A stretch of 64,000 bases of DNA from Flavobacteriales bacterium (GTDB lineage Bacteria; Bacteroidota; Bacteroidia; Flavobacteriales_F; PHOS-HE28). The stretch lies in contig JBGAGX010000001.1 of assembly GCA_044226515.1 (NCBI GenBank), forward strand, positions 19,321 to 83,320, in the 5' to 3' direction. Positions 1 to 64,000 of this stretch are shown one piece after another. The position numbers and the translations under genes were made by a program. Position 1 is the stretch's first letter. Each line of letters opens with the position of its first letter. The notes under the pieces are model-generated. The model ran no database searches and was not told the DNA's origin. It saw only the letters and a list, made by a program, of their open reading frames with translations.

Positions 1-962
1 CCTTCGGCAAGGTCCGCGGCGCGTGTGGCGTCGTCGGCGGCCTGAGCGAGCCGTCCATCGAGGTAGTGCAGACCTCCGCGCAACAGCAGGGCCCGCCCGA
101 GCACGGATGAGGCCTGCTCGCGTTCCGCCCAGCGCACCAGGCCTTCCAATTGGCGAAGCCCTTCGGCACGCCGGCCCGTTTCGTTGAAGAGCACCGCCTG
201 GTTCATCAGCACGTCCTGCCGTACGCGGGATACGCTGGCCACGGAGGACAACAGTTCCAGGGCTTGCTCATACCGTTGTCCGGCCTCGGCACGCGAACCC
301 GTGCGCATCAGGGACAGGCCGGCATTGTTCAGGTGCGTGGCGGCCGCAGCGATGGAACCACGCGCACGGCACAGCTCGGCCAGACGCGTCTCCAACCGCG
401 CCCGACGGAGCTGGTCGGCAGGCGCCATGGACTGCAATTGGTGGATCAGGCGCGAGGGGGTTCGCGCACCGGTCCTGTCGAGGGCGAGCATCACCTCGTC
501 CACGAGCCCGGCGTCATCGGGATGGAGCGTGCTTCGGATGGCCAGGGCCTCCGTGCGCTGCGCAGGCGTGAGGTCGGACCGCATCAGCGTGCGGTCCAGG
601 CGTTCCTCGGCCCTTGCGTACAGCCCGATGTCGCGGTCCAGGGCGGCCAGGTCGTTCAGGTGATCGGCCGTTCGGAGGCCCGGGTGCAACGGGGACAGGG
701 CCCGTGCATGGATGGCGCGTTCGTAGGCGGCCACGGGCTCGTTGCTCTGGCGCAGGAGCGTAGTGAGCAGCACGGCGCTGCGCACGGCCAAGTCCGTGTC
801 GTTCCGGGCCATCGCGGCGTCATGCTCGGAAGTCGCGATCCGCACGGCCTCACGGGTCCGGCCCTGCTCCATGGCGAGCCAGGCATCGTCGAGCCCGGCC
901 GCCTGTTGCGCCGCAAGGCTTCCGCCGACCAGCAGCAGGAGGAGCAGGATGACGGGCCTCAT
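1..962 (-). CDS. TPR-like helical-repeat secreted protein, C-terminally truncated by window edge (about 320 aa visible)
   Basis: My own reverse-strand translation from the ATG (revcomp of 960-962) reads MRPVILLLLLLVGGSLAAQQAAGLDDAWLAMEQGRTREAV... and stays open down to position 1. It has a classic signal peptide and an ATGA overlap with the stop of the upstream TonB-receptor gene. It is absent from the ORF track because it has no in-window stop. The overlapping plus-strand ORF 150..977 translates to Gly/Arg/His-rich low-complexity sequence and is rejected. Confidence 0.6.
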   Translation of the reverse strand, partial: MRPVILLLLLLVGGSLAAQQAAGLDDAWLAMEQGRTREAVRIATSEHDAAMARNDTDLAVRSAVLLTTLLRQSNEPVAAYERAIHARALSPLHPGLRTADHLNDLAALDRDIGLYARAEERLDRTLMRSDLTPAQRTEALAIRSTLHPDDAGLVDEVMLALDRTGARTPSRLIHQLQSMAPADQLRRARLETRLAELCRARGSIAAAATHLNNAGLSLMRTGSRAEAGQRYEQALELLSSVASVSRVRQDVLMNQAVLFNETGRRAEGLRQLEGLVRWAEREQASSVLGRALLLRGGLHYLDGRLAQAADDATRAADLAE

Positions 963-3007
963 CGCTGGATGCGGTAGCTGATGCCGAAGGTCCATTCACG
1001 CCCCATGAAGGGAAGCGGTGCCGAGCCGTTCGCGTAGGCGCTGTGGATGCTGCGCCGTGTGTCGGCCACATTGCGGCACCCCGCGAGCAGGATCAGGTCC
1101 GGTATGGCTTTCGGCGCCCAGCGCAGGTTCAGGTCCACCACCGCGTCGGCGTTCTCCGTGATGAGCACCAGATCGCCCGAGGCTGCCGTGCCATAGGAAA
1201 GCACCTTGCTGCGGTGGTCGAGCACGAGGCCCACCTGCAGCCCATCGCGGGTCCGGTACCAGGTGGCGATGTTGGTGACATGCTGTGGAACGGCCTGGTA
1301 GGCACCGGCATCCACCTCGAGCTCGGCCTCGGGTAGGTCGGTGCGTCGACGATCCACGGCGTAGTAGGAATGATGGGCGTTCACGTTGAAGCGGCCCTTG
1401 CGCCACCGGAACTTCACATCGGCGCCCGAGGTGCCTGAGCGCGACCGGTTCAAGTAGTTGTCGGTGCCGCTCTCCTCCTCGTAGACGTACACGATGGGGT
1501 CGCGGATATCCACACTGAACAGGTTGGCCACCAGCTCGGTGCCCGAAGCGATGCGGTAGCCGAGCTCAAGCTCGCGGGTGCGCACCATCTCTCCGGTGAT
1601 GCTGTGATCCGCCGGACCGTTGTTGAGGTTCTGCAGCGTGGGCAGCTTGAAGGCACGGCTGAGCAGCAGCTTCAGGTGGAATCGTCCGATGGGTCTGGTG
1701 TAGGCAAGGCGGGGCGCGAACGCATCGCCCGCTGCGCTGTTCACTTCGTAGCGCCCGCCGAGCGTGAGGTTCCCCAGCCGGTGCTTCACAAGCATCTCCA
1801 TGTAGGTGGCGATGTCGCTGGTGCGCAGCGCGGGCGATCCGTTCCAGGTGAACACGTTCTCCGGCCTTGGGCACACGAAGCGGCTGCTTTCGTGATAGCC
1901 TTGCACACCACCGCGGAGGGTCACCTGCGGGGATAGCGTGTGCGTGATGGCGCCGGCCAGGCTGAGACGTTGGTCGATGGTATTCGTGTTCAGCAAGGCC
2001 ATCGACGTGTCGTTGATGTTGCTCCACGGGAGCTGAACACGGCCGCCGCCACGCACATCCACGGTGGTGTACCGGCCGATGTCGAAGCGATGGCCGAGGT
2101 CGGCCAGGAGGTCGCGGCGCAGCACTTCCGAGCCCTTGTCGCTGATGTGGTGGGTGTATTCCCCGGCGATCAACTGTGCGGTGGTGCGCCCGGAACGGAG
2201 CCCGAAGGTGAACTGCCCGCTGTGGATCTGCGTGCTGTCGGCCCGGTCGATCGCACGTCCGTCGGGGAGGGTGTCCTTCCGGGTGGCGCGGAGGCCGCGG
2301 TCCAGAAAGACCGAGTAGGTGATGGCTGTTCGGCCGCTGCGGTGGGCGCCATAGGCCTCCAGCGCATTGCGCGACCAGCGGTCGCCCGAGATGCCGTTCT
2401 GCATGGTCACGGTGAGGCCCTCCGACTCGATGGCATCCTTGGTGACGATGTTGATCACACCGAGCGCCGCGACGCCGCCGTAGTTCACCGAACCGGGCCC
2501 GCTGATCATCTCGATGCGGCTCACGTTATCAAGGCCGGCACGCTGGCCCAGGGCATAGGTGCCGTAGGAGTTCTCGTTGAGGTAGGTCCCGTTCAGCATC
2601 ACCAGGCACTTGCCCTCATGGGCCCAGTTGCCACGGATGGCGATGCCAAGCGCATCGTCCACATCGCGCGCCACCACCACGCCCGGCAGCAGTTGCAGGG
2701 CTTCCTGCAGGTCGCGTGCGCCCGCCGCCTGGATCTCCTCGGCCTGCAGCACCGTAACGATGCCAGGCGCCTCGTGGAGGTCGTGGGCGAGCTGGTCGGT
2801 GATCTCCGTGGCCAGGGAGGCCCGCTGCACCATGGTGTCCGTCCCGAGCACATCACGGAGCGAACTGTGCAATGCCGCCACACTGTCCACCTGTCCGTGC
2901 ACCAGCACCGCGACGCAATTCGCCAGCACGAGCACGGTGAACCTGGTGTTCCGAAGCGGGGATCTGCGCGGTCGAGCCACGGGTGGGGGACTGAAGGCGG
3001 GCTTCAT
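959..3007 (-). CDS. TonB-dependent outer-membrane receptor (plug plus beta-barrel)
   Basis: In ORF 959..3283(-), Met93 (MKPAFSPPPVARP...) gives a signal peptide followed by a plug domain (…IVTVLQAEEIQAAGARDLQEALQLLPGV…NGTYLNE…) and a long beta-barrel region. The upstream 92 codons of the ORF overlap rimO and are unlikely to be translated. Confidence 0.85.
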   Translation of the reverse strand: MKPAFSPPPVARPRRSPLRNTRFTVLVLANCVAVLVHGQVDSVAALHSSLRDVLGTDTMVQRASLATEITDQLAHDLHEAPGIVTVLQAEEIQAAGARDLQEALQLLPGVVVARDVDDALGIAIRGNWAHEGKCLVMLNGTYLNENSYGTYALGQRAGLDNVSRIEMISGPGSVNYGGVAALGVINIVTKDAIESEGLTVTMQNGISGDRWSRNALEAYGAHRSGRTAITYSVFLDRGLRATRKDTLPDGRAIDRADSTQIHSGQFTFGLRSGRTTAQLIAGEYTHHISDKGSEVLRRDLLADLGHRFDIGRYTTVDVRGGGRVQLPWSNINDTSMALLNTNTIDQRLSLAGAITHTLSPQVTLRGGVQGYHESSRFVCPRPENVFTWNGSPALRTSDIATYMEMLVKHRLGNLTLGGRYEVNSAAGDAFAPRLAYTRPIGRFHLKLLLSRAFKLPTLQNLNNGPADHSITGEMVRTRELELGYRIASGTELVANLFSVDIRDPIVYVYEEESGTDNYLNRSRSGTSGADVKFRWRKGRFNVNAHHSYYAVDRRRTDLPEAELEVDAGAYQAVPQHVTNIATWYRTRDGLQVGLVLDHRSKVLSYGTAASGDLVLITENADAVVDLNLRWAPKAIPDLILLAGCRNVADTRRSIHSAYANGSAPLPFMGREWTFGISYRIQR

Positions 3008-3074
3008 ACGCGCCGCAGGCTCAGTTGGTTCGCGGTGTTGGCGTCCCGCCCGATCGCCGTTCCTTTGCAGCCCC

Positions 3075-4385
3075 ATGAAGGCCCGCACCCTCAAGCCCAC
3101 CAAGGTCAACGTCGTCACCCTCGGCTGTTCGAAGAACACCTTCGACAGCGAGGTGATGATGGCGCAGCTCAAGGCCAACGGCATCGCGGTGGAGCATGAG
3201 GCCACCGGCGGAGACCATAACGTGGTGGTGATCAACACCTGCGGCTTCATCGAGAACGCCAAGCAGGAGAGCATCGACACCATCCTGGCCTATGCCAAGG
3301 CGAAGGAGGAAGGGCTGGTGGACAAGGTGTACGTCACCGGCTGCCTCAGCCAGCGCTACGGGCCCGAGCTCCAGGAGGGCATCCCCCAGGTCGATGCCTG
3401 GTTCGGCACGCGCGACCTGCCGCGGCTGCTCAAGACCCTGAAGGCCGACTACAAGCACGAACTGGTGGGGGAGCGGCTCCTCACCACTCCGGCCCACTTC
3501 GCCTACTTCAAGATCAGTGAGGGCTGCGACCGCAAGTGCAGCTTCTGCGCCATCCCCCTGATGCGCGGGAAGCACGTGTCAACCCCGGCCGACCAGCTGG
3601 TGTCGAACGCCAGGGCCCTGGCCGCCCAGGGCGTGAAGGAGCTCATCCTCATCGCCCAGGACCTCACCTATTACGGCCTCGACCTGTACGGAAAGCGCAC
3701 GCTCGACGACCTGCTGCGGCGCTTGAGCGACGTGGAGGGCATCGAGTGGATCCGCCTGCACTACGCCTTCCCCAGCGGCTTCCCCATGGAGGTGCTCGAT
3801 GTGATGAAGGAACGCACCACCATCTGCAAGTACCTCGACATGCCCCTGCAGCACGGCAGCTCGAACATGCTGAAACGCATGCGCCGCGGGATCACCCAGG
3901 AGAAGACCGAGAAACTTGTGGGTGACATCCGCGACCGGGTGCCGGGCATCGCCATCCGCACCACGCTCATCGCCGGCTTCCCCGGGGAGACCCAGGCCGA
4001 CCACGAGGACGGGCTGCGGTGGATCGAACGGATGCGCTTCGACCGCTTGGGCTGCTTCACTTACAGCCACGAGGAGGACACGCACGCCTTCACCATGGAG
4101 GACGATGTGCCGTTCGAGGTGAAGCAGCAACGGGCCACGGAGATGATGGAACTGCAGGGCGGCATCAGCTTCGATCTCAACCAGCGCAAGGTGGACCAGG
4201 TGTACAAGGTGCTGGTGGACAAGGCCGAGGGCGGCTTCTACCACGCGCGCACCGAGCACGACTCGCCCGAGGTGGACAACGATGTGCTCATCCCCACCGC
4301 AGCGGGCCACCTGCGCATCGGCGACTTCGCGGAGGTGCGCATCACTTCGGCGCGCGAGCATGAGCTCGAGGCCGTGCCGGTCTGA
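3075..4385 (+). CDS. rimO: ribosomal protein S12 methylthiotransferase RimO (radical SAM MiaB family)
   Basis: Met156 of ORF 2610..4385 begins MKARTLKPTKVNVVTLGCSKNTFDSEVM…. It carries the MTTase N-terminal Cys triad, the radical-SAM CxxxCxxC motif (EGCDRKCSFCAIP) and a TRAM domain. Confidence 0.9.
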   Translation: MKARTLKPTKVNVVTLGCSKNTFDSEVMMAQLKANGIAVEHEATGGDHNVVVINTCGFIENAKQESIDTILAYAKAKEEGLVDKVYVTGCLSQRYGPELQEGIPQVDAWFGTRDLPRLLKTLKADYKHELVGERLLTTPAHFAYFKISEGCDRKCSFCAIPLMRGKHVSTPADQLVSNARALAAQGVKELILIAQDLTYYGLDLYGKRTLDDLLRRLSDVEGIEWIRLHYAFPSGFPMEVLDVMKERTTICKYLDMPLQHGSSNMLKRMRRGITQEKTEKLVGDIRDRVPGIAIRTTLIAGFPGETQADHEDGLRWIERMRFDRLGCFTYSHEEDTHAFTMEDDVPFEVKQQRATEMMELQGGISFDLNQRKVDQVYKVLVDKAEGGFYHARTEHDSPEVDNDVLIPTAAGHLRIGDFAEVRITSAREHELEAVPV

Positions 4386-4389
4386 GCGT

Positions 4390-6057
4390 CTACCGTTTCT
4401 CCACCTCGATCACGAAGGCCACCGCATTGCGCCGTGCCGCGCAGCTGGCCGCGAAGGCGCCGCTGGCATCGCTGTAGTTCACCTGGGCCGCATCCGTCAG
4501 TTCGTCACCCAGCACGGCCGCCAGCTTCGCGTCGAGCCCCTTCGCCGCATCGGCCTTCAGGGCCGCATCGAGCTTGGGGAAGTCGATGGCGCGGTCGTAC
4601 ACGAGCACGGCCATCACGTCGCGCGTGCCCACCTCGTCCACCGTCATGCTCTGGTCCTTGGGGAAGATCCGCGTGCCGGTGATGCCGCAGTAGGGCGAGT
4701 GCTTCGGCGTGTTGGGGAAGAGCACGTAGGTGCTGCCGTCGGTCTCCTCGCCGAAGCAGTAGGTGTAGCACGCGGTGTTGTTGGTCACCTGCACCTTGAA
4801 GCGCGTGCCTTTCGCCACCGGTCGTGCGGTGCGGAACACACGTTCCCCGACGTGCGTCAACGGGATCATGCTCCCCGTGGGCTTGCCGTTCGAATCCACC
4901 ATCACCAGGCCGAAGCTGATGTCGAACCGCTGCGGCTTCGCGTCCACACCGTCGCCCTGCGGGTACACGGCATAGGCCTCCCTGGCGAAATGGTCGAAGT
5001 CGCTGTAGCGCACCCAGGCCAGCCCGTTCCGCCCCCATTCCGGACCCCAGCTGTTCATGAGCTGGAAGCCGCCCTCGTCGCCGAACTTGTAGTCGTCGTA
5101 CCCGATCACGCACATCGCGTGGCCACCGAAGCCGGGCATGCGGTAGTCGCTCTGCGTGGGCTGCCACAGGTCCTGCCCTTCCATCTCCTGCATGAAACTG
5201 CCGCCCACCATCATGCCGATCACCACGGGGCTGCCCTGGCTCAGGTGCTGCTTCATGGCGAGCATGTCGGTGCGCTGTTCGTCGGCGCCCAGCGTGAGCC
5301 GCTGAAAGCCCTTGATGCGGTAGGGGAGCGCCTGTTGCCGCTCGGTCTCGTTGGGCAGCTTGGCGCAGCTTTGGTCCGTGTACCCGAACCGGCTGAAGGG
5401 AAGTGCACCGCCCTTGAGCATGTTCTCCATGGCGCGGTAGATGTAGCTGCCCTGGCACGCGTTGGCGTCGAGCTTGATCTGGTTGTAGAGGAAGCTGGGG
5501 CTGAAGGCGGTGCGATCGGGCGCTTCCTGCGTGGCCCTGGCCTGCACGATGGTGCGCGCGGCATAGGCGCTGGCCCACGCCACACAGCTGCCCTGCTGGC
5601 CCTGGTTGAGGCGCTTGGGCGCGAACGGCTCCAGGCTCACGCGTTCGGGCAGCGGGGCCTTCACGTTGTCGGCCAGCGGCTCGTACACCTCGGCTTGATC
5701 GTACAGCTTCGGGTCGAAGTTGGCGCCGGTGCTGGTCTGCAGCAGTTGTTGGACAAGTCCGCCACCGGCATCCCCCGCGTTGCAGCCGCGGCTTCCGCCC
5801 AGGAGGTAGAACAGGCCGAGCACCACCAGCAGCACCAGCATCAGCTTCGGGCGACGGAAAAGCAGGCCCAGCAGCATGGGCAGCAGGCCACCAAGTCCAC
5901 CGCCCATGGATCCTCCGCCACCACCGCCTGTGGGACGTGATCGCTGCGGTCCGCTGGGACCTTGGTCGGGGGTCATCCGGATGGGCATGAGCTGGGGAGT
6001 TGGGCCTCGGCACACGGGACGGACGCGCGGGCGGGGCTCGCCGAAAATAGGACGCAT
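4390..6057 (-). CDS. papain-like (C1 family) cysteine peptidase with N-terminal Gly-rich segment and transmembrane anchor
   Basis: Catalytic motifs are QGQQGSCVAWASAYA (Gln/Cys), GGHAMCVIGYD (His) and NSWGPEWG (Asn-Ser-Trp). The N-terminal region GGGGGGSMGGGLGGLLPMLLGLLF…LMLVLLVVLGLFYLL is predicted transmembrane. The start is uncertain; Met24 and Met28 at 5988 and 5976 are alternatives. Confidence 0.8.
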   Translation of the reverse strand: MRPIFGEPRPRVRPVCRGPTPQLMPIRMTPDQGPSGPQRSRPTGGGGGGSMGGGLGGLLPMLLGLLFRRPKLMLVLLVVLGLFYLLGGSRGCNAGDAGGGLVQQLLQTSTGANFDPKLYDQAEVYEPLADNVKAPLPERVSLEPFAPKRLNQGQQGSCVAWASAYAARTIVQARATQEAPDRTAFSPSFLYNQIKLDANACQGSYIYRAMENMLKGGALPFSRFGYTDQSCAKLPNETERQQALPYRIKGFQRLTLGADEQRTDMLAMKQHLSQGSPVVIGMMVGGSFMQEMEGQDLWQPTQSDYRMPGFGGHAMCVIGYDDYKFGDEGGFQLMNSWGPEWGRNGLAWVRYSDFDHFAREAYAVYPQGDGVDAKPQRFDISFGLVMVDSNGKPTGSMIPLTHVGERVFRTARPVAKGTRFKVQVTNNTACYTYCFGEETDGSTYVLFPNTPKHSPYCGITGTRIFPKDQSMTVDEVGTRDVMAVLVYDRAIDFPKLDAALKADAAKGLDAKLAAVLGDELTDAAQVNYSDASGAFAASCAARRNAVAFVIEVEKR

Positions 6058-6102
6058 CCGCCGGGCCTGGGCCCAACGGATGCGCCGAGCATGGAAGGAG
6101 GT

Positions 6103-9100
6103 CTACCGGCGCATCACACGCAGGGACGCGCTGCGACCCTCGCAGGTGAGGCGCACCAGGTACAGCCCCGGTGCCTCGCCGGACAGGTCGATGAGCGTTT
6201 CGGTGGTACCGGTGAGCTCGAGGGAACGCGCGTGCACCCGACGCCCCTGCACGTCCATCACCTCCAGTTGCGCCGGTCCGTCCATGTCCTCCACATGCAG
6301 GCGCACCTCGCCGGAGGTGGGGTTCGGGAAGGCCGAGAGCGCGAAGGCCCGCTCCGGTTCGTTGATGCCCACGAAGCCGTTCAGTGTGAAGGACCAGTGC
6401 AGGCTGCGCCCGAACTCCGACTGGAAGCTCTTGAGCGTGGCCCCGTTCTTCTTCTTCAGGCGGAACTGGCCCACACCCGCATCGGGGTCGGCCCAGTACG
6501 AGAGCCCGTCGTTGCCGGTGTCGAGCACCTCGATGCTGTAGCAGCCGTCCCACAGCTCCAGCGTGTCCTGGTAAACGGTGTTGGCGGCCATGTTGGTCCT
6601 GCTGTACACCACGGTGCCCACGATGTCGCGGATGGTGATGCTGTTCTCGGCGGGCCTGTTGTTCGTCTTCATGTACACGATGAAATTATCACTGTACATC
6701 GCGGGCAGGGCGAAGTGCGTGGTGTAGCTGTCGTTCGCCGCGTAACCGTCCGCGCCGCCGTTGGCGCTCACCACGCTCACGGTGAAGAGCTGGTCGCTGT
6801 CGCCCGCCCAGAAGGCGCCGTCGGTCACCGGCAGCGTCACCTCCTCCTGTTGCATGTGCTTCAGCAGGCCGGTCCAGGTGTGGTACTTCAGGTTGCCACC
6901 GCTCACGCCATAGGCGAACTCCACACTGGTGAGGTCCTGTGCGCCGGCGTTGCGGAGCACCACCACGGGCTCGTTGCAGATGGGGTTGTCGCGGCGTTGG
7001 TAGCCTTCATCGCTGGGGCGCTTCACGTGGTGGATCTCCGCGTCCACCGCGTGGGTCGCCGGGCCGAATTCGAAGAGGTCCATGTTCATCACGTAGTTGC
7101 CGCCGGCCATGCCGATGTTGGTGGAGGGCACGGGGGTGATGGCGTAATCGAGCACGAGTGCGGAGGAGGTCACGTACGGGGTGAGCTCGGTGACGTGGTC
7201 CTTCACCACATCGCCGGGGCACCAGCCTTCGCGGCTGCCGAGCCAGGTGCCGCCCTGCGGGTACACGGGGTTCAACGCGCAGTCGTTCGTCTGCCAAACG
7301 TGCCACTCATCGACCGGGAAGCCGTTGGCGTAGAGGTAGTGCGTGTTGTCCTTCCATTCGCAGCAGTGCGGGTAGGTGCCGTCGTTGCTGTTGTGGCCGT
7401 GGCCGGTGAGGCGCGAGCGCAACGCCCATTGCGTGGCCTGGGGATGGAGCTGCACGGTGATGGCGGCCATCTGCGAATCGTCGCTGAGGGCGCCGTAGCT
7501 GCGGCTGGCCAAGGGGCCCCAGGGGCGCTGCACGTTCACCACGGGGCGCGGGGCCTCGCCTTCGATGAGCTCGAAGTCCAGGTCGATGAGCTCCTGCTGG
7601 TTCCCGGCCGAAAGCTCCACGCTGTCGTGCAGCAGGAACTGGTAGTCGGTGACGTCGAAGGTCCACGTGAAGCCGTTGGCGCCCAGGTTCAGCCCGATGC
7701 CGTACGGCGTGATGTAGCGCCCGATCTCCCAGTCCCGCACCAGCTCGAAGGGCACGCCGAAGTAGTGGAGCGTGTCGTTCACCAGCACCGCGCCGGTGGC
7801 GAGCGTGCTGTCCTGGGCCGAGCTGTCCGCGGCGTAGGTGTACTGCCACCCCGTGCCGTAGCCGAACACGGTGTCCACCGGCACCACGGCGTTGCCGCTC
7901 ACCTGGAAGTGCTCCACCGCCGTACCGGGAAGGGGTTCGGGCCAACTGCGTACCAGCGTGTCAAGCACGTCGCTGTAGGTGCCCTGCACGAAGGTGATGT
8001 CGGGCCGCACGCTCACGGTAAGCTCGGCGCCGCGCAGGTCCTCGGGCCGCTCGTACACGCGCTGCACGGTGCCCATGAGCCAGCCCGGTGCGCTGGACAC
8101 GGCCAGGTTCTCGGCCTTGTGCGGCAGGTCCGTGGTCTCGTTGAAGCCATAGGCGCACACGATGGCGCTCCACGAGGGATGCGCCGGGTCGATGGCACGG
8201 CCGGCGAGCTGGGCGATGGTGGCGGCATCGAGCTCCTGGTCGAAGATGGCGAGGTCGTCGAGCTCACCGGGGTAGGGGTTGTTGCGGTCAGCGTCGGCGC
8301 CGAAGTTGGCGCGCACAATGCCGCCCATCGGTCGTGTGAACCCGTTGCCGCTGTGCCACAGCACACCGTTCAGGTAGATCTTCATGGTGCCCGTGGTGGT
8401 GTTCTTGGTGAACGCCCAATGGTTCCACTGGCCCTGGTACTCCGCGGGAAGGGCGGCCTTGAAGATCCGGTCGTAGGAGCCGCCGGTGTTGCCGGCGTCC
8501 CAGTACACATTGCCGTTGCTCCACGGCAGGTGGATGTTGAGCACGCGGTTGTTCTGCGCGTTGCGCGCCTCGAAAGCGCTCGTGTTCAGCGGCAGCGACA
8601 CACCGCCCTTGGCCCAGAACATGACGGTGACCTCGGTGCTGAGCGTGGCCAGCGGAGCAGGCGCCAGCCCGATGAAGTCGTTGTCCACGCGCACATGCCC
8701 GTCGCGCCCCACCTGTTGCACGCCTTCGCCCATGACGGTGTTCGTGCCCACCAGCACCGGGGTCTGCCCGCCGGTCCAGTTCGCGGCCGCAATGTCCACC
8801 AGCAGGTTGCTGACGCCGTCCCACGCGAAGGGGGCATGGAGCTCCAGGGTGGCGATGCCCATGTTCTGGAACACGGCCCCATCGCCCTGGTGGACCGTTA
8901 CAAGCCCGGCCTCATCGAAGGTGCTGAGCGTGGTGGCGGCGGTGTTCTTCAGTCGGAGCGTGATCCGCTCCACTGCGCCGGGCAGGCTCACCTCCAGACG
9001 CAGGCGGTCGATGGGCAGGCCTGCCACCAGGCCCGCCGCGGCGAGGTCCTGCGCGGTGAGGATGAACTGCGAGCGCACGGTGCCACGGTCCGCGAGCAAC

Positions 9101-9555
9101 GTGTTCCCGTCGGCTGCGTCGCTCACGCCGATCACGTGCTCGCTCTCGGTGGCCACCCCGGTGATGGTGCGGCGTGGTACCGGCTCCAGCCAGGTGTCGG
9201 CGGTGGGCGCGGGTGACAGCTCCACGCTGGGCAGGCCGAGCCGCCCCACTTCGAACCACGGGTGTTCGTAGGCGTTGCTGTCCAACTGGCCCGTGTGCTC
9301 GTGGATGAAGTTGTAGGTGAGGTAGTCCCACTCGCCGCAGGGGTACTGGTCCTGGGTGGTGGCCGCGTCGCACTTCAGGGTGTGGTGCATCAGCACCTTG
9401 CGGTAATGGTGCGTGGTGTCGGGGAACACGTACCAGCCGCGGCGCGCGGTGATGCTGTCGAAGCTGAGCGTCTGCACACGGAGGGTGTCCTGTGCGCTCG
9501 CGGCCATCACCAGGGCGGTGGAGGCGGCAAGGAGGAGGGGGCGTAGGTGGAGCAT
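6103..9555 (-). CDS. secreted multidomain protein: PNGase F-like N-glycanase region plus LamG-like domain plus T9SS type-A C-terminal sorting domain
   Basis: GRYITPYGIGLNLG…FDVTDYQFLL and EGWCPGDVV match PNGase F motifs as I recall them (GRFITPYW…DVTDFKSLL, AGWCPGMAV). LDDLAIFDQELDAATIAQLAG is LamG-like. The C-terminus …GLYLVRLTCEGRSASLRVMRR is a T9SS CTD. The start is placed at Met11 (MLHLRPLLLAASTALVMAASAQ, a signal peptide); the ORF-track start 9585 is a GTG. Confidence 0.75.
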   Translation of the reverse strand: MLHLRPLLLAASTALVMAASAQDTLRVQTLSFDSITARRGWYVFPDTTHHYRKVLMHHTLKCDAATTQDQYPCGEWDYLTYNFIHEHTGQLDSNAYEHPWFEVGRLGLPSVELSPAPTADTWLEPVPRRTITGVATESEHVIGVSDAADGNTLLADRGTVRSQFILTAQDLAAAGLVAGLPIDRLRLEVSLPGAVERITLRLKNTAATTLSTFDEAGLVTVHQGDGAVFQNMGIATLELHAPFAWDGVSNLLVDIAAANWTGGQTPVLVGTNTVMGEGVQQVGRDGHVRVDNDFIGLAPAPLATLSTEVTVMFWAKGGVSLPLNTSAFEARNAQNNRVLNIHLPWSNGNVYWDAGNTGGSYDRIFKAALPAEYQGQWNHWAFTKNTTTGTMKIYLNGVLWHSGNGFTRPMGGIVRANFGADADRNNPYPGELDDLAIFDQELDAATIAQLAGRAIDPAHPSWSAIVCAYGFNETTDLPHKAENLAVSSAPGWLMGTVQRVYERPEDLRGAELTVSVRPDITFVQGTYSDVLDTLVRSWPEPLPGTAVEHFQVSGNAVVPVDTVFGYGTGWQYTYAADSSAQDSTLATGAVLVNDTLHYFGVPFELVRDWEIGRYITPYGIGLNLGANGFTWTFDVTDYQFLLHDSVELSAGNQQELIDLDFELIEGEAPRPVVNVQRPWGPLASRSYGALSDDSQMAAITVQLHPQATQWALRSRLTGHGHNSNDGTYPHCCEWKDNTHYLYANGFPVDEWHVWQTNDCALNPVYPQGGTWLGSREGWCPGDVVKDHVTELTPYVTSSALVLDYAITPVPSTNIGMAGGNYVMNMDLFEFGPATHAVDAEIHHVKRPSDEGYQRRDNPICNEPVVVLRNAGAQDLTSVEFAYGVSGGNLKYHTWTGLLKHMQQEEVTLPVTDGAFWAGDSDQLFTVSVVSANGGADGYAANDSYTTHFALPAMYSDNFIVYMKTNNRPAENSITIRDIVGTVVYSRTNMAANTVYQDTLELWDGCYSIEVLDTGNDGLSYWADPDAGVGQFRLKKKNGATLKSFQSEFGRSLHWSFTLNGFVGINEPERAFALSAFPNPTSGEVRLHVEDMDGPAQLEVMDVQGRRVHARSLELTGTTETLIDLSGEAPGLYLVRLTCEGRSASLRVMRR

Positions 9556-9633
9556 GGTGACGGTGCAACGCAAAGAAAGGCGCACAGGCCGCGCATGAAT
9601 GTAGTGGAAGGACCACAGCTACCTTCGCCGCGC

Positions 9634-11220
9634 ATGCAGCGCATCCCTCTTTCGTACCGCGCCACCGGGCGTTTCACGCCGCTGGTGTGCGACCTGTTGG
9701 ACGGTGCGCCGGCCCTCGCGGAGCACCAGCTGTTCCGCGCTGACCTGGCCGGGATGAAGGCCGCCGCCGGCCAGCGCCGCTTCGACCCCGCCTCCCGCCT
9801 CACCCTGAGCGCGGTGCTGCGCCGCCAGTACGAGGGTATGCGCGTGCACGAGGCGGTGGCCGCCAACCTGGACGCCCTGCGGCGCGACGACGCCCTCACC
9901 GTCACCACCGGCCATCAGCTCTGCCTCTTCACCGGGCCGCTGTACGTGCCCTTCAAGCTGCTCAATGCCGTGCGCCTGGCGCGTACCCTTGCGCACGAGC
10001 TGGGCCGCCCTGTGGTGCCGGTGTTCTGGATGGCCACCGAGGACCACGACCGCGCCGAGATCGACCACGCCTGGCTGGGCACGCACAAGGTGCAATGGCC
10101 GGGGACCGTCGGCGGACCGGTGGGGCGCATGCCGCTGGAGGGCATCGGGCCGGTGCTTGATGCCGTGGCGCAGCACCTGGGCCCCGGTGCGGAGGCCATG
10201 CGGCTGATGGACCTGCTCCGCACCTGCTACCGTCCTGAACGCACGCTCGCCGAGGCCACGCGCCACTTCGTGGATGCGCTCTTCGGTCGCTTCGGCCTGG
10301 TGGTGATCGACGCCGACGACCCCGCCCTGAAGCGCGCCTTCGTACCGGTGATGCAGGAGGAGCTGCTGAACCGGGTGACACAACGCACCGTGGTTTACGC
10401 GAACGAGCGCCTCCAACAGCATTACGGGGTGCAGGCGCACGCGCGCGACATCAACCTCTTCCACCTGCGGCCGGGCCACCGCGCCCGCATCGTGGAGGAG
10501 GAGGGCCGCTATCGCGCACTTGACGGTGGCCCCATCTGGACCGTGGACGAGCTGCTCGCCGGGGTGGAGCTGCGCCCGCAGGACTTCAGCCCCAATGTGC
10601 TGTTGCGGCCGGTGTACCAGGAGACCATCCTGCCCAACATCGCCTACATCGGCGGCGGCGGTGAGCTGGCCTACTGGATGCAGCTGCGCTGGCTCTTCCA
10701 GGGCCTGCAGGTGCCCATGCCGGCGGTGGTGCTGCGCACGAGCGCGGCCTTCGTGCCGTCGAAGCTCTTGCGCCTGTGGGAGGCCGAGGGCCTTTCCACC
10801 GTGGACCTCTTCGCCCCGTTGGAACCGTTGCAAGCACGCTTGGCGATCTCCGGCGCCACCTTCGACACCGGGGTCGACGCCGAGCGGGCCGCCCTGAACG
10901 CCATCTACGATGCGTTGCTGGCGCGCGCCGTGGCCGCGGATGCCACCTTGAAAGGGGCCGTGGAGGCGCGTCGCACAAGGGCCCTGCAGGGGCTCGACCA
11001 CCTGGCCCACCGCCTGGTGCGCGCCGCGAAGCGCCAGCAGCGCACCACGCTCGACCGCATGGCGCGCGTGCACGAGGCGCTCTTTCCGGGCGGTGGCCTG
11101 CAGGAGCGGCACGACAACATGCTGCCGTTGCTGGCCGCCAGGGGCGAGGGCTTGCTCGATGAACTGCTGGAGCACCTGGACCCGCTGGACCCGCGCTTCA
11201 GCCTGCTGGTGGAGGACTGA
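9634..11220 (+). CDS. bshC: bacillithiol biosynthesis cysteine-adding enzyme BshC
   Basis: Met30 of ORF 9547..11220 begins MQRIPLSYRATGRFTPLVCDLLDG…, followed by HQLCLFTGPLYVPFKLLNAVRLA. Length is about 528 aa, typical of BshC. Confidence 0.8.
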   Translation: MQRIPLSYRATGRFTPLVCDLLDGAPALAEHQLFRADLAGMKAAAGQRRFDPASRLTLSAVLRRQYEGMRVHEAVAANLDALRRDDALTVTTGHQLCLFTGPLYVPFKLLNAVRLARTLAHELGRPVVPVFWMATEDHDRAEIDHAWLGTHKVQWPGTVGGPVGRMPLEGIGPVLDAVAQHLGPGAEAMRLMDLLRTCYRPERTLAEATRHFVDALFGRFGLVVIDADDPALKRAFVPVMQEELLNRVTQRTVVYANERLQQHYGVQAHARDINLFHLRPGHRARIVEEEGRYRALDGGPIWTVDELLAGVELRPQDFSPNVLLRPVYQETILPNIAYIGGGGELAYWMQLRWLFQGLQVPMPAVVLRTSAAFVPSKLLRLWEAEGLSTVDLFAPLEPLQARLAISGATFDTGVDAERAALNAIYDALLARAVAADATLKGAVEARRTRALQGLDHLAHRLVRAAKRQQRTTLDRMARVHEALFPGGGLQERHDNMLPLLAARGEGLLDELLEHLDPLDPRFSLLVED

Positions 11221-11224
11221 CCGG

Positions 11225-13786
11225 TCAGTGCACGAACTGCACGCTCTGAACGCGCTCACCGTCGCGCAGCCGTAGCACGTAGGTGCCCGCCGCGAGGCCG
11301 TCCAGGGGCAGGTCCAGCCGGCCCTGTTGCACGATGGTGCCGCCGGTGATCAGGCGGCCCATGAGGTCCAGTACGTCGAACGAGGCACCCGCACGCGCAT
11401 CGTGCACCACGGTGAGCCCATCGGTGCCGTACAGCACCACCGGTGCGCCATGCCAGCCCTCGAAGGTCACCGCCACCACGGGGCTCACGGTGCTCTCCCC
11501 GTTGGAATCGGTCTGCCGCAGGCGGTAGTAGCTCACACCGGGCAGCGGTGCGCGGTCGAGGTCATCGTAGGTGATCACGGAGCTGCTGTTCCCGGCCCCG
11601 GGTCGCTGGAGCACGTTCTCGAACACGAGCCCGTCAGCGCTGCGCTCCACGGTGAAGTGGGCGTTGTCGCGCTCGCTCGCCGTGGCCCATTCCAGCTTCA
11701 CCTGGGCGCCCTCGGGTCGGGCCACGAAGTACATGAGCTCGATGGGCAGCGGGTTCTCGGCGCTCACGCTCGCCAGGGTCCAGGGGCTGAAGTTGGGTTG
11801 CGCCCCGGTGGTGGTGACCGTGCCGCTCAGCAGGTTGCCGGTGGTGCCGCCGTTGCCCTGGTCCTCCCACAGGCTGCCGTTCCAGCGGGCCACGCGGAGG
11901 TCGGGAAGCAGGGTCACCCCGCAGCTGGTGGCGGCGTCCCAGCTCAGGGTCACGAACGCGCTGGTGCTGCCGAAGGTGCGGTCGATCTGCCAGTACTCGC
12001 ATTCGCTGATATGGTCCAGCGTGGGGGCGAGGGTGGGCCCGAAGAGCACCGCGGGGGTGTTCGGCGCCGTGGCGGGGAAGTACTCCGCCCGGAACGCGTC
12101 GTTGCCTAGACCGGCCACCGGTGTGAGCGAGGCAGGGCGGTAATTGCTGTTCTTGCCGATGGGGAAGGTGAAGGCGGCGCTGCCCTCCTTCATCACCGGG
12201 CCGCTCACGAAGCTGCTGTTGCTCGCGTTGGTGCTGGTGCCCAGCAGGCCGACGGTGAGCAGGTTGGTGGTGGTGCTGAACACGCGGCCCTGCAGCAGGT
12301 CGAGGTTCACGTTCACGGTGATGGGCGCGCTGAGCGTGAGGTCGCCGGCCGACTTGTTCACGCGCAAGGTGCCGAAGAACTCCTCGAAGCCGGTGGTGAT
12401 GATGCTCTGCGGCCCCGATCCGTTGAAGGTGACCACGCTGTTGAGCTCGTAGAACGGGGTGGACGTGGCAAGGGCGTCCATGCTGCGGAAGTTGCCCGTG
12501 AGGTTCATGGTCCCGTTGATCAGGTGCAGCATGCCGCCCGAGCTGATGAGCACGTCGCCGTTGATCTGCACCTGGTTGGCGGCGGAATTGCTGCGGAAAT
12601 AGGCGTTCTGGGCCGCGCCGGCACTGCCCACCATGGTAAGGGCCCCGGCGGTGAAGCTGCCGTTGGTGACCAGGATGCCCATCGGAGTGGCATTGATGGT
12701 GCGCACCACCGAAGCCCCCCCGCTCACCACCAGCTGGCGGCCGTTGTCGATGGTGAGGATCGGCTGTGCCGCGTTATTGGACGAGACCGAGAGCGTGGCG
12801 CACTGGGCCGTTAGCGGTGTGGTTCCGTTGATCCCCACCACGCAGTCCTGGAGCTTCGTCTGGTTGATGATGACGTTGCTCGCAGCGTTCGGCACCTCCG
12901 CGTCGTCCCAGTTCCGGCAATCGAACCAATCCTGCGTCTTCGCCCCGGTCCACAACCCGTTCTGGAAGGTGGAGCCGGTGATCGGGAAGGTGAAGCCACC
13001 GGCATAGTTCGGCGACCCGCTGTTGTAGGCGGTACAATTGGCGTAGGTGCTCCAGTTCGCACTGTTGTCGATGTCGATGATCCACTGTCGCTGGGTGCGC
13101 GTGAGGAAGCCGCCGCCGGCCGCCAGGTCCGTGAACTTCACGAAGTCCGTGGCCGCGGTGGGGTTCATGCTGAAGCAAAGGCTGCCCGGCGGGAGGCCGC
13201 TGTCCTGGGTGGTGTTCACGAAGGAGCTCCAGACGTTCTTGGTGTTGAAAGCGTACAGGATCGTACAATTCGTGAAGAAACCGTCGTTGGTGGCCGCGGT
13301 GCCGGCGGAATAGGTACCGCCCACTCCGGGCTGCAGGAAGAAGATCTGGTCCCCGCCCGAGTTCATGTTCAGCGTACTGCCGCCGTTCAGCGACACCACG
13401 CTCCATGTACTGGTGGCCGGGGTCACCATGGCCGGCAGCCCGGCTGAAGGGCATCGGAAGGTGATCACCGTACCGGCGGTGATGGGGCCGGCCGTGAGCT
13501 GGAAGCGCACCACGCCCTCGTTGTCGCCCCACAGCCCGGCGTTCTGCCGCTCGTACCCGTTATCGGTCACGATGATCACCGTGTTCACGGTGATGTTCTT
13601 GAAGCAGATGAAGCTGATCTCGTCCTGGGCGCTCACGCCGGAGCAGCCCCCGTTGTTGGCGTTGATGCCCACGATCGCGAGGTCGCCTGGGGTGATGGTC
13701 GTCTGTCCCAGTGCCAGGCCGGAGAGCGAAAGCGCACCGATGAGCGTCGGCAGGGTCCGTTGGAAGGCGGAGCGAAGCGCGTTCAT
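11225..13786 (-). CDS. T9SS-secreted cell-surface protein (signal peptide, T9SS type-A CTD)
   Basis: Signal peptide MNALRSAFQRTLPTLIGALSLSGLALGQ. Thr/Gly/Asn-rich beta-type composition. C-terminus GTYVLRLRDGERVQSVQFVH is a T9SS sorting domain. Confidence 0.75.
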   Translation of the reverse strand: MNALRSAFQRTLPTLIGALSLSGLALGQTTITPGDLAIVGINANNGGCSGVSAQDEISFICFKNITVNTVIIVTDNGYERQNAGLWGDNEGVVRFQLTAGPITAGTVITFRCPSAGLPAMVTPATSTWSVVSLNGGSTLNMNSGGDQIFFLQPGVGGTYSAGTAATNDGFFTNCTILYAFNTKNVWSSFVNTTQDSGLPPGSLCFSMNPTAATDFVKFTDLAAGGGFLTRTQRQWIIDIDNSANWSTYANCTAYNSGSPNYAGGFTFPITGSTFQNGLWTGAKTQDWFDCRNWDDAEVPNAASNVIINQTKLQDCVVGINGTTPLTAQCATLSVSSNNAAQPILTIDNGRQLVVSGGASVVRTINATPMGILVTNGSFTAGALTMVGSAGAAQNAYFRSNSAANQVQINGDVLISSGGMLHLINGTMNLTGNFRSMDALATSTPFYELNSVVTFNGSGPQSIITTGFEEFFGTLRVNKSAGDLTLSAPITVNVNLDLLQGRVFSTTTNLLTVGLLGTSTNASNSSFVSGPVMKEGSAAFTFPIGKNSNYRPASLTPVAGLGNDAFRAEYFPATAPNTPAVLFGPTLAPTLDHISECEYWQIDRTFGSTSAFVTLSWDAATSCGVTLLPDLRVARWNGSLWEDQGNGGTTGNLLSGTVTTTGAQPNFSPWTLASVSAENPLPIELMYFVARPEGAQVKLEWATASERDNAHFTVERSADGLVFENVLQRPGAGNSSSVITYDDLDRAPLPGVSYYRLRQTDSNGESTVSPVVAVTFEGWHGAPVVLYGTDGLTVVHDARAGASFDVLDLMGRLITGGTIVQQGRLDLPLDGLAAGTYVLRLRDGERVQSVQFVH

Positions 13787-13919
13787 ACAGGCTGGAGAGC
13801 TGGCGCAAAGATCGTAAGATCAGGCGGTTATCCGTTGATCCAGCGTTAATTCCATGCGTCATCTTTTCAAGGTCTGTGGATAACCCCCGGTAACGGCGGG
13901 ACCGATCGGGGGAGGGGGC

Positions 13920-13927
13920 TACTTTTG
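13920..13927 (+). promoter_or_regulatory. putative -7 promoter element TACTTTTG (Bacteroidetes sigma-A consensus TAnnTTTG) for guaA
   Basis: Exact match to TAnnTTTG about 44 nt upstream of the guaA start. No clear -33 TTG was seen. Confidence 0.3.
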
Positions 13928-13971
13928 CCGCCCGCCCCGGCGCCCAACGCGCCGGTCCGCCACCCTTTCCC

Positions 13972-15507
13972 GTGAGCGACCGCATCCTCATCCTCGACCA
14001 TGGCAGCCAGTACACCCAGCTCATCGCCCGTCGGGTGCGCGAGCTGAACGTGTACTGCGAGATCCACCCCTTCAGCAAGGCGCAGCAGTTCCGCGACGAC
14101 CCCGCCATCAAGGGGGTCATCCTCAGCGGCAGCCCCTTCAGCGTGCACGAGCCCAACGCCCCCGACACCGACATCAGCGGGTTCCAGGGACGGGTGCCGG
14201 TGCTCGCCGTATGCTACGGCGCCCAACTGCTGGCCAAGCGGGCCGGGGCCGCCGTGGAGCGCAGCAAGGTGCGCGAGTACGGCCGGGCCTTCCTGGACAA
14301 CATCCACATCCGCGAGCCCCTCTTCGCCGGCATCCATCCGGGTACCCAGGTTTGGATGAGCCACGGCGACAGCATCACCACCCACGCCGGCGACATGGAG
14401 GTGGTGGCCAGCACGCACGCGGTGCCCGTTGCCGCCTACCAGCTCAAAGGCCAGCCCACCTACGCGGTGCAGTTCCACCCCGAGGTTTACCACACCACCG
14501 AGGGCCTGCAGCTGCTGCGCAACTTCGTGATCGGCATCTGCGGCTGCGCCGGCGACTGGACCCCCCACAGCTTCGTGGAGGCCAGCGTGGACAGCCTGAA
14601 GCGCCAGCTCGGCAACGACCAGGTGGTGATGGCCCTGAGCGGCGGTGTTGACAGTTCCGTCGCGGCCATGCTGCTGCAACGCGCCATCGGCGACCGCCTC
14701 CACTGCATCTTCGTGGACAACGGCCTGCTGCGCAAGGACGAGTACGCCAGCGTGCTGGAGAGCTACCGCCACATGGGGCTGAACATCACGGGCGTTGATG
14801 CGAAGGACCGCTTCTACGGCGCCCTGAAGGGGCTCACCGATCCCGAGGCCAAGCGCAAGGCCATCGGCCGCACTTTCATCGAGGTGTTCGACGTGGAGGC
14901 GCACCGCATCCAGGACGTGAAGTGGCTGGGGCAGGGCACCATCTACCCCGACGTGATCGAGAGCGTGAGCGTGAACGGCCCCAGCGTCACCATCAAGAGC
15001 CACCACAACGTGGGCGGCCTGCCCGAACGCATGAAGATGCAGGTTGTGGAGCCCTTGCGTCTGCTGTTCAAGGACGAGGTGCGCCGGGTGGGGAAGGAGC
15101 TCGGTCTCGACCCCGCCATCCTGGGCCGCCACCCCTTCCCCGGTCCCGGGCTGGGCATCCGGATCCTCGGCGACATCACGCCGGAGAAGGTGGCCCTGCT
15201 GCAGGAGGTGGACCACATCTGGGTGAACGGCCTGCGGGAGGCGGGTCTGTACGATCAGGTGTGGCAGGCCGGCGCGATCCTGCTCCCCGTGCAGAGCGTG
15301 GGCGTGATGGGCGATGAGCGCACCTACGAGAACGCCGTGGCCCTGCGCGCCGTCACGAGCACCGACGGCATGACCGCCGACTGGTGCCACCTGCCTTACG
15401 AGTTCCTGGCACGCGTTTCGAACGACATCATCAACCGGGTGAAGGGCGTGAACCGCGTGGTGTACGACATCAGCAGCAAGCCGCCCGCCACCATCGAATG
15501 GGAATGA
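13972..15507 (+). CDS. guaA: GMP synthase (glutamine-hydrolysing)
   Basis: [34 protein letters not shown]… begins a class-I glutamine amidotransferase domain, followed by an ATP-pyrophosphatase domain ([10 protein letters not shown]) and a C-terminus …PATIEWE. Apparent GTG start. Confidence 0.95.
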
Positions 15508-17258
15508 TCCGCCGCTGCCTGCTCCTGCCCCTGCTCCTGGTCCTGGCGCTATCGGCGTTGGGCCAGGAGGTGCGCGTGGTCGACGGCCGCAGGTACGTGG
15601 TGCACACCGTGCAGGCAGGGCAGACGCTCTATGGCATCAGCCGGCACTATGCGGTGCCCATCGAGGCCATCACCAAGGCCAATCCGGCCGCGTCGCAGGG
15701 GCTCAGCCTCGGGCAGGTGCTGCTGATCCCGCAGGATGCCGTGGAGAAGAAGGAGCTGAAGGGCGCGCCACAGTTCAGGAAGACCGGCGAGCTGGTGCAC
15801 ACCGTGGCGAAGAAGGAGACCCTCTACGGCATCGCCAGGAAGTACGGGGTGGAACAGTCGGACCTGCTGACGCGCAACCCGCAGCTCGCCGACGGCCTGA
15901 AGGTGGGCATGGAGCTGGTGATCCCGCCGGCCACGGCCAAGGATGTACCACGGACAGCAGCGGAACCGGCGTTCGACGACAAGAGCATCTCGCACCTGGT
16001 GATGCCCGGGGAGACGCTCTTCGGGCTGGCGCAGCAGTACAAGGTGGGGGTGGCCGAGATCGAGGCCGCGAACGGTGGACTGGCCCAGGGGTTGAAGGTG
16101 GGTACCTACGTGCGCATCCCGGCCCCGGTGCTGGTGGCCGCACCCACCGTGGCTCCTTCCGAGAAGAAGGCCCACTACGAGATCGCTTTCCTGCTGCCCT
16201 TCGCCACCGCGGCCAACGACAGCGCGCTCGCGCACGACCCCGAGCGCAAGGCCTACCTCGAGGCCACCGATGCCGCCGTGCAGTTCTACGCCGGTGCGCG
16301 CATGGCCCTCGATTCGCTCCAGGGCATGGGCCTCAACGCCGATGTGCGGGTGAAGGACGTGGGCACCGATGCCGGCACCTGGGGCAAGGTGCTGAAGGCC
16401 GAGGACCTGCGCGGGCTCGACCTCTACATCGGTCCCTTCCAGCGCGGGGCCATCGAGCAACTGGTGAAGGTGAGCGGCGACGCGCACATCGTGTGTCCGG
16501 TGCCCCAGAGCAACAAGGTGTTGCTGGGCAACCCCAACGTGAGCAAGGTGGTGGGTGGTCGCCCGGACCAGGTGCAGGCCCTCGCCCGGCATGCGGTGGC
16601 GAACCATGCGAAGGACAACCTCATCCTCGCGCGTCCCGACATCCCGGCGGAGAAGGAGCTGCAGGACCACCTGCTGCGCGCGGTGCAGGAGGCCCTCGCC
16701 CAGCGCACGGACAAGGCGCGTGATAGCGTGCTGGTGGCGCGCACCGGCAAGCGCGATGTGAACGCCGTGGTGGGCCTGCTGCGCAGCGGTACCAACGTGG
16801 TGCTGGTGCCCAGTGAGGACGTGGAGTACGTCACGGCGCTCCTCTCCAAGCTCGCCGGCCTCGCCAAGGAGAAGGAGATCATCGTGTACGGCCTGTCCTC
16901 ATGGCAGGACATGGAGAACGTATCGCCCGCCGACATGGACAAGGTTCACCTCCGCGTGCCGGCCAGCAGCTACATCGATCGCTCGGACCCGCGCGTGCAG
17001 GCCTTCATCCGCGCGTACCGGGCGCGCTACAACGATGAGCCGCGGGAGTACGCCTTCCTCGGCTTCGACGTCTCCTTCTACTTCCTCACCGCGCTCCACG
17101 AGCACGGGCGCGGGATCGCGGCCCATTTCAACGAGGTCGTTGCGCGCCCGTTGCACATGGGCTTCAGCATGGTCCGCACCGGTCCGGAGAACGGCTACCG
17201 CAATGAGCACGCGCTCATCCTGGAGCACCGCGAGCTGGGGCTTCACCGCCTGCCATGA
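15504..17258 (+). CDS. secreted protein with three N-terminal LysM domains fused to a type-1 periplasmic binding protein (Leu/Ile/Val-binding-like) domain
   Basis: Start [21 protein letters not shown] makes an ATGA overlap with the guaA stop. Three LysM repeats are present ([16 protein letters not shown]…, [16 protein letters not shown]…, [16 protein letters not shown]…). The C-terminal half resembles Peripla_BP_6. Confidence 0.8.
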
Positions 17259-18175
17259 TCGGAACGGACCCTGACCGCACGGAGATCGCGGCGGCCTTCC
17301 GCACCATCCAGCAGGAGATCTGCACGGCGCTGGAGGCGCTCGACGGACGCGGTCGCTTCGAGGAGGACGCCTGGCAGCGCGAGGGTGGGGGCGGTGGGCT
17401 CACGCGGGTGATCGCCGGCGGGGACCTCATCGAGAAGGGCGGCGTCAATTTCAGTGCGGTGCATGGCGGGCTCTCGCAGCAGGCGGCCCGTGCACTGCAG
17501 ATCGAGGGCTCCTCCTTCTATGCCACCGGTGTGAGCATCGTGCTGCACGCCGGCAACCCGTGGGTGCCCACCATCCACATGAACATCCGCTACTTCGAGG
17601 TGGACGGCGGGGTACGCTGGTTCGGCGGCGGCATCGACCTTACGCCCATGTACGTGGACGAGGCCGCGGCCGTGCGCTTCCACCAACGGCTGAAGGCCGT
17701 ATGCGACGCCTGGGACCCCGGCTATTACCCCGCCTACAAGCGCTGGGCGGACGACTACTTCTTCCTGCCGCACCGCAACGAGACACGGGGCATCGGGGGC
17801 ATCTTCTACGACCGCATCAAGCCCGCCGAGGGCAGGTCGATGGACGAGCTGTTCGGCTTCACCTGCGCGGTGGGCCGGGCGTTCGCGCCGCTGTACGCCG
17901 ACGTGGCGGAACCCATGCGTGGCCGCACCTTCACCGGGCGCGAGCGCGACTGGCAGCTTCTCCGACGTGGGCGCTACGTGGAGTTCAACCTGGCCTACGA
18001 CCGCGGCACGCGCTTCGGGCTGGAGACGGGAGGGCGCACGGAGAGCATCCTCATGAGCCTGCCCGCCGACGCCCGCTGGCGTTACGAGGCTGTGGTGGAG
18101 CCCGGTTCGCCTGAGGCGCGCACGCTCGCGCTGTTGCGCAAGGGCATCGATTGGGCCGAAGGGCCACCCGTCTAG
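17255..18175 (+). CDS. hemF: oxygen-dependent coproporphyrinogen III oxidase
   Basis: Motifs GVNFSAVHG, IDLTPMYV, RRGRYVEFNLAYDRGTRFGL and ILMSLPADARW. ATGA overlap with the preceding gene. Confidence 0.9.
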   Translation: MIGTDPDRTEIAAAFRTIQQEICTALEALDGRGRFEEDAWQREGGGGGLTRVIAGGDLIEKGGVNFSAVHGGLSQQAARALQIEGSSFYATGVSIVLHAGNPWVPTIHMNIRYFEVDGGVRWFGGGIDLTPMYVDEAAAVRFHQRLKAVCDAWDPGYYPAYKRWADDYFFLPHRNETRGIGGIFYDRIKPAEGRSMDELFGFTCAVGRAFAPLYADVAEPMRGRTFTGRERDWQLLRRGRYVEFNLAYDRGTRFGLETGGRTESILMSLPADARWRYEAVVEPGSPEARTLALLRKGIDWAEGPPV

Positions 18176-18636
18176 CGCACCGGTCGGTACACCACGTACT
18201 TCCCGCCCACGATGTGGCGCAGGTCGATCTCGCTGAAGCCCACCTTGCGGCCCGTGGCCTGCGTGTTCTGATGCCCCAGGCTGAAGACGCCGCGCTCCCG
18301 CACTTCCATGATCACGGCCGTGTGGTTGTCCATCCGGTCCACGCGCGTGGCGCCGTTCTCGTAATGCCGGAAGGTGGTGTTGGTGAAGTGGATGATGTCG
18401 CCCGGGTACACGCAGTCCTTCATGGGGTTGATGGCGGTGCCGTAGCCGTACGCGCCGTCCCATTCCGCACCGGCGGCATCGAGGGCCTCGGCCGCGAGGT
18501 CCCAGCATTCGCCGCGGCCCACGCGTTCACCCGCATGGGCGCGCACGAAGGCCGCCACGGCCTGGTTCACGGGGGGCGGCACGGTGTCGCACGGTCCTCC
18601 CATCAGGAGGAGTGCGGAGGCGAGCAGGGCGTTCAT
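18172..18636 (-). CDS. small secreted protein, possible papain-fold (CHAP/NlpC-P60-like) hydrolase
   Basis: Met109 of ORF 18172..18960 begins MNALLASALLLMGG, a signal peptide. GECWDLAAEAL resembles the Cys motif of CHAP/NlpC-P60 enzymes and a His lies downstream. The call is weak. Confidence 0.5.
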   Translation of the reverse strand: MNALLASALLLMGGPCDTVPPPVNQAVAAFVRAHAGERVGRGECWDLAAEALDAAGAEWDGAYGYGTAINPMKDCVYPGDIIHFTNTTFRHYENGATRVDRMDNHTAVIMEVRERGVFSLGHQNTQATGRKVGFSEIDLRHIVGGKYVVYRPVR

Positions 18637-18668
18637 GCAAGAGGAACGAAGATCGCACGCCGATCCGT

Positions 18669-19097
18669 TCACGCCGCCGGGGAAGGAGGCGATCCCTGGC
18701 GTGCCTCCTTGCGCCGTCGGAAATGATCGCGCACCCGGTCGAAGCTGTTGCCCACCTCGTCGGCCATGTGCTTCAGATGCTCGGGGTCGGCACGGCGCAG
18801 CAGGAAGGGCAGGGCGAAGCTGAGGCCCAGCCAGAGCAGACGACCGCCCCCGCTGCGGCTGCCGCGCGCCGCGGCGCTGGCCGCCACCGCACCGCCCGTG
18901 GAGAACAGGTCCTTCCACGTGCCGAGGTCGCGGGGGAAGAGGCTGCGCACCGTGCGCCACACCATGCGACGCCGCCGTTCCGGATCGCGGAAGGCACCGT
19001 ATTGCTGGTTCAAGCGCTGGGCGTGCATCCGCCGGCGTGCATCGAGCCGCTCGCGCTCGTGCTGGATATCCGCCAGGGTGGTGAAGGGCTCACGCAT
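18669..19097 (-). CDS. hypothetical protein, last gene of the YtxH/holin-like cluster
   Basis: ORF with an Arg-rich N-terminus and one hydrophobic segment (LLWLGLSFALPFLL). 8-nt overlap with the upstream gene. Confidence 0.5.
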   Translation of the reverse strand: MREPFTTLADIQHERERLDARRRMHAQRLNQQYGAFRDPERRRRMVWRTVRSLFPRDLGTWKDLFSTGGAVAASAAARGSRSGGGRLLWLGLSFALPFLLRRADPEHLKHMADEVGNSFDRVRDHFRRRKEARQGSPPSPAA

Positions 19098-19446
19098 GGC
19101 CGTGCACGGTGTTGACCACGGTGACGATGAAGCGCTCGCGCAGCCCGTTGCGCCACCACAGCCACAGCAGGATGGCCGCGGCCAGGTACACGCCGGCCAT
19201 CACCAGGAAGCCGTACGCGGCGCTGCCCAGCAAGCGGCCGATGCCGATGGCGCCGGCGATGGTGAGCAGCAGCACCACCATGGCCGCGAAGAGCACCATC
19301 AGCAGCCGGAAGAGCAGGCCCCCCCCGATGCGTGCGGCGCGTTCCGAGGCCACCAGCAGGTAGTAGTCCTTCTGGCTCTCGGCGTAGGCCTTGGCCTCCG
19401 TGGCGAGGTCCTCCAGCCAGGTGCCGATGTCGTCGCGGTCCTCCAT
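19090..19446 (-). CDS. Phage_holin_3_6 (holin-X-like) family membrane protein
   Basis: 118 aa with two transmembrane helices (LLFRLLMVLFAAMVVLLLTIAGAIGIG…FLVMAGVYLAAAILLWLWW). This is the typical partner of YtxH proteins. Confidence 0.6.
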   Translation of the reverse strand: MEDRDDIGTWLEDLATEAKAYAESQKDYYLLVASERAARIGGGLLFRLLMVLFAAMVVLLLTIAGAIGIGRLLGSAAYGFLVMAGVYLAAAILLWLWWRNGLRERFIVTVVNTVHGHA

Positions 19447-19449
19447 GGC

Positions 19450-19800
19450 TCAGGTGGTGTGCTTGCGGGCCTCGTCGGCCACGTCCTCAGCGGCCTTCTT
19501 CACCTCGCCGCTCATGCGGTCGGCGAGGTCCCGGCCTTCCTCGAACAGGAAGCGCACGAAGTCCTCCACCTCGTCGCGGGTCATGTTCGCGGCGTCGTGG
19601 GCCTTGCCCTTCATGTCGCTCCATTCGCGCCGGGCCTCGTCCATGGTGTCGCCGAAGCGGTCCTTCGCCTTTCGGCCCATGCCGGCGATCGACTCACGCG
19701 TCTCTTTTCCGCTGCGCGGGGCGAAAAGCACGCCCAGTGCCGCTCCGGCGGCCAACCCGGCCAGGAAGGCCAACATCCCATTGCCTCGTTGATGGTCCAT
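19450..19800 (-). CDS. YtxH domain-containing protein
   Basis: N-terminal GMLAFLAGLAAGAALGVLFAPRSGKETRE matches the YtxH signature (Gly-zipper helix followed by APKSGxExR). Confidence 0.7.
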   Translation of the reverse strand: MDHQRGNGMLAFLAGLAAGAALGVLFAPRSGKETRESIAGMGRKAKDRFGDTMDEARREWSDMKGKAHDAANMTRDEVEDFVRFLFEEGRDLADRMSGEVKKAAEDVADEARKHTT

Positions 19801-19864
19801 GTCGTTCGGTTCGATGCCCTGAAGGTAGGGTCGAACGGCGCGGACGCACCTGATGCCCGTCAGC

Positions 19865-20146
19865 TCAGCGCAGCCACTTGCGCTCCATCACGAAGGTGCC
19901 GAAGGGCAGCACGCTCGCGGCGCCCAGGCCAACGATGCGTTCCACGTCCCACTTGAGCTTGGTGAAGAGCGGCACGGCGGCGATCCAGTACCACACGAAG
20001 AGCACCCCGTGCGCCCAGCCGACCAGCTTCACGGCGAGGGGCTCGCCGGCGAGGTACTTCAAGGGCATGGCCACGAAGAGCAGGATCAGGAAGCTGATGC
20101 CCTCGGCGATGGCGACCGAGCGGAAGCGGGCGATGATGGGGTCCAT
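19865..20146 (-). CDS. DUF3817 family membrane protein
   Basis: MDPIIARFRSVAIAEGISFLILLFVAMPLKY…GWAHGVLFVWY matches the DUF3817 pattern as recalled. The start is placed at Met24 of ORF 19865..20215. Confidence 0.6.
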   Translation of the reverse strand: MDPIIARFRSVAIAEGISFLILLFVAMPLKYLAGEPLAVKLVGWAHGVLFVWYWIAAVPLFTKLKWDVERIVGLGAASVLPFGTFVMERKWLR

Positions 20147-20198
20147 GGACTGGAATAGGCCGCAAAGATGGTCCATGGCGCGTCCGCACCAGGCCCCT

Positions 20199-20675
20199 TC
20201 AGCGAACACGCTCACCCCGCGAAGCCGAGAACGCCTGGCGGGCCAGTTCCACCGCGGCGGGCGGGGCTTGGATCGTCAGGTGGTCCTCCCGGTCGTCGCC
20301 GTTCACGAAATGCACATCGATGCGGTCCTTTCCGCACGCGAGCGCACGCACCTTGGTGAAGGGGATCCGGAGGTGGGGCGCAAGGTCGTGCCGGAAGCGG
20401 TGCATCGCCAGAAGCACACCTGCCCCGGCAAAGCCGAGGGCAAGGACGAGCCCGTTGGCCCGCGCGGTGTCCACGTGCGCGAACCCCAACCCCCCACGGG
20501 CCAGGACCAGCAGGATGCCGAAGAGGCCGTAGACCGATCGCTTGGCACGGCCTTTCACGGAGCGTTCCGGGGTGGCATGCGCCTCCTGCCAGTTGCCGCT
20601 GGCGGACAGGTACAGCCCGTGCTCATCGATGTTCAGGTAGCCACGCCCCGATCCGAAGTGACGACGCTCGATCAT
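20199..20675 (-). CDS. hypothetical membrane protein (TPM-operon partner)
   Basis: Met21 of ORF 20199..20735 (MIERRHFGSG…). Central hydrophobic hairpin GLFGILLVLARGGLGF…LVLALGFAGAGVLLAM. 1-nt overlap with the TPM gene stop. Confidence 0.5.
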   Translation of the reverse strand: MIERRHFGSGRGYLNIDEHGLYLSASGNWQEAHATPERSVKGRAKRSVYGLFGILLVLARGGLGFAHVDTARANGLVLALGFAGAGVLLAMHRFRHDLAPHLRIPFTKVRALACGKDRIDVHFVNGDDREDHLTIQAPPAAVELARQAFSASRGERVR

Positions 20676-21163
20676 CAAGGGATCCGGTTCCCGGGCTTCT
20701 CCAGGTGCTGCACGATGGCGAGCGTTCCGGCCCACACGCCTTCGGCGAACTCGTCCTTGCGGAAATGCGGGATCATCAGCTCGTCCACGATGGCCGCGCA
20801 GTCCGCGTCGGTGAGCACCTTCTCGGTGCCGTAGCCGGTGGCGATGAACACGCTGCGCAGCGTCCGGCTCACGGCGATCACCACGCCGTTGTCACGGCCC
20901 TTCTTGCCCACGCCGAGCGAGTCCCCGAAGGTGGCGGCGAAGCTGGGCAGGTCCGGGTGGCCGTGCAGGCTGGCGGTGGTCACCACGGCGATCTCGTTGC
21001 CGGTGATCCGCTCGTGGGCGTGCACCAGGCTGTCGAGCCGCGAGCCCTGCACCAGGTCGAAGAGGTGCTCGTGGTCGAACACGAACCGTCCGGCCTGCGG
21101 GCGTGGCGACAGGCCGGTGAGCACCAACAGAGCTGAGAGCGGGACCAGGACCTTCCAGCGCAT
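20675..21163 (-). CDS. TPM (TLP18.3/Psb32/MOLO-1) domain protein, secreted
   Basis: Start MRWKVLVPLSALLVLTGLSPRPQAG is a signal peptide. …KGRDNGVVIAVSRTLRSVFIATGYGTEKVLTDADCAAIVDELMIPHF… matches the TPM-domain core. Confidence 0.7.
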   Translation of the reverse strand: MRWKVLVPLSALLVLTGLSPRPQAGRFVFDHEHLFDLVQGSRLDSLVHAHERITGNEIAVVTTASLHGHPDLPSFAATFGDSLGVGKKGRDNGVVIAVSRTLRSVFIATGYGTEKVLTDADCAAIVDELMIPHFRKDEFAEGVWAGTLAIVQHLEKPGNRIP

Positions 21164-21207
21164 GATGACCGAAAATAGGCCATCCCGCGCAGGTGGCAAG
21201 GGCTTTC

Positions 21208-22077
21208 TTAAGCCTTGGCCGGCACCTTCACCGCGGTGAACTGGCGCTGCTTCACGCTGTAGCTGTGGCCCTTGCTGATGATGTGGACCTTCATGCCCTC
21301 GATGCTGAAGGGGTGGCCCTCCTCCACGTCGGCGAAGTCGCTGTAGGTGATGTCGTGCCCGTCGAAGATCATCACCTGGCCGCTGCCGATGGTCTCGAGC
21401 ATGTCGCCGTCGGTGATGACGATACCGGTGTCCTCGCCCAGGCCGATGCCGATGGCGGCGGGGTTGGCGGCCACCGCCTGGGTGAGGCGGCTGAAGCGCC
21501 CGCGCTCCACGAAATGGCTGTCGATGATCACGTCGTGGATGAGGGCGGCGCCGGTGGTCATCTTCACGCCGCCCTTGATGAGGCCGCTGCTGCTGTGGCC
21601 CTGGTAGATCATGGTGCTGCTCATGCACATGGCGCCCGCGCTGGTGCCGGCGATCACGAAGCCGGGCTCCTCCTCGTAGCGGCGCTTCATCAGCTGCAGG
21701 AAGGCCGTGCCGCCGAAGATGGTGGTGAGCCGCAGCTGGTTCCCGCCGCTCATCATCACGGCGTCGGCGCGCGAGAGCCGCTTGATCATGTCCGGTTTCA
21801 CGTCGCCGCGGTCGCGGATGTCGAGGATGTCGATGTTGGTGGCGCCCAGCTTGCCGAAGGCCTGCAGGTAGTTCTCGGCCACCTCATCGGGGATGCTGCT
21901 GGCGCTGGTGATCACGGCGATGCGCTTCTCCGGTCCACCGGCCTCGTCCACCACCCGTTTCAGGATGCCGTCCTCGATGAAGTTGTGGTGGAAGACCTTG
22001 CTGTGGTGGCCGCCCTCGGGCGTGTTGCCCTTGTCCTCATTACCGCCGATGGCGATCAGCTTCCCTTTGGGTGTCAT
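21208..22077 (-). CDS. cphB: cyanophycinase (peptidase S51)
   Basis: Met35 of ORF 21208..22179 begins MTPKGKLIAIGGNEDKG…. The motif …VIAGTSAGAMCMS… carries the catalytic Ser. Confidence 0.85.
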   Translation of the reverse strand: MTPKGKLIAIGGNEDKGNTPEGGHHSKVFHHNFIEDGILKRVVDEAGGPEKRIAVITSASSIPDEVAENYLQAFGKLGATNIDILDIRDRGDVKPDMIKRLSRADAVMMSGGNQLRLTTIFGGTAFLQLMKRRYEEEPGFVIAGTSAGAMCMSSTMIYQGHSSSGLIKGGVKMTTGAALIHDVIIDSHFVERGRFSRLTQAVAANPAAIGIGLGEDTGIVITDGDMLETIGSGQVMIFDGHDITYSDFADVEEGHPFSIEGMKVHIISKGHSYSVKQRQFTAVKVPAKA

Positions 22078-22245
22078 GTGCGCGTGTTGAACCCCCGCCC
22101 CGATGCCTTCCGGCTGAAAGGCCCAGCGAAAGTAGGGGGTCCCTCCGGGCCGGTCCAGCCGCATGGTCCCGATCATCAACAGGGTTTTCCATGCCTTGCC
22201 GTTCGCGGCGCCCTGCTATCTTACCCACCGATCAAGCCCTTTCCC

Positions 22246-24909
22246 ATGCGGATCCTCGAGCTGAAAGCCATGCGCGGCCCCAATTACTGGTCGGTGCGCC
22301 GCCACCACCTCATCGTGATGCGCCTCGACATCGAGGAACTGGAGCAGCGTCCCACGGACAAGATCCCCGGCTTCTACGAGCGCATCACCACGCTGCTGCC
22401 CACCACCTACAGCCATCGCTGCAGCGAGGACCACGAAGGCGGCTTCTGGGAGCGCATCAAGCGCGGCACCTGGATGGGGCACGTGATCGAGCACATCGCC
22501 CTCGAGATCCAGACGCTCGCCGGCATGGAAACAGGCTTCGGCCGCACCCGCAGCACCCGCGAACCCGGCGTGTACAATGTGGTGTTCAGCTACATCGAGG
22601 AGCCCGTGGGCCTTTACGCCGCCAAGGCCGCTGTGCGCATCGCCGAGGCCCTCATCAGCGGCGAGCCCTACGACCTGGCCGACGACATCCAGAAGATGCG
22701 CGAGCTGCGCGAGGAGAGCCGCCTGGGACCCAGCACCGGCAGCATCGTGCAGGAGGCCGTGAGCCGCGGCATCCCGTACCTGCGCCTCAACGGCCAGAGC
22801 CTGGTGCAGCTCGGCCACGGCATCCACCAGAAGCGCATCCGGGCCACCATCACCAGCCAGACCAGCAACATCGGGGTGGAGATCGCCTGCGACAAGGAGG
22901 AGACCAAGCAATTGCTCGAGAGCTACGAGATACCGGTGCCGAAAGGCCGCGTGGTGCGGTCAGAGGAAGGTTTGATCGATGCGCTGCAAGTGATTGGATA
23001 TCCGTGTGTTATTAAGCCTATAGGGGGTAATCACGGACGCGGTGCCACCATCGGCATCAAGACCGTGGAGGAGGCCAAGGTGGCGCTCGCCAAGGCCAAG
23101 GAGATCAGCCGCAGTGTGATCGTGGAGCGCTACATCACCGGGCTCGACCACCGGCTGCTGGTGATCAACCACCGCTTCGTGGCGGCCGCCAAGCGCACGC
23201 CGGCCTGCGTGGTCGGCGACGGCACCCGCACCATCGCGCAGCTCGCCGAGGAGGTGAACAAGGACCCCCGCCGCGGCTACGGGCATGAAAAGGTGCTCAC
23301 CCGCATCGACATCGACGACCATACCCTGAAGCTGCTCGCGCTGAAGGGCCTAACCCCCGACAGTGTGCCCCCCAAGGACGAGGTGGTGTACCTGAAGGCC
23401 ACGGCCAACCTCAGCACCGGTGGCACCGCGGATGACGTCACCGAGGTGGTGCACCCCTTCAACGTCTTCCTTGCCGAGCGCATCAGCCGCATCATCGACC
23501 TGGACATCTGCGGCATCGACATCATGACGGACGATATCACCATGCCGCTGAACGAGAGCGGCGGTGCGGTGCTGGAGGTGAACGCAGCGCCCGGCTTCCG
23601 CATGCACCTGGACCCCACCGGTGGCCTGGGCCGGAACGTGGCCGAGCCCGTGGTGGACATGCTCTTCCCGCCGGGCACGCCCAGCCGCATCCCCATCATC
23701 GCCATCACCGGCACCAACGGAAAGACGACCACCACGCGCCTCACCAGCCACATCATGCGCAGCGTGGGCCACAAGGTGGGCATGACCTGCAGCGACGGCG
23801 TGTACATCCTGAACCGCATGCTCATGAAGGGCGACTGCACGGGTCCGGCCAGTGCGCAGTTCGTGCTGAAGGAGCCCGTGGTGGACATGGCCGTGCTGGA
23901 GACCGCCCGCGGCGGCCTGGTGCGCAGCGGCCTCGGCTTCGAGCATTGCGACGTGGCCATCGTCACCAACGTGGCGGCGGACCACCTTGGGCTGAAGGAC
24001 ATCCACACGCTGGAGGAGCTGGCCCACGTGAAGAGCACCGTGCCTCGCAGCGTGCGGCAGGACGGCTATGCCATCCTCAACGCCGATGACGAGCTGGTGA
24101 TGGCCATGCGCAAGCAGACCAACTGCAAGATCGCCCTGTTCAGCCTCGACGAGAACAACCGCCTCATCCGCCAGCACTGCAAGCTCGGGGGCCTGGCGGC
24201 GATCTACGAGAACGGCTTCGTCACCATCAGCAAGGGCGAGTGGAAGCTGCGGATCGAGAAGGCCGTGAACATTCCGCTCACCTACGGCGGCAAGGCCGTG
24301 TTCAACATCCAGAACGTGCTGCCCGCCATCCTCGCCGCCTACGTGCGCGGGGTGAAGGTGGAGGAGCTGCGCGAGGCGCTGCTGACCTTCGTGCCCAGCG
24401 CGGCGCAGACCCCGGGCCGCCTGAACCTGTTCCAGTTCAAGAACTTCCAGGTGGTGGTGGACTACGCCCACAACCCGCACGGCTTCGAGGCGCTCGGCAA
24501 GTTCCTCAGCAAGATCCCCGACAGCCCCAAGATCGGCGTGATCGCCGGCGTGGGCGACCGCCGCGACGAGGACACCATCAACCTGGGCCGCCTCAGCGCG
24601 CAGATGTTCGACGAGATCATCATCCGCCAGGACCGCAACCTGCGCGGCAAGACCGACGACGAGATCATCGCGCTCATGGTGAAGGGCATCACCGAGGTGG
24701 ACCCGAAGAAGAAGTACACCATCATCAAGAAGGAGGAGGAGGCCATCCGCCACGCCATCGGCCACGCGCCCAAGGGCAGCTTCGTCACCCTGTGCAGCGA
24801 CGTGGTGCCCGACGCGCTCGCCCTGGTGCTGAAACTGAAGGAGGAGGATGAGCGCGTGCCCTTCAGCAAGGAGGACATCCCGAACCGGAACAAGGAGCTG
24901 GTGGGGTGA
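22246..24909 (+). CDS. cphA: cyanophycin synthetase
   Basis: Met352 of ORF 21193..24909 begins MRILELKAMRGPNYWS. An ATP-grasp domain (VIKPIGGNHGRGATIG) and a Mur-ligase-like domain (IIAITGTNGKTTTTRLTSHI) are present, giving an 887-aa product. Confidence 0.9.
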   Translation: MRILELKAMRGPNYWSVRRHHLIVMRLDIEELEQRPTDKIPGFYERITTLLPTTYSHRCSEDHEGGFWERIKRGTWMGHVIEHIALEIQTLAGMETGFGRTRSTREPGVYNVVFSYIEEPVGLYAAKAAVRIAEALISGEPYDLADDIQKMRELREESRLGPSTGSIVQEAVSRGIPYLRLNGQSLVQLGHGIHQKRIRATITSQTSNIGVEIACDKEETKQLLESYEIPVPKGRVVRSEEGLIDALQVIGYPCVIKPIGGNHGRGATIGIKTVEEAKVALAKAKEISRSVIVERYITGLDHRLLVINHRFVAAAKRTPACVVGDGTRTIAQLAEEVNKDPRRGYGHEKVLTRIDIDDHTLKLLALKGLTPDSVPPKDEVVYLKATANLSTGGTADDVTEVVHPFNVFLAERISRIIDLDICGIDIMTDDITMPLNESGGAVLEVNAAPGFRMHLDPTGGLGRNVAEPVVDMLFPPGTPSRIPIIAITGTNGKTTTTRLTSHIMRSVGHKVGMTCSDGVYILNRMLMKGDCTGPASAQFVLKEPVVDMAVLETARGGLVRSGLGFEHCDVAIVTNVAADHLGLKDIHTLEELAHVKSTVPRSVRQDGYAILNADDELVMAMRKQTNCKIALFSLDENNRLIRQHCKLGGLAAIYENGFVTISKGEWKLRIEKAVNIPLTYGGKAVFNIQNVLPAILAAYVRGVKVEELREALLTFVPSAAQTPGRLNLFQFKNFQVVVDYAHNPHGFEALGKFLSKIPDSPKIGVIAGVGDRRDEDTINLGRLSAQMFDEIIIRQDRNLRGKTDDEIIALMVKGITEVDPKKKYTIIKKEEEAIRHAIGHAPKGSFVTLCSDVVPDALALVLKLKEEDERVPFSKEDIPNRNKELVG

Positions 24910-24947
24910 CGCCGTTCCGGTTGCGGTCGTCCAGTAAAGCACACCCA

Positions 24948-25694
24948 ATGTTCATGAAAGCGCTGCTCTACACCCTGGCCCTCGTCCTGATGTCCACCGC
25001 CGCCACCGCCCAGGACCTGAAGCCCGTGGCCTACACCGATGGTCCCCAAAAGCTTAACGGCCTGGTGACGGACAATGACGGCACCAAGCGACCGGGCGTG
25101 CTCATCCTGCCCGCGTGGATGGGCATCGACGAAGAGGCTCGAACCGCGGCGAAGGAACTGGCGAAGCAGGGCTACATCGCCTTCATCGCCGACATCTACG
25201 GAGAGGGCAACGTCCCCACGGACTTCAGCGGCGCGCGCACCATCGCCACGCACTACAAGACCGACTTCGCCGCGTATCAGCACCGCATCGCGCTGGCCCT
25301 GGAGCAACTGAAAAAGGCCGGCGCCGACCCTGACCGCATCGCGGTGATCGGCTATTGCTTCGGTGGTACAGGCGCGTTGGAGGCGGCGCGGGCCCAACTC
25401 CCGGTGAAGGGCGTGGTGAGCATCCACGGCGGACTTGGCAAGGGCGATCGCCCCAACGGGCCCATCAGCACCAGCGTGCTCATCCAGCACCCCGAGGCCG
25501 ATCCCACGGTAAGCAAGGAGGATATGGCCAGCATCACCGCCGAGTTGAATGAAGCGAAGGCCGATTGGCAGCTGATCAGCTACGCGCACTGCGGGCACAC
25601 CTTCACCAACCCGGCGAGCAAGGAATACAACAAGCGCATGGCCGACCGGGCCTGGCAGCACCTGCTGGTGTTCCTGAAGGAGGTTCTGGCCTGA
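24948..25694 (+). CDS. dienelactone hydrolase family protein, secreted
   Basis: Signal peptide MFMKALLYTLALVLMSTAATAQ. Motif IAVIGYCFGG with the nucleophile elbow, and a C-terminal HCGHTF. Confidence 0.85.
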   Translation: MFMKALLYTLALVLMSTAATAQDLKPVAYTDGPQKLNGLVTDNDGTKRPGVLILPAWMGIDEEARTAAKELAKQGYIAFIADIYGEGNVPTDFSGARTIATHYKTDFAAYQHRIALALEQLKKAGADPDRIAVIGYCFGGTGALEAARAQLPVKGVVSIHGGLGKGDRPNGPISTSVLIQHPEADPTVSKEDMASITAELNEAKADWQLISYAHCGHTFTNPASKEYNKRMADRAWQHLLVFLKEVLA

Positions 25695-25699
25695 TCCGC

Positions 25700-26278
25700 T
25701 CAGAAGCGGTCCGCGCGCGCTCCCCGCAACAGGTTGTCGTTCGTGTGCAACGCGAAGCGCCCCATCAGCCGGCGACGCCGGAAGTGGATGAAAGGGAAGC
25801 GCTTGGACACGTACAGCCGGTGGAAGCGATGAGGCCTGGTCCGCGGCGCAGCGAGCGGCTCCTGACGTACGCAGGTTCCGAAGAGGGCCATTTCCTTCTC
25901 CAGTTCCTCCGGGCTCGCGGGCGCTTCCACCACCTGTGCGGCCCGCGGTGCGTCAACCGGTAACACGGGTCGCGTGTATTCGGAAGGCGCGGGAGTTCGC
26001 GTGTCCTGCGCGATCACCGCCACCGACCCGAGCGTGAGCCCTGCCGCCAGCAGCCCACGCTTGGGGCTGAGCAGTTCGACCAGCGGCACCAGGTGCGGCT
26101 CGAGGTGCTCCGGCCGGTACACCCCGCAGGCCTCGGGATGTTCACGCTTGTAGGCCACCACCGCGCGTCGGTCCCAGCCCGTGAAGTCCATCACCGCATG
26201 CCGGCATTTCAGGCAGAACCGGCCTTCGGCAACGGGTGGCATGGCGTTCCAGTCCTCGCGGCAGGCTCCGGCGGTCAT
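25700..26278 (-). CDS. hypothetical Cys-rich protein (CxxDW…CxxC…C N-terminal putative zinc-ribbon)
   Basis: N-terminus CREDWNAMPPVAEGRFCLKCRHAVMDFTGW…EACGVY. No family recognised. Start is uncertain between Met1 and Met13. Confidence 0.45.
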   Translation of the reverse strand: MTAGACREDWNAMPPVAEGRFCLKCRHAVMDFTGWDRRAVVAYKREHPEACGVYRPEHLEPHLVPLVELLSPKRGLLAAGLTLGSVAVIAQDTRTPAPSEYTRPVLPVDAPRAAQVVEAPASPEELEKEMALFGTCVRQEPLAAPRTRPHRFHRLYVSKRFPFIHFRRRRLMGRFALHTNDNLLRGARADRF

Positions 26279-26328
26279 GGCGCGTGTTTCCTGAAAGACG
26301 TTCGGGGCGGGCGAACGCTGCCTGCGAA

Positions 26329-26356
26329 CGAAAAAGGCCCCGTTTCCGGGGCCTTT
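26329..26356 (-). terminator. rho-independent terminator downstream of rplS (bidirectional hairpin)
   Basis: gaaaaaGGCCCCgtttccGGGGCCttttcgg forms a 6-bp GC stem with a 6-nt loop, flanked by an A-run and a T-run so the T-tract is present on both strands. It lies immediately after the rplS stop on the minus strand. Confidence 0.65.
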
Positions 26357-26377
26357 TCGGAGTTCACTGAAGGAGGC

Positions 26378-26746
26378 TTACTTGGCCCCGGCTGTGACCA
26401 GCTGGCGCTTCTCCTGGATGCGGGCGCTCTTGCCACGCAGGCCGCGCAGGTAGAAGATGCGCGCCCGGCGCACCGAGCCGCGCTTGTTCACCTCGATCTG
26501 GTCGATGAAGGGGGAGGCCACCGGGAAGATGCGCTCCACGCCCACGTTGTTGCTGATCTTCCGCACGGTGAAGGTGGCGGTGCTGCCCGAGCCTTTGCGC
26601 TGGATCACCACGCCCTGGAACTGCTGGATGCGCTCCTTGTTCCCTTCGCTGATGCGGTAGTGGACCGTGATGGTGTCACCGGCCTTGAAGTCGGGAAGCT
26701 GCTTCAGCGGGGCCCATTCCTTCTCGAGTTGCTTGATCTTGTCCAT
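26378..26746 (-). CDS. rplS: 50S ribosomal protein L19
   Basis: Met13 of ORF 26378..26782 begins [48 protein letters not shown]…. The ORF-track start is a TTG. Confidence 0.9.
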
Positions 26747-26824
26747 GACGCTCAGCGCTTTACGGTTGAAGTCCCGTTCCAACGGGGGCGCAATATTAAG
26801 GCTTTTTCCGGTTCACCCCCAAGG

Positions 26825-27526
26825 TCAACCTTCACCGAAGGTATCGGGGGCCGCTCCCGGTAGTCCGGGACGCCGTTCCCGGGTGCGGGCCAGGGCCTGT
26901 TCGTGGCGCCAGGCCTCGATCCGGGCCTCGTGGCCGCTCAGGAGCACCTCGGGCACCTTCCACCCGTTGTAGTCGGCCGGCCGGGTGTACACGGGCGGGG
27001 CCACCAGCCCGTCCTGGAAGCTGTCGCTCAGGGCGCTGGTCTCGTCGTTCAGCACGCCCGGGATCAGGCGGATGAGGCTGTCGCTGAACACCGCGGCGGC
27101 CAGCTCGCCCCCGCTCAGCACGTAGTCGCCGATGCTGATCTCGCGGGTGATGAGGTGCTCGCGCACGCGCTCGTCCACCCCCTTGTAGTGCCCGCATAGG
27201 ATGATGAGGTTCTTCAAGGTGCTCATGCGGTTGGCCAGCGGCTGGTCGAGCAGCTCGCCGTCGGGGCTCATGTAGATCACCTCGTCGTAGCCGCGCTCGG
27301 CCTTCAGGGCGCTGATGCACCGGTCGATGGGCTCGAGCTGCATCACCATGCCGGCACCGCCCCCGAAGGCGTAATCGTCCACACGCTTGTGCTTGTCGGT
27401 GCTGTAGGCGCGCAGGTCGTGCACCACCACCTCGGCCAGGCCCTTCTGCTGGGCTCGCTGCAGGATGCTCTCCCCGAACCAGCTGTCCAGCAGGCGGGGC
27501 ACCACGGAGAGGATGTCGATGCGCAT
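26825..27526 (-). CDS. trmD: tRNA (guanine37-N1)-methyltransferase
   Basis: [30 protein letters not shown]…[11 protein letters not shown]… are TrmD SPOUT-fold motifs. It sits upstream of rplS as in the conserved operon. Confidence 0.9.
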
Positions 27527-27633
27527 GAGAGAGGGCCGGTCGGAGGGCTTCAGGGCGCGAAGATCGGAGCGGTTCCGGGGCCAACGCTAACTTTCGGCAT
27601 CCGGTTTGCGAAAAAGCCGGCACAACAAGACCC

Positions 27634-28365
27634 ATGAAGAACCTGTTGACGCTCGGTCTGGCTGCGGTGCTCGCCATGCCCGCCTTCGCCCAGAAGCACG
27701 TGTATGAGGACCTACTCGTGAAGTTCGTGGACGAGAAGTACGAGGACGTGCTTGCCAAGGCGCTCTCCTACACGGAGAACGACGAGACGAAGAAGGACCC
27801 GCTGCCCTACCTCTACATCTCGATGAGCCTCTACGAGATGAGCAAGATCGAGAAGTACCGGGCCATGGAGGAGTACAAGAAGAGCGACAAGGACGCGGTG
27901 AAGTGGGCCGAGAAATACCGCAAGAAGGACAAGGAGAAGCAGTTCTTCGACAACTACGCCGACTTCTGGGCCGAGCTGAACACCATGGCCGGCGAGAGCG
28001 GCCTGAACTTTTACGATGAAGGCGCGAAGGGCTTCAGCAAGGCGAAGCAGATGTTCGATGGCATGACGGGCTACTACCCGGAGAACCCGGGTCCTTGGCT
28101 GATGCTTGCGCTGTGCCAGTACCAGACCAACCTGGCGAAGGAGGCGGAGACCAGCATGAAGAACTTCCAGAGCGCACTGGACAATGCCGGCGGTGCGGCC
28201 AACCTGCCCGAGGACCAGAAGAAGCTGCTGAAGACGGCCATGATGAACTACGCCACCTACAAGCAGAGCAAGGGCGACAAGGCGGCGGGCTCCGCGATGC
28301 TGGAACAGGGAAGGGAGGCCTTCATGGCCGAGCCTGATTTCAAGACCTTCATCGAGGGCTACTAG
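27634..28365 (+). CDS. hypothetical secreted protein (Lys/Glu-rich, all-alpha)
   Basis: Signal peptide MKNLLTLGLAAVLAMPAFAQ. No recognisable domain. A TAACTTTC -7-like motif lies about 50 nt upstream. Confidence 0.6.
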   Translation: MKNLLTLGLAAVLAMPAFAQKHVYEDLLVKFVDEKYEDVLAKALSYTENDETKKDPLPYLYISMSLYEMSKIEKYRAMEEYKKSDKDAVKWAEKYRKKDKEKQFFDNYADFWAELNTMAGESGLNFYDEGAKGFSKAKQMFDGMTGYYPENPGPWLMLALCQYQTNLAKEAETSMKNFQSALDNAGGAANLPEDQKKLLKTAMMNYATYKQSKGDKAAGSAMLEQGREAFMAEPDFKTFIEGY

Positions 28366-30686
28366 TCCCGGTCCGGACCATGTTCGAGGCGGCCTTGCGG
28401 GGCCGCTTCGTGCTTCCGGAGCATTCGCGTCGGCCGCATCACCAGGAGGACCAACGCGGGCAGCAGCAGCAGCTCGGCCACGAAGGCGAAGGCGAGGGTG
28501 AGGGTGATCAGCAGGCCCATGTAGTACACGCTGGCGAAATCGCTGAGCACCAGGGTGAGGAAGCCGCTCATGAGCATGAGGCTGGTGACGCTCACGGCCT
28601 TGCCGGTGCTGAGGTAGGTGCGCTTGAGGGCGTAGGCCACGGTGCGCCCTTCCAGGAGCTGCAGCCGCAGCTTGCCGAGCATGTGGATGGTGTCGTCCTC
28701 CGCGATGCCGAAGGCGATGCTGAAGATGATGGCGGTGCTCACCTTGAGGTCGATGCCGATGAAGCCCATCACCCCGGCGATGAACAGCAGCGGCACCAGG
28801 TTGGGCAGCAGCGCCACGATCACCATGCGCACATCGCGGAAGAACCACATCATGATCGCGGCGGTGAGCAGCACGGCGAGGCCCATGCCGCCCACGAGCT
28901 GCCCGCTGAGGTGCTCGTTATTGCGGTCGATCAGGTAGGCCATGCCGGTCTGCCGGAAGCGCACCGTGCCCGGGTCGGTATGCGCGGCGATGAAGCGGTC
29001 CAGGTCGGCGTTGCGGCCCTTGTGCACGTGGCCGCCCTCGTCCACCTTCCGGCCGGTGAGCCGCGCCGTGCGGCCATCGGCCGAGACCAGCAGGCGCAGC
29101 TGCTCGCGGCCACCGAAGACCTCCGCCTGCCGGGCGAGCCTGCGCGTCTCCGAAGCTTCATCGGGCAGCCGCAGCTGGTCGGCGCCCCCGCCATGGGCGG
29201 CTTTGTGCAGGGTGCGCATCACCGTTACGGGCGAAAGGATGCTCCGCACGCCCTGCTCGTCGTGCACGAAGTCCTGCACGCGCTCGAGCTGCTGCAGCAC
29301 GTCGAGGTCCCACACCGTGCGGCCGCTGTCGGCCACGGTGATCTCCAGCTCGAAGGGGCGCACGCCGCCGAAGACCTCCTCGAACCACAGGAAGTCCATC
29401 TTCTGCGGGTCGTTGTTCGGCCAGTCCTCCAGCAGGTAGTTGTTCACCTTGATGCGGGAGAGGCCGACGACGGAGACGACGGTGATGAGGCCAAAGCCCG
29501 CGAGGATCCGCATGCGGTTGCGGATGGTCCATTGGAAAAGACGCGGAAGCCAGCGGTCCCACAAGGTGTCGTGCTGGGCGCGGGGCAGGATCCGCTTCGG
29601 GTCGATGAAGAGGAGCAGGGCGGGAAGCAGGGTGAAGCTGATGAGGAAGGCCACCAGCACCCCCACGGCGGTGTACAGGCCGAACTCCTGCAGGGGACGG
29701 ATGCTCGCGGATCCAAGGGTGGCGAAGCCGATGGCGCTGGTGACGGCGGTGAGGAAGGTGGGCAGGCCGGCCTCCTTGTAGGTGAGGGCCAGGGCGCGGC
29801 GGCGTTCGGTGCCGGTACGCACGTGCTCCAGGAAGGTCTCCAGCAGGTGCACGGCGTCGCTCATGCCCACCACGAACAGGATGCTGGGCAGCAGCATGGT
29901 GAGGATGCTGAGCGGCTCGTTGAAAAGGGTCATGGCGCCCACCTGCCACAGGATGGCGAGTCCCACCACACCGATGGGCACCACCACGCCCAGCACGGAA
30001 CGGAAGCCGATGAAGAGGAACACGGCGAGCAGGGCGATGGAGCTGGTGAGGAAGAGCACGAGCTCGCGCTCCATCTTTTTGATGTAGTAGTACTGCCCGT
30101 GCACCCGGCCCGCCACATGCAGGTCGGAGAGCCCGCTGTCGCGCATCACGCGCTCGGTGCCTTCGAGCAGGGCGTCGCTGCGCCGCTTGCTCAGGTCGGG
30201 CGCGGTCTGGGCCACGAGCAGGATGGCATCGCCCTTCGGAGCGAACCAGGCCTCGCGCAGGCGGTCGTCGGCCCAGAGGCGCGCGGAGTCGGCGGCGAGG
30301 GTGCTGTCCGTGGCGGTGCGCAGCACGGGCACGTTGAACACGCCCACCGGGGTGATCACAGGCTCGTCCAGGCGCGTGGGCGAGGCCACCGAACGCATGT
30401 CGGGAAGCCGGGCCAGGCGCGCGGCCAGGCTGTCGAACCGCACCAGGAACGAGCGGTCGAACACCGAGGGACGACGCTCGGCGGCCACGAGCAGGAAATC
30501 GTTGTCGTTGCCGAAGCGCTGGCGGAAGGCGAGGTACTGGTCGAGCTCGGGGTCGTTCGTGGGGAAGAACTTCTCGAAGTCGTAGTCGAGCCGCACATGG
30601 CGCAACGAGAGCCCCAGCACCACGGTGATGGCGCCGAGCACCACGAAGGCCCAGCGCGCCCGTGCCCGGGTGAGCCAGCGTTCCAT
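28362..30686 (-). CDS. MMPL/RND-superfamily membrane transporter
   Basis: Two blocks of 5-6 transmembrane helices, each followed by a large periplasmic loop, and a Gly-rich helix motif (SIAFGIAEDDTIHML). Start ambiguous among 30737, 30707 and 30686; Met18 (MERWLTR) was chosen. Confidence 0.75.
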   Translation of the reverse strand: MERWLTRARARWAFVVLGAITVVLGLSLRHVRLDYDFEKFFPTNDPELDQYLAFRQRFGNDNDFLLVAAERRPSVFDRSFLVRFDSLAARLARLPDMRSVASPTRLDEPVITPVGVFNVPVLRTATDSTLAADSARLWADDRLREAWFAPKGDAILLVAQTAPDLSKRRSDALLEGTERVMRDSGLSDLHVAGRVHGQYYYIKKMERELVLFLTSSIALLAVFLFIGFRSVLGVVVPIGVVGLAILWQVGAMTLFNEPLSILTMLLPSILFVVGMSDAVHLLETFLEHVRTGTERRRALALTYKEAGLPTFLTAVTSAIGFATLGSASIRPLQEFGLYTAVGVLVAFLISFTLLPALLLFIDPKRILPRAQHDTLWDRWLPRLFQWTIRNRMRILAGFGLITVVSVVGLSRIKVNNYLLEDWPNNDPQKMDFLWFEEVFGGVRPFELEITVADSGRTVWDLDVLQQLERVQDFVHDEQGVRSILSPVTVMRTLHKAAHGGGADQLRLPDEASETRRLARQAEVFGGREQLRLLVSADGRTARLTGRKVDEGGHVHKGRNADLDRFIAAHTDPGTVRFRQTGMAYLIDRNNEHLSGQLVGGMGLAVLLTAAIMMWFFRDVRMVIVALLPNLVPLLFIAGVMGFIGIDLKVSTAIIFSIAFGIAEDDTIHMLGKLRLQLLEGRTVAYALKRTYLSTGKAVSVTSLMLMSGFLTLVLSDFASVYYMGLLITLTLAFAFVAELLLLPALVLLVMRPTRMLRKHEAAPQGRLEHGPDRD

Positions 30687-30781
30687 GCGGTCCACACGTT
30701 CGCCCATCAACAATGTCCGGTCAGCGCCGGTGCGCAAAGGTGGGTCTTCCCCCTGAGCCCCGGGTCTACTTTTGGCCCCCG

Positions 30782-32932
30782 ATGGAACGGCTGATGCGAC
30801 GCGTGCTGGTGTGGGCGGTCCTGGTGCTGCCCGGGGCCGCTGGCACGGCCTTCGCGGGCCGGCTGGAGAAGGCCTTCGAGGCGCTGAACGTGCACAACTA
30901 CTTCCTCGCCCGCGAGCTCTTCACCAAGGAGGTGGCGAAACACCCGGCGGCGGCCTGGTACGGGCTCAGTGTCATCCACGGACGCGACAACAACCCCTTC
31001 TACCAGCTCGATTCGGCCTACACCTTCATCCTGCGCGCCGATGCGGCCTATGGCATCGCGCCCGACAAGGAGCGTGCGCGCATCGCCGCGGTGGGCGTGG
31101 ACGGCCCGGCGATCGCCGCCCAGCTCGAACATGTGTTCGGCATCGCCTGGGAAAGCACGAAGGCGGTGAACACGATCACCGCGTACGACAGCTTTATCGC
31201 CACCTACGTGCGCAGCGGGCACGTGCCCGAGGCCATCGCGTCGCGCAACGCGCTCGCCTTCCACGAGGCGCGCAGCACGAACACGGCGGCTGCCTATCGC
31301 GGCTTCATCGACCGCTACCCCGACGCGCTGGAGGTGTACGAGGCCCGGTCGCGCCTGCAGGAGGCCGTGTTCCGCGAGGCCGTGCCCAACGGCACCATCA
31401 CCGAGTACGAGCGGTTCCTGGTCGACCATCCGGAGAGCCCTTATGTGCGCAAGGCGGAGGACGAACTCTTCCGGCTGAGCACGCCCCATCGAACGCCCAC
31501 GGAGCTCCATGTGTTCATCCGCCGGCATCCCAACAACCCGAACGTGCCCTTGGCCTGGCGTGCCATCTACGACCAGTACACGCGCGACCTCAGCCCGGGG
31601 GCCATCACGCAGTTCCTCAAGGACTATCCCGACTACCCCTTCATCACCGAGCTCACCGCCGACTTCCGCACCGCCACCATGGTGCTCCTTCCGTTCCGCA
31701 AGAACGGACTGTGGGGCTACCTGAACGAGGAGGGGGTGGAGCAGATCAAGGCCGAGTACGAGTTCGCCGAGCCCTTCAGCGGTGGGCAGGCCCTGGTGGG
31801 GCGCGACGACCTGGTGGGCACGGTGAACAAGATGGGCAAGGTGGTGGTGGACATCCAGTACGACGACCTCATGGACCCGAGCGAGGGCCTCTGCACCGTG
31901 GAGCGCGGGGGCAAGGTGGGCGTGGTGGACCGAAGCGGAGCGCTCGTGGTGCGCATGGAGTACGAGGATGTCGGGGAGTTCCACAACGGCATCGCCTACG
32001 CCGAGAAGGAGGGGCGCTACGGCTACATCAACGCCGCAGGCGAGGTGGTGGTGCCCTTCCAGTACGAGGCGGCCTCCACGTTCAGCAATGGCCTGGCCGT
32101 GGTGCGGCAGGACGGCCTTAGCGGTGTGATCGACACCCGGGGCCAGGTGGTGGTGCCCTTCGCCTACGACTGGATCGAGGGTTTCGCGCTGCCGGTTTCG
32201 CGCGTGCGGAAGGGACCGCTCATGGGCCTCATCAGCCCGTTCGGCGACGTGCTGCTCGCGGTGGAGCACGACCACGTGGGCGTGTTCAGCGACAGCCTTG
32301 CGTTGGTGGTGGACAAGGACCGCTGCGGTTACGCCGATCTGCGCGGCCAGCTGGTGATCCCCATGGTGTATGAGGCCAACGAAGGCACCCTCGGCTGGGG
32401 CGACTTCCACGATGGCGTGGCCAAGGTGATGCAGGGCGGCAAGTTCGGCTGCATCAACACCAAGGGCGCCAAGGTGCTGCCACTGCAGTACGCCGATGTC
32501 GGGCGCGCCTCGGGCGGGCTGATCGCCGTGAAGAAGCGCACGAAGTGGGGCTATGTGGACCTGGCGGGGAAGGTGGTGGTGGAGCCGCGGTACGACCAGG
32601 CCTGGGAGCTGCGCAACGGCCACGCGCGGGTGAAGCTCGGCGACCTCTTCGGGCTGGTGGACAGCACCGGCAAGGAGCTGATCGCACCGCGGCTCTCGGG
32701 CCTTTCCGACGTGCAGTACGGGCTGGTGATCGCCACGCTGAACGGGCTCACGGGCGTGGTGGAACCCGGCGGCAGGGAGCGCGTTCCGCTCGCCTTCGCC
32801 GCGGTGGAGCTGATGGATGCGCGCACCGCACGCGTCACCCGGAACGACAAGCTGGCCTACGTGCGGCTCGCCGACGGGGTCTTCATCTGGAAGGAGGAGG
32901 GCTTCGACGCGGCGCCGGCGTCAACGGAGTAG
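30782..32932 (+). CDS. WG-repeat (KWG) containing secreted protein
   Basis: Signal peptide MERLMRRVLVWAVLVLPGAAGTAFAG. The second half contains many repeats of …KWGYVD…G..VI.P.YD....F.(N/D)GLA.V… (WG-containing beta repeats). Confidence 0.75.
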   Translation: MERLMRRVLVWAVLVLPGAAGTAFAGRLEKAFEALNVHNYFLARELFTKEVAKHPAAAWYGLSVIHGRDNNPFYQLDSAYTFILRADAAYGIAPDKERARIAAVGVDGPAIAAQLEHVFGIAWESTKAVNTITAYDSFIATYVRSGHVPEAIASRNALAFHEARSTNTAAAYRGFIDRYPDALEVYEARSRLQEAVFREAVPNGTITEYERFLVDHPESPYVRKAEDELFRLSTPHRTPTELHVFIRRHPNNPNVPLAWRAIYDQYTRDLSPGAITQFLKDYPDYPFITELTADFRTATMVLLPFRKNGLWGYLNEEGVEQIKAEYEFAEPFSGGQALVGRDDLVGTVNKMGKVVVDIQYDDLMDPSEGLCTVERGGKVGVVDRSGALVVRMEYEDVGEFHNGIAYAEKEGRYGYINAAGEVVVPFQYEAASTFSNGLAVVRQDGLSGVIDTRGQVVVPFAYDWIEGFALPVSRVRKGPLMGLISPFGDVLLAVEHDHVGVFSDSLALVVDKDRCGYADLRGQLVIPMVYEANEGTLGWGDFHDGVAKVMQGGKFGCINTKGAKVLPLQYADVGRASGGLIAVKKRTKWGYVDLAGKVVVEPRYDQAWELRNGHARVKLGDLFGLVDSTGKELIAPRLSGLSDVQYGLVIATLNGLTGVVEPGGRERVPLAFAAVELMDARTARVTRNDKLAYVRLADGVFIWKEEGFDAAPASTE

Positions 32933-35900
32933 CGTCACGTGGCCGGTGAGGCGCTCCTGCGTCACCCCGTCTTCGCCCAGGGCCTTGTACCGCAACGTCC
33001 ACACGTACACGCCGTCCTGCACGGCCGTGCCGTTGTAGGATCCATCCCAGGGCAGACCGGGCTGGTCGGTGGTGAAGATGCGCTCACCCCAACGGTCGAA
33101 CACGGCGAACTCGTAGGTGACGAAGCGGCCGTACACCACCGGACCGAACACATCGTTGATGCCGTCGCCGTTCGGGGTGAAGCCATTGGGCACATGCACG
33201 TCGGGCGCGCAGCCGCCGTCGGTCAGCAGCACGGTGTCCTCGAAGGCGATGCACGGGCCCACGCCCATCACCACATAGATCCCCGGCTGCATCACGGTGA
33301 TCCGCGCATCGGAGCTGCCGGTGCTCCACAGGTACGTGGCTCCCGGCACGAACGCGTCCAGCACCAGCTCCTGGCCCGGGCAGATGGTGAGCTCCCCGCC
33401 GAGGTCCACCTGGTCCACGATCGGCAGGAAGGTGATGGCGATGGCATCGGAGCTCGTGCACCCGTCGAGCGAAAGGGTCACCCCATACGTACCGGTGCTG
33501 GTGGCGGTGATGGCGGGTTGTGTGCTGCCGGTGCTCCACAGCACCTGGGCCTGTCCGGCCGCCACGGCCAGGTCGATCGTGTCACCCGCGCATGCCGTGA
33601 GGTCCTGGCCCAGGTCGGGTTGGGGCAGGGGTGTCATACCCACGTTCACCGTGTCGCTCTCCAGACAGCCGGGCGCACCGGCCACGAGCCATACCGTGCC
33701 CGCGCTTCCTGTGCTGTACTGGCCCGTGGTGGATCCATCGGACCAGAGGTAGGCGGCCCCCGGTGCGCTGAAGTTCCAGCCGATGGTGGTGCCGGGACAC
33801 AGCATGGTGTCGGGTCCCAGGTCCACGTTCACCGGGGTGTAGTAGGCCACGCCGATCGCATCCGATGCGGTGCAACCGTTGAGGTCGACGACCACCGAAT
33901 AGTTGCCGGCCTGCCCCACGTTGAAGGTGGCGGTGGTGGATCCGTTCTGCCAGGTATAGGTGGCCCCTGCGAAGGTGGCATCGAGCACCATGGAGGCCCC
34001 ATCGCACAACGTGGTGTCGTTGCCCAGGTCGACCGTCGGGGAGGCGAGCGTTCCGATGGTGAGGCTGTCCGATGCGGCGCATCCGCTCACGGTCACCTGT
34101 ACGCTCCAGGCTCCGGGCAGGGCCGATACGCTCGCCGCGGTGGCCCCGTTGTTCCAGAGGTAGCTCGCGCCCGGGGTGGTGGCGTCCAACGTGATCGTGG
34201 CCCCGAGGCAGAGGGCGGTGTCGTTGCCCAGGTCGACCACGGGCAGGGGAACGATGGAGACGGTGATGGAGTCGGTCACCGAACAACCGGCAAGCGTGGC
34301 CTGAGCCCAATAAGTGCCGGCCGTGCTCACCGTGCGCGTCACGGCGGTGCTGCCATCATCCCACAGGTACGCGGCCCCCGGCGTGGTGGTCGCGTCGAGC
34401 AGTTGCGTGGTGCCGGCGCACAGGCTGAGGTCGAGCCCCAGGTCGATGTCGGCCAGGGTCACGGAGGTCACCGAGATGGTGTCGCTCGCAGCGCAACCGC
34501 CCACGTCCACCGTGGCCCAGTACGTGCCCGGCTGCTGCACGGTGAACACCGGGCCTTGCGTGCCGTCGCTCCAGGTGGTGGTGCCGCCGGGAAGTTGTGC
34601 GGTGAGCAACAAGGAAGCGCCCGGACAGAACGCGGTGTCACTCCCCAGGTCGATCGCCAGCGTACCGAGCACGGTCACCAGCACGGTATCGCTCGCGCTG
34701 CAGCCGTTGGCCGAAACGGCCACCCATGCCGGGCCGCTCGTGCTCACCACCACGGAAGAGGCGGTGGCCCCCGTGGACCAGCTGTACTGCGCGCCCGGCC
34801 AGCTCGCGTCCAAGGTGATCGATCCTCCCGGACAGAGCGTGGTGTCGTTGCCCAGGTCCACCACGGGGACGGAAAGCGTTGTGATGACCACGGTGTCGGT
34901 CACGCTGCAGGCCCCTTGCATCACCTCCACGGCGTAGGTGCCGGCGTTCGCCACGCTGATGGTGGCGGCGGTGGACCCTGTGCTCCACAGGTAGGTCGAT
35001 CCGGGCAGGGTCGCATCCAAGGTCACCGTGGTGCCCTGGCATACCGCCTGGTCGGGCCCGAGGTCCACCGCGTTGGGCGAGGCGTACAGCACGTCGATCT
35101 GATCACCGCCGCTGCAGCCGTTGGCATCGGTGAGCGCCACGCTGTAGGCACCGGGGGATTGGACCGTGAACGTCGCGGTGGTGGATCCATCCTGCCACAG
35201 GTAGCTCACGCCCGCCTGCGTGGCATTGAGCGCGAGCGTGGCCCCCGGACAGAGGGTGGTGTCGTTCCCCAGGAACACGGAAGGCGGCGCGACGGTGCCC
35301 ACGTTGATCGCATCCGCCACGGCGCAGGATCCCTGGGTCACGCTCACGCTGTACGCTCCGGCGGTGGAAACGGCGATCGAGGGCGTGGTGGCCCCCGTGC
35401 TCCACAGGTAGCTGGCGCCGGGCACCGCAGTGTTCAAGGTGAGCGTGGCGCCCGCACAGAGGGTGGTGTCGTTGCCCAGGAACACCGGCACGGGCGCGGC
35501 GTACGACACGCTGATCGCGTCGGAGGCGGCGCAGGTGTTCGCATCCGTTACGGTGACGCTGTAGTTCCCCGCAGCGCTCACCACGAAGCTCGAAGCGGTG
35601 GTGCCGTTCTGCCAGAGGTACGTTCCACCCGGAACGGAGGCGTTCAGCACCAGCGTTGCGCCGGGGCACAGGGTGGTGTCGTTGCCCAGGGCCACGGTGG
35701 GCGGTGTGTGCGTGGCGATCACCAGGTCATCGGAACCGGTACACCCGTTCACCGTCACCTGCACCGACCAGTTGCCCGCACCCGCATTGATGGTGGCTGA
35801 GGAGCTGCCGTTGTTCCAGAGGTAGCTGGCCCCGGCGGTGGTCGCGTCGAGCTGTACCTGCGTACCGGGGCACACGGTGGTGTCGTTCCCAAGGGCAACC

Positions 35901-38392
35901 ACCGGCAGGGCGATGAAGGTCACCTGCACCGTATCGCTGGCCTGGCAGCCGTTCAAGATGGTGCGCACCCAGTAGGTGCCCGAAGAGGAAGCGTTGATCG
36001 CGTTGGAAGTGGCTCCCGTGCTCCAGAGGTAGGTCGCTCCGGGAACGTTCACTGCGAGCGGTACCGGGGATCCCGCGCACGCGGTCACATCGGGCCCCAG
36101 GTTCACCGACTGCAGGCTGAAGTTGGTGAGCGTCACACCGTCCGAGGCGCTGCACCCCGCAAGGCTAACGGTCACCGCGTAATTGCCGGGCGTCGCGGTG
36201 GTGTAGGAGGCGGTGTTGCTTCCATCCTGCCACAGGTAGCTCGCACCGGGCACTGTGGCGTTGAAGGTCACCGCCTGGCCGGGGCATACGATGGTGTCGT
36301 TGCCCAGGTCGAAGGCGGGCAGCGGGTTCACGGTCACCACATTGGCATCGGAGGCGGTGCAGCCGTTGAGGTCCACGGTAACGCTGAAGTTGCCGCCGGC
36401 GGCGGCATTGATGGTGGCGGTGGTGGCGCCGGTGCTCCACAAGTAGGAGGCCCCGGGGAAGGCGGCGCTGAGCGTGAGCGGCTGCCCTGCGCAGATGGTG
36501 GTGTCGCGCAGGTCCACGGTGGGGTTGGGCGCCACGGTGAGGTCCACATCATCGGTCACAGAACAACCGTTGAGCGTTACCGTGGCGCTGTAGTTCCCTG
36601 TGCTGCTTGCGCTGAGGGTGGGTGTGGTGGCGCCGGTGCTCCACAGGTAGCTCGCACCGGGCACCGCGGCGTTGAAGGTGACGCTGTTGCCTGCGCACAC
36701 GGTGGTGTCGTTGCCCAGGTCGAAGGTGGGCAGCGGGTTCACGGTCACCACATTGGCATCGGAGGCGGTGCAGCCGTTGAGGTCCACGGTAACGCTGAAG
36801 TTGCCGCCGGCGGCCGCGTTGATGGTGGCGGTGGTGGCGCCGGTGCTCCACAGGTAGCTGGCCCCGGGAAAGGCGGCGCTGAGCGTGAGCGGCTGCCCCG
36901 CGCACAGGGTGGTGTCGCGCAGGTCCACGGTGGGGTTGGGCGCCACGGTGAGGTCCACATCATCGGTCACGGCACAGCCGTTGAGCGTTACCGTGGCGCT
37001 GTAGTTCCCTGTGCTGCTCGCGCTGAGGGTGGGTGTGGTGGCGCCGGTGCTCCACAGGTAGCTGGCGCCGGGCACCGTGGCGTTGAAGGTGACGCTGTTG
37101 CCCGCGCAGACGGTGGTGTCGTTGCCCAGGTCTAAGGTGGGCAGCGGGTTCACGGTCACCACGCGGGAATCGTTCGCCGTGCAGCCGTTCAAGGTGACGG
37201 TGACCCCGTAGTTGCCGGAGCTGCCCACGGCGATCGTGGGCGTGGTGGCCCCGGTGCTCCACAGGTAGGTGGCGCCCGGGTACGTCGCGTTCAGTGTGAC
37301 CGAATGGCCGGCACAGATGGTGGTGTCGTTGCCCAGGTTCACGCTCGGCGCCTGGAGGAAGGTGAGCTGCACGGCATCGTTGTTCGAGCAGCCGTTGGCC
37401 GTTACCGTAACGCTGTAGTTGCCATTGGTGCTCGCGCTGATGGCGGGCGTGGTGGCGCCGGTGCTCCACAGGTAGGTTCCGCCGGGCACTGCGGCGTTGA
37501 GGTTCACCGGGTTGTTGCCACAATTCACCTGATCGGGGCCGAGGTTAACGGCCGGCAAGGGGGTCACGTTCACCTGCACCGTATCGCGCAGCACCATGTT
37601 GCCGCTCATACCGATGTTGTCGATGCCGAAGTCATTGCCCACGGAGAAGCTGCTGGTGAGCTCCAGGCAGATAGCTGCGCTGGTGACACCGGCGGGTGCG
37701 GTCCAGTTGGTGACGTTGTTCACCCACACGTTCGGTCCGGCCGGCGGGATGAAGGTGGGCCCGATGAGCGTGCCGTTCACCCGCCAGCGCACGTGGGGCG
37801 GGTTCTGCACCACCATGGAGGCGAGGTCGAACGCCAGGGTGTAGGTCTGCCCGGGGCACACCGGCACGGTCTGGCACCAGATGTCCCACCCGCTCTGCGC
37901 CAGCCCTCCGTTCCCGATCAGGAAGAGCCCGCTGCCCCAGCCCACGAAGAAGGGGTGATAGGTGCCGGCGTTGTACCCGAGGTAGTAGTTGCCGTCGACC
38001 TGCAGGTTGCTGTTGTAGTTGAACTGGGTGCTGAAACCGGTATTACCGGCATCGTCGAAGTTGCCATTGGTGACGAGCTGCCCGCTGGGGTAGCCCACCT
38101 GGCACCAATAGTTCCCCGCCGTTCCCACCGTGATGTTCTGCGTGGTGGCACCGTTGCTCCACAGGTAGCTCGACCAGCCCGGAGGACCCAGGAGCGTGGT
38201 GCTCTGGCCCTGGCAGATCGTCACGTCCGGCCCGATGGTGATGGAGCAGGGACCTTGGGCCGATGCTTGGAACGAGGTGCCCAGCACCGCGAAGGCCACG
38301 GTGGCGCACAAGAAGATATGGACCCGTGGGCAGGTCAATTCAGGAAGCGGTGCTCGATGGTCAAAATTCGGGCCGAAAGGCCTATGGCTCAA
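32921..38392 (-). CDS. giant cell-surface adhesin: about 25 tandem ~69-aa Cys-containing repeats plus gliding-motility-associated C-terminal domain (CHU_C, T9SS type-B CTD)
   Basis: 1823 aa. The motif …LGNDTT.CAG..(V/L)T(L/F)NA..PGA(S/T)YLWSTGATT….GNYSVTV.LNGC…D…VTV recurs throughout. The C-terminus PNGFTPNGDGINDVFGPV…YEFAVFDRWGERIF is a CHU_C domain. The ORF-track start is a TTG at 38392, so the exact start is unresolved. Confidence 0.8.
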   Translation of the reverse strand: MSHRPFGPNFDHRAPLPELTCPRVHIFLCATVAFAVLGTSFQASAQGPCSITIGPDVTICQGQSTTLLGPPGWSSYLWSNGATTQNITVGTAGNYWCQVGYPSGQLVTNGNFDDAGNTGFSTQFNYNSNLQVDGNYYLGYNAGTYHPFFVGWGSGLFLIGNGGLAQSGWDIWCQTVPVCPGQTYTLAFDLASMVVQNPPHVRWRVNGTLIGPTFIPPAGPNVWVNNVTNWTAPAGVTSAAICLELTSSFSVGNDFGIDNIGMSGNMVLRDTVQVNVTPLPAVNLGPDQVNCGNNPVNLNAAVPGGTYLWSTGATTPAISASTNGNYSVTVTANGCSNNDAVQLTFLQAPSVNLGNDTTICAGHSVTLNATYPGATYLWSTGATTPTIAVGSSGNYGVTVTLNGCTANDSRVVTVNPLPTLDLGNDTTVCAGNSVTFNATVPGASYLWSTGATTPTLSASSTGNYSATVTLNGCAVTDDVDLTVAPNPTVDLRDTTLCAGQPLTLSAAFPGASYLWSTGATTATINAAAGGNFSVTVDLNGCTASDANVVTVNPLPTFDLGNDTTVCAGNSVTFNAAVPGASYLWSTGATTPTLSASSTGNYSATVTLNGCSVTDDVDLTVAPNPTVDLRDTTICAGQPLTLSAAFPGASYLWSTGATTATINAAAGGNFSVTVDLNGCTASDANVVTVNPLPAFDLGNDTIVCPGQAVTFNATVPGASYLWQDGSNTASYTTATPGNYAVTVSLAGCSASDGVTLTNFSLQSVNLGPDVTACAGSPVPLAVNVPGATYLWSTGATSNAINASSSGTYWVRTILNGCQASDTVQVTFIALPVVALGNDTTVCPGTQVQLDATTAGASYLWNNGSSSATINAGAGNWSVQVTVNGCTGSDDLVIATHTPPTVALGNDTTLCPGATLVLNASVPGGTYLWQNGTTASSFVVSAAGNYSVTVTDANTCAASDAISVSYAAPVPVFLGNDTTLCAGATLTLNTAVPGASYLWSTGATTPSIAVSTAGAYSVSVTQGSCAVADAINVGTVAPPSVFLGNDTTLCPGATLALNATQAGVSYLWQDGSTTATFTVQSPGAYSVALTDANGCSGGDQIDVLYASPNAVDLGPDQAVCQGTTVTLDATLPGSTYLWSTGSTAATISVANAGTYAVEVMQGACSVTDTVVITTLSVPVVDLGNDTTLCPGGSITLDASWPGAQYSWSTGATASSVVVSTSGPAWVAVSANGCSASDTVLVTVLGTLAIDLGSDTAFCPGASLLLTAQLPGGTTTWSDGTQGPVFTVQQPGTYWATVDVGGCAASDTISVTSVTLADIDLGLDLSLCAGTTQLLDATTTPGAAYLWDDGSTAVTRTVSTAGTYWAQATLAGCSVTDSITVSIVPLPVVDLGNDTALCLGATITLDATTPGASYLWNNGATAASVSALPGAWSVQVTVSGCAASDSLTIGTLASPTVDLGNDTTLCDGASMVLDATFAGATYTWQNGSTTATFNVGQAGNYSVVVDLNGCTASDAIGVAYYTPVNVDLGPDTMLCPGTTIGWNFSAPGAAYLWSDGSTTGQYSTGSAGTVWLVAGAPGCLESDTVNVGMTPLPQPDLGQDLTACAGDTIDLAVAAGQAQVLWSTGSTQPAITATSTGTYGVTLSLDGCTSSDAIAITFLPIVDQVDLGGELTICPGQELVLDAFVPGATYLWSTGSSDARITVMQPGIYVVMGVGPCIAFEDTVLLTDGGCAPDVHVPNGFTPNGDGINDVFGPVVYGRFVTYEFAVFDRWGERIFTTDQPGLPWDGSYNGTAVQDGVYVWTLRYKALGEDGVTQERLTGHVTLLR
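36332..37153 (-). repeat. near-identical 2 x 411-bp direct tandem duplication inside the adhesin gene
   Basis: Adhesin residues 414-550 and 551-687 differ at only about 4 of 137 positions. Out-of-frame ORF pairs (36334..36552 with 36745..36963, and 36255..36446 with 36672..36857) are near-identical and offset by exactly 411 nt. Confidence 0.75.
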
Positions 38393-38413
38393 TGTGTTCC
38401 GGATGAAAACTGT

Positions 38414-39073
38414 TCACCGGGCGATGAACAAGCGGTTCAAGCCTTCATAACCCTGTTCATCCACCTGTCCGAAGCGAAGACGCAGTTCGGACCCGATACG
38501 TCCACTGAGACCCCGGGTGGCCTCGTTGTGGACGATCGTATTGAAGATCAGCGTGCCACCGGTGGAGGTGCGTGCCCGCAGGGCGTCCTGGAAGTCCGGA
38601 TCCGCGGCCCAGCCGGGCGGCGATAGGTCCTCGAAGAGGTCCACCAGCACCAGGTCGAAGGTCCCTTCCAGGGTCTTGACCGAACGGCGGGCATCGCCCT
38701 CCACGATCCGCAGGTCGGCCCAGTCATCGATACCGAAGTGGCGGCGCCCCCAATCCAGCATCAAGGGGTCGTCCTCCAGCGCGGTGATGGGGGCGGAGAG
38801 GCCACGTTCCTTCCGCAGGATGTGCACGGCGCTTCCGGTGCCCAGGCCGAGCAGCAGCACCGCGCGCACGGCGCCGTCGGTGGGCATGAAGTGGTCCAGG
38901 GCCTGCTGCCACACGCGGTGCAGGCTGCCGAAGCTCTGGTTGGCCTGCGCGCTGTTCACCACCAGGCGCCCGCGTTCGAGCGTGAGCTCAAGGTGGCCAT
39001 GCCGGCCCTCGGCCCTTTCCAGCCGGATCGGTACCACATGGCTCAGCAGGCGGAGCAGGGGGGAGGCCTTCAC
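38414..39073 (-). CDS. spermidine-synthase-like class I methyltransferase-fold protein
   Basis: …AVLLLGLGTGSAVHIL…DLVLVDLF is a Rossmann GxGxG plus acidic-loop pattern resembling PABS/spermine-synthase-like proteins. Confidence 0.6.
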   Translation of the reverse strand: MKASPLLRLLSHVVPIRLERAEGRHGHLELTLERGRLVVNSAQANQSFGSLHRVWQQALDHFMPTDGAVRAVLLLGLGTGSAVHILRKERGLSAPITALEDDPLMLDWGRRHFGIDDWADLRIVEGDARRSVKTLEGTFDLVLVDLFEDLSPPGWAADPDFQDALRARTSTGGTLIFNTIVHNEATRGLSGRIGSELRLRFGQVDEQGYEGLNRLFIAR

Positions 39074-39118
39074 GGGGCGAAGATCGCCTGTCGGGCGCGC
39101 TACCTTCGCGCCCTTTCC

Positions 39119-40165
39119 ATGGCCCTCACCGCCATCACCCGGTACAAGCTGCGCAAGCTGCTGAAGTACGTGCTCGTGACCACCGGCACGGCCTGGGTGC
39201 TCACGCTCTTCAGCGGCGATGCCTTGCGCGGCTGGCTCGGCGCGTGGGCCCTGCTCGGGCTGTGGACCGGTGTGCTCGAGGAGTTCCTCTTCGGCCGGCG
39301 CTTCCGGTCGCTCGCCATCCCGCTGCAGTTCCTGGGCAAGGTGATCGCGGTGAACGCCCTCACCATCCTCTTCGTGGCCCTGGCCTTCGCCTCCGACAGC
39401 CAGCAGCAGCTCCCGTTGATGCGCGAAGGCACCTTCAGCGCGGGCGAGATGCTGGCCATGGCGCAGTTCTATCGCCTCATCCTGCGGGTGGTGGTGGTCA
39501 CCTCCATCGCCATCCTAGTGGTGCAGGTGGAGGAGCTCATGGGCCGCCGCATGTTCCTCGGCTTCCTGCTCGGCCGGTACGAACGTCCGGCGGCGGAGGA
39601 GCGCATCGTGCTCTCCATCGACCTGGTGGGTAGCACCGCCCTAGCCGAGAAGCTCGGCGACCTGCGCTACTACCGCTTCCTCAACACCACCTACTCCCTG
39701 CTCACCGATCCGCTGCTGCGCAACGAGGGCGAGATCCACAAGTACGTGGGCGATGAGGTCATCATCACCTGGACCATGGAGGACGGTATCCGGCAGCAGA
39801 ACTGCCTGGACCTGTTCTTCGACCTGCGCGAGCGCATCGCCGCCCATGCCGAGGTGCTGCAGGCCGAGTTCGGGGTGGTGCCCCAGTTCCGCGGGGCCGT
39901 GCACGGGGGGCGGGTGATCGTGGCGCAGGTGGGGCACATCAAGCGCGCCATCGACCTCAGCGGCGACGTGATGAACGCCACCTCGCGCATGGTGGGCGTG
40001 TGCAAGGAGCTCAAGGGTGAACTGCTGGTGAGCGCTGAACTGCTCGGCCGCATCCCGCAGGCGGAGCAGCGCTTCCGCTTCGGTGAACTGGTCGTGGCCC
40101 CCGTGAAGGGCCGCCGACGCGAGGTGCGCGTCCATACCGTGGAACGCCTTTCCCGCACCAACTAG
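39119..40165 (+). CDS. membrane-anchored class III adenylate/guanylate cyclase (6-TM N-terminus plus CYCc domain), paralogue 1
   Basis: Met128 of ORF 38738..40165. Transmembrane region followed by VLSIDLVGSTALAEKLGD…KYVGDEVIITW…DLSGDVMNATSRM, which are cyclase-homology-domain motifs including the metal-binding Asp residues. Confidence 0.8.
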   Translation: MALTAITRYKLRKLLKYVLVTTGTAWVLTLFSGDALRGWLGAWALLGLWTGVLEEFLFGRRFRSLAIPLQFLGKVIAVNALTILFVALAFASDSQQQLPLMREGTFSAGEMLAMAQFYRLILRVVVVTSIAILVVQVEELMGRRMFLGFLLGRYERPAAEERIVLSIDLVGSTALAEKLGDLRYYRFLNTTYSLLTDPLLRNEGEIHKYVGDEVIITWTMEDGIRQQNCLDLFFDLRERIAAHAEVLQAEFGVVPQFRGAVHGGRVIVAQVGHIKRAIDLSGDVMNATSRMVGVCKELKGELLVSAELLGRIPQAEQRFRFGELVVAPVKGRRREVRVHTVERLSRTN

Positions 40166-40229
40166 GTCCAGGACAACGCGGTCGCGCGCGCCCACCTCCC
40201 GGCTTCCCGCGTCATCCTAGCTTCGTGGC

Positions 40230-41327
40230 ATGAAGCGATCGCTGCTCCTTGCCGCGCTGCTCGCCGGCGCCGTGGGGAACGGATCGGCGCAAGGGTTGGC
40301 GCCCTTCACCACCGCCACCGGGCGACTCGTGCTCTTCGATCACGGCCGGTTCCTGGAGGTCGACGAGCGCGAGCCCATGGACCTTGCGCTCACCGGCGAA
40401 GGCCTGCTGTTCGTGGACCATGCCGGCGCCCTGCACAGCGTGGACCAGGATCAGCTGCGCCTGCTCGATCCGGGCCCGGGTGTGCGGCTGATCAACGGGG
40501 GGGCCTTCGGCGCCTGGGCCGTGGGGAACACGCTGAAGGTGGCGGGGCCCGAAGGCGTGCGCACACTTTCCACCGATGCCTTCCTGATCACCGCCAGCGA
40601 CAGCCTGATGGCCTGGGTGGACACCACCCACCACGCCTTGATGACCTGGTGGCGGGGTCGCCTGATCACAACCGCCGTGGTGAACGGGCTTCCAGTGCAG
40701 GCCCCTTGGACCCAAGGCGGCAACACGCTGCTCTTCCACGACCGATCGGCCCACCGGGTATCGATGCTGTACCGGGGACATGTGCAGGTGCTCTTCGACA
40801 GCACCGATATCGCCGAGGTGGCCGCCGGCACCGACCTGGCCGGTTATTGGGACGATCGCCGCGGGGTGTTCCGCGCATGGGACCGCGGCCGCAGGAAGGA
40901 CCTGGAGCCGCTGCGACCGCGCTCCTTCCAGGCCGCGGACGGACTTCTGGCGTACGTGGCCAACGGAGGAGCGTTCAAGTGCTACCGCAATGGGCAGGTG
41001 CACCGGTTGCTCGACCATGCGCCCACCGAGCTTTTCGTGCGCGACAGCCTGGTGGTCTTCGTGGACGGGGGGCGTCTGCTGGTTGAGCACGAAGGCGTGG
41101 CCGAGGTGGTGGAGCCCTACGTGCCCGAGCAGTGGCACGTGGACGGCGGCGTGCTCACCTACCTTGATCTGGACCGTGGTATCCGACGCTGGTCGGCGGG
41201 GAAGCGCACGGTGATCGCCGAAGGCATGGCGGGCCGCCGGTTCGAGGCCTGGGGCGATGTGGTGCTGTGGCGCACACCGGACGGGCTGGTGCGCTGCTGG
41301 TGGAACGGCCGCGTGTTCGAGTTCTGA
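40230..41327 (+). CDS. secreted repeat protein, probable beta-propeller
   Basis: Signal peptide MKRSLLLAALLAGAVGNGSAQ followed by about 8 repeats of ~40 aa of the form (L/V)L(F/Y)(V/H)D..G.L…..G….(L/V). Confidence 0.65.
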   Translation: MKRSLLLAALLAGAVGNGSAQGLAPFTTATGRLVLFDHGRFLEVDEREPMDLALTGEGLLFVDHAGALHSVDQDQLRLLDPGPGVRLINGGAFGAWAVGNTLKVAGPEGVRTLSTDAFLITASDSLMAWVDTTHHALMTWWRGRLITTAVVNGLPVQAPWTQGGNTLLFHDRSAHRVSMLYRGHVQVLFDSTDIAEVAAGTDLAGYWDDRRGVFRAWDRGRRKDLEPLRPRSFQAADGLLAYVANGGAFKCYRNGQVHRLLDHAPTELFVRDSLVVFVDGGRLLVEHEGVAEVVEPYVPEQWHVDGGVLTYLDLDRGIRRWSAGKRTVIAEGMAGRRFEAWGDVVLWRTPDGLVRCWWNGRVFEF

Positions 41328-41331
41328 CCCT

Positions 41332-42411
41332 TCAGCGCGTGGCGGTCTGCTCGCCGGCCCGCGGTTCGATCGTCCAAAGGCTCACCTCGTTGCGCTTGCC
41401 CTTCAAGGGGATGTGCCCGATGTGGCGCCTGCCGTAGAGGTGGTCCGGGAGCCGCAACAGGTCCAGTAGTTCCTTCGACAACAGGTTGTCCACGCCGTGG
41501 TCGTTGCAGCTGTTCTGGATGCGGGCCGCGGTGTTCACCACATCGCCCGAGAAAATGGTCTCCTTCTTCACCAGGCCCACCTCACCGGTGGTGACCTCGC
41601 CGTAGTGGAACCCGGCCTTGAACTGCGGCACCAGCCCGTAGCGCGCCCGGTAATGGTCGGCCCGCTGCTCAAGCTTCCTGCGGATGGCGAAGAAGCACCG
41701 CACGCAGCGCTGTCCCTTGATCCCTTTGCGCAATTGCCAGCTCACGCTCACCTCATCGCCCACGTACTGGTACACCTCCCCTTCGGAGTACACCACCGGG
41801 TCCGTGATGTCCGCGTACACGTCGTTCAGCAGCTCGAAATAGCGTACGTGACCCAGCTCTTCGGCGATGGTGGTGCTCGACCGCATGTCGAGGAACATGA
41901 AGATGCGCAGCTCCTGCCGGGGCTTGTAGTAACGGCCGAGCAGGAAGCCCACACCGCCGCTGCCGTACTGGTCGTTCAGGCGCACCATGAGCATGGTGCC
42001 GCCCATCATCAGCCCGTAGTAGAGGAACTGTCCGAGCTGTTGCAGGGTAAGGAAGCGGGCGAGAAAGGTGGGTGCGAAGGGCGCGCTGCTTGCGGCGGCC
42101 GGCACCACGGCATGGGTGAAGACCACGGTCGGCAGCACCAGGGCGCTCATCACCCCGAAGGCCTGGAGGAAGGGCAGGCCCCGCAGGCGGTCGCGCAGGA
42201 GGAAGATGTAGATGCCACCGCCGACGAGCCCCCCGAGCAGCGAACGCCAGAAATACAGGTTCACCTGGTCCATCAGGGGGCGGGCCACCCCGTTGGCGGT
42301 GAGCACGTTGTTCTCGAGCACGGCGGCCACAAGGCCAGTGCCCACCCAGGCGAGGGCAATGCGCAGGGTGCGCCGGGTACGGCGGCGGTATTTCTCCAGG
42401 TCGCGGATCAT
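41332..42411 (-). CDS. membrane-anchored class III adenylate/guanylate cyclase, paralogue 2
   Basis: Met88 of ORF 41332..42672 (MIRDLEKYRRRTRRTL…). Transmembrane N-terminus, then IFMFLDMRSSTTIAEELG…QYVGDEVSVSW…FSGDVVNTAARIQ. Confidence 0.8.
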   Translation of the reverse strand: MIRDLEKYRRRTRRTLRIALAWVGTGLVAAVLENNVLTANGVARPLMDQVNLYFWRSLLGGLVGGGIYIFLLRDRLRGLPFLQAFGVMSALVLPTVVFTHAVVPAAASSAPFAPTFLARFLTLQQLGQFLYYGLMMGGTMLMVRLNDQYGSGGVGFLLGRYYKPRQELRIFMFLDMRSSTTIAEELGHVRYFELLNDVYADITDPVVYSEGEVYQYVGDEVSVSWQLRKGIKGQRCVRCFFAIRRKLEQRADHYRARYGLVPQFKAGFHYGEVTTGEVGLVKKETIFSGDVVNTAARIQNSCNDHGVDNLLSKELLDLLRLPDHLYGRRHIGHIPLKGKRNEVSLWTIEPRAGEQTATR

Positions 42412-42469
42412 GCGGCTTTGCGGCGGTGTTCGCACCGGCATCGCGGGTGGCCAAAGATAGTCGGGGCCA

Positions 42470-42829
42470 TCAGCGGGCCCGGTCCGCCGCACGGCGCCTG
42501 CGCGGCAGGACGGCCAGGTAGTACCACGCCACGCACACCAGACCGAGCACGAAGAACACCGTGGCGAACGGCCGGGTGCCGTCGTGGGCGAAGAACTCGC
42601 CCAGCATCCACACCGAATTGGCGCAGATCCAGCACACCACGGCCAGGCTGTGCAGGAACTCCCCGGTCTCATCCCGGCTGCGCCAGGCGATCCAGATCGC
42701 CATGAGCACGGTGGGCGCGATCATCAGGGTGCCCAGCACCTGCAGGTCCTGCACCCAGCATAGGTCCTTGAACAGCCACAGCACGATGTGGAAGTTCTCG
42801 CTGGCGCGGAGGGAGGGTAGGGCACGCAT
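42470..42829 (-). CDS. small 3-4 TM membrane protein upstream of cyclase 2
   Basis: Met156 of ORF 42470..43294 (MRALPSLRASENFHIVLWLF…). The remainder of that ORF is low-complexity antisense of the neighbouring gene. Confidence 0.45.
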   Translation of the reverse strand: MRALPSLRASENFHIVLWLFKDLCWVQDLQVLGTLMIAPTVLMAIWIAWRSRDETGEFLHSLAVVCWICANSVWMLGEFFAHDGTRPFATVFFVLGLVCVAWYYLAVLPRRRRAADRAR

Positions 42830-42937
42830 GGGTGATGGATCGGCACGAAGTTCGGACTGGTGCACCACGCTCCAATGGGGTATTTTCGCACCGTACCACC
42901 GGGCCGACACGCGTTCCATGCCTTTTGTTCTCCGATC

Positions 42938-43561
42938 ATGCGGCCCGTCGTCCTCCTCTTGTTGATCCTTCTTGCCTGGCCTGTCGCGAAGGCCCAGAAG
43001 GCGCCACAGCGGTTCCACGTGAAGCTGCATGGCGTGGTCACCGACCATTTCAGCGGCGACCCGGTGAAGGGTGCCCTGGTGCGCCTGCTGAAGGCAGGCC
43101 GCTTCGAGGCCGAGGTGGTGACCCGTGGCGACGGCCGGTACGAGTTCGAACTGGAGCGCGGCTGGCGGTATTCGGTGTGGTACAGCAAGGACGGTTGCGT
43201 CACCAAGCACGTGAACATCGATACCGAGGAGGTGCCGGTGTACCCCGATGTGCCGTTCTACGACATGGACGTACAGGTGAGCCTTTTCGAGCACATCGAG
43301 GATTTCGACTTCAGCGTGTTCCAGCAGCCGCTCGGTGAGGCCTCGTACAAGAAGAGCGTGCGGAACGTGAGCTGGGACCTGGAGTACACCGAGCGCATGC
43401 GCCCGCGGTTGGCCCAGGTGATGGACGAGTACGAGAAGACGTACAACGGGTACTACAAGCGCCGCGCCGGCCGTCGACCGGCCAAGGAACGCTTCAACGT
43501 GCCCGATTCCGCCTCGCGCACGGGGGAGGTGCCTGCACCGGCCCCGCCCGCGGAGAATTGA
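42938..43561 (+). CDS. secreted CarboxypepD_reg-like (transthyretin-fold) domain protein, family member A
   Basis: Signal peptide MRPVVLLLLILLAWPVAKAQ. CarboxypepD_reg-like core VKLHGVVTDHFSGDPVKGALVRLL…GDGRYEFELERGWRYSVWYSKDG, followed by the conserved tail …FDFSVFQQPLGEASYKKSVRNVSWDLEY…. Confidence 0.7.
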   Translation: MRPVVLLLLILLAWPVAKAQKAPQRFHVKLHGVVTDHFSGDPVKGALVRLLKAGRFEAEVVTRGDGRYEFELERGWRYSVWYSKDGCVTKHVNIDTEEVPVYPDVPFYDMDVQVSLFEHIEDFDFSVFQQPLGEASYKKSVRNVSWDLEYTERMRPRLAQVMDEYEKTYNGYYKRRAGRRPAKERFNVPDSASRTGEVPAPAPPAEN

Positions 43562-43586
43562 ACCGTGCGCGCCACGGCCATCGCGT

Positions 43587-44417
43587 TCAGCTCCGGTACC
43601 GGTCCACGAGCTTCACGGCTTCCACGGCCTCCTTCACGTCGTGCACGCGCAGCACGGCCGCCCCGTTCAGCAGGGCGATGGTGTTGAGCACGGTTGTGCC
43701 GTTGAGCGCATCGGCCGCGGTGATGCCGAGCACCTCGTTGATCATGCGCTTGCGCGAAAGGCCCACGAGCACCGGCTGCCCCAGGGCGGTGATGCGCGGC
43801 AGTTCGCGAAGCAGGGCGAAGTTGTGGTCCGTGGTCTTGCCGAAGCCGAAGCCCGGGTCGAGCCACACATCGGCGATGCCGGCCGCCCGGCAGGCGTTCA
43901 AGCGACCGCTCAGGAAAAGCGTGATCTCCGCGGCCACATCGGCGTAGTGCGGCGCCTGTTGCATGGTGGCCGGTGTGCCCTGCATGTGCATGGCGATGTA
44001 AGGCACGTGCAGCGAGGCCACCTTGGGCAGCATGTCCGCATCCAGCAGCCCCGCACCGATGTCGTTCACCAGGCCGGCCCCGGCGGCCACCGCCTCGCAC
44101 GCCACCTGTGCGCGCCAGGTGTCCACGCTGATCAAGGCCTCGGGAAAGCGCGCGTGCACGGCCGCGATCACGGGCACCACGCGGCGCAGTTCCTCCGTGG
44201 GGTCCACCACCGCCGAGCCGGGCCGCGAGCTCGCCCCGCCGATGTCGAGCAAGGCTGCGCCTTCCTCCAGCATGCGTTCCGCCAGGCGCAGGGCGCCATC
44301 CACGGCCACACGGCTTGCACCATGGAACGAGTCAGGCGTGGCGTTCAGGATGCCCATCACCAGCGGCGCGTGGCGCTCCACGAGGCGGTCCTTGATGCGC
44401 AGGGTGAGGGTCGGCAT
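43587..44417 (-). CDS. folP: dihydropteroate synthase
   Basis: Met11 of ORF 43587..44447 (MPTLTLRIKDRLVERHAPLVMGILNATPDSFHGAS…DIGGASSRPG…), the pterin-binding domain. Confidence 0.9.
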   Translation of the reverse strand: MPTLTLRIKDRLVERHAPLVMGILNATPDSFHGASRVAVDGALRLAERMLEEGAALLDIGGASSRPGSAVVDPTEELRRVVPVIAAVHARFPEALISVDTWRAQVACEAVAAGAGLVNDIGAGLLDADMLPKVASLHVPYIAMHMQGTPATMQQAPHYADVAAEITLFLSGRLNACRAAGIADVWLDPGFGFGKTTDHNFALLRELPRITALGQPVLVGLSRKRMINEVLGITAADALNGTTVLNTIALLNGAAVLRVHDVKEAVEAVKLVDRYRS

Positions 44418-44446
44418 GGTGTGATGCGGAACGCGAAATTCGCACA

Positions 44447-45838
44447 ATGCTCCGGGTGTGGCGCCTGCTCCTCCTGCTTGTCGTGGTCATCCCGCACGAG
44501 GTCCGGGCCATCCGGGTGGAGGGCTTCGTGCGCGACGGGTTCACACGGCTTCCCCTGCGCGGGGCGGTCGTCACCTTGGAACGGACCGATGCGGTCCCCA
44601 TGCAGGCGGTCACGCGCATTGACGGCCACTATCGGTTCGAGCTGCACGCAGGCCAGCGCGCGGTGATCCGGTTCGCGTCGAAGGACATGGTGCCGCGGTA
44701 TGTGGTCTTCGATGCCTCCGACGTGCCCAGGGAATGGACGGACGCCTTGGAAGCGAGGTTGGACATGCGGCTCTTTCCGTCCATGGAAGGCCTGGACAGC
44801 TCGCTGGTGGACGCTCCGGCGGGCCTGTGCAGGTGGAACGAGGCAGAGGAGAACCTGGCATGGGACATGGACCGGTCGGCACCCTTGGTCGAGCGTTGGG
44901 AAACCTTGGCGGAGGCACATTTGATGGACTATCCGGAACAGCGGCCCTCGGACCTGCAACGCTGGATGTCCAAGGGCTTCGACCTGGTGTCGGAATGGGC
45001 CCTGTTCGTGTCCTTTGCGCTGATCGGCTTGTTGTACACCGTCCTCGACCGGGCGGTCCGTCGGTTGGGCAGAAGCCTGCGTCTGCTCATGTTGTTGGCT
45101 GTGTTGCTGGGCTCCATCGCCCTGGTGGTCGACCTCGCGGCGGCGGCCGGACCCTTGCGCTTCCTGGCCTTTTTCGGATCAATGAGCGCGGTCCTTTCCG
45201 GTGTGCTGTTGTTGGTGGAACTCTTGGTGGGTCCGACCACTCTGGAGCATGCGATAGGGATGGATGAGGATCCTCTTGCTGAAGAGGACATGATGGACGA
45301 GGAGCCCGGACCCACCTCCGGGTCACGATGGGCGACGTGGTGGCCGATCGTCGTCTTCTTCGTGGTCCTGTTCGCGCTGATGTTCGAAGGCATGATGGGG
45401 CTCGAGAACACGTTGGAGGTTCAGCGCCTGATGGGCATGGGGGCGGCTGTGGGTCTGGCGGCGGCGGCCGTGGTGGCTTGGATCCGTTCGCCCAAGGTGG
45501 TGCGCTCATCCACGCGCCTGGTCATCTGGGCCGGTGGCATCTGGTGGTTCGTCCTGCCCATTCTGGGCGTCGCCTCGGCCTCCTTCCTCAACCGCTCGTT
45601 CATGGAAGAGGTGGAGCAGTGCCGGGTATGGCCGGTGGTGGAGGTGTATGATGGGGGAAAGGGCATCCAGGTGTGGGTGGCGATCAACGGGGAGCGCGAG
45701 CGTCTGGAGATGGACCGCGCGATCAAGGAGCGGCTTACCTCGCTCGACAGCCTGCGCTGTTGCGTGCACCGTGGTGCCTTGGGGTTCGACTTCGTGGAAC
45801 GGGTGGAGCCGGTGATCACAACCCTCGGTCCGCGCTGA
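44447..45838 (+). CDS. CarboxypepD_reg-like domain protein with C-terminal multi-TM region, family member B
   Basis: Start MLRVWRLLLLLVVVIPHEVRAIRVEGFVRDGFTRLPLRGAVVTLERTD…GHYRFELHAGQRAVIRFASKDM, then the conserved tail LCRWNEAEENLAWDMD, then 6-8 hydrophobic helices. Confidence 0.7.
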   Translation: MLRVWRLLLLLVVVIPHEVRAIRVEGFVRDGFTRLPLRGAVVTLERTDAVPMQAVTRIDGHYRFELHAGQRAVIRFASKDMVPRYVVFDASDVPREWTDALEARLDMRLFPSMEGLDSSLVDAPAGLCRWNEAEENLAWDMDRSAPLVERWETLAEAHLMDYPEQRPSDLQRWMSKGFDLVSEWALFVSFALIGLLYTVLDRAVRRLGRSLRLLMLLAVLLGSIALVVDLAAAAGPLRFLAFFGSMSAVLSGVLLLVELLVGPTTLEHAIGMDEDPLAEEDMMDEEPGPTSGSRWATWWPIVVFFVVLFALMFEGMMGLENTLEVQRLMGMGAAVGLAAAAVVAWIRSPKVVRSSTRLVIWAGGIWWFVLPILGVASASFLNRSFMEEVEQCRVWPVVEVYDGGKGIQVWVAINGERERLEMDRAIKERLTSLDSLRCCVHRGALGFDFVERVEPVITTLGPR

Positions 45839-45858
45839 GGTCGTTCCTTTGCGCTCGC

Positions 45859-46401
45859 ATGGAACGTACCCTGGCACAATACGATGCGGTGATCGCCGAG
45901 TGCATGGCGCTCTTCAGCAAGAAGGCGCACGACTACGGCACGGCCTGGCGCATCCTGCGGGTGCCCTCCCTCACGGACCAGATCCTCATCAAGGCCCAGC
46001 GCATCCGTACGCTGCAGACGGTGGGGGAGAGCAAGGTGGGTGAAGGCATCCGCCCGGAGCTCATCGGCATCATCAACTACGCGGCCATGGCGCTCGTGCA
46101 GCTGGAACTGGGGGTGGTGGACGCACCTGACATGGATGCCACCGCCGCCTCCGAGAAGGTCCGGGCCGCCCTGCAGCAGGCGCGCGACCTCATGCTGCGC
46201 AAGAACCACGACTACGGCGAGGCCTGGCGCAGCATGCGCGTGAGCTCCCTGGTGGACCTCATCCTCATGAAGCTGCTGCGCATCAAGCAGATCGAGGACA
46301 ACGCCGGGGCCACCCTCGTGAGCGAGGGCATCGACGCCAACTTCCTGGACATCGTCAACTACGGCGTGTTCGCCATGATCCGCATGGAGGAGGGCGCGTG
46401 A
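45859..46401 (+). CDS. DUF1599 domain protein
   Basis: Met63 of ORF 45673..46401. Duplicated motif HDYG(T/E)AWR…(L/V)(T/V)D(Q/L)IL(I/M)K…RI. This family commonly sits near folP and tpiA in Bacteroidetes (from memory). Confidence 0.75.
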   Translation: MERTLAQYDAVIAECMALFSKKAHDYGTAWRILRVPSLTDQILIKAQRIRTLQTVGESKVGEGIRPELIGIINYAAMALVQLELGVVDAPDMDATAASEKVRAALQQARDLMLRKNHDYGEAWRSMRVSSLVDLILMKLLRIKQIEDNAGATLVSEGIDANFLDIVNYGVFAMIRMEEGA

Positions 46402-46408
46402 GCGGCGC

Positions 46409-46939
46409 TTATTCCAGCCACTTGAACGAGCCCATGATCGCCTCGGCGAGGAAGAGCATCTCGTCCCAGCTGCCCTCCTCGGCCGTGAAGGTGAGGAGGT
46501 AGGCCTTGCCTTCGCGGATCCGCACCACCTGCTTCCAATGCATGGCGCGGCCTGACAGTTCGCCCGTGTACTCGAACTGGTGCATCTCGCCCGTGATGTC
46601 GCGCGTGGCGCTGGACGTGATCATGGTGCCCTTGGCCAGCTGCTGGCCCACCTGGGCCTCGGTGGCGGTCGCGTACTCGGTGAGGCTCACGCCCGGAGCG
46701 TCCTGCACCAGCAGGTTCACGTTCTCGCTGAACAGGTCGCCACTGTCCAAGGGGCTCAGGAAGATCACCGCGGCACCACGTTCGCCGCTCTCATCAACCG
46801 TCCATTCGACCGGATGCGCCAGGCTCACGCCGGCACCACGCCAGGTGGCCCAGGCCGGTTGCTTGCCGCCCGAGGACTGGGCGTGCGCGTTGAAGGTGAG
46901 CAGGCCAAGGGCCAGGGTCAGGAGCACGGGTCGGAGCAT
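46409..46939 (-). CDS. hypothetical secreted protein (PsbP/DcrB-like beta-sandwich suspected)
   Basis: Signal peptide MLRPVLLTLALGLLTFNAHAQ. No firm motif was recognised. Confidence 0.6.
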   Translation of the reverse strand: MLRPVLLTLALGLLTFNAHAQSSGGKQPAWATWRGAGVSLAHPVEWTVDESGERGAAVIFLSPLDSGDLFSENVNLLVQDAPGVSLTEYATATEAQVGQQLAKGTMITSSATRDITGEMHQFEYTGELSGRAMHWKQVVRIREGKAYLLTFTAEEGSWDEMLFLAEAIMGSFKWLE

Positions 46940-46959
46940 GGCGGGAGCGTTCGCAGCGA

Positions 46960-47063
46960 AGATCGCGGATCGCGGCGAACGGGAAACAGATCGCCCCGGC
47001 TATTCACATCGACCTGTTGATCGATCCCCGCCGGATCGCCGTCCCGGCGCTTTGATCCCGATC
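46960..47063. promoter_or_regulatory. GATC-dense repeat cluster (8 GATC, 4 copies of GATCGC[CG]) in the divergent intergenic region upstream of family member C
   Basis: Read directly: gaaGATCGCGGATCGCGgcg…caGATCGCCcc…gttGATCGATCcccgccgGATCGCCgtc…tttGATCccGATCGgcg. About 0.3 GATC would be expected by chance in 100 bp at this composition. Confidence 0.35.
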
Positions 47064-47086
47064 GGCGCGCGGATACGTTTGCCGCC

Positions 47087-47620
47087 ATGTTGAAGGCCTT
47101 GATCGTGGCGGGTTCGGTGTGCCTCCAGGTGCAGGCGGCCGCCTTCAGCTTGAGCATTTCGGGCGTGGTCACCGACTACCTCACGGGCAAGGCCATGGAC
47201 CATGTGCTGGTGCGCGTCTACAAGGACGGGTTGAAGGTGCAGACCCTGGAGACCGGTGCCTCCGGCCAATACGACGTGCACCTGGCGAACAACGCCGAGT
47301 ACGTGATCCGCTTCAGCGCACCGGGGCTCGTCACCAAGTGCTTCACCGTGGATACGCATGGGTTGGAATGGGAGGGCGACCGCAAGGAGAAGGACCTGTG
47401 GGTGGGTATGACGATGATGGAGCGCACCATCGGCCTCGACCTCTCCGTGTTCGACATGCCCATGGGCATGGCCCGTTTCGAACCGGCCACCGGGCTCGTT
47501 ACCTGGGACCTCGATTACGACCGGAAGGTCCGCCCGCAGGTGGAGGACCTCATGGCACGCTACCAACGCTTGATGACCGCACAGGCCAGCGTCTCCACCG
47601 CACGGGAGGCCCGGCCCTGA
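47087..47620 (+). CDS. secreted CarboxypepD_reg-like domain protein, family member C
   Basis: Start MLKALIVAGSVCLQVQAAAFSLSISGVVTDYLTGKAMDHVLVRVYKDG…SGQYDVHLANNAEYVIRFSAPGL, then the tail …LSVFDMPMGMARFEPATGLVTWDLDYDRKVRP…. Confidence 0.7.
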   Translation: MLKALIVAGSVCLQVQAAAFSLSISGVVTDYLTGKAMDHVLVRVYKDGLKVQTLETGASGQYDVHLANNAEYVIRFSAPGLVTKCFTVDTHGLEWEGDRKEKDLWVGMTMMERTIGLDLSVFDMPMGMARFEPATGLVTWDLDYDRKVRPQVEDLMARYQRLMTAQASVSTAREARP

Positions 47621-47750
47621 CAAGTTGGGTTGATGGGGAACCTCGGCCGCTGGCACCTTCGGGTGCTGGTGGCCGCGGTGTTCTCGGGGCATCCACACGC
47701 CGTTGGTGTTAATCAATCTCAAACGCTCGAAGGCTCGATAGGGCTGCCGC

Positions 47751-47758
47751 TATCTTCG
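47751..47758 (+). promoter_or_regulatory. putative -7 promoter element TATCTTCG (TAnnTTTG-like)
   Basis: Lies 18 nt upstream of the ATG at 47777 in an AT-richer stretch (ttaatcaatctcaaacgctcgaaggctcgatagggctgccgcTATCTTCGgccacc). Confidence 0.3.
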
Positions 47759-47776
47759 GCCACCACCCCGCACATC

Positions 47777-49144
47777 ATGCGTTATCTGCTCATCCTCTGC
47801 CGCGTCCTTGTGGGCGCCACCTTCATCGTCAGCGGCCTGGTGAAGGCCAACGACCCGCTCGGCTTCAGCTACAAGCTGGAGGAGTACTTCGCCGAGAGCG
47901 CGCTGAACTGGCCGGCGCTCGAGCCGTGGTCGCTCACCCTCGCCATCCTGGCCTGCCTGGGCGAGATCGTGCTGGGCTTCGCGATCCTGGTGGGCGGCCG
48001 CATGCGCCTGGCCACCACCGCCACACTGGCGCTCACCCTCTTCTTCGGCTGGCTCACCGCCTACACCGACCAGTGCAACCAGCGCCAGAAGGCCGGTGAG
48101 AAGATGACCTACACCGTGGTGGAGAACGGGGTGGAGGTGGAGCACGACAAGACCTGCGTCACCGACTGCGGCTGCTTCGGTGATGCCATGAAGGGCTCCA
48201 TCGGCCGCAGCCTCACCCCGCGCGAGAGCTTCTACAAGGACCTCATCCTGTTCATCTTCCTGCTGCCCGTGTTCATCGCCAGCTGGCGCAAGCCCGGCAT
48301 CGGGTTCAACACCGCGGCCGAGGACCGGTGGCTGCTCGGACTCGGGGCCGTGGCGGTGGCCATCTGGAGCTGGGTCTTCGGCTGGAGCTTCTACCTCCTG
48401 TTCACGGCCGTGGGCATGGCCGGCTACCTGGTGATCAAGCGCATGGTGCAGGGCGTGAAGGGCGAGTGGGTCACCGCCGGCTGGGTCACCGTGCTCAGCG
48501 GCCTCTTCATGTGGTACTGCCTCAACCACCTGCCCATGAAGGACTACCGCCCCTTCGCCATCGGCAAGAGCATCCCGGAGGGCATGGCCGTTCCGCCCGG
48601 CGAGAAGCCCGATGTGTACGAGACCGTGCTCACCTACAAGAACATGAAGACCGGTGAGATGAAGGACTTTTCCAGCGCCGACTACCCCTGGCAGGACAGC
48701 ACCTGGGTGTGGCAGGCCACCGAGAACAAGCTCGTGCAGGAAGGGTACCACCCGCCAATCCACGATTTCGTGCTCACCGACAAGGACGGTGTCGATGTGA
48801 CGGAGGGTATTCTCGCCGAGCCTACGCCGGTGGTGCTGGTGGTGAGCAAGGACATCACGGAAGCATCAGGTGCATGCCAGCCGGCGATCAACACCCTCGC
48901 TGACGCCGCCTTCAAGAACGGTTGGTATGTCTATGGCGTCACCGCCAGTGGCTACGAGCAGATCGAGGAGTTCCGCCACACGCACCAGAACCCCTTCGAC
49001 TACCTGCGCTGCGACGGCACCGTGCTCAAGACCATCATCCGCAGCAACCCCGGCATCGTGCTGCTGCAGCAGGGCACCGTGCGCGGCCAGTGGCACTGCA
49101 ACGATGTGCCCGCGCTGGAGGAGGCGAAGGGGGCGTTGAAGTAG
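47777..49144 (+). CDS. DoxX-family membrane domain fused to C-terminal thioredoxin-like (TlpA-like) domain protein
   Basis: Met50 of ORF 47630..49144 begins MRYLLILCRVLVGATFIVSGLVKANDPLGF (DoxX-like helices). The C-terminal soluble domain carries Cys pairs (CVTDCGCFGD). Confidence 0.7.
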   Translation: MRYLLILCRVLVGATFIVSGLVKANDPLGFSYKLEEYFAESALNWPALEPWSLTLAILACLGEIVLGFAILVGGRMRLATTATLALTLFFGWLTAYTDQCNQRQKAGEKMTYTVVENGVEVEHDKTCVTDCGCFGDAMKGSIGRSLTPRESFYKDLILFIFLLPVFIASWRKPGIGFNTAAEDRWLLGLGAVAVAIWSWVFGWSFYLLFTAVGMAGYLVIKRMVQGVKGEWVTAGWVTVLSGLFMWYCLNHLPMKDYRPFAIGKSIPEGMAVPPGEKPDVYETVLTYKNMKTGEMKDFSSADYPWQDSTWVWQATENKLVQEGYHPPIHDFVLTDKDGVDVTEGILAEPTPVVLVVSKDITEASGACQPAINTLADAAFKNGWYVYGVTASGYEQIEEFRHTHQNPFDYLRCDGTVLKTIIRSNPGIVLLQQGTVRGQWHCNDVPALEEAKGALK

Positions 49145-49294
49145 GATCTTCGGAGCGCTGCCATTCATCCCCCGCATCTGCCTGTCCGGTAGGCAGGCCC
49201 GACTAACGGGTGGAACTGCGAGGTGGCGGAGAGGGAGCTGACACGCGGTCCGCTTCTAGTCTTCGATCACGGTTTGTCCGAGACCGGAAGGCTT

Positions 49295-49993
49295 CTATTC
49301 ATGCTGAATATCATCATGAGCGCAGGACACCCGGTTAGGGGATGTGCGGGAGTTTAGGGAAGCGCATTGGTTCAAGCGAGGCTGAAGGAACCATAAGCCG
49401 AACGGGAAGAATGCTGCGATCAACACCGCATCGACCCAGATCGGAAGAGCAGTCCTTTTGCTTAGGTCGAAAGCGCGTAGGGAGTTGGCCGTTGGGATCA
49501 GGACCCGCAAGCACCACACAATGGCCAACAGGAAGAGTGGTGCGATGAAGTTGAAGTCTGGCGATGGTCGGTCTTTCCGAAGCCAAAGGGAGGCGCACAC
49601 AAACATGGTCAGCATCATTACCGAGGTCAATCGGGTGCGACTTGCCTTATGCCCGGTGGCCAAGACAGCGTCGAACCAGATGCCAAGACAGATGTAAAGA
49701 ATGATCGCTGGTGCAGGAGAGTCTACGAAGGACATTGTCCATCCGAGAATTTGTCTGGCTAGAATGTACAGTGGGTATCCAACGAGGCATATCGAGCACG
49801 TCACGACAAGGAATGCTTGCCAGTGCTTTAGCGCAAAGACAACTCTATGAGTTTGCGCTATTGCTGTCCAACCAGCACTAGGGTTTGCCGATTGCCCATT
49901 CCCTTCTCGGTCTCCGATCACGCCGCTTTTCTTCACCCCCCGAACATAAGCAAAGGCCCTTGCTGTCAGTTGATCACGATCCCCTGTTAGCAC
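49295..49993 (-). CDS. hypothetical 5-TM membrane protein encoded in a low-GC (~52%) island
   Basis: 232-aa ORF with five hydrophobic helices (FLVVTCSICLVGYPLYIL, IILYICLGIWFDAVLA, VMMLTMFVCASLWL, IAPLFLLAIVWCLRVLIP, LPIWVDAVLIAAFFPFGLWFL). Its composition differs markedly from the flanking CDS at ~68-70% GC. No family was recognised. Confidence 0.5.
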   Translation of the reverse strand: MLTGDRDQLTARAFAYVRGVKKSGVIGDREGNGQSANPSAGWTAIAQTHRVVFALKHWQAFLVVTCSICLVGYPLYILARQILGWTMSFVDSPAPAIILYICLGIWFDAVLATGHKASRTRLTSVMMLTMFVCASLWLRKDRPSPDFNFIAPLFLLAIVWCLRVLIPTANSLRAFDLSKRTALPIWVDAVLIAAFFPFGLWFLQPRLNQCASLNSRTSPNRVSCAHDDIQHE

Positions 49994-50076
49994 TTGTCCC
50001 CAGCCCGTTCGCGAAGGGTGTGCGGGTAGGCCATCTTTGTCCTTCCACCTTCCGCACCAGCGGGCGGTGAAAGCGC

Positions 50077-50838
50077 ATGCGAACGATCGTGGCCGGGAAT
50101 TGGAAGATGCACAAGGACAAGGCGGAAGCTCTGGCCTTGCTGGATGAGTTGGTGAAGGCGAACGCGGGGCAGCCTGGCGGTGTGGAGGTCATCGTGTCGC
50201 CGCCCTTTCCTTTTCTGGACCTGGCGGTCCGCACCGTGAAGGGTTCAGGGATCCAGGTGGCGGCGCAGAACTGCCACGCCGCCGCGCAAGGCGCCTACAC
50301 CGGCGAGGTAAGCGTGCTGATGCTGAAGAGCATCGGTGTCTCCCATTGCATCGTAGGGCACAGTGAGCGGCGTCAGTACTTCGGCGAGAACGATGTTCAG
50401 GTGGCCGAGAAGTTGAAGGCACTGCTCTTCCACGGCCTTACGCCCATCTACTGCTGCGGCGAGAAGCTGGACGAGCGCGAGGCCGGTCACTACTTCCGGG
50501 TGGTGGAGGCGCAGATGAAGGATGCGCTGGACGGTCTTTCCGCGGAGGAGCTGGTCCGCTGCATCATCGCCTACGAACCGGTGTGGGCCATCGGCACCGG
50601 GCGCACGGCAAGCGCCGAACAGGCGCAGGAGATGCACGCCTTCATCCGTGAATACCTCACTGGCCGCGGAACGCCCGAAGTGCCCATCCTCTACGGCGGC
50701 AGCTGCAAGCCCGACAACGCCGCATCGCTCTTCGCCTGTCCCGATGTGAACGGAGGTCTCATCGGCGGTGCCGCCCTGGATGCCGCCCAGTTCACCGCCC
50801 TCATCCGCATCGCCCGCGAAGCCAAGCACGGTTCCTGA
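50077..50838 (+). CDS. tpiA: triosephosphate isomerase
   Basis: MRTIVAGNWKMHK…IVGHSERRQYF…AYEPVWAIGTG contains the catalytic Lys, His and Glu motifs. Confidence 0.95.
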   Translation: MRTIVAGNWKMHKDKAEALALLDELVKANAGQPGGVEVIVSPPFPFLDLAVRTVKGSGIQVAAQNCHAAAQGAYTGEVSVLMLKSIGVSHCIVGHSERRQYFGENDVQVAEKLKALLFHGLTPIYCCGEKLDEREAGHYFRVVEAQMKDALDGLSAEELVRCIIAYEPVWAIGTGRTASAEQAQEMHAFIREYLTGRGTPEVPILYGGSCKPDNAASLFACPDVNGGLIGGAALDAAQFTALIRIAREAKHGS

Positions 50839-50883
50839 CACCTCCTTTCAACTTTCGGCTTTCCCGTTTCAGCATTCAATTCA

Positions 50884-51723
50884 ATGAACTACACCGAGGT
50901 CGACTTCCTCATCGCCCCGCTCGAACCCTGGCGCGACGTGCTGATGGCGGAGCTGGGCGAGCTGGGGTATGACAGCTTCGAGGAGACCACCGGCGGGCTG
51001 AAGGCCTACATCCTCAGCGAGCGCTTCGACCGCACGGTGCTGCCTGAGCTGCTCACCCTCCGCGACCCCCATGCCAGCGTTAGCTACACCGTGCGCGCCA
51101 TGGAGCCGCGGAACTGGAACGCGGAGTGGGAGCGGAGCTTCACACCGGTGGAAGTGGGTCGGGAGGTGCGGATCAGGGCCGAGTTCCACGCATCGGAGCC
51201 GGGATTCCGGCACGAGCTGGTGATCACCCCGCGCATGGCCTTCGGCACAGGCCACCACGCCACCACCCGCATGATGGTGCAGGCCATGCTGGGCCTCGAC
51301 CTGAAGGGGCAGGCCGTGTGCGACCTGGGCTGTGGGACGGCCGTTCTTGCGGTACTGGCCGAGAAGCTCGGGGCCACCGAGGTGCTGGCCATCGACATCG
51401 ACGCGCTGGCCGTGGAGAACGCGGAGCTGAACGTGGGGCTGAACGGTTGTCATGCCATCACTGTGGAAAAGGGCACCGTGGCCGCCCTGAAGGGCCGCAG
51501 GTACGGCACTATTTTGGCGAACATCGAGCGCAACACGCTGATGCGCGACATGGAGGCCATGCGCGATGCGCTGCTCCCCGGTGGCGCGCTGCTGTTGAGC
51601 GGATTCGTGGTGGACGACCGCCACATGATGGTGCAGAGCGCGAAGCAGGCCGGGCTGCTCGTGGAGGAACGCTTGAACGAAGGCGAATGGGCCCTGATCG
51701 GATGCCGAAGACCACATCCCTGA
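50884..51723 (+). CDS. prmA: ribosomal protein L11 methyltransferase
   Basis: …GTGHHATTRMM…VCDLGCGTAVLAV…; SAM-binding motif, 279 aa. Confidence 0.9.
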   Translation: MNYTEVDFLIAPLEPWRDVLMAELGELGYDSFEETTGGLKAYILSERFDRTVLPELLTLRDPHASVSYTVRAMEPRNWNAEWERSFTPVEVGREVRIRAEFHASEPGFRHELVITPRMAFGTGHHATTRMMVQAMLGLDLKGQAVCDLGCGTAVLAVLAEKLGATEVLAIDIDALAVENAELNVGLNGCHAITVEKGTVAALKGRRYGTILANIERNTLMRDMEAMRDALLPGGALLLSGFVVDDRHMMVQSAKQAGLLVEERLNEGEWALIGCRRPHP

Positions 51724-54700
51724 TCCACCTGGCGGTACGCGTCGGCGCCGCCCTGCTGCTCTCCGCGTTCGCGCTCGCCGCGCAGGCGCAGGTGAAGACC
51801 TTCACCGACGACCAGGCCGTTTTCCTGGAGGAGGTGACCACGTTCCTGGTGGAGGCGGACAAGAAGGAGGGCAAGCCCTTCGTGGAGCAGGTGTTCGCCC
51901 CGGCATGGGGCGGAACCTACCTCACGGTGGCCCAGCGCACCAAGGTGGTGGAGATGGCCAACTTCATGCTCAAGAAGCGGTACGAGGCCTTTCCGCACTT
52001 CCGCGACTACCTCGCCGCCGTGGCCGCCTTCGTGAACAGCGGCAGGCCGGCGGCCGAGTTCGACACCTGGATGCGCAGCCTGGACGCCATGGTGCAGAGC
52101 GGACGGAAGAAGAACTTCACCGCCTTCATCGAGATGTGCGCGGGGCTGTTCACCGACAACACCCTGTACAAGAGCGCGAGCACCCGCTGGCGCAGCAGTT
52201 CGGGCACCTTCACCTTCGCCTTCGACAGTGTGCCCAAGGTCGTGTTCGACAAGCTCGACCTCGTTTGCCTGGCCAAGGGCGACAGCGCCGTGATCCGCAA
52301 CACCTCGGGCGTGTATTACCCCGTTGAGGAGATCTGGCGCGGCAAGGGCGGACGCGTGGACTGGCGCCGTGCGGGCCGCAAGCCCGAGTCGACCTTCGCC
52401 GAGTGGGAGCACGGCTACACCGTGAAGCTGAAGAGCGCCGCCTTCGAGGTCGATTCGGTGCGCTTCGCCGATCCCTACTTCGACCGCACCTTGTTCGGCA
52501 AGGTGAGCGACAAGGTGCTCGCCAACGTGGACGAGGACAACGCGAGCTACCCGCGCTTCGAGGGCTACGACCGCCGCATGAGGATCCGCGACATCGTGGA
52601 GGGCATCGACTTCGAGGGCGGCTTCACCATGCAGGGCGCCAAGTTGCAGGGCTACGGCACCAAGGAGGAGCCCGCCTTCCTCACCTTCTACCGCGAGAAA
52701 CGCCCCTTCATCGTCACCCGGGGCCTGCTCTACACCATCGAGCCCGAACGCATCAGCAGCCAGGACGTGGCCGTCACCATCCGCCTGGACAAGGACTCGC
52801 TCTGGCACCCCAGCGTAAGCCTCCGGTTCCTGCAGGACAAGCGCCAGCTCAGCCTCATCAAGAAGGACGAGGGCCTGTCGAAGGGACCCTACTACGACAC
52901 CTACCACAACCTCGACATGTACTTCGAGGTGCTCAAGTGGAAGCAGGGCGACCCGCTGGTGGAGCTCGGCAACCTGCAGGGCAGCTCGCAGACACGCGCC
53001 TCCTTCGAGAGCTACAACTACTTCAAGGAGAAGCGCTACAACGCCATGCTCGGGGTGGACGCGGTGCACCCGCTGGTGCGGCTTCGCGATCACCAGAAGG
53101 CCCATGGCGACGTGTTCACCGCCACGGACTTCGCCGTCTCCACACGCTTGCAGAAGCCCCAGGTGATCCCCATGCTGATCGACATGGCCAACAAGGGCTA
53201 CATCGATTACGACCTGGAGACCGAGGTGGTGACGGTGAAGCCCCGCCTCAAGGAGCATGTGCTGGCCAGCGCCGGCAAGGTGGACTACGACGTGCTGCAG
53301 TTCAACAGCAACAGCGAGGATGGCGTGAACGGCACCATCAACCTGCTCAACAACGACCTGGCGCTGAAGGGCGTGGCGCGCATCGTGCTGAGCGATTCGC
53401 AGGACGTGAAGATCTTCCCCAAGGACGAGCTCGTCACCATCAAGAAGGACCGCGATTTCAGCTTCGGTGGCATGGTGAAGGCCGGCAAGCTCACCTACTA
53501 CGGCAAGGAGTACTACTTCCACTACCAGCCTTTCGTGATCGACCTGCTCAACGTGGACAGCGTGGGCTTCCTGGCCGACAGTTTCGACAAGGACGAGAAC
53601 GGCCTCTCGCACCTGGTGCGCGTGAAGAACGTGCTGGAGAAGGTGACGGGCACCCTGGAGATCGACGCGCCCAGCAACAAGAGCGGCCTGCAACAGGAGA
53701 AGTACCCGCAATTCCCCAAGTTCAACAGCACCCAGGAGAGCTACGTGTTCTACGACCGCGGGGCCATCCAGAAGGGCGTGTACATCCGCGACAAGTTCTA
53801 CTACAAGAGCGATCCCTTCCAGATCGACAGCCTCGACAACTTCACCAACGACGGCCTCACGTTCACGGGCACGCTGGTGTCCGCCGGCATATTCCCCGAC
53901 ATCCGAGAACCGTTGCGGCTGCAGAAAGATTACGCCCTCGGCTTCGAGCGTCCCACCGGGGCCGGCGGCATGCCGCTCTACGGGCGCAAGGCCACCTTCA
54001 CCAACACCATCAGCCTCAACTACAAGGGGCTGCAGGGCGATGGGGACATGAGCTACCTCACCACGCTCGCGTCCAGCACCAACTTCGTCTTCTGCCCCGA
54101 CAGCACCTTCGGCATCGCAGACACCCTGTACAACCTCAGTGCGAAGGCCCCCCAGCTCAACGTGCCCAACGTGAACTGTGCACGGCTCTTCACCCGCCTG
54201 GAGCCCCGCAACGACCTGCTGCTGGCCGAGAAGCGTGAGCGGCCCATGACCATGTACGACGGCCAGGCCTACCTGCACGGCCGCACCGAGCTCTCCCCCA
54301 AGGGCATGACCGGCGCCGGCCTGGTGGACTTCACCAACGCCACGCTCGCCTCCAAGCTGTTCCAGTTCGAGACGGTGCGCATCCATGCGGACACCTCCGA
54401 CTTCCGCCTCACCGAAGGGGACACCGCGAGCATCGCGTTCAAGACCGACAACGTGAACGCCACCGTGAAGCTCGACGAGCGCGTGGGCGAGTTCGTGAGC
54501 AACGGCACCGAGACCAAGGTGGAGTTCCCCGTGAACCAGTACATCTGCTTCATGGACCGCTTCAAGTGGTTCATGGACCAGGGCGACATCGAGCTGGAGA
54601 GCGACCGCACCGCGGCCGTGGGCAACGAGGACCTGCAGCTGTCCGGATCGAACTTCATCAGCATCCGGCCCGACCAGGACTCGCTCAGCTTCATGGCGCC

Positions 54701-56168
54701 CAAGGCGCGGTACGACCTGAAGAAGCACCTGATCACCGCCAACGACGTGCAGTACATCCAGGTGGCCGATGCGCTGGTGACGCCCGACAGCATGCGCGTG
54801 CGCATACGCCGCAACGCCGAGATGGACCCGCTCACCAACGCGGTGATCACGGCCAATTTCGTCACCAAGTACCACCGCATCTACAACGCCACCGTCGACA
54901 TCAGGGCCAAGCGCAAGTACAGCGCCAGCGGTGATTACGACTACGTCGACGAGGCGCAGAAGGCCTTCCGCATCAAGCTGCAGAGCGTGAACGTGGACAC
55001 CGCCTTCCAGACCTACGCGCGCGGGCGCATCGCCGAGGAGGAGGGCTTCCAGCTGAGCCCGGCCTTCGACTTCTTCGGCGACGTGCTGCTCGAGGCCAGC
55101 GCGAAGGAGCTCACCTTCACCGGCAGCACGCGCATCATGCACGACTGCCCGGGGCTGGCCCGCAACTGGATGCGCTTCAACGGCCGCATCGACCCGGCCG
55201 AGGTCTTCATCCCCGTGGGCGACACCCTGCAGGACGACAAGGGGCTCGACATCGGTGCCGGCGTCTACCTCACGAAGGAGGACCCCTTCAAGGTCTACGG
55301 CACCTTCCTGAGCCGCAAGGAGGACAAGGCCGACCGCACGGTGATCGCTGGCAAGGGCCTCCTCTACTTCGACAAGGCGAAGAAGGAGTACATGATCGGT
55401 CCCAAGGACAAGATCCGCCAGCGCAACCTGCCGGGCGACCTGGTGAGCCTGTCCAACACCGATTGCCGCCTCGCGGCCGATGGCCATGTGGTGACCGGCG
55501 CCGACCTGGGCCGGGTGAAGCTCGACGGCTACGGCACCCTCGAGCAGAGCGCGGACAAAGGCACCGCGGCCCACCTGGCCCTCTACGCCGATTTCCACTT
55601 CCTGGAGAACGCGCTGGAGAAGATGGCCGCCGACATCCTGGCCTACCCGGACCAGAAGCAGGTGGACATCGCCAAGACCCCCTACGAGAAATCGCTGCGT
55701 GAGGTGCTGGGGCTGGAGCGCTCCGACAAGCTCATCAGCGAGCTCAGCCTCAAGGGCGAGATCAAGAAGCTGCCGGAGGAGCTGCAGAAGGCCCTGATGC
55801 TGTGCGATGTGAAGCTGGTGTGGGACCAGGACGACCAAGCGTGGCAGAGCCAGGGCCCGATCGGCGTGGGCACGGTGCTCAAGAAGCCGCTCTTCCGCCA
55901 GCTCAAGGGCAAGGTGGAAGTGCAGCGCAAGCGCAGCGGCGATGTGATGACCATCCTGTTGATGCTCGACGACCAGACCTACTGGTTCTTCCAGTATGCG
56001 CGCAATTACCTTTACGCCTACAGCAGCAGCGCCGAGTTCAACACCATGCTCAGCGAGCTCAAGGACGACAAGCGCGTGCTGGAATCGAAGAAGGATGAAC
56101 CGCCCTACCAGTTCATCGTGACCAACAAACGCAAGGTGGACGAGTTCCGCGACCGCTTCGACCTCTGA
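51702..56168 (+). CDS. very large (about 1488 aa) conserved hypothetical envelope protein with N-terminal signal/anchor
   Basis: Met193 of ORF 51126..56168 begins MPKTTSLIHLAVRVGAALLLSAFALAAQAQ. The body is Lys/Asp/Phe/Tyr-rich with ordinary protein composition, whereas the overlapping antisense ORF 51450..56834 is Ala/Gly/His/Arg-rich. No catalytic motif was recognised and an AsmA/TamB-like role is only a guess. Confidence 0.7.
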   Translation: MPKTTSLIHLAVRVGAALLLSAFALAAQAQVKTFTDDQAVFLEEVTTFLVEADKKEGKPFVEQVFAPAWGGTYLTVAQRTKVVEMANFMLKKRYEAFPHFRDYLAAVAAFVNSGRPAAEFDTWMRSLDAMVQSGRKKNFTAFIEMCAGLFTDNTLYKSASTRWRSSSGTFTFAFDSVPKVVFDKLDLVCLAKGDSAVIRNTSGVYYPVEEIWRGKGGRVDWRRAGRKPESTFAEWEHGYTVKLKSAAFEVDSVRFADPYFDRTLFGKVSDKVLANVDEDNASYPRFEGYDRRMRIRDIVEGIDFEGGFTMQGAKLQGYGTKEEPAFLTFYREKRPFIVTRGLLYTIEPERISSQDVAVTIRLDKDSLWHPSVSLRFLQDKRQLSLIKKDEGLSKGPYYDTYHNLDMYFEVLKWKQGDPLVELGNLQGSSQTRASFESYNYFKEKRYNAMLGVDAVHPLVRLRDHQKAHGDVFTATDFAVSTRLQKPQVIPMLIDMANKGYIDYDLETEVVTVKPRLKEHVLASAGKVDYDVLQFNSNSEDGVNGTINLLNNDLALKGVARIVLSDSQDVKIFPKDELVTIKKDRDFSFGGMVKAGKLTYYGKEYYFHYQPFVIDLLNVDSVGFLADSFDKDENGLSHLVRVKNVLEKVTGTLEIDAPSNKSGLQQEKYPQFPKFNSTQESYVFYDRGAIQKGVYIRDKFYYKSDPFQIDSLDNFTNDGLTFTGTLVSAGIFPDIREPLRLQKDYALGFERPTGAGGMPLYGRKATFTNTISLNYKGLQGDGDMSYLTTLASSTNFVFCPDSTFGIADTLYNLSAKAPQLNVPNVNCARLFTRLEPRNDLLLAEKRERPMTMYDGQAYLHGRTELSPKGMTGAGLVDFTNATLASKLFQFETVRIHADTSDFRLTEGDTASIAFKTDNVNATVKLDERVGEFVSNGTETKVEFPVNQYICFMDRFKWFMDQGDIELESDRTAAVGNEDLQLSGSNFISIRPDQDSLSFMAPKARYDLKKHLITANDVQYIQVADALVTPDSMRVRIRRNAEMDPLTNAVITANFVTKYHRIYNATVDIRAKRKYSASGDYDYVDEAQKAFRIKLQSVNVDTAFQTYARGRIAEEEGFQLSPAFDFFGDVLLEASAKELTFTGSTRIMHDCPGLARNWMRFNGRIDPAEVFIPVGDTLQDDKGLDIGAGVYLTKEDPFKVYGTFLSRKEDKADRTVIAGKGLLYFDKAKKEYMIGPKDKIRQRNLPGDLVSLSNTDCRLAADGHVVTGADLGRVKLDGYGTLEQSADKGTAAHLALYADFHFLENALEKMAADILAYPDQKQVDIAKTPYEKSLREVLGLERSDKLISELSLKGEIKKLPEELQKALMLCDVKLVWDQDDQAWQSQGPIGVGTVLKKPLFRQLKGKVEVQRKRSGDVMTILLMLDDQTYWFFQYARNYLYAYSSSAEFNTMLSELKDDKRVLESKKDEPPYQFIVTNKRKVDEFRDRFDL

Positions 56169-56171
56169 ACC

Positions 56172-56846
56172 ATGGACTTCCCCTGGGTGTACGGTGCTCT
56201 CGGCATGATCGCGGCCTACCTCTGCGGCAGCATCCCCACCAGCGTATGGTGGGGGCGGGCGTTCCACGGTGTGGACGTGCGCGAGCACGGCAGCCGGAAC
56301 GCGGGCGCCACCAACACCTTCCGGGTGCTGGGCGCCCGGGCCGGTGTGCCGGTGCTGCTCATCGACATCCTCAAGGGCTTCGTGCCGGTCCGTCTCATCC
56401 CCAACTGGAGCGGCCTCGAGCCCGACAGTGGTCCGTGGATGTGGTTCCGCGTGGCGCTCGTGCTGGCCACGGTGCTGGGCCACCTGTACCCTGTGTTCGC
56501 CGGCTTCAAGGGCGGCAAGGGCGTGGCCACCTCCTTCGGGGGCATCCTGGCGGTGCATCCGGGCGCGGCCGTGATCTGCGTGCTCGTGTTCACCGCGGTC
56601 TTCGCGCTGTCGCGTTTCGTTTCGCTCGGATCGCTCAGCGCGGCGCTGGCCTTCCCGCTGGCCGTGGTGCTCATCTACCACGAGAGCAGCCCCGTGAAGG
56701 TCGGCTTCGCCGCCGTGCTCTGCGCCCTGGTGTTCTACACCCACCGCCAGAACATCGGACGCCTGTGGAGGGGGGAGGAGAACCGGATGAGCCTGTCGGG
56801 ACCCCGCACCGCGGGGCCGCGCGATGGGACCCATGAAACCGCCTGA
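56172..56846 (+). CDS. plsY: glycerol-3-phosphate acyltransferase PlsY
   Basis: GSIPTSVWWGRAFHGVDVREHGSRNAGATN…GGKGVAT matches the PlsY signature. Confidence 0.9.
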   Translation: MDFPWVYGALGMIAAYLCGSIPTSVWWGRAFHGVDVREHGSRNAGATNTFRVLGARAGVPVLLIDILKGFVPVRLIPNWSGLEPDSGPWMWFRVALVLATVLGHLYPVFAGFKGGKGVATSFGGILAVHPGAAVICVLVFTAVFALSRFVSLGSLSAALAFPLAVVLIYHESSPVKVGFAAVLCALVFYTHRQNIGRLWRGEENRMSLSGPRTAGPRDGTHETA

Positions 56847-59800
56847 TGTCCTTGCCCACCATACGGCCCCCTTTCCTGCTCAACCGCATCACGGGCATGC
56901 TCCTGGCCGTGGCGGTGCCCCTTCTCGGCCTGGGCCAGGGCGGCGACCAGCAACTTCGGGCGAAGGCCGACGGGCTCTTCGCTGCCGGGCAGTACGCCGA
57001 GGCCTACCCGCTCTACTCCCAGCTGGTGAGCCTTACCCCCGGCGACCGCGACCTGAACTACCGGTTCGGGGCGTGCACCCTGTATGGAGGCGATGACAAG
57101 GAGAAGGCCATCGGGCACCTGCGCTTCGCCTGTGAGTCGCCCACCATCGCACCGCTCGCCCATTACTTCCTCGGGCGCTCCTACCACCTGGCCTACCGGT
57201 TCAACGAGGCCCTGGCGGCCTACGAACGCTTCAAGGGCACGGCCGACAAGAAGATCCTGGCCCAGTTCCCCGTGGACGCGCTGGAACAGCAGTGCCGCAA
57301 CGGGCAACAGCTCCTCAGCAACCTGAAGGACATCGATGTGCACAGCAAGCTCGAGGTGGACGCCTCGGAGTTCTTCCGCTTCTACGATCTCAGCGGCATC
57401 GGGGGGCGCATCGTGGTGACACCGGATGAACTTCGCACTTCGCTCGACAAGAAGGCGGGGGCGCGATCGCTCATCTACCTGCCGGAGAAGGGCGGCCCCA
57501 TCTACTTCAGCAGCCTCGGCAAGGATGGTCGCACGGGCAAGGACATCTACCGCACCGAGCTGCTGCCCACCGGCCAGTTCGCCGAGCCCACCAAGCTCGC
57601 CGGCTACGTGAACACCGACCAGGACGAGGATTATCCCTTCCTCACGGCCGAAGGCAAGTACTTCTATTTCGCATCGAAGGGGCACAACAGCATGGGCGGG
57701 TACGATGTTTTCCGCGCGTCGTACGACAAGGGGCTCGATGTGTTCGGTGCGCCGGAGAACCTCGACTTCGCGGTGAACACGCCGGACGATGACATCCTGT
57801 ACATGGTCGACCCCGAGGGGCGCGAGGCCTGCTTCGCGAGCGGGCGCAGCAGCCACCAGGGCAAGCTGCACGTGTACCGCGTGAGCACCACGCAGACCCC
57901 CGTGAACATCACGGTGCTGAAGGGCACCTTCGCCTCGGAGCTGGATGCCAGCGACCGCAAGGCGCACATCACGGTGGAGGATGCGATGACCCGGGAACGC
58001 GTGGCGGAAGTACGCACGGACATGAACGGGAACTACGTGCTCGCGCTGCCACGGAGCGGGCGTTACCGGTTCATGGTGGAGGCCGGGCCCGGTGGCCGCA
58101 CGCACGTGGGCTACGTGGAAGTGCCCCGCAGCGACGCTCCTCGAGCCTACCGTCAGGAGATGAGCCTGGTGGCGCAGGCCGACCAGGAGAAGCTCACCAT
58201 CCGCAACTACTTCGACGAGCCCTTGAGCGAGGACCTCATCGCGCTCGCGCTCGACGAGATCAAGCGCCGCGCCCAGCTCGATGTGGGCACGACCACGGTG
58301 GTGGCTCAGCAACCGCCACCCGCCGCCACAGGCGATGTGATGACGCAGGCGGGCTTCACGGGCGATGTGACCAAGGAGGCCGCCGTGGAGCTGGCGCGCA
58401 ACGACGCCGCGGAGCTGGACCGGCAGGCCGCCGACCTGAAGGCGATGAGCGATGCCGCCTACAGCATCGCACTGGAGAACGCGGCAGCCAGCGAGCGGCT
58501 CGCCACCGAGGCCAACTCCCTGGTGGCCCAGGCCTCGTCCACCACGGATGAGACCCAGCGGAACGCGTTGATGACCGAAGCGGCCCGCAAGCGCCAGGCC
58601 TCACGCATGGCCAACCTGCGGGCCCGTTCGGCCTACACCACCGGTCAGGACCTGGACAAGGACCACATGGCCACGGCCCAGCGTGCTGCGCAGGCGTCGA
58701 AGCTGGCGACCGATCTGGGCACCGCGGTGAAGGCCAACGACGACCAGCGGGCGTTGAAGGAGCTCACGGCCCTGAAGACGAGGCTCGACGAGAAGAACGG
58801 TCCGGACGGGTCGCTCACGGCGGCCGAGAAGGCGCGGCGTGCGGCCACCGAGGTGGACAAGGAAGGGGCCAGGGCCGTGCAGGCGGCGCAGAGCAAGAGC
58901 GCGGAGGAGAGCGAGCTCGTGGACCGCATCAACCGCTTGAAGCGGGAGCAGGCCGGAGCAGGTGCACGTTCCAAGAAGGAGGAGCTCGGCCGCGAGATCG
59001 CCCAGTACGAAGAGCAATTGGGCTACCTGCGCGAAGAGGTGGCCACGGCCGTGGCGCATTCCAAGGCCGCCGAGGAGCGCAGTGCGGTGGCGAAGGGAGA
59101 GGCGCAGCTCACCCGGTACCTCAGCAACGAAGGCAGGGCGCTGCCCACCACGGAGCTCGACAAGGAACGGGTGGGGGCGCTCGGTCAGAAGATCGCCGGC
59201 AACGACACGCGCATCGCCTCCATCGCGGTGGATGAACGGTACGATGCGGACATCGCCGAGGAGACCCGCGCGGCCAGCGCCCGTACCTTCGATTGGGGGG
59301 GCACCAGCACGGTGGACCTGATGGCCGCCACACAGACGGCCACGCGCACCAACACCGGAGCGGGTACGGAGGCCGGAGGCGGAGCAACGACCACGCAACA
59401 GGCAACAGGCGGGGCCGGCCAGGACCGACCGGTGACCGACGGCAGTGCCGGTGCCGGTGGCGAGCTTGCCGTCACCAGCGGGCAACAGGCCTCCGAGCAG
59501 ACCCAGGGCGGTGTCGAGCTGAACGCGACCGAACGTCCCTCCACGCCACAGGGCGGGGCGGGAACCGCACAACCCGCAGGGACGACCAACGCCGCGCTCG
59601 CCAACGATGGCGGCAAGACCGCTGCAGGGACCAGCGATGCGGGTGCGGCCTTGCTCGCCGCTGGTGCGGGAGGTGAACGGGCGGTGAACGGAGGGCAGGA
59701 GAACGCGCCTCCCACCGGAACGGGGACCACGGGCGAACAGGTTGCGGCACGCACCGGTGAAGAGATCGTCTCCATGCGCGGGGTGGGCGACGTGGCCGAT

Positions 59801-62800
59801 GGATCGGGCGAGCAGGCCTTCATGCAGGCGAATGAGCTCGCCGAACTGAAGCAGTTGCGCCAGGCCGAGCGTGACCGTGCGCGACGCGACAGCCTCGACC
59901 AACGCATCACCGCGCTTGAGCAACGGATGGCCAGCACGGCGCAGCAGGCCGCCACCGCACAGGAGCCCTCTTCCCCGGAGGAGCCTCCCGATGGTGCGGC
60001 CCGCTCGTTCGAGGCGGCCGCGGGTTCCGAGGTCATCGAGCGCATGCTCTTCCCCGACTACCCGGAGGACCGCGCTCGCATCGGCAGCGCAACGCTAACG
60101 GCGCAACAACGCACCCAGGGCCTTCATGGGCTTGAACTGATGCTCATGGACAGCATCGATGCGGAGACCACCCGCCAGTTGAACCTGCTGGAGGCGGAGC
60201 CCGGTCGCGCCGGGGAGGTGCTGCCTCGTGTGGACCGGCTGCGCCGCCTGAAGGAGGAGCATGCGTCCCGTGCCGAGGCCATCCTGGCCGGCAACGACCA
60301 GCAATACGCCACCACCGAGACACGCGCGCTCGAACAGCAGGTGCAGGCCGGGGTGGACGCGAAGCACGTCGAGCAGCAGGAGGCCGGTGCGGAACGGCCT
60401 TCCACCACCTCGCACGTGGACCGGTACGTGAGCGTGCCGGAAAGCCCGGAGTACATCTACGAGAGCGTGGTGGAGCACCGCGCTCCTGCGGTGAAGAGCG
60501 CTGTGGCCGAGAAGGACCGGGACCTGGAGCGCATCGTGGTGCTCGGCGACGAGATCGACTCGCTGGAGACCGTGCTGGAGTCGATGCCGCGCGGCAAGGA
60601 GTACGACAAGCTGCGGGACCGCACCGACCGCAAGATCGACGAGGAGATGGTGCTGCGCACGGAACTGGGGCAGCGCATGGCCTACATCAGCAGGGAGGAG
60701 TACAAGGCCGGAAGGGACAGCCTGCAGCGCGTGGTGGCCGGTGTTTCGGCGAAGGGCATCCCGCCGAGCGACCCGCTGGTGCTCCTGGCGGGCGAGCTGG
60801 ACCGCTCGGCCCGTGCGCAGTTCGATGCCGCGCAGGCGAAGCGTCGTCAGGCCGATCGCCTGGAGGACATCGTGAAGCGCGATGACCTTTACAGGCAGGC
60901 CTACCAGGAGGAGCTGCTCGCCCTGCGCGACCTCGACAAGGCCATCACCGTCAACAATTATGTGCTCAGCGCACAGCACGTCACCGGCGAGAGCCTTGAC
61001 TATGCGCAGGTGGAGCAGCGTCTGTTCGGCACCGCGGACAACGGCGATGTCGCGGTCAGTGGAGGCCTTACCGAGACCGGTGTGGCGTCGCTGCCTCCGG
61101 ACAGTGCCAAGGCCCTTGCGGCCCGGGAGCGACTTGCCGACCTGTCGCGCTACAACGCTTTCCTTGGTGAGGAGAACGGTCAGGTCAGCCCCTCCGAGAT
61201 GCGCTCGCTCGATGTGAGCGCGTTGGCGCTCGACGGTCGGCAGGCCCGCGAGGAGGCGCAACGGCTGGAGCAACGCTCCGTGGCGCTTTCGGACCTGGCC
61301 CTGGCGAAGCGCGACAGCGTGGCCACGGCGAAGCGCCGTGACAAGGAGCGCCTGGAGAAAGAGTCCGTGCGCCTCCAACTGGATTCGGATTCCCTGCACC
61401 AGGCCTCGCTGGCCATGGAGCGCAAGGCCCAGGAACTGGAGCTGCTGCAGCGCAACGCCGAAGAGGCGCGGGCCTTCGAGGAGCGATTGAAGAAGTACTA
61501 CTACCTGGGCACTGAGGACCAGCTGATGGTGATGAGCGAGACCGATCACAGCCGCTACTTCATGGCCCGTACCCGTTCGATGGAGCAGCAGCAGCAGGCC
61601 GACCTGGCGCGGCAGGAGGCGGTCGCGAGCAAGCAGCTGGCCGATACGCTCCTCGTGCAGGCCACCTCCCTGCTGGCCGCTCCTGACCTGCCCGATGGCC
61701 GCGTGAGCGAACAGCGCCTGGCGCAGGCCAAGCGGTTGAACGACCGGGCGGTCGAGCTGAACCAACGCGCCGATTCGCTGAGCGGTGCCGCCCAACGCCT
61801 CAAGAGCGCCGGTGAGCTGAACGACCGGCAGGCGGCGGTGCTCCTGCAGGGCATGGCCCCCGAGCGCAGCACGGGCATCATGGCGCTGGAGCAGCGCTCC
61901 CGACGCACCGACCCCCTCATCGCCGAGTCGCGCGCGCTCATCGCGCAGGTCGATTCGATCAAGGCGCGTGAACTGGCCCTTGCGCAGGCACAAGGCCGCG
62001 CCACCCAGCGCCCGGTCGACGCGGCCGTGCAACAGCCGGGCGGTGATGGCGGACGGACCACCGCGTCCACCGAGCGACCGGCCGGCACCACCACCGCGCA
62101 GGCGCCGCGCACCGGGGCTGATACGGGAAGCAGCGGCGAGCGGCCCGTGGACGCCGCCGGGCGGCCTACGCCCGAGCCTGTTCCGCCGCCTGCCGGTGCC
62201 TTCGTGGCGCCGGAGGTCCTGGAGAACGACATCTTCGGCGTGCGCCCGGCGGGTTCCGCGGTGCAGCCCATCGCCATCGACCAACCCATGCCCAAGGGGG
62301 TGGTGTTCAAGGTGCAGATCGGGGCGTTCAAGAACGAGATCCCGAAGGAGCTCTTCAACGACCTTGGCCCGGTGACGGGGGAGACCACCGCCAACGGTGT
62401 GGTGCGCTATTCCGCCGGTCTGTTCACCACGCCCGAAGCGGCCGAGCGGGCCCGCACCATCGTGCGGGAGCGCGGCTACCGCGATGCCTTCGTGGTGGCG
62501 TACGAGGAAGGCAGGCGAGTGCCTCTGGCCCAGGCGGTGCGCGCCATGCAGCCGCTTCCCGCCACCGCTGTGGTGCAGCAGCCGGCGCCCGACCGCCCCG
62601 CGGCCGTCATCCAGGCGCCCACCACGGCCGTGCAGCCTGTTGATGAGGCCCAGGTGCTGGCCAGCTATCCGGCCACCGCCGAGGAACTGCTGAAGCAGTT
62701 CGCGCCGCCCGCCGATGCCGCGTCCTACTACAACGTCCCGGGTGCCGCTCCGGCGCGCCAGGTGGAGACCGTGAAGGGCCTGTTCTTCACGGTGCAGGTG

Positions 62801-63079
62801 GGCGTGTACAGCAAGCCCACGGCCCTCGACAAGCTCTTCAACATCACGCCGCTCAACAGCGAACGCACCGAAACGGGCAAGATCCGCTACACCACGGGCG
62901 TGTTCCTCGACCTGGACAAGGCCCGGGGGCGGAAGGACGAAGCCGTGGTGCTGGGGGTGAAGGACGCCTTCATCACCGCCTACCTCAACGGCAAGCGCAT
63001 CCCCATGCGCGACGCCCGGGCCCTGCTGCAGAAGTTCGGTCCCAGTGTGCTGGCCGATCCGTCCATCGCCACGCCGTGA
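56846..63079 (+). CDS. giant envelope protein: signal peptide - TPR - PD40/TolB-like beta-propeller - CarboxypepD_reg-like - about 1300-aa Ala/Glu/Arg/Gln-rich coiled-coil/disordered region - two C-terminal SPOR domains
   Basis: ATG overlaps the plsY stop (TGATG). N-terminal TPR-like helices. PD40-like repeats (IYFSSLGKDGRTGKDIYRT…YFYFASKGHNSMGGYDVFRAS). CRD (ITVLKGTFASELDASDRKAHITVEDAMTRERVAEVRTDMNGNYVLALPRSGRYRFMVEA). Two SPOR-like units (KGVVFKVQIGAFKNEIPKELF…AYEEGRRVPL and KGLFFTVQVGVYSKPTALDKLF…AYLNGKRIPM). Confidence 0.8.
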   Translation: MSLPTIRPPFLLNRITGMLLAVAVPLLGLGQGGDQQLRAKADGLFAAGQYAEAYPLYSQLVSLTPGDRDLNYRFGACTLYGGDDKEKAIGHLRFACESPTIAPLAHYFLGRSYHLAYRFNEALAAYERFKGTADKKILAQFPVDALEQQCRNGQQLLSNLKDIDVHSKLEVDASEFFRFYDLSGIGGRIVVTPDELRTSLDKKAGARSLIYLPEKGGPIYFSSLGKDGRTGKDIYRTELLPTGQFAEPTKLAGYVNTDQDEDYPFLTAEGKYFYFASKGHNSMGGYDVFRASYDKGLDVFGAPENLDFAVNTPDDDILYMVDPEGREACFASGRSSHQGKLHVYRVSTTQTPVNITVLKGTFASELDASDRKAHITVEDAMTRERVAEVRTDMNGNYVLALPRSGRYRFMVEAGPGGRTHVGYVEVPRSDAPRAYRQEMSLVAQADQEKLTIRNYFDEPLSEDLIALALDEIKRRAQLDVGTTTVVAQQPPPAATGDVMTQAGFTGDVTKEAAVELARNDAAELDRQAADLKAMSDAAYSIALENAAASERLATEANSLVAQASSTTDETQRNALMTEAARKRQASRMANLRARSAYTTGQDLDKDHMATAQRAAQASKLATDLGTAVKANDDQRALKELTALKTRLDEKNGPDGSLTAAEKARRAATEVDKEGARAVQAAQSKSAEESELVDRINRLKREQAGAGARSKKEELGREIAQYEEQLGYLREEVATAVAHSKAAEERSAVAKGEAQLTRYLSNEGRALPTTELDKERVGALGQKIAGNDTRIASIAVDERYDADIAEETRAASARTFDWGGTSTVDLMAATQTATRTNTGAGTEAGGGATTTQQATGGAGQDRPVTDGSAGAGGELAVTSGQQASEQTQGGVELNATERPSTPQGGAGTAQPAGTTNAALANDGGKTAAGTSDAGAALLAAGAGGERAVNGGQENAPPTGTGTTGEQVAARTGEEIVSMRGVGDVADGSGEQAFMQANELAELKQLRQAERDRARRDSLDQRITALEQRMASTAQQAATAQEPSSPEEPPDGAARSFEAAAGSEVIERMLFPDYPEDRARIGSATLTAQQRTQGLHGLELMLMDSIDAETTRQLNLLEAEPGRAGEVLPRVDRLRRLKEEHASRAEAILAGNDQQYATTETRALEQQVQAGVDAKHVEQQEAGAERPSTTSHVDRYVSVPESPEYIYESVVEHRAPAVKSAVAEKDRDLERIVVLGDEIDSLETVLESMPRGKEYDKLRDRTDRKIDEEMVLRTELGQRMAYISREEYKAGRDSLQRVVAGVSAKGIPPSDPLVLLAGELDRSARAQFDAAQAKRRQADRLEDIVKRDDLYRQAYQEELLALRDLDKAITVNNYVLSAQHVTGESLDYAQVEQRLFGTADNGDVAVSGGLTETGVASLPPDSAKALAARERLADLSRYNAFLGEENGQVSPSEMRSLDVSALALDGRQAREEAQRLEQRSVALSDLALAKRDSVATAKRRDKERLEKESVRLQLDSDSLHQASLAMERKAQELELLQRNAEEARAFEERLKKYYYLGTEDQLMVMSETDHSRYFMARTRSMEQQQQADLARQEAVASKQLADTLLVQATSLLAAPDLPDGRVSEQRLAQAKRLNDRAVELNQRADSLSGAAQRLKSAGELNDRQAAVLLQGMAPERSTGIMALEQRSRRTDPLIAESRALIAQVDSIKARELALAQAQGRATQRPVDAAVQQPGGDGGRTTASTERPAGTTTAQAPRTGADTGSSGERPVDAAGRPTPEPVPPPAGAFVAPEVLENDIFGVRPAGSAVQPIAIDQPMPKGVVFKVQIGAFKNEIPKELFNDLGPVTGETTANGVVRYSAGLFTTPEAAERARTIVRERGYRDAFVVAYEEGRRVPLAQAVRAMQPLPATAVVQQPAPDRPAAVIQAPTTAVQPVDEAQVLASYPATAEELLKQFAPPADAASYYNVPGAAPARQVETVKGLFFTVQVGVYSKPTALDKLFNITPLNSERTETGKIRYTTGVFLDLDKARGRKDEAVVLGVKDAFITAYLNGKRIPMRDARALLQKFGPSVLADPSIATP

Positions 63080-63119
63080 CCCTCACCGGCGTATTTTTAC
63101 GCCCTATTCCCACGAGCCC

Positions 63120-63401
63120 ATGGCCCACCTGTTCTCGCCCGAGGAGGCGCTGCTCGACGAGGTGCTCTACGAGAGCGGACCTGTACGGGAGCTCATCCTG
63201 CACAACGACGACGTGAACACCTTCGACCACGTGATCGAATCCCTGGTGGAGATCTGCGGGCACGATCCCATCCAGGCGGAGCAGTGCGCGTGGATCGTGC
63301 ATTACAAGGGCAAGTGCAGCGTGAAGCGCGGCACCTTCGACAACTTGGAACCGCGTTGCACCGCGCTGCAGGACCGCGGGCTCAGCGCCTCCATCCAGTG
63401 A
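63120..63401 (+). CDS. clpS: ATP-dependent Clp protease adaptor ClpS
   Basis: Met26 of ORF 63045..63401 begins MAHLFSPEEALLDEVLYESGPVRELILHNDDVNTFDHVIESLVEICGHDPIQAEQCAWIVHYKGKCSV, the ClpS core. Confidence 0.85.
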   Translation: MAHLFSPEEALLDEVLYESGPVRELILHNDDVNTFDHVIESLVEICGHDPIQAEQCAWIVHYKGKCSVKRGTFDNLEPRCTALQDRGLSASIQ

Positions 63402-63403
63402 CG

Positions 63404-64000
63404 ATGACACGCCGCGGACGTATCGCCACGGTGCTGGCCGTCATCGTGCTGGCCACCGCCTGCGCCAAGGTGCCGATCACGGGCCGCCGCCAGTTGAGCC
63501 TGGTGAGCGAGGGTGAGATGATGGGCATGGCCCTCACACAGTACCAGCAATTCCTGTCGGAGAACCCTCCGTTGCCCGCGAGCGACCCGCGCGTGCAGAT
63601 GGTGCGCCGCATCGGCGACCGCCTGGCGAAGGCCGCCACCACCTACCTCACGGACAACCACGCGGCCGACCGCGTCGCCGGCTTCCAGTGGGAGTTCAAC
63701 GTGGTGGATGACAGGACGGTGAACGCCTGGTGCATGCCGGGGGGCAAGGTGGTGGTGTACACGGGCATCCTTCCGGTGACCCAGGACGAGGCGAGCCTGG
63801 CGGTGGTGATGGGGCACGAGATCGCCCATGCCATCGCCCGCCATGGCAGCGAGCGCATGAGCCAGGCCATGGCCGTGGAAGGGGCGGGGATCACGCTGGA
63901 GGTGCTCACCGCGCAGAAGCCGGGGTATGCCAGCGACCTCTTCATGCAGAGCTATGGCATCGGCTCGCAGCTGGGCATGCTCGCCTACAGCCGCAAGCAC
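63404..64000 (+). CDS. M48-family zinc metallopeptidase lipoprotein (BepA/LoiP/YcaL-like), C-terminally truncated by window edge
   Basis: My own translation from the ATG at about 63404 reads MTRRGRIATVLAVIVLATACAKVPITGRRQL (lipobox LATAC) …VVMGHEIAHAIARHGSERMSQ (HExxH). It stays open to 64000 and is not in the ORF track because it has no stop. Confidence 0.8.
   Translation, partial: MTRRGRIATVLAVIVLATACAKVPITGRRQLSLVSEGEMMGMALTQYQQFLSENPPLPASDPRVQMVRRIGDRLAKAATTYLTDNHAADRVAGFQWEFNVVDDRTVNAWCMPGGKVVVYTGILPVTQDEASLAVVMGHEIAHAIARHGSERMSQAMAVEGAGITLEVLTAQKPGYASDLFMQSYGIGSQLGMLAYSRKH

Follow-up and report, generated by a model that had tools for sequence, protein, structure and literature searches.

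Organisation of the locus

The locus lies within a 64,000-nucleotide stretch of a Flavobacteriales genome (the window, meaning the whole of the DNA analysed) and contains three related genes, here termed members A, B and C, all on the plus strand. Member A (42938..43561) encodes a 207 aa protein made up of a signal peptide, a module common to all three proteins and a basic disordered tail. Member B (44447..45838) encodes 463 aa, with the signal peptide and module followed by six membrane helices and a C-terminal beta domain, and member C (47087..47620) encodes 177 aa consisting of signal peptide and module and nothing else. These assignments draw on BLASTP for all three proteins, on Pfam and GC3 for A and C, on AF2 models for A and B and, for B, on hydropathy and loop charge. 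The three ORFs had been proposed in a sequence-only reading of this DNA and represent true coding frames, with GC3 values of 0.84-0.89 as in the neighbouring genes (0.875 for A and 0.893 for C). Their products are identical to predicted proteins in a public NCBI assembly (P0001, P0078 and P0105). A TACGTTTG box at 47074-47081 precedes the start of C at 47087.

Between A and B lies folP, encoding dihydropteroate synthase (43587..44417, minus strand; Pfam Pterin_bind, 6e-73), which is convergent with A and divergent from B. The folP ATG at 44417 and the B ATG at 44447 are separated by 29 nt, exactly the gap described previously. A DUF1599 gene (45859..46401, plus strand; Pfam PF07659, 2.6e-59) starts 20 nt past the B stop codon, and a PsbP-like exported protein is encoded between it and C (46409..46939, minus strand; Pfam PsbP, 3.2e-9). 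Located about 156 nt 3' of C is the gene for a BT_3928-family DoxX/thioredoxin-like membrane protein (47777..49144, plus strand; NCBIfam NF045576, 1.4e-111). Upstream and divergent from A is a gene for a small membrane protein of ~119 aa (42470..42829, minus strand; GC3 0.93), which had no family match and whose pairing with A is kept in most related loci. The reported interleaving with folP and DUF1599 was thus borne out, whereas tpiA (50077-50838) does not take part in it, being situated 2.4 kb beyond C.

A family of paralogues sharing an exported module

Members A, B and C are true paralogues, in agreement with the kinship suggested earlier. BLASTP was significant for each pair (A-C, E 6e-25 with 30% identity over 163 aa; A-B, 2e-16; C-B, 2e-9), also when the ~60-aa conserved C-terminal part of the module was used alone (A-C, 2e-14; A-B, 2e-7), and a family HMM recovered the three proteins at 165-253 bits. 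The motif of this conserved part, D(F/L/S)S..(F/V)..P.G.A...(10-12 aa)...WD(L/M)(E/D), matches its earlier description. As the copies are only 25-30% identical to each other the expansion that produced them is old and not recent.

The module of A spans aa 27-169 (43016..43444, plus strand), as delimited by AF2 secondary structure and a family alignment (A1). A seven-strand transthyretin-like beta-sandwich is present in the AF2 models of both A and B (pLDDT 87.7 and 81 respectively), and in A it occupies aa 27-116, followed by a short helix (126-129), a beta-hairpin (134-146) that ends in the invariant W146-D and a long helix (148-169), after which comes the basic disordered tail (GYYKRRAGRRPAK...). 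Foldseek matches to the two models included 5aq0, 1qmu and 3e8v, the top ones being transthyretin-like (e.g. 5aq0). The CarboxypepD_reg-like core attributed to the family corresponds to PF13620, for which A scores 35.4 bits, above the gathering cut-off of 32.3, with C (31.6) and B (22.5) below it; for PF13715 A and C score below the cut-off. A generic known DUF had been named at the outset as the alternative identity of the conserved tail; no model in Pfam or NCBIfam covers this family-specific extension of ~55 aa, comprising the short helix, the WD-motif hairpin and the long helix. Outside the generic core D95 and W146 are invariant, and K90, D124, F128, P131, G133 and Y150 are near-invariant (alignment A1).

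A hydrophobic N-terminal signal segment is found in A, B and C, as had been proposed, and in A the signal peptide covers aa 1-19 (ending ..VAKA, with Q following). No conserved lipobox cysteine occurs in the signal regions of the A-type or C-type alignments, and the cysteine within the signal peptide of C itself (..GSVC..) is not kept in C-type orthologues. A T9SS C-terminal sorting domain (Por_Secre_tail, CHU_C) gave no Pfam match in any of the three proteins at E up to 1. From the signal peptides and the absent T9SS signal, A and C would be soluble periplasmic proteins. A CHU_C domain is present elsewhere in the window, on the minus strand at 32921-38392.

Membrane topology of member B

In member B the module (aa 22-161) is followed by six predicted membrane helices (aa 178-376; 44978..45574, plus strand), consistent with the polytopic C-terminus described from the sequence and defined here by alignment, AF2 and hydropathy/charge. 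This domain had no fold or family match in Pfam, NCBIfam or PDB. Its predicted cytoplasmic loops are K/R-rich (197-212 and 347-357) or acidic (258-300), and conserved polar motifs (GPLR 235-238, E314, GLENT 318-322 and N382-R383) are predicted on the periplasmic side. A C-terminal beta domain (45614..45814, plus strand), supported by alignment A4, AF2 strands at aa 390-456 and the topology, carries three invariant cysteines (C392, C438 and C439) predicted to face the periplasm. The topology obeys the positive-inside rule, which places both the module and the three-cysteine domain in the periplasm.

Conservation in uncultured Flavobacteriales

In a survey of the locus 98 species-level genomes of uncultured Flavobacteriales were matched and 80 MAG loci were fetched, all stopping short of the gene for a 2077-aa protein discussed below. 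Gene order across the locus is conserved in the 80 fetched loci, which carry between one and four copies of the module. The full order is cyc1, a 10-blade propeller gene, cyc2, the small membrane protein, A, folP, [B], DUF1599, [PsbP-like], C and BT_3928, and 162/162 modules across the fetched loci are co-oriented. Copy number varies within this framework, as among loci that keep folP, DUF1599 and BT_3928 member B is present in 11/72 of such intervals and C in 49/61.

Each paralogue forms its own orthologue group (77 clusters for A, 27 for B and 99 for C) with 40-77% identity, and these separate groups together with the conserved synteny indicate that A, B and C are old and under purifying selection. 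Conserved in about 100 related species, the family is genuine, and its three old, diverged copies of an exported module lie among housekeeping genes (folP, DUF1599 and BT_3928) in a neighbourhood kept across this clade of uncultured Flavobacteriales, with no sign of a role in folate metabolism. The description of a lineage-specific expanded module holds, each paralogue having its own orthologue group and the locus being clade-conserved; the expansion is an old one, and the module occurs outside the locus as well.

Relatives with other architectures

Away from the locus the module heads TPR/coiled-coil proteins of 1150-1400 aa (P0285, P0309, P0324 and others) in which it is followed by the TPR/coiled coil and then by a conserved C-terminal domain, and it also occurs in tandem arrays, with three modules in P0347. 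In at least six clusters modules that are sisters of A are fused to a SPOR-like domain. Relatives with this domain include P0245, P0077, P0249, P0275, P0292, P0303 and P0234, the last a cellular protein with the module at its N-terminus and the SPOR-like domain at its C-terminus. A profile of the fused domain (A5) had as its top PDB match the SPOR domain of CwlC (1x60; E 0.02), and 3/8 of its members matched Pfam SPOR (best 2.9e-6), so that we assign it as SPOR with moderate confidence.

Most of the SPOR fusions found are located on phage-like contigs. One of these (L083) encodes a head maturation protease (6e-41) and a head-tail adaptor, and two others (L082 and L104) carry RtcB, aminoacyl-tRNA synthetase, Macro and ligase genes with many small ORFs. 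The GC content of phage-like contigs with module-SPOR fusions ranges from 33 to 66%, a spread that suggests repeated or long-standing phage carriage.

The 2077-aa SPOR protein of the same region

The sequence-only reading had also placed a fourth copy of the module inside a giant TPR-propeller-SPOR protein of 2077 aa (56846-63079), and this did not hold up. Its CarboxypepD_reg-like segment (about aa 384-461; 57995..58228, plus strand) is no member of the family: BLASTP E values are 0.31, 0.65 and 2.3, and the family HMM reaches 4.3 bits (E 0.6) in an alignment of 26 residues, compared with 165-253 bits for A, B and C. With hhalign the probability was 6% using the single sequence and 29% (E 6e-4) using 13 orthologues; the alignment with orthologues takes in only the second sandwich half as far as an 'FDxPL' and leaves out the WD hairpin. 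The segment may share at best a remote, fold-level similarity with the A/B/C module.

The giant protein ends in two SPOR-like domains (aa 1817-1898 and 1943-2068; 62294..63049, plus strand; Pfam SPOR 0.017). The second of these, its last domain, is 63% identical (1e-49) to the SPOR-like domain at the C-terminus of the A-type fusions on phage-like contigs, and this shared domain argues for a common peptidoglycan location of the A-type module and the giant protein.

Possible functions of the module

The function of the family is probably related to the cell envelope. The reading that we tentatively favour, at somewhat less than even confidence, is that the module is a periplasmic docking 'head' occurring in soluble (A and C) and inner-membrane-anchored (B) forms. 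Once exported to the periplasm the head would bind a conserved component of the cell envelope, possibly one associated with peptidoglycan, and whatever lies past the long helix would set where it is held. In A and C nothing would follow the long helix and they would be soluble periplasmic forms. The head of B would be mounted on the six-helix inner-membrane domain with its disulfide-type periplasmic beta domain, that of other relatives on a long TPR/coiled-coil stalk, and that of phage-borne and some cellular relatives on a SPOR-like peptidoglycan-binding domain. Counting against a docking head, structure searches with the predicted models gave generic beta-sandwich matches only (TM-score normalised to the query <=0.37), and A, B and C have no peptidoglycan-binding domain of their own. 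The conserved polar membrane face of B could also mean a transport or enzymatic role apart from tethering, and the SPOR fusions, most of them phage-borne, may serve another purpose than the host proteins.

The generic fold and the long repeat arrays would also suit an inert, Ig-like periplasmic spacer or filler with no specific partner, in which case A and C would be leftovers of larger proteins, retained for their bulk or structure. Such domains can be mere spacers, since PorE keeps its known function without its CarboxypepD_reg-like domain (PMC12773672). We consider this unlikely for the present family, as module-only A and C are kept at 45-77% identity across dozens of species, invariant family-specific residues (D95 and W146) lie outside the generic core and the module has been acquired and retained by phages. 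The fusions on contigs L083, L082 and L104, their wide GC range and the varying copy number at the host locus could instead mean that the host proteins are envelope components which phages use or must neutralise, with module-SPOR fusions acting as displacing mimics (in superinfection exclusion, lysis timing or division interference). The chance of this seems small, given that A, B, C and their neighbours had no match among PADLOC defence models, that there was no PHROGs match and none was found in IMG/VR or GenBank phages, and that, in contrast to a defence island, the host locus is embedded in housekeeping genes whose synteny is very stable. A broader combination, to which we would likewise give only a minor chance, is that the clade's hosts use a dedicated envelope-targeting head at the cell wall or the site of division, in forms that are soluble, anchored in the membrane or mounted on a stalk, along with the giant SPOR protein, and that phages have taken over the A-type head and joined it to the host's own SPOR domain that binds septal peptidoglycan so as to occupy or sabotage that site, e.g. 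for superinfection exclusion or control of division or lysis.

The earlier idea that A, B and C bind and regulate the giant protein or its partners we regard as improbable. The genes do lie within the same 20-kb region, the phage fusions join an A-type module to a close relative of the giant's last domain and its CarboxypepD_reg-like segment is weakly and remotely similar to the module; the homology is not significant by BLASTP or family HMM, however, and the fusions point to co-localisation on peptidoglycan and not to binding of the giant. Quite improbable too is a joint function with the gene neighbours (folate synthesis through folP, DUF1599, the BT_3928 redox protein or the upstream cyclase/propeller genes). 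Gene order from cyc1 to BT_3928 is strongly conserved and B and C lie close upstream of DUF1599 and BT_3928, but folP and DUF1599 are cytoplasmic and the module is exported, many loci with folP, DUF1599 and BT_3928 lack B and C, and relatives of the module occur in unrelated gene contexts. That the module is an enzyme akin to the intradiol dioxygenases or hydroxyisourate hydrolases, in which the extended sandwich also occurs, is very improbable indeed. Foldseek alignments to catechol 1,2-dioxygenases extend over 150-180 columns (E about 1e-5), yet at an RMSD of 6-9 A and a TM-score of about 0.35; alignment A1 contains no invariant or near-invariant histidine, and none of the conserved tyrosines was matched to the 2-His/2-Tyr iron site.

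Should the module be a specific docking domain, it would represent an unannotated family that merits its own model (sandwich, WD-hairpin and helix extension) and would open a way to study other poorly understood CarboxypepD_reg-like domains in the Bacteroidota periplasm, among them the SusC N-terminal extension (NTE) and the PorE domain. The phage fusions to a host-like SPOR domain serve as a natural experiment pointing to the site of action of the module, and could reveal a new phage manipulation of the Bacteroidota envelope. If the module is a spacer only, the family is an ordinary one, lineage-specific and made up of hypothetical proteins.

Comparison with known systems

With the CarboxypepD_reg/transthyretin-like domains (PF13620, in a clan with PF13715 and DUF1416) the family has in common the seven-strand sandwich core and the generic G..G.Y..L motifs, to which it adds the conserved ~55-aa extension; generic multi-repeat CarboxypepD_reg proteins match the family profile at positions ~23-85 only. 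The same fold is seen in the SusC NTE, a small domain in the periplasm of Bacteroidota (9hfj was among the Foldseek matches), and such a related domain is present at the N-terminus of SusC, where its deletion abolishes transporter function (PMC7782687). The NTE belongs to a barrel protein of the outer membrane and lies ahead of a TonB box, whereas A and C are free-standing and carry the tail extension.

In the PorE/CHU_0125 tethers (TPR, beta-propeller, CarboxypepD_reg-like, OmpA_C) a periplasmic CarboxypepD_reg-like domain is paired with a peptidoglycan binder in Bacteroidota (PMC7192894, PMC12773672), and relatives of A, B and C likewise join such a domain to a peptidoglycan binder. The propeller and CarboxypepD_reg-like part of the 2077-aa protein matches these families (NCBIfam). 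TPR, propeller and OmpA_C are missing from A, B and C, and a lipobox is absent from A and C, unlike in the lipoprotein PorE. As a candidate member of PorE/CHU_0125, A was rejected, scoring 10.2 bits with T9SS_PorE over the CarboxypepD_reg-like part only, against NCBIfam cut-offs of 600 and 620. Compared with the SPOR-domain division proteins (FtsN, DamX, DedD, RlpA, CwlC), A, B and C have no SPOR match in Pfam, whereas the A relatives on phage-like contigs and P0234 end in a SPOR-like domain, a type of domain that binds denuded septal glycan (PMC6895207).

Paralogy and gene layout of A, B and C

The three exported proteins A (42938-43561), B (44447-45838) and C (47087-47620), all encoded on the plus strand, are confirmed as paralogues by BLASTP, with E values of 6e-25 for A and C (30% identity over 163 residues), 2e-16 for A and B and 2e-9 for C and B. 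The shared tail of about 60 residues proposed by the sequence-only reading also holds, and as the tails compared alone remain significant (2e-14 for A-C and 2e-7 for A-B) the similarity is not that of the generic core alone. The CarboxypepD_reg core was recovered as PF13620 at about residues 25-95 in each protein, although only A passes the curated cut-off. No Pfam or NCBIfam model covers the tail region, and searches of NCBIfam, PADLOC and PHROGs returned nothing for A, B or C. Third-position G+C of 0.84-0.89 shows that the frame read for all three is the true one; the window as a whole has a G+C content of about 66%, and its proteins have identical counterparts among those predicted for a 235-kb contig in an NCBI assembly of an uncultured member of the Flavobacteriales.

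A is preceded by a membrane adenylate/guanylate cyclase (38738-40165, plus), an exported 10-blade beta-propeller protein (40230-41327, plus; PF21734, 5e-43), a second cyclase (41332 to about 42378, minus) and a small membrane protein (42470-42829, minus). Both cyclases of this block (38738-42829) are of the membrane class-III type, and the block adjoins A in most of 80 related loci. Beyond A lie folP (43587-44417, minus), B, whose start is indeed 29 nt from the divergent folP start, DUF1599 (45859-46401, plus), a PsbP-like exported protein (46409-46939, minus), C, a BT_3928-family protein (47777-49144, plus), tpiA (50077-50838, plus) and prmA (50884-51723, plus). The third interleaved gene is thus the PsbP-like one and not tpiA as had been claimed, tpiA being 2.4 kb past C. 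Between BT_3928 and tpiA is a compositionally odd ORF of 232 aa (49295-49993, minus) without any family match, where local G+C falls to 0.60 and GC3 is only 0.58 as compared with 0.82-0.93 in its neighbours; this stretch could be non-coding, or an insertion of foreign origin. Further upstream, an 1823-aa protein (32921-38392, minus) with PKD, Filamin and chitinase-N-like repeats is a T9SS cargo, and its CHU_C type IX secretion signal indicates that the organism possesses a T9SS.

Rfam and tRNA scans across the window gave no matches, a sigma-70 promoter scan found zero sites and terminator-like sites were no more frequent than expected by chance. The window contains four copies of the Bacteroidota -7 box TAnnTTTG, again no excess over chance; one exact match, TACGTTTG at 47074-47081, ends 5 nt before the ATG of C and hints at a promoter, which if real would imply a leaderless or very-short-leader mRNA.

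Distribution and synteny

Clustering of orthologues at 90% identity gave 77 clusters for A, 27 for B and 99 for C, the most distant members of each group retaining about 40-45% identity to the protein encoded here, and the few whose names state a taxon are from MAGs of Flavobacteriales or Bacteroidota. When an alignment of A-type sequences was used in a pattern-based scan that took a single genome from each GTDB species, 98 relatives of A were recovered, for which 80 loci were fetched. The order cyclase-propeller-cyclase-small membrane protein-A-folP-DUF1599-BT_3928 is kept in nearly all 80. Occupancy of the intervals varies, with a module present between DUF1599 and BT_3928 (the position of C) in 49 of the 61 loci covering that interval, between folP and DUF1599 (the position of B) in 11/72, and between A and folP, as an extra copy here called A', in 11/73. 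Some loci carry double-module ORFs or an extra copy past BT_3928, and the modules, 162 in total, share one orientation without exception. The clade carrying the family has a G+C content of 54-69%. The family is therefore an old expansion with gains and losses, specific to this clade as suggested previously, and does not stem from a recent duplication in this genome.

Structure and topology of the module

An AlphaFold2 model of A, built from a 24-sequence alignment (mean pLDDT 87.7), consists of a signal helix, seven strands (residues 27-116), a short helix (126-129), a beta-hairpin (134-146), a long helix (148-169) and a disordered basic tail. In the family alignment G32, G66, Y68, L72, D95 and W146 (numbering of A) are invariant across subfamilies and V34, T35, G54, T62, Y78, K90, D124, F128, P131, G133, A135 and Y150 nearly so. 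The conserved G, Y and L positions resemble core motifs of the generic fold, and K90, D95 and the D124-Y150 residues appear to be specific to the family. Foldseek against PDB and BFVD returned only generic transthyretin-like, Cna-B-like and intradiol-dioxygenase-like sandwiches (TM-score of at most 0.37). A dioxygenase-like enzyme was rejected, the family having no conserved histidine.

The signal peptides of A and C are of the cleavable type, and with neither a conserved lipobox cysteine nor a T9SS sorting domain both proteins are probably soluble in the periplasm. The model of B (pLDDT 81) shows the head and long helix as in A followed by six membrane helices, bearing out the membrane C-terminus ascribed to it. 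Two K/R-rich loops (197-212 and 347-357) and a disordered acidic loop (258-300) lie on one side, which places the head, the conserved short loops (GPLR, E314, GLENT and NR) and a C-terminal beta domain (residues 390-456; 45614-45814) with three invariant cysteines on the periplasmic side. The invariant polar motifs of B-type proteins fall within residues 235-383 and are predicted to face the periplasm. Neither the membrane domain nor the three-cysteine domain matched a Pfam, NCBIfam or PDB fold, and Foldseek gave no match for the membrane part.

Architectures and SPOR fusions

An exhaustive profile search retrieved very many generic CarboxypepD_reg repeat proteins that align over the core only (profile positions of about 23-85), and a narrower family was therefore defined by matches that take in the tail. 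It includes proteins of 170-230 aa and a long type of 1150-1400 aa. Proteins of the long type begin with the module, continue through about 20 TPR-like repeats and a charged coiled coil, and end in a conserved domain of about 70 aa ('YPQGVTEE..'). The long-type protein P0352 (1351 aa) is encoded in the MAG that also contains locus L006. At L081:6783-12056 and L105:5803-9745 the genes for the long-type proteins P0352 and P0347 (914 aa) are divergent from a DAO-family FAD oxidoreductase gene in two distant genomes of 64% and 32% G+C, and gldF/gldG-like ABC genes and dnaN are close by on L105. Two, three or five modules per protein are found in P0327, P0330, P0347 and P0344. P0234, whose gene context is ordinary cellular, joins an N-terminal module to six more CarboxypepD_reg repeats and ends in a SPOR-like domain, and at least six clusters of 295-372 aa have an A-type module, a linker and one SPOR-like domain. 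In a neighbour-joining tree of modules A, C, B and a group of A' with the long type are separate, and the SPOR fusions are the sister group of A.

All placeable SPOR-fusion genes (L082:9001-9963, L083:9001-9909, L084:3245-4153, L104:3563-4681, L086:3271-4173 and L085:345-1265) sit on viral-looking contigs of 33-66% G+C. L083 and L084 encode a head-maturation protease (PHROG 6e-41), a head-tail adaptor and a T4 gp13-like protein as well as RtcB, a class-I aminoacyl-tRNA synthetase, Macro, an ADP-ribosylglycohydrolase and many small unannotated ORFs. L082, taken from a contig of 115 kb, resembles them in layout and has a terminase-like fragment, an endonuclease and phosphoesterases, L104 carries Macro, ligase, RimK and DnaJ, and L086 and L087 are series of small ORFs. 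The fusions match no PHROG family, an IMG/VR scan with the A-type alignment gave 42 pattern matches of which 0 were confirmed, tblastn of one fusion, P0245, against GenBank phages found no match, and we found no literature on the module combined with SPOR.

Over its C-terminal 126 residues the fusion shares 63% identity (1e-49) with the last domain of the 2077-aa protein of the window and 38% with the penultimate one; across the listed fusions the SPOR-like part is at most 65% identical to the 2077-aa C-terminus. An eight-sequence profile of this SPOR-like domain has the CwlC SPOR domain as its top PDB match (E 0.02), Pfam SPOR is matched by three of the eight members (best 2.9e-6), and a PDB sequence search with the C-terminus of the giant protein gave no match. 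Sequence comparison gives moderate support to reading this domain as SPOR.

The segment within the 2077-aa protein

The fourth copy of the module claimed within the 2077-aa protein (56846-63079, plus) was not upheld. BLASTP against A, B and C gave E values of only 0.31-2.3, and the family HMM scored 4.3 bits on the giant protein as against 165-253 bits for A, B and C and found no further copy in a six-frame translation of the window. Profile-profile comparison gave a probability of 6% with the single sequence and 29% (E 6e-4) once 12 orthologous segments from metagenome contigs were added, the aligned stretch running from mid-sandwich to an 'FDxPL' motif and ending before the WD hairpin. We therefore reject the segment as a paralogue in favour of a remote CarboxypepD_reg-like relatedness.

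The N-terminal layout of the giant protein (TPR, PD40 propeller, CarboxypepD_reg-like) is that of PorE/CHU_0125, but where these have OmpA_C it has about 1300 aa of coiled coil and low-complexity sequence and two SPOR-like domains. Its metagenomic orthologues (L088-L100) are 38-88% identical. Directly upstream of it lies a plus-strand gene at about 51.7-56.2 kb (GC3 0.89), whose exported product of about 1480 aa has no Pfam match; the 1794-aa minus-strand ORF opposite (51450-56834; G+C by codon position 0.92/0.40/0.61) was rejected as a shadow of this gene.

A possible docking head and its alternatives

A constant head combined with a changing part after the long helix suggests a docking domain positioned by different anchors: after that helix either no further domain follows, or a membrane domain, a TPR/coiled-coil stalk or a peptidoglycan-binding domain does. 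These anchors, together with the export signals, would locate the head in the periplasm, and the SPOR and OmpA partners in relatives point to the cell wall and envelope. As the literature on the nearest analogues supplies no function, we hold this docking role only tentatively, as possible but short of probable.

That the module is an inert spacer seems unlikely. Action at the phage-host interface we judge unlikely too. That phages carry the module fused to a SPOR domain resembling the host's own is the least expected element of the finding. Regulation of the giant protein by the small ones, a possibility raised by the sequence-only reading, appears quite improbable, and a function linked to the neighbouring genes, whose order is so widely kept, still more doubtful. 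An enzymatic activity is barely credible, given the absence of a conserved histidine from the family. Beyond the fold, the defining features of the family match no described family, and we found no newer literature on the SusC NTE, one of the nearest analogues; this extension shares the fold, and its deletion abolishes growth on levan (PMC7782687).

What the first reader, a model, noticed from the sequence alone, without database searches (positions are those of the whole stretch)
49150..50070. Low-GC (~52%) 0.9-kb islet carrying a 5-TM membrane protein gene inserted between the DoxX/TlpA-like gene and tpiA
Flanking coding sequence is ~68-70% GC. This segment, including the 232-aa ORF 49295..49993, drops to roughly 50-52% GC with a different codon style. 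That is the signature of a recent horizontal insertion such as a small cargo gene, an immunity protein or a remnant of a mobile element. Short GATCACG-containing sequences occur at both borders (about 49266 and about 49975) and could be target duplications, though that is weak evidence.
Basis: seen in the sequence. Interest (0 to 1): 0.6.

Follow-up and report, generated by a model that had tools for sequence, protein, structure and literature searches.

The report
Acquired orphan toxin-immunity-like membrane gene
A 0.8-kb piece of foreign DNA carrying one small membrane-protein gene sits between two housekeeping genes; the same gene elsewhere sits behind an Rhs toxin, so it is probably a stray "immunity" gene against a rival's toxin, which is a known kind of event involving an undescribed protein family.

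Summary
The low-GC islet is real. It is the only stretch of the 64-kb window below 58.5% GC (0.533 against a mean of 0.665, 5 SD), and its gene has GC3 0.59 against 0.82-0.91 in the neighbours.

Related Flavobacteriales keep the DoxX-tpiA pair. Many have only 69-122 nt between the two genes, including the nearest relative found. A sister group carries an unrelated low-GC ORFan at the same spot and on the same strand. The islet (about 49171-49968) is therefore an insertion.

Its right junction is exact: the conserved tpiA-upstream block starts at 49969. The GATCACG "target duplication" is not one. The 232-aa ORF is over-extended, because its first 8 codons lie in native DNA. The real product is about 208-213 aa with five TM helices.

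The protein has no Pfam, NCBIfam, PADLOC or PDB relative. Only 10 close clusters exist, and every one is GC-poor relative to its host. In three loci it is the third gene of a conserved cassette: Rhs protein with one particular C-terminal toxin domain, then a 245-aa lipoprotein, then this protein. Elsewhere it is solitary.

Best reading: a horizontally acquired orphan immunity-type gene. The insertion is well supported. The immunity role rests on gene context only.

The parts
47777..49144 (+). Left flanking resident gene: DoxX/MauE membrane domain plus thioredoxin-like C-terminus (455 aa from ATG 47777)
   Evidence: Pfam MauE 6e-11, DoxX 4e-6, weak AhpC-TSA. The 455-aa homologues match it end to end. 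GC3 is 0.91.
49145..49170 (.). Probable remnant of the native DoxX-tpiA spacer. The left junction of the insertion lies somewhere in 49145-49177.
   Evidence: The empty site L019 has only 17 nt (GCCGCTGCGGCATCGCG) between the DoxX stop and TTGATCACG. Window 49153-49170 (GAGCGCTGCCATTCATC) resembles that stretch loosely. The boundary is inferred and not exact.
49171..49968 (.). Inserted low-GC segment, about 0.8 kb
   Evidence: It is absent from L019, L020 and L021, and is replaced by unrelated sequence in L022-L024. It is the GC minimum of the window.
49177..49197 (.). GC-rich hairpin TCTGCCTGTCCGGTAGGCAGG, about 100 nt downstream of the gene's stop; part of the transferred unit and possibly a terminator
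   Evidence: A 20/21 match lies about 90 nt downstream of the homologous gene in L106. The motif is unique in the window, with 0 expected by chance, and occurs in only 1 of 107 loci. It has no T-run, and no terminator was called.
49295..49936 (-). Gene for a five-TM membrane protein of an undescribed family (213 aa from GTG 49936, or 208 aa from GTG 49921). The conserved core is encoded by about 49352-49864.
   Evidence: Ten homologous clusters at 48-64% identity. All 35 family-invariant residues are present. Codon-position divergence runs pos3 > pos1 > pos2. The AF2 model has pLDDT 83.9 and pTM 0.75 and shows helices 33-59, 70-89, 94-113, 123-151 and 161-193. There is no start codon at the homologues' start position.
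49937..49993 (-). Upstream in-frame extension of the mechanical 232-aa ORF. It is not part of the conserved protein, and its first 8 codons (49970-49993) are native DNA.
   Evidence: The peptide VLTGDRDQ is encoded identically upstream of the unrelated L022/L023 gene by the shared native block.
49969..50076 (+). Conserved native tpiA-upstream block. It begins G/TTGATCACGATCCCCTGTT and contains CCATCTTTG, which resembles a Bacteroidetes -7 promoter box. Its left edge is the exact right junction of the insertion.
   Evidence: It aligns in the window, L019 (empty site) and L022/L023 (a different insert), and all sequence to its left diverges. blastn alignments to L019, L022 and L024 all start at 49969/49970. 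The promoter reading is inference.
50077..50838 (+). Right flanking resident gene tpiA
   Evidence: Pfam TIM 2e-90. GC3 is 0.82.
49259..49271 (+). Left copy of a 13-nt direct repeat (GTCTTCGATCACG). The right copy is at 49910-49922 (GTCTCCGATCACG). The pair brackets the gene but is probably chance.
   Evidence: My estimate is that 12/13 matches in 1.1 kb are expected about 0.4-1 time by chance. The motif is not found next to homologues in other loci.

Best explanation
An approximately 0.8-kb piece of foreign DNA (about 49171-49968) has been inserted into the short spacer between a DoxX/thioredoxin-like gene and tpiA of a high-GC Flavobacteriales genome. The tpiA promoter block was left intact. 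The insert carries one gene, on the strand opposite to its neighbours, plus a downstream GC hairpin.

The gene encodes a five-helix inner-membrane protein of about 210 aa from a small, undescribed family. The N-terminal motif is LKHWQxF and the C-terminal motif is FPFGxWxxQPRLN.

In other Flavobacteriales the same protein is the third gene of a conserved cassette: an Rhs/YD-repeat protein ending in one particular beta-rich, roughly 200-aa C-terminal toxin domain, then a 245-aa lipoprotein, then this membrane protein. I therefore read the window copy as an orphan immunity-type gene. Without the toxin, it would protect the cell against that Rhs toxin when delivered by competitors. The most likely mechanism is that it meets the toxin in the cytoplasmic membrane and blocks its insertion or activity, as the membrane-embedded immunity proteins of pore-forming colicins and CDI ionophore toxins do.

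What is shown:
- the composition anomaly;
- the insertion, by comparison with empty and alternatively filled sites;
- that the gene is real and intact;
- the cassette linkage and its co-variation with the toxin domain;
- the scattered solitary copies.

What is inferred:
- that the protein, rather than or together with the lipoprotein, confers immunity;
- the membrane-level mechanism;
- expression from GTG 49936 or 49921;
- the route of insertion, which is probably recombination at a variable spot, since no mobile-element hallmark is present.
For: Composition. This is the lowest GC of the 64 kb (5 sd below the mean), with GC3 0.59 against 0.82-0.91 in the neighbours.

Insertion.
- L019, L020 and L021, from three samples, have DoxX-122 nt-tpiA.
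- Thirteen further DoxX-tpiA loci have gaps of 69-213 nt.
- L022-L024 carry an unrelated 168-aa low-GC gene at the same place and on the same strand.
- The junction is exact at 49969.

Real gene.
- Ten homologous clusters exist at 48-64% identity.
- The invariant residues are kept.
- Divergence is highest at codon position 3.
- The AF2 model is confident, with pLDDT 83.9.

Toxin linkage.
- L004, L009-L013 and L014/L015 share the gene order Rhs, then a 245-aa protein (4-nt overlap with the Rhs gene), then the 166-173-aa homologue.
- Between loci the three parts are 54-60%, 61% and 59% identical.
- Neighbouring Rhs genes with other C-termini are followed by other ORFs.
- Within L004 the GC falls at the toxin-domain boundary and stays low through both downstream genes.

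Mobility. Solitary copies lie in six other unrelated contexts, and every copy is 5-13 GC points below its host locus. In a tree, the solitary copies nest between the two Rhs-linked ones, and the window's closest relative is the Rhs-linked P0001 at 64-65%.

Literature. This identity is close to the 35-62% reported between functional orphan and cognate immunity genes in Bacteroidales (10.1101/2025.05.03.651265). Membrane-embedded immunity to membrane-acting toxins is established for CDI ionophores (PMC11630599).
Against: - Immunity rests on gene context only. It is seen in two protein clusters and three loci.
- The gene immediately after the toxin, translationally coupled to it, is the 245-aa lipoprotein. 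That is the classical position of the immunity gene. The membrane protein is second.
- The toxin domain's activity is unknown, with no Pfam or PDB relative.
- Distant superfamily members at about 20% identity sit in non-toxin contexts. The fold therefore has some other basic role.
- Two copies lie inside non-orthologous RND efflux operons, which hints at a different function.
- The window copy lacks a start codon where its homologues start, and no promoter or terminator could be assigned. Expression is unproven.
- Only 64 kb of the genome is visible, so 'orphan' (no cognate toxin in the genome) is untested beyond.
Confidence: 0.5

Rival explanations
1. The insertion is real, but the protein is not an immunity factor. 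It is a horizontally spreading membrane protein with another envelope function, for example an accessory of RND efflux systems or a membrane-homeostasis enzyme. It rides along in Rhs cassettes only as cargo.
For: - Two family members sit directly after the membrane-fusion gene of two non-orthologous RND operons. The MFPs are 23% identical and the family members 61%. A third copy lies 0.9 kb from an MFP-like gene.
- A wider superfamily shares strictly conserved polar motifs (H/W/Q at the N-terminus, QPRxN at the C-terminus). That pattern is more typical of a catalytic or binding site than of fast-evolving immunity proteins. These distant members are not next to toxins.
- The lipoprotein occupies the canonical immunity position.
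Against: - The trio Rhs C-terminal domain/lipoprotein/membrane protein is conserved across about 40-46% sequence divergence and changes together with the toxin domain.
- All close family members are compositionally foreign and scattered, which is unlike a housekeeping accessory.
- No family member is fused to, or regularly paired with, a transporter gene apart from those two cases.
Confidence: 0.25
2. The gene is an old resident of the DoxX-tpiA spacer that was deleted in the L019 lineage and replaced in the L022 lineage. Its low GC reflects the amino-acid composition of a membrane protein or weak selection, not foreign origin.
For: - The nearest empty-site relative is only about 78-79% identical in neighbouring genes, so the direction of change is not fixed by close relatives.
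- The tpiA-upstream block is 89% identical between the two filled alleles but about 72% identical to the empty one. This could mean the filled state is ancestral.
Against: - GC3, which is largely free of amino-acid effects, is 0.59 against 0.82-0.91 in the neighbours.
- None of about 50 DoxX-tpiA loci from relatives carries this gene.
- Its homologues lie at other, unrelated sites and in Rhs cassettes.
- More distant relatives have empty spacers or same-strand, host-GC genes at this site.
Confidence: 0.05
3. The islet is a dead remnant: a fragment of a broken toxin-immunity cassette or mobile element that is no longer expressed.
For: - There is no start codon at the conserved start position. 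The M of the homologues is W (TGG) here.
- The C-terminal tail of 24 aa is non-conserved.
- No promoter or terminator was called.
- The exact sequence is absent from a collection of 5.8 billion proteins.
Against: - The reading frame is open for 232 codons, with in-frame GTG codons 20-25 codons upstream of the conserved core.
- All invariant residues are retained.
- Substitutions show a coding pattern.
- Two homologues (P0002, P0008) also have N-terminal extensions.
- The promoter scan uses a sigma-70 consensus, which does not apply to Bacteroidota.
Confidence: 0.1
4. The islet is a small autonomous or mobilisable element (IS, MITE or integron cassette) that inserted with duplication of GATCACG.
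For: - GATCACG occurs three times on one strand within 714 nt, where about 0.3 are expected from its density in the window.
- A 13-nt direct repeat and a 10-nt inverted repeat bracket the gene.
- One homologue lies 19 nt downstream of a DDE transposase gene.
Against: - The right-hand GATCACG is native, being present at the empty site.
- The left copy lies inside the insert, 68 nt to the right of a hairpin that travels with the gene in another genome.
- Between the DoxX stop and the left copy there are 120 nt, against 17 nt at the empty site.
- The 13-mer is not found beside any homologue.
- There are no terminal inverted repeats, no transposase or integrase, no tRNA and no attC-like site.
- There are no homologues in the plasmid, phage or viral collections.
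Confidence: 0.05

Closest known systems
Orphan immunity genes of interbacterial toxin systems (AID-1 and recombinase-associated rAID clusters of gut Bacteroidales; 10.1101/2025.05.03.651265)
   Same: - It is a short gene homologous to one linked to a toxin, sitting in a genome region without the toxin.
- It is compositionally foreign.
- Its identity to the toxin-linked copies (52-65%) is close to the 35-62% reported for functional orphans.
- The phylum is Bacteroidota.
   Different: - It is a single gene, not an array.
- There is no tyrosine recombinase and there are no conserved intergenic motifs in the window.
- The toxin is an Rhs/YD protein of environmental Flavobacteriales, not a characterised T6SS effector.
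- The protein is polytopic and membrane-embedded rather than a soluble SUKH-type binder.
- Protection has not been tested.
Rhs/YD-repeat polymorphic toxin cassettes (Rhs core, variable C-terminal toxin, downstream immunity gene, orphan C-terminal fragments; PMC3150448, PMC3482391)
   Same: - The homologous loci show an Rhs core ending in a ...SPYAFS.NRV.D..ELEGLE boundary.
- A variable C-terminal domain follows, then small downstream ORFs that change with that domain.
- Further truncated Rhs fragments carry other C-termini.
- GC drops from the core into the C-terminal and immunity part. From my own knowledge, this is also seen in E. coli rhs elements.
   Different: - Two conserved genes follow the toxin instead of one.
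- The toxin domain, the lipoprotein and the membrane protein all lack known relatives.
- The window itself contains none of the toxin parts.
Membrane-embedded immunity proteins of membrane-acting toxins (CdiI of CDI ionophore toxins, PMC11630599; immunity proteins of pore-forming colicins, from my own knowledge)
   Same: It is a small, very hydrophobic inner-membrane protein encoded next to a polymorphic toxin. This gives a plausible mechanism of neutralising the toxin within the bilayer.
   Different: - There is no sequence or fold relationship.
- It has five helices and about 170 core residues, against two-helix hairpins of 72-100 residues for CdiI.
- The toxin here looks beta-rich, not a helical bundle.
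- Its membrane activity is only a guess.
Small strain-variable islets at recombination hot spots between conserved genes
   Same: Conserved flanks hold alternative, unrelated, GC-poor cargo genes or nothing, in related lineages, with a sharp shared boundary.
   Different: - Only three states of the site are known.
- Both cargos are single small membrane-anchored genes in the same orientation.
- No mechanism has been identified.

Membership tests
Orphan immunity gene of a polymorphic (Rhs) toxin system | Homologue encoded directly downstream of a toxin gene in toxin loci | tested here: met
   L004, L009-L013 and L014/L015 have the order Rhs, 245-aa lipoprotein, homologue, with gaps of 15-34 nt. 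Caveat: it is the second gene after the toxin, not the first.
Orphan immunity gene of a polymorphic (Rhs) toxin system | Presence co-varies with the toxin's C-terminal domain type | tested here: met
   Only Rhs proteins with the shared C-terminal domain (54-60% identity) are followed by the pair. Rhs genes in the same loci with other C-termini are followed by other ORFs. The sample is small: two cluster pairs.
Orphan immunity gene of a polymorphic (Rhs) toxin system | The genome lacks the cognate toxin | tested here: inconclusive
   tblastn finds no Rhs C-terminal domain and no 245-aa lipoprotein in the 64-kb window. The rest of the genome is not available.
Orphan immunity gene of a polymorphic (Rhs) toxin system | The protein neutralises the toxin (binding or protection) | not testable with these tools
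   This needs co-expression or competition assays, or at least multimer modelling.
rAID (recombinase-associated acquired interbacterial defence) cluster | Tyrosine recombinase adjacent | tested here: not met
   The neighbours are DUF1599, PsbP-like, CarboxypepD_reg-like, DoxX, tpiA, prmA and a large protein. None is a recombinase.
rAID (recombinase-associated acquired interbacterial defence) cluster | [quoted passage not shown] | tested here: not met
   The window has a single gene, and no repeat family flanks it. A homologue locus (L001) does have three 197-nt repeats around the gene. That repeat is absent from the window.
Insertion sequence / MITE / transposon | Terminal inverted repeats, target-site duplication, transposase | tested here: not met
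   There are no terminal inverted repeats at the junctions. The GATCACG copies are not at the junctions. The insert has no transposase ORF.
Integron gene cassette | attC recombination site at the 3' end, and an integron integrase or cassette array | tested here: not met
   The only downstream structure is a 7-8-bp GC hairpin. The 150-nt 3' region folds no better than shuffles, z -0.56. There is no intI and no array. No dedicated attC model was run.
Genomic island integrated at a tRNA gene | tRNA/tmRNA target and integrase | tested here: not met
   There are no tRNA or tmRNA genes anywhere in the window.
Any described protein family (Pfam, NCBIfam, PADLOC) or solved fold | Significant profile or fold match | tested here: not met
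   Pfam, NCBIfam and PADLOC give no consistent hit for 49 family and superfamily members. The PDB profile search has best E 1.6. Foldseek against the PDB has best E 1.1 and TM 0.26-0.43.

The most novel reading that the evidence does not exclude
The DoxX-tpiA spacer of this Flavobacteriales group may be a dedicated capture site. It would take up single, promoter-poor, small membrane-protein genes in one fixed orientation, expressed divergently from the conserved tpiA-upstream block, by a mechanism that needs no recombinase or repeats. On this reading, the captured five-TM protein would represent a new class of intramembrane immunity protein against a new beta-rich Rhs toxin. It might act through RND efflux pumps, since family members recur inside RND operons, much as AcrB is the membrane receptor of some CDI ionophore toxins.
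Probability: 0.1. Interest if true: 0.6.

Novelty: new member of a known kind. Interest (0 to 1): 0.33.

Why it matters
The finding gives a clean natural example of a single-gene acquisition into a housekeeping spacer in an uncultured, high-GC Flavobacteriales lineage. An empty allele, a filled allele and an alternatively filled allele are all available for comparison.

It also points to three linked, entirely undescribed protein families that could be tested together as a new toxin-immunity system of environmental Bacteroidota from wastewater and lake habitats:
- an Rhs C-terminal toxin domain;
- a 245-aa lipoprotein;
- a five-TM membrane protein.

If the membrane protein alone protects, it would add a polytopic membrane immunity type to the repertoire. 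It would also show that orphan immunity genes spread as solitary genes outside the gut Bacteroidales, where they are currently documented. Conceptually, though, the event is of a known kind.

Tried and rejected
- Rfam on the islet and on the L001 repeats gave nothing. ARAGORN gave nothing.
- The sigma-70 promoter and terminator scan was uninformative, and the consensus does not suit Bacteroidota.
- The first AF2 run, with 11 sequences, was poor at pLDDT 58. The second, with 49 sequences, was good, but Foldseek against the PDB found only generic helical bundles with E > 1.
- PDB profile searches for the membrane protein, the Rhs C-terminal domain and the lipoprotein were empty.
- PADLOC, viral contigs, plasmids and phages contained no relatives, so a defence-island or phage/plasmid origin was dropped.
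- The second gene at the same site (the L022 ORFan) has only 4 clusters, all from the same lineage. It therefore could not test whether the site collects immunity genes.
- A remnant of the 245-aa gene upstream of the window copy was not found.
- I first treated L019 as a '95%' close relative. Nucleotide comparison of the flanks shows only 78-79% identity, so I withdrew 'very recent'.
- The GATCACG and 13-mer repeats were considered as att or TSD sites and rejected.
- The L001 197-nt repeat is not unusually structured, z -0.56.
- Distant superfamily contexts (L005-L008) showed no toxin genes.
Full report
**1. Observation**

The composition anomaly is real and is the strongest in the window.
- With 700-nt windows the 64 kb averages 0.665 GC (sd 0.026). 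The minimum, 0.533, is at 49251, and every window below 0.585 lies in 49051-49701.
- In 200-nt windows GC falls from 0.62-0.67 in the flanks to 0.495-0.565.
- GC3 of the minus-strand ORF is 0.58-0.59, against 0.82 (tpiA), 0.91 (DoxX), 0.88 (prmA) and 0.89 (two further neighbours).
- No Rfam family and no tRNA lies here.

**2. The gene**

ORF 49295..49993 (-) has 10 homologous protein clusters among 5.8 billion sequences. They are 48-64% identical and 129-203 aa long, and they cover only the C-terminal 70-78% of the ORF.
- All 35 family-invariant residues are present in the window copy.
- Nucleotide differences from five homologues are highest at codon position 3 and lowest at position 2. The minus-strand frame is therefore a real, constrained gene.
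- There is no ATG, GTG or TTG where the homologues start; the window has W where they have M. The usable in-frame starts are GTG 49936 and GTG 49921.
- The first 8 codons of the mechanical ORF (VLTGDRDQ) are encoded by native DNA. The same DNA gives the identical peptide upstream of an unrelated gene in L022/L023. The 232-aa length is therefore an artefact of read-through.
- An AlphaFold model built on a 49-sequence alignment is confident (pLDDT 83.9, pTM 0.75). It shows an N-terminal amphipathic helix followed by five long helices, which match five hydropathy peaks.

**3. It is an insertion**

The DoxX-tpiA gene pair is conserved across Flavobacteriales; 50 loci were examined.
- In three independent assemblies of the nearest relative found (L019-L021), the DoxX stop is followed by 122 nt and then tpiA.
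- Thirteen more distant loci have gaps of 69-213 nt. Others hold same-strand genes with host-like GC3: a CarboxypepD_reg-like protein of about 175 aa, a 250-aa protein, and an ABC permease.
- Only the window and the L022-L024 group carry a minus-strand, GC-poor gene. The L022-L024 gene is unrelated: 168 aa, one TM helix plus a soluble domain, GC 0.50-0.54 against 0.60. Only 4 clusters of it are known.
- Alignment of the four kinds of allele shows that a 107-nt block upstream of tpiA, starting G/TTGATCACGATCCCCTGTT, is shared by all. Everything to its left differs, and blastn alignments to L019, L022 and L024 all begin at 49969/49970. The right junction is therefore 49968|49969.
- The left junction lies between the DoxX stop (49144) and the hairpin at 49177, and probably near 49170. 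The empty site has only 17 nt between the DoxX stop and TTGATCACG.

A caution on age. L019 looked like a 95% relative by DoxX protein identity, but its neighbouring genes are only 78-79% identical at the nucleotide level, with DoxX at 91%. The insertion is 'recent' only in the sense that its composition has not ameliorated.

**4. No mobile-element hallmarks**

- GATCACG occurs at 49265, 49916 and 49972. The third copy is native, since it is present at the empty site.
- The first copy lies 68 nt to the right of a 21-nt GC hairpin (49177-49197). That hairpin also follows the homologous gene in L106 (20/21 identical), is unique in the window and occurs in 1 of 107 loci. The 49265 copy is therefore internal to the transferred unit.
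- A 13-nt direct repeat (49259 and 49910, 12/13 identical) brackets the gene. By my estimate it is within chance expectation, and it is not seen next to any homologue.
- There is no transposase, integrase, tRNA, terminal inverted repeat or attC-like structure.
- There are no homologues in viral, phage or plasmid collections.
- How the DNA got in is unknown. Recombination at a variable spacer is the default inference.

**5. What the family is associated with**

All copies are 5-13 GC points below their host loci (profiles).

| Copy | Locus | Context |
|---|---|---|
| (a) P0009 | L004, L009-L013 | Rhs/YD protein, then 245-aa lipoprotein-like ORF (4-nt overlap with Rhs), then the family member |
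| (a) P0001 | L014, L015 | Same order as above |
| (b) P0002 | L016 | 19 nt after a DDE transposase gene |
| (c) P0004 | L001 | Between a ComF-like gene and gpsA, embedded in three 197-nt repeats |
| (d) P0007 | L002 | Right after the membrane-fusion gene of an RND operon |
| (d) P0008 | L106 | Right after the membrane-fusion gene of a second, non-orthologous RND operon |
| (e) P0003 | L104 | Solitary, near a ParE pair |
| (e) P0006 | L107 | Solitary, near an OMP gene |

Details of the Rhs cassette in (a):
- In L004 and L009 the trio is followed by further Rhs fragments.
- The Rhs proteins share a core that ends ...SPYAFS.NRV.D..ELEGLE, followed by a beta-rich, glycine-rich C-terminal domain of about 200 aa.
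- Between the two locus types the C-terminal domain is 54-60% identical, the lipoprotein 61% and the membrane protein 59%.
- Other Rhs genes in the same loci have different C-termini and different downstream ORFs.
- GC drops at the C-terminal domain boundary and stays low through both downstream genes.
- This is the architecture of polymorphic toxin cassettes (PMC3150448, PMC3482391).

Other family-level results:
- In a neighbour-joining tree, the two Rhs-linked copies span the main clade and the solitary copies, including the window's, nest between them.
- The window has no Rhs C-terminal domain and no lipoprotein gene.

**6. Mechanism (inferred)**

The simplest reading is that the membrane protein, alone or together with the lipoprotein, is the self-protection factor for this Rhs toxin. 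Solitary copies such as the window's would then be orphan immunity genes that protect against neighbours' toxins.

Orphan immunity genes with 35-62% identity to their cognates are functional in gut Bacteroidales (10.1101/2025.05.03.651265). Membrane-embedded immunity proteins neutralise membrane-inserting CDI ionophore toxins within the bilayer (PMC11630599).

Weak points of this reading:
- The evidence is context only.
- The lipoprotein holds the canonical immunity position.
- The toxin activity is unknown.
- A wider superfamily sharing the LKHWQ and QPRxN motifs (70 profile hits; alignment) occurs without toxins.
- The RND-operon copies hint at another role.

**7. Comparison with known systems and novelty**

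The protein matches no Pfam, NCBIfam or PADLOC family and no solved fold.

The event itself, a solitary immunity-type gene acquired into a housekeeping spacer, is a known kind. It fails the defining features of rAID clusters, integron cassettes, IS or MITE elements and tRNA islands.

**Verdict**
- The insertion is well supported (about 0.9).
- The immunity function is plausible (about 0.5).
- Overall this is a new member of a known kind, of modest interest.

Noticed in passing
L001 5776-5972, 6550-6746, 6765-6961 (same contig as L003; Flavobacteriales MAG GCA_019638085): Three copies of a ~197-nt direct repeat (87-89% identical) surround the homologous gene. They are followed by a second small low-GC membrane ORF (~6961-7272). 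The layout resembles a cassette array with conserved intergenic repeats, but no recombinase lies within 6 kb. There is no Rfam hit, the fold is not unusually stable (z -0.56), and the repeat is absent from the window and all other loci.
   Followed up: partly
L002 4839-10174 and L106 91-2299: Two family members (61% identical to each other) sit immediately after the membrane-fusion gene of two non-orthologous RND efflux operons, whose MFPs are only 23% identical. In L106 a PDDEXK_3 gene lies in between. A third copy (L104) lies 0.9 kb from an MFP-like N-terminus. This seems too frequent for chance and is unexplained.
   Followed up: partly
L022 6377-6883, L023 6378-6884, L024 ~1268-1771 (all minus strand): At exactly the same DoxX|tpiA site and on the same strand, a sister lineage carries an unrelated low-GC 168-aa ORFan with an N-terminal TM helix and an Asp-rich soluble domain. 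Only 4 clusters of it exist among 5.8 billion proteins.
   Followed up: partly
window 49969-50076 versus L022 6914-7021 and L019 6385-6490: The tpiA-upstream block is 89% identical between the two filled alleles, which carry unrelated genes, but only ~72% identical to the empty allele. Elsewhere the window is as close or closer to L019. Possible explanations are a divergent promoter role, or cargo replacement by recombination.
   Followed up: partly
window 49177-49197 and L106 2388-2408: A near-identical 21-nt GC hairpin (CTGCCTGTCCGG[T/C]AGGCAGG) lies ~90-100 nt downstream of the homologous gene in two unrelated genomes. It appears to travel with the gene.
   Followed up: yes
L002 6522-6716: A cluster of REP-like palindromes (GCTGCGACCCCTCCGGGGTCGCAGC, several copies in both orientations) fills the 524-nt gap between the inserted gene and the RND pump gene.
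   Followed up: no
window, whole 64 kb: GATCACG is nearly three-fold over-represented in the window: 30 copies against 11.2 +/- 3.6 in dinucleotide-preserving shuffles. This makes chance border matches with this motif more likely.
   Followed up: no
L019 7012, L020 7007, L021 3772 (contig ends): All three empty-site contigs, from different samples, end ~520 nt into tpiA. L019 also has ~4.5 kb of extra genes between the PsbP-like gene and DoxX relative to the window. Both points suggest strain-level variability or mosaicism around this locus.
   Followed up: no
L014 585-1108 and L104 920-1320: ParE-type toxin-antitoxin pairs lie next to family members in two loci: upstream of the Rhs gene in L014, and beside the solitary copy in L104. 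This is another sign that these are accessory-genome neighbourhoods.
   Followed up: no
L025-L099 DoxX-tpiA gaps (e.g. L041 4858-5385, L029 4896-5648, L066 5145-6227): In more distant Flavobacteriales the same spacer holds same-strand, host-GC genes: a CarboxypepD_reg-like secreted protein of ~175 aa, a ~250-aa protein, or an ABC permease of ~360 aa. In low-GC relatives DoxX and tpiA are only 5-14 nt apart. The spacer is thus variable over long time scales.
   Followed up: partly
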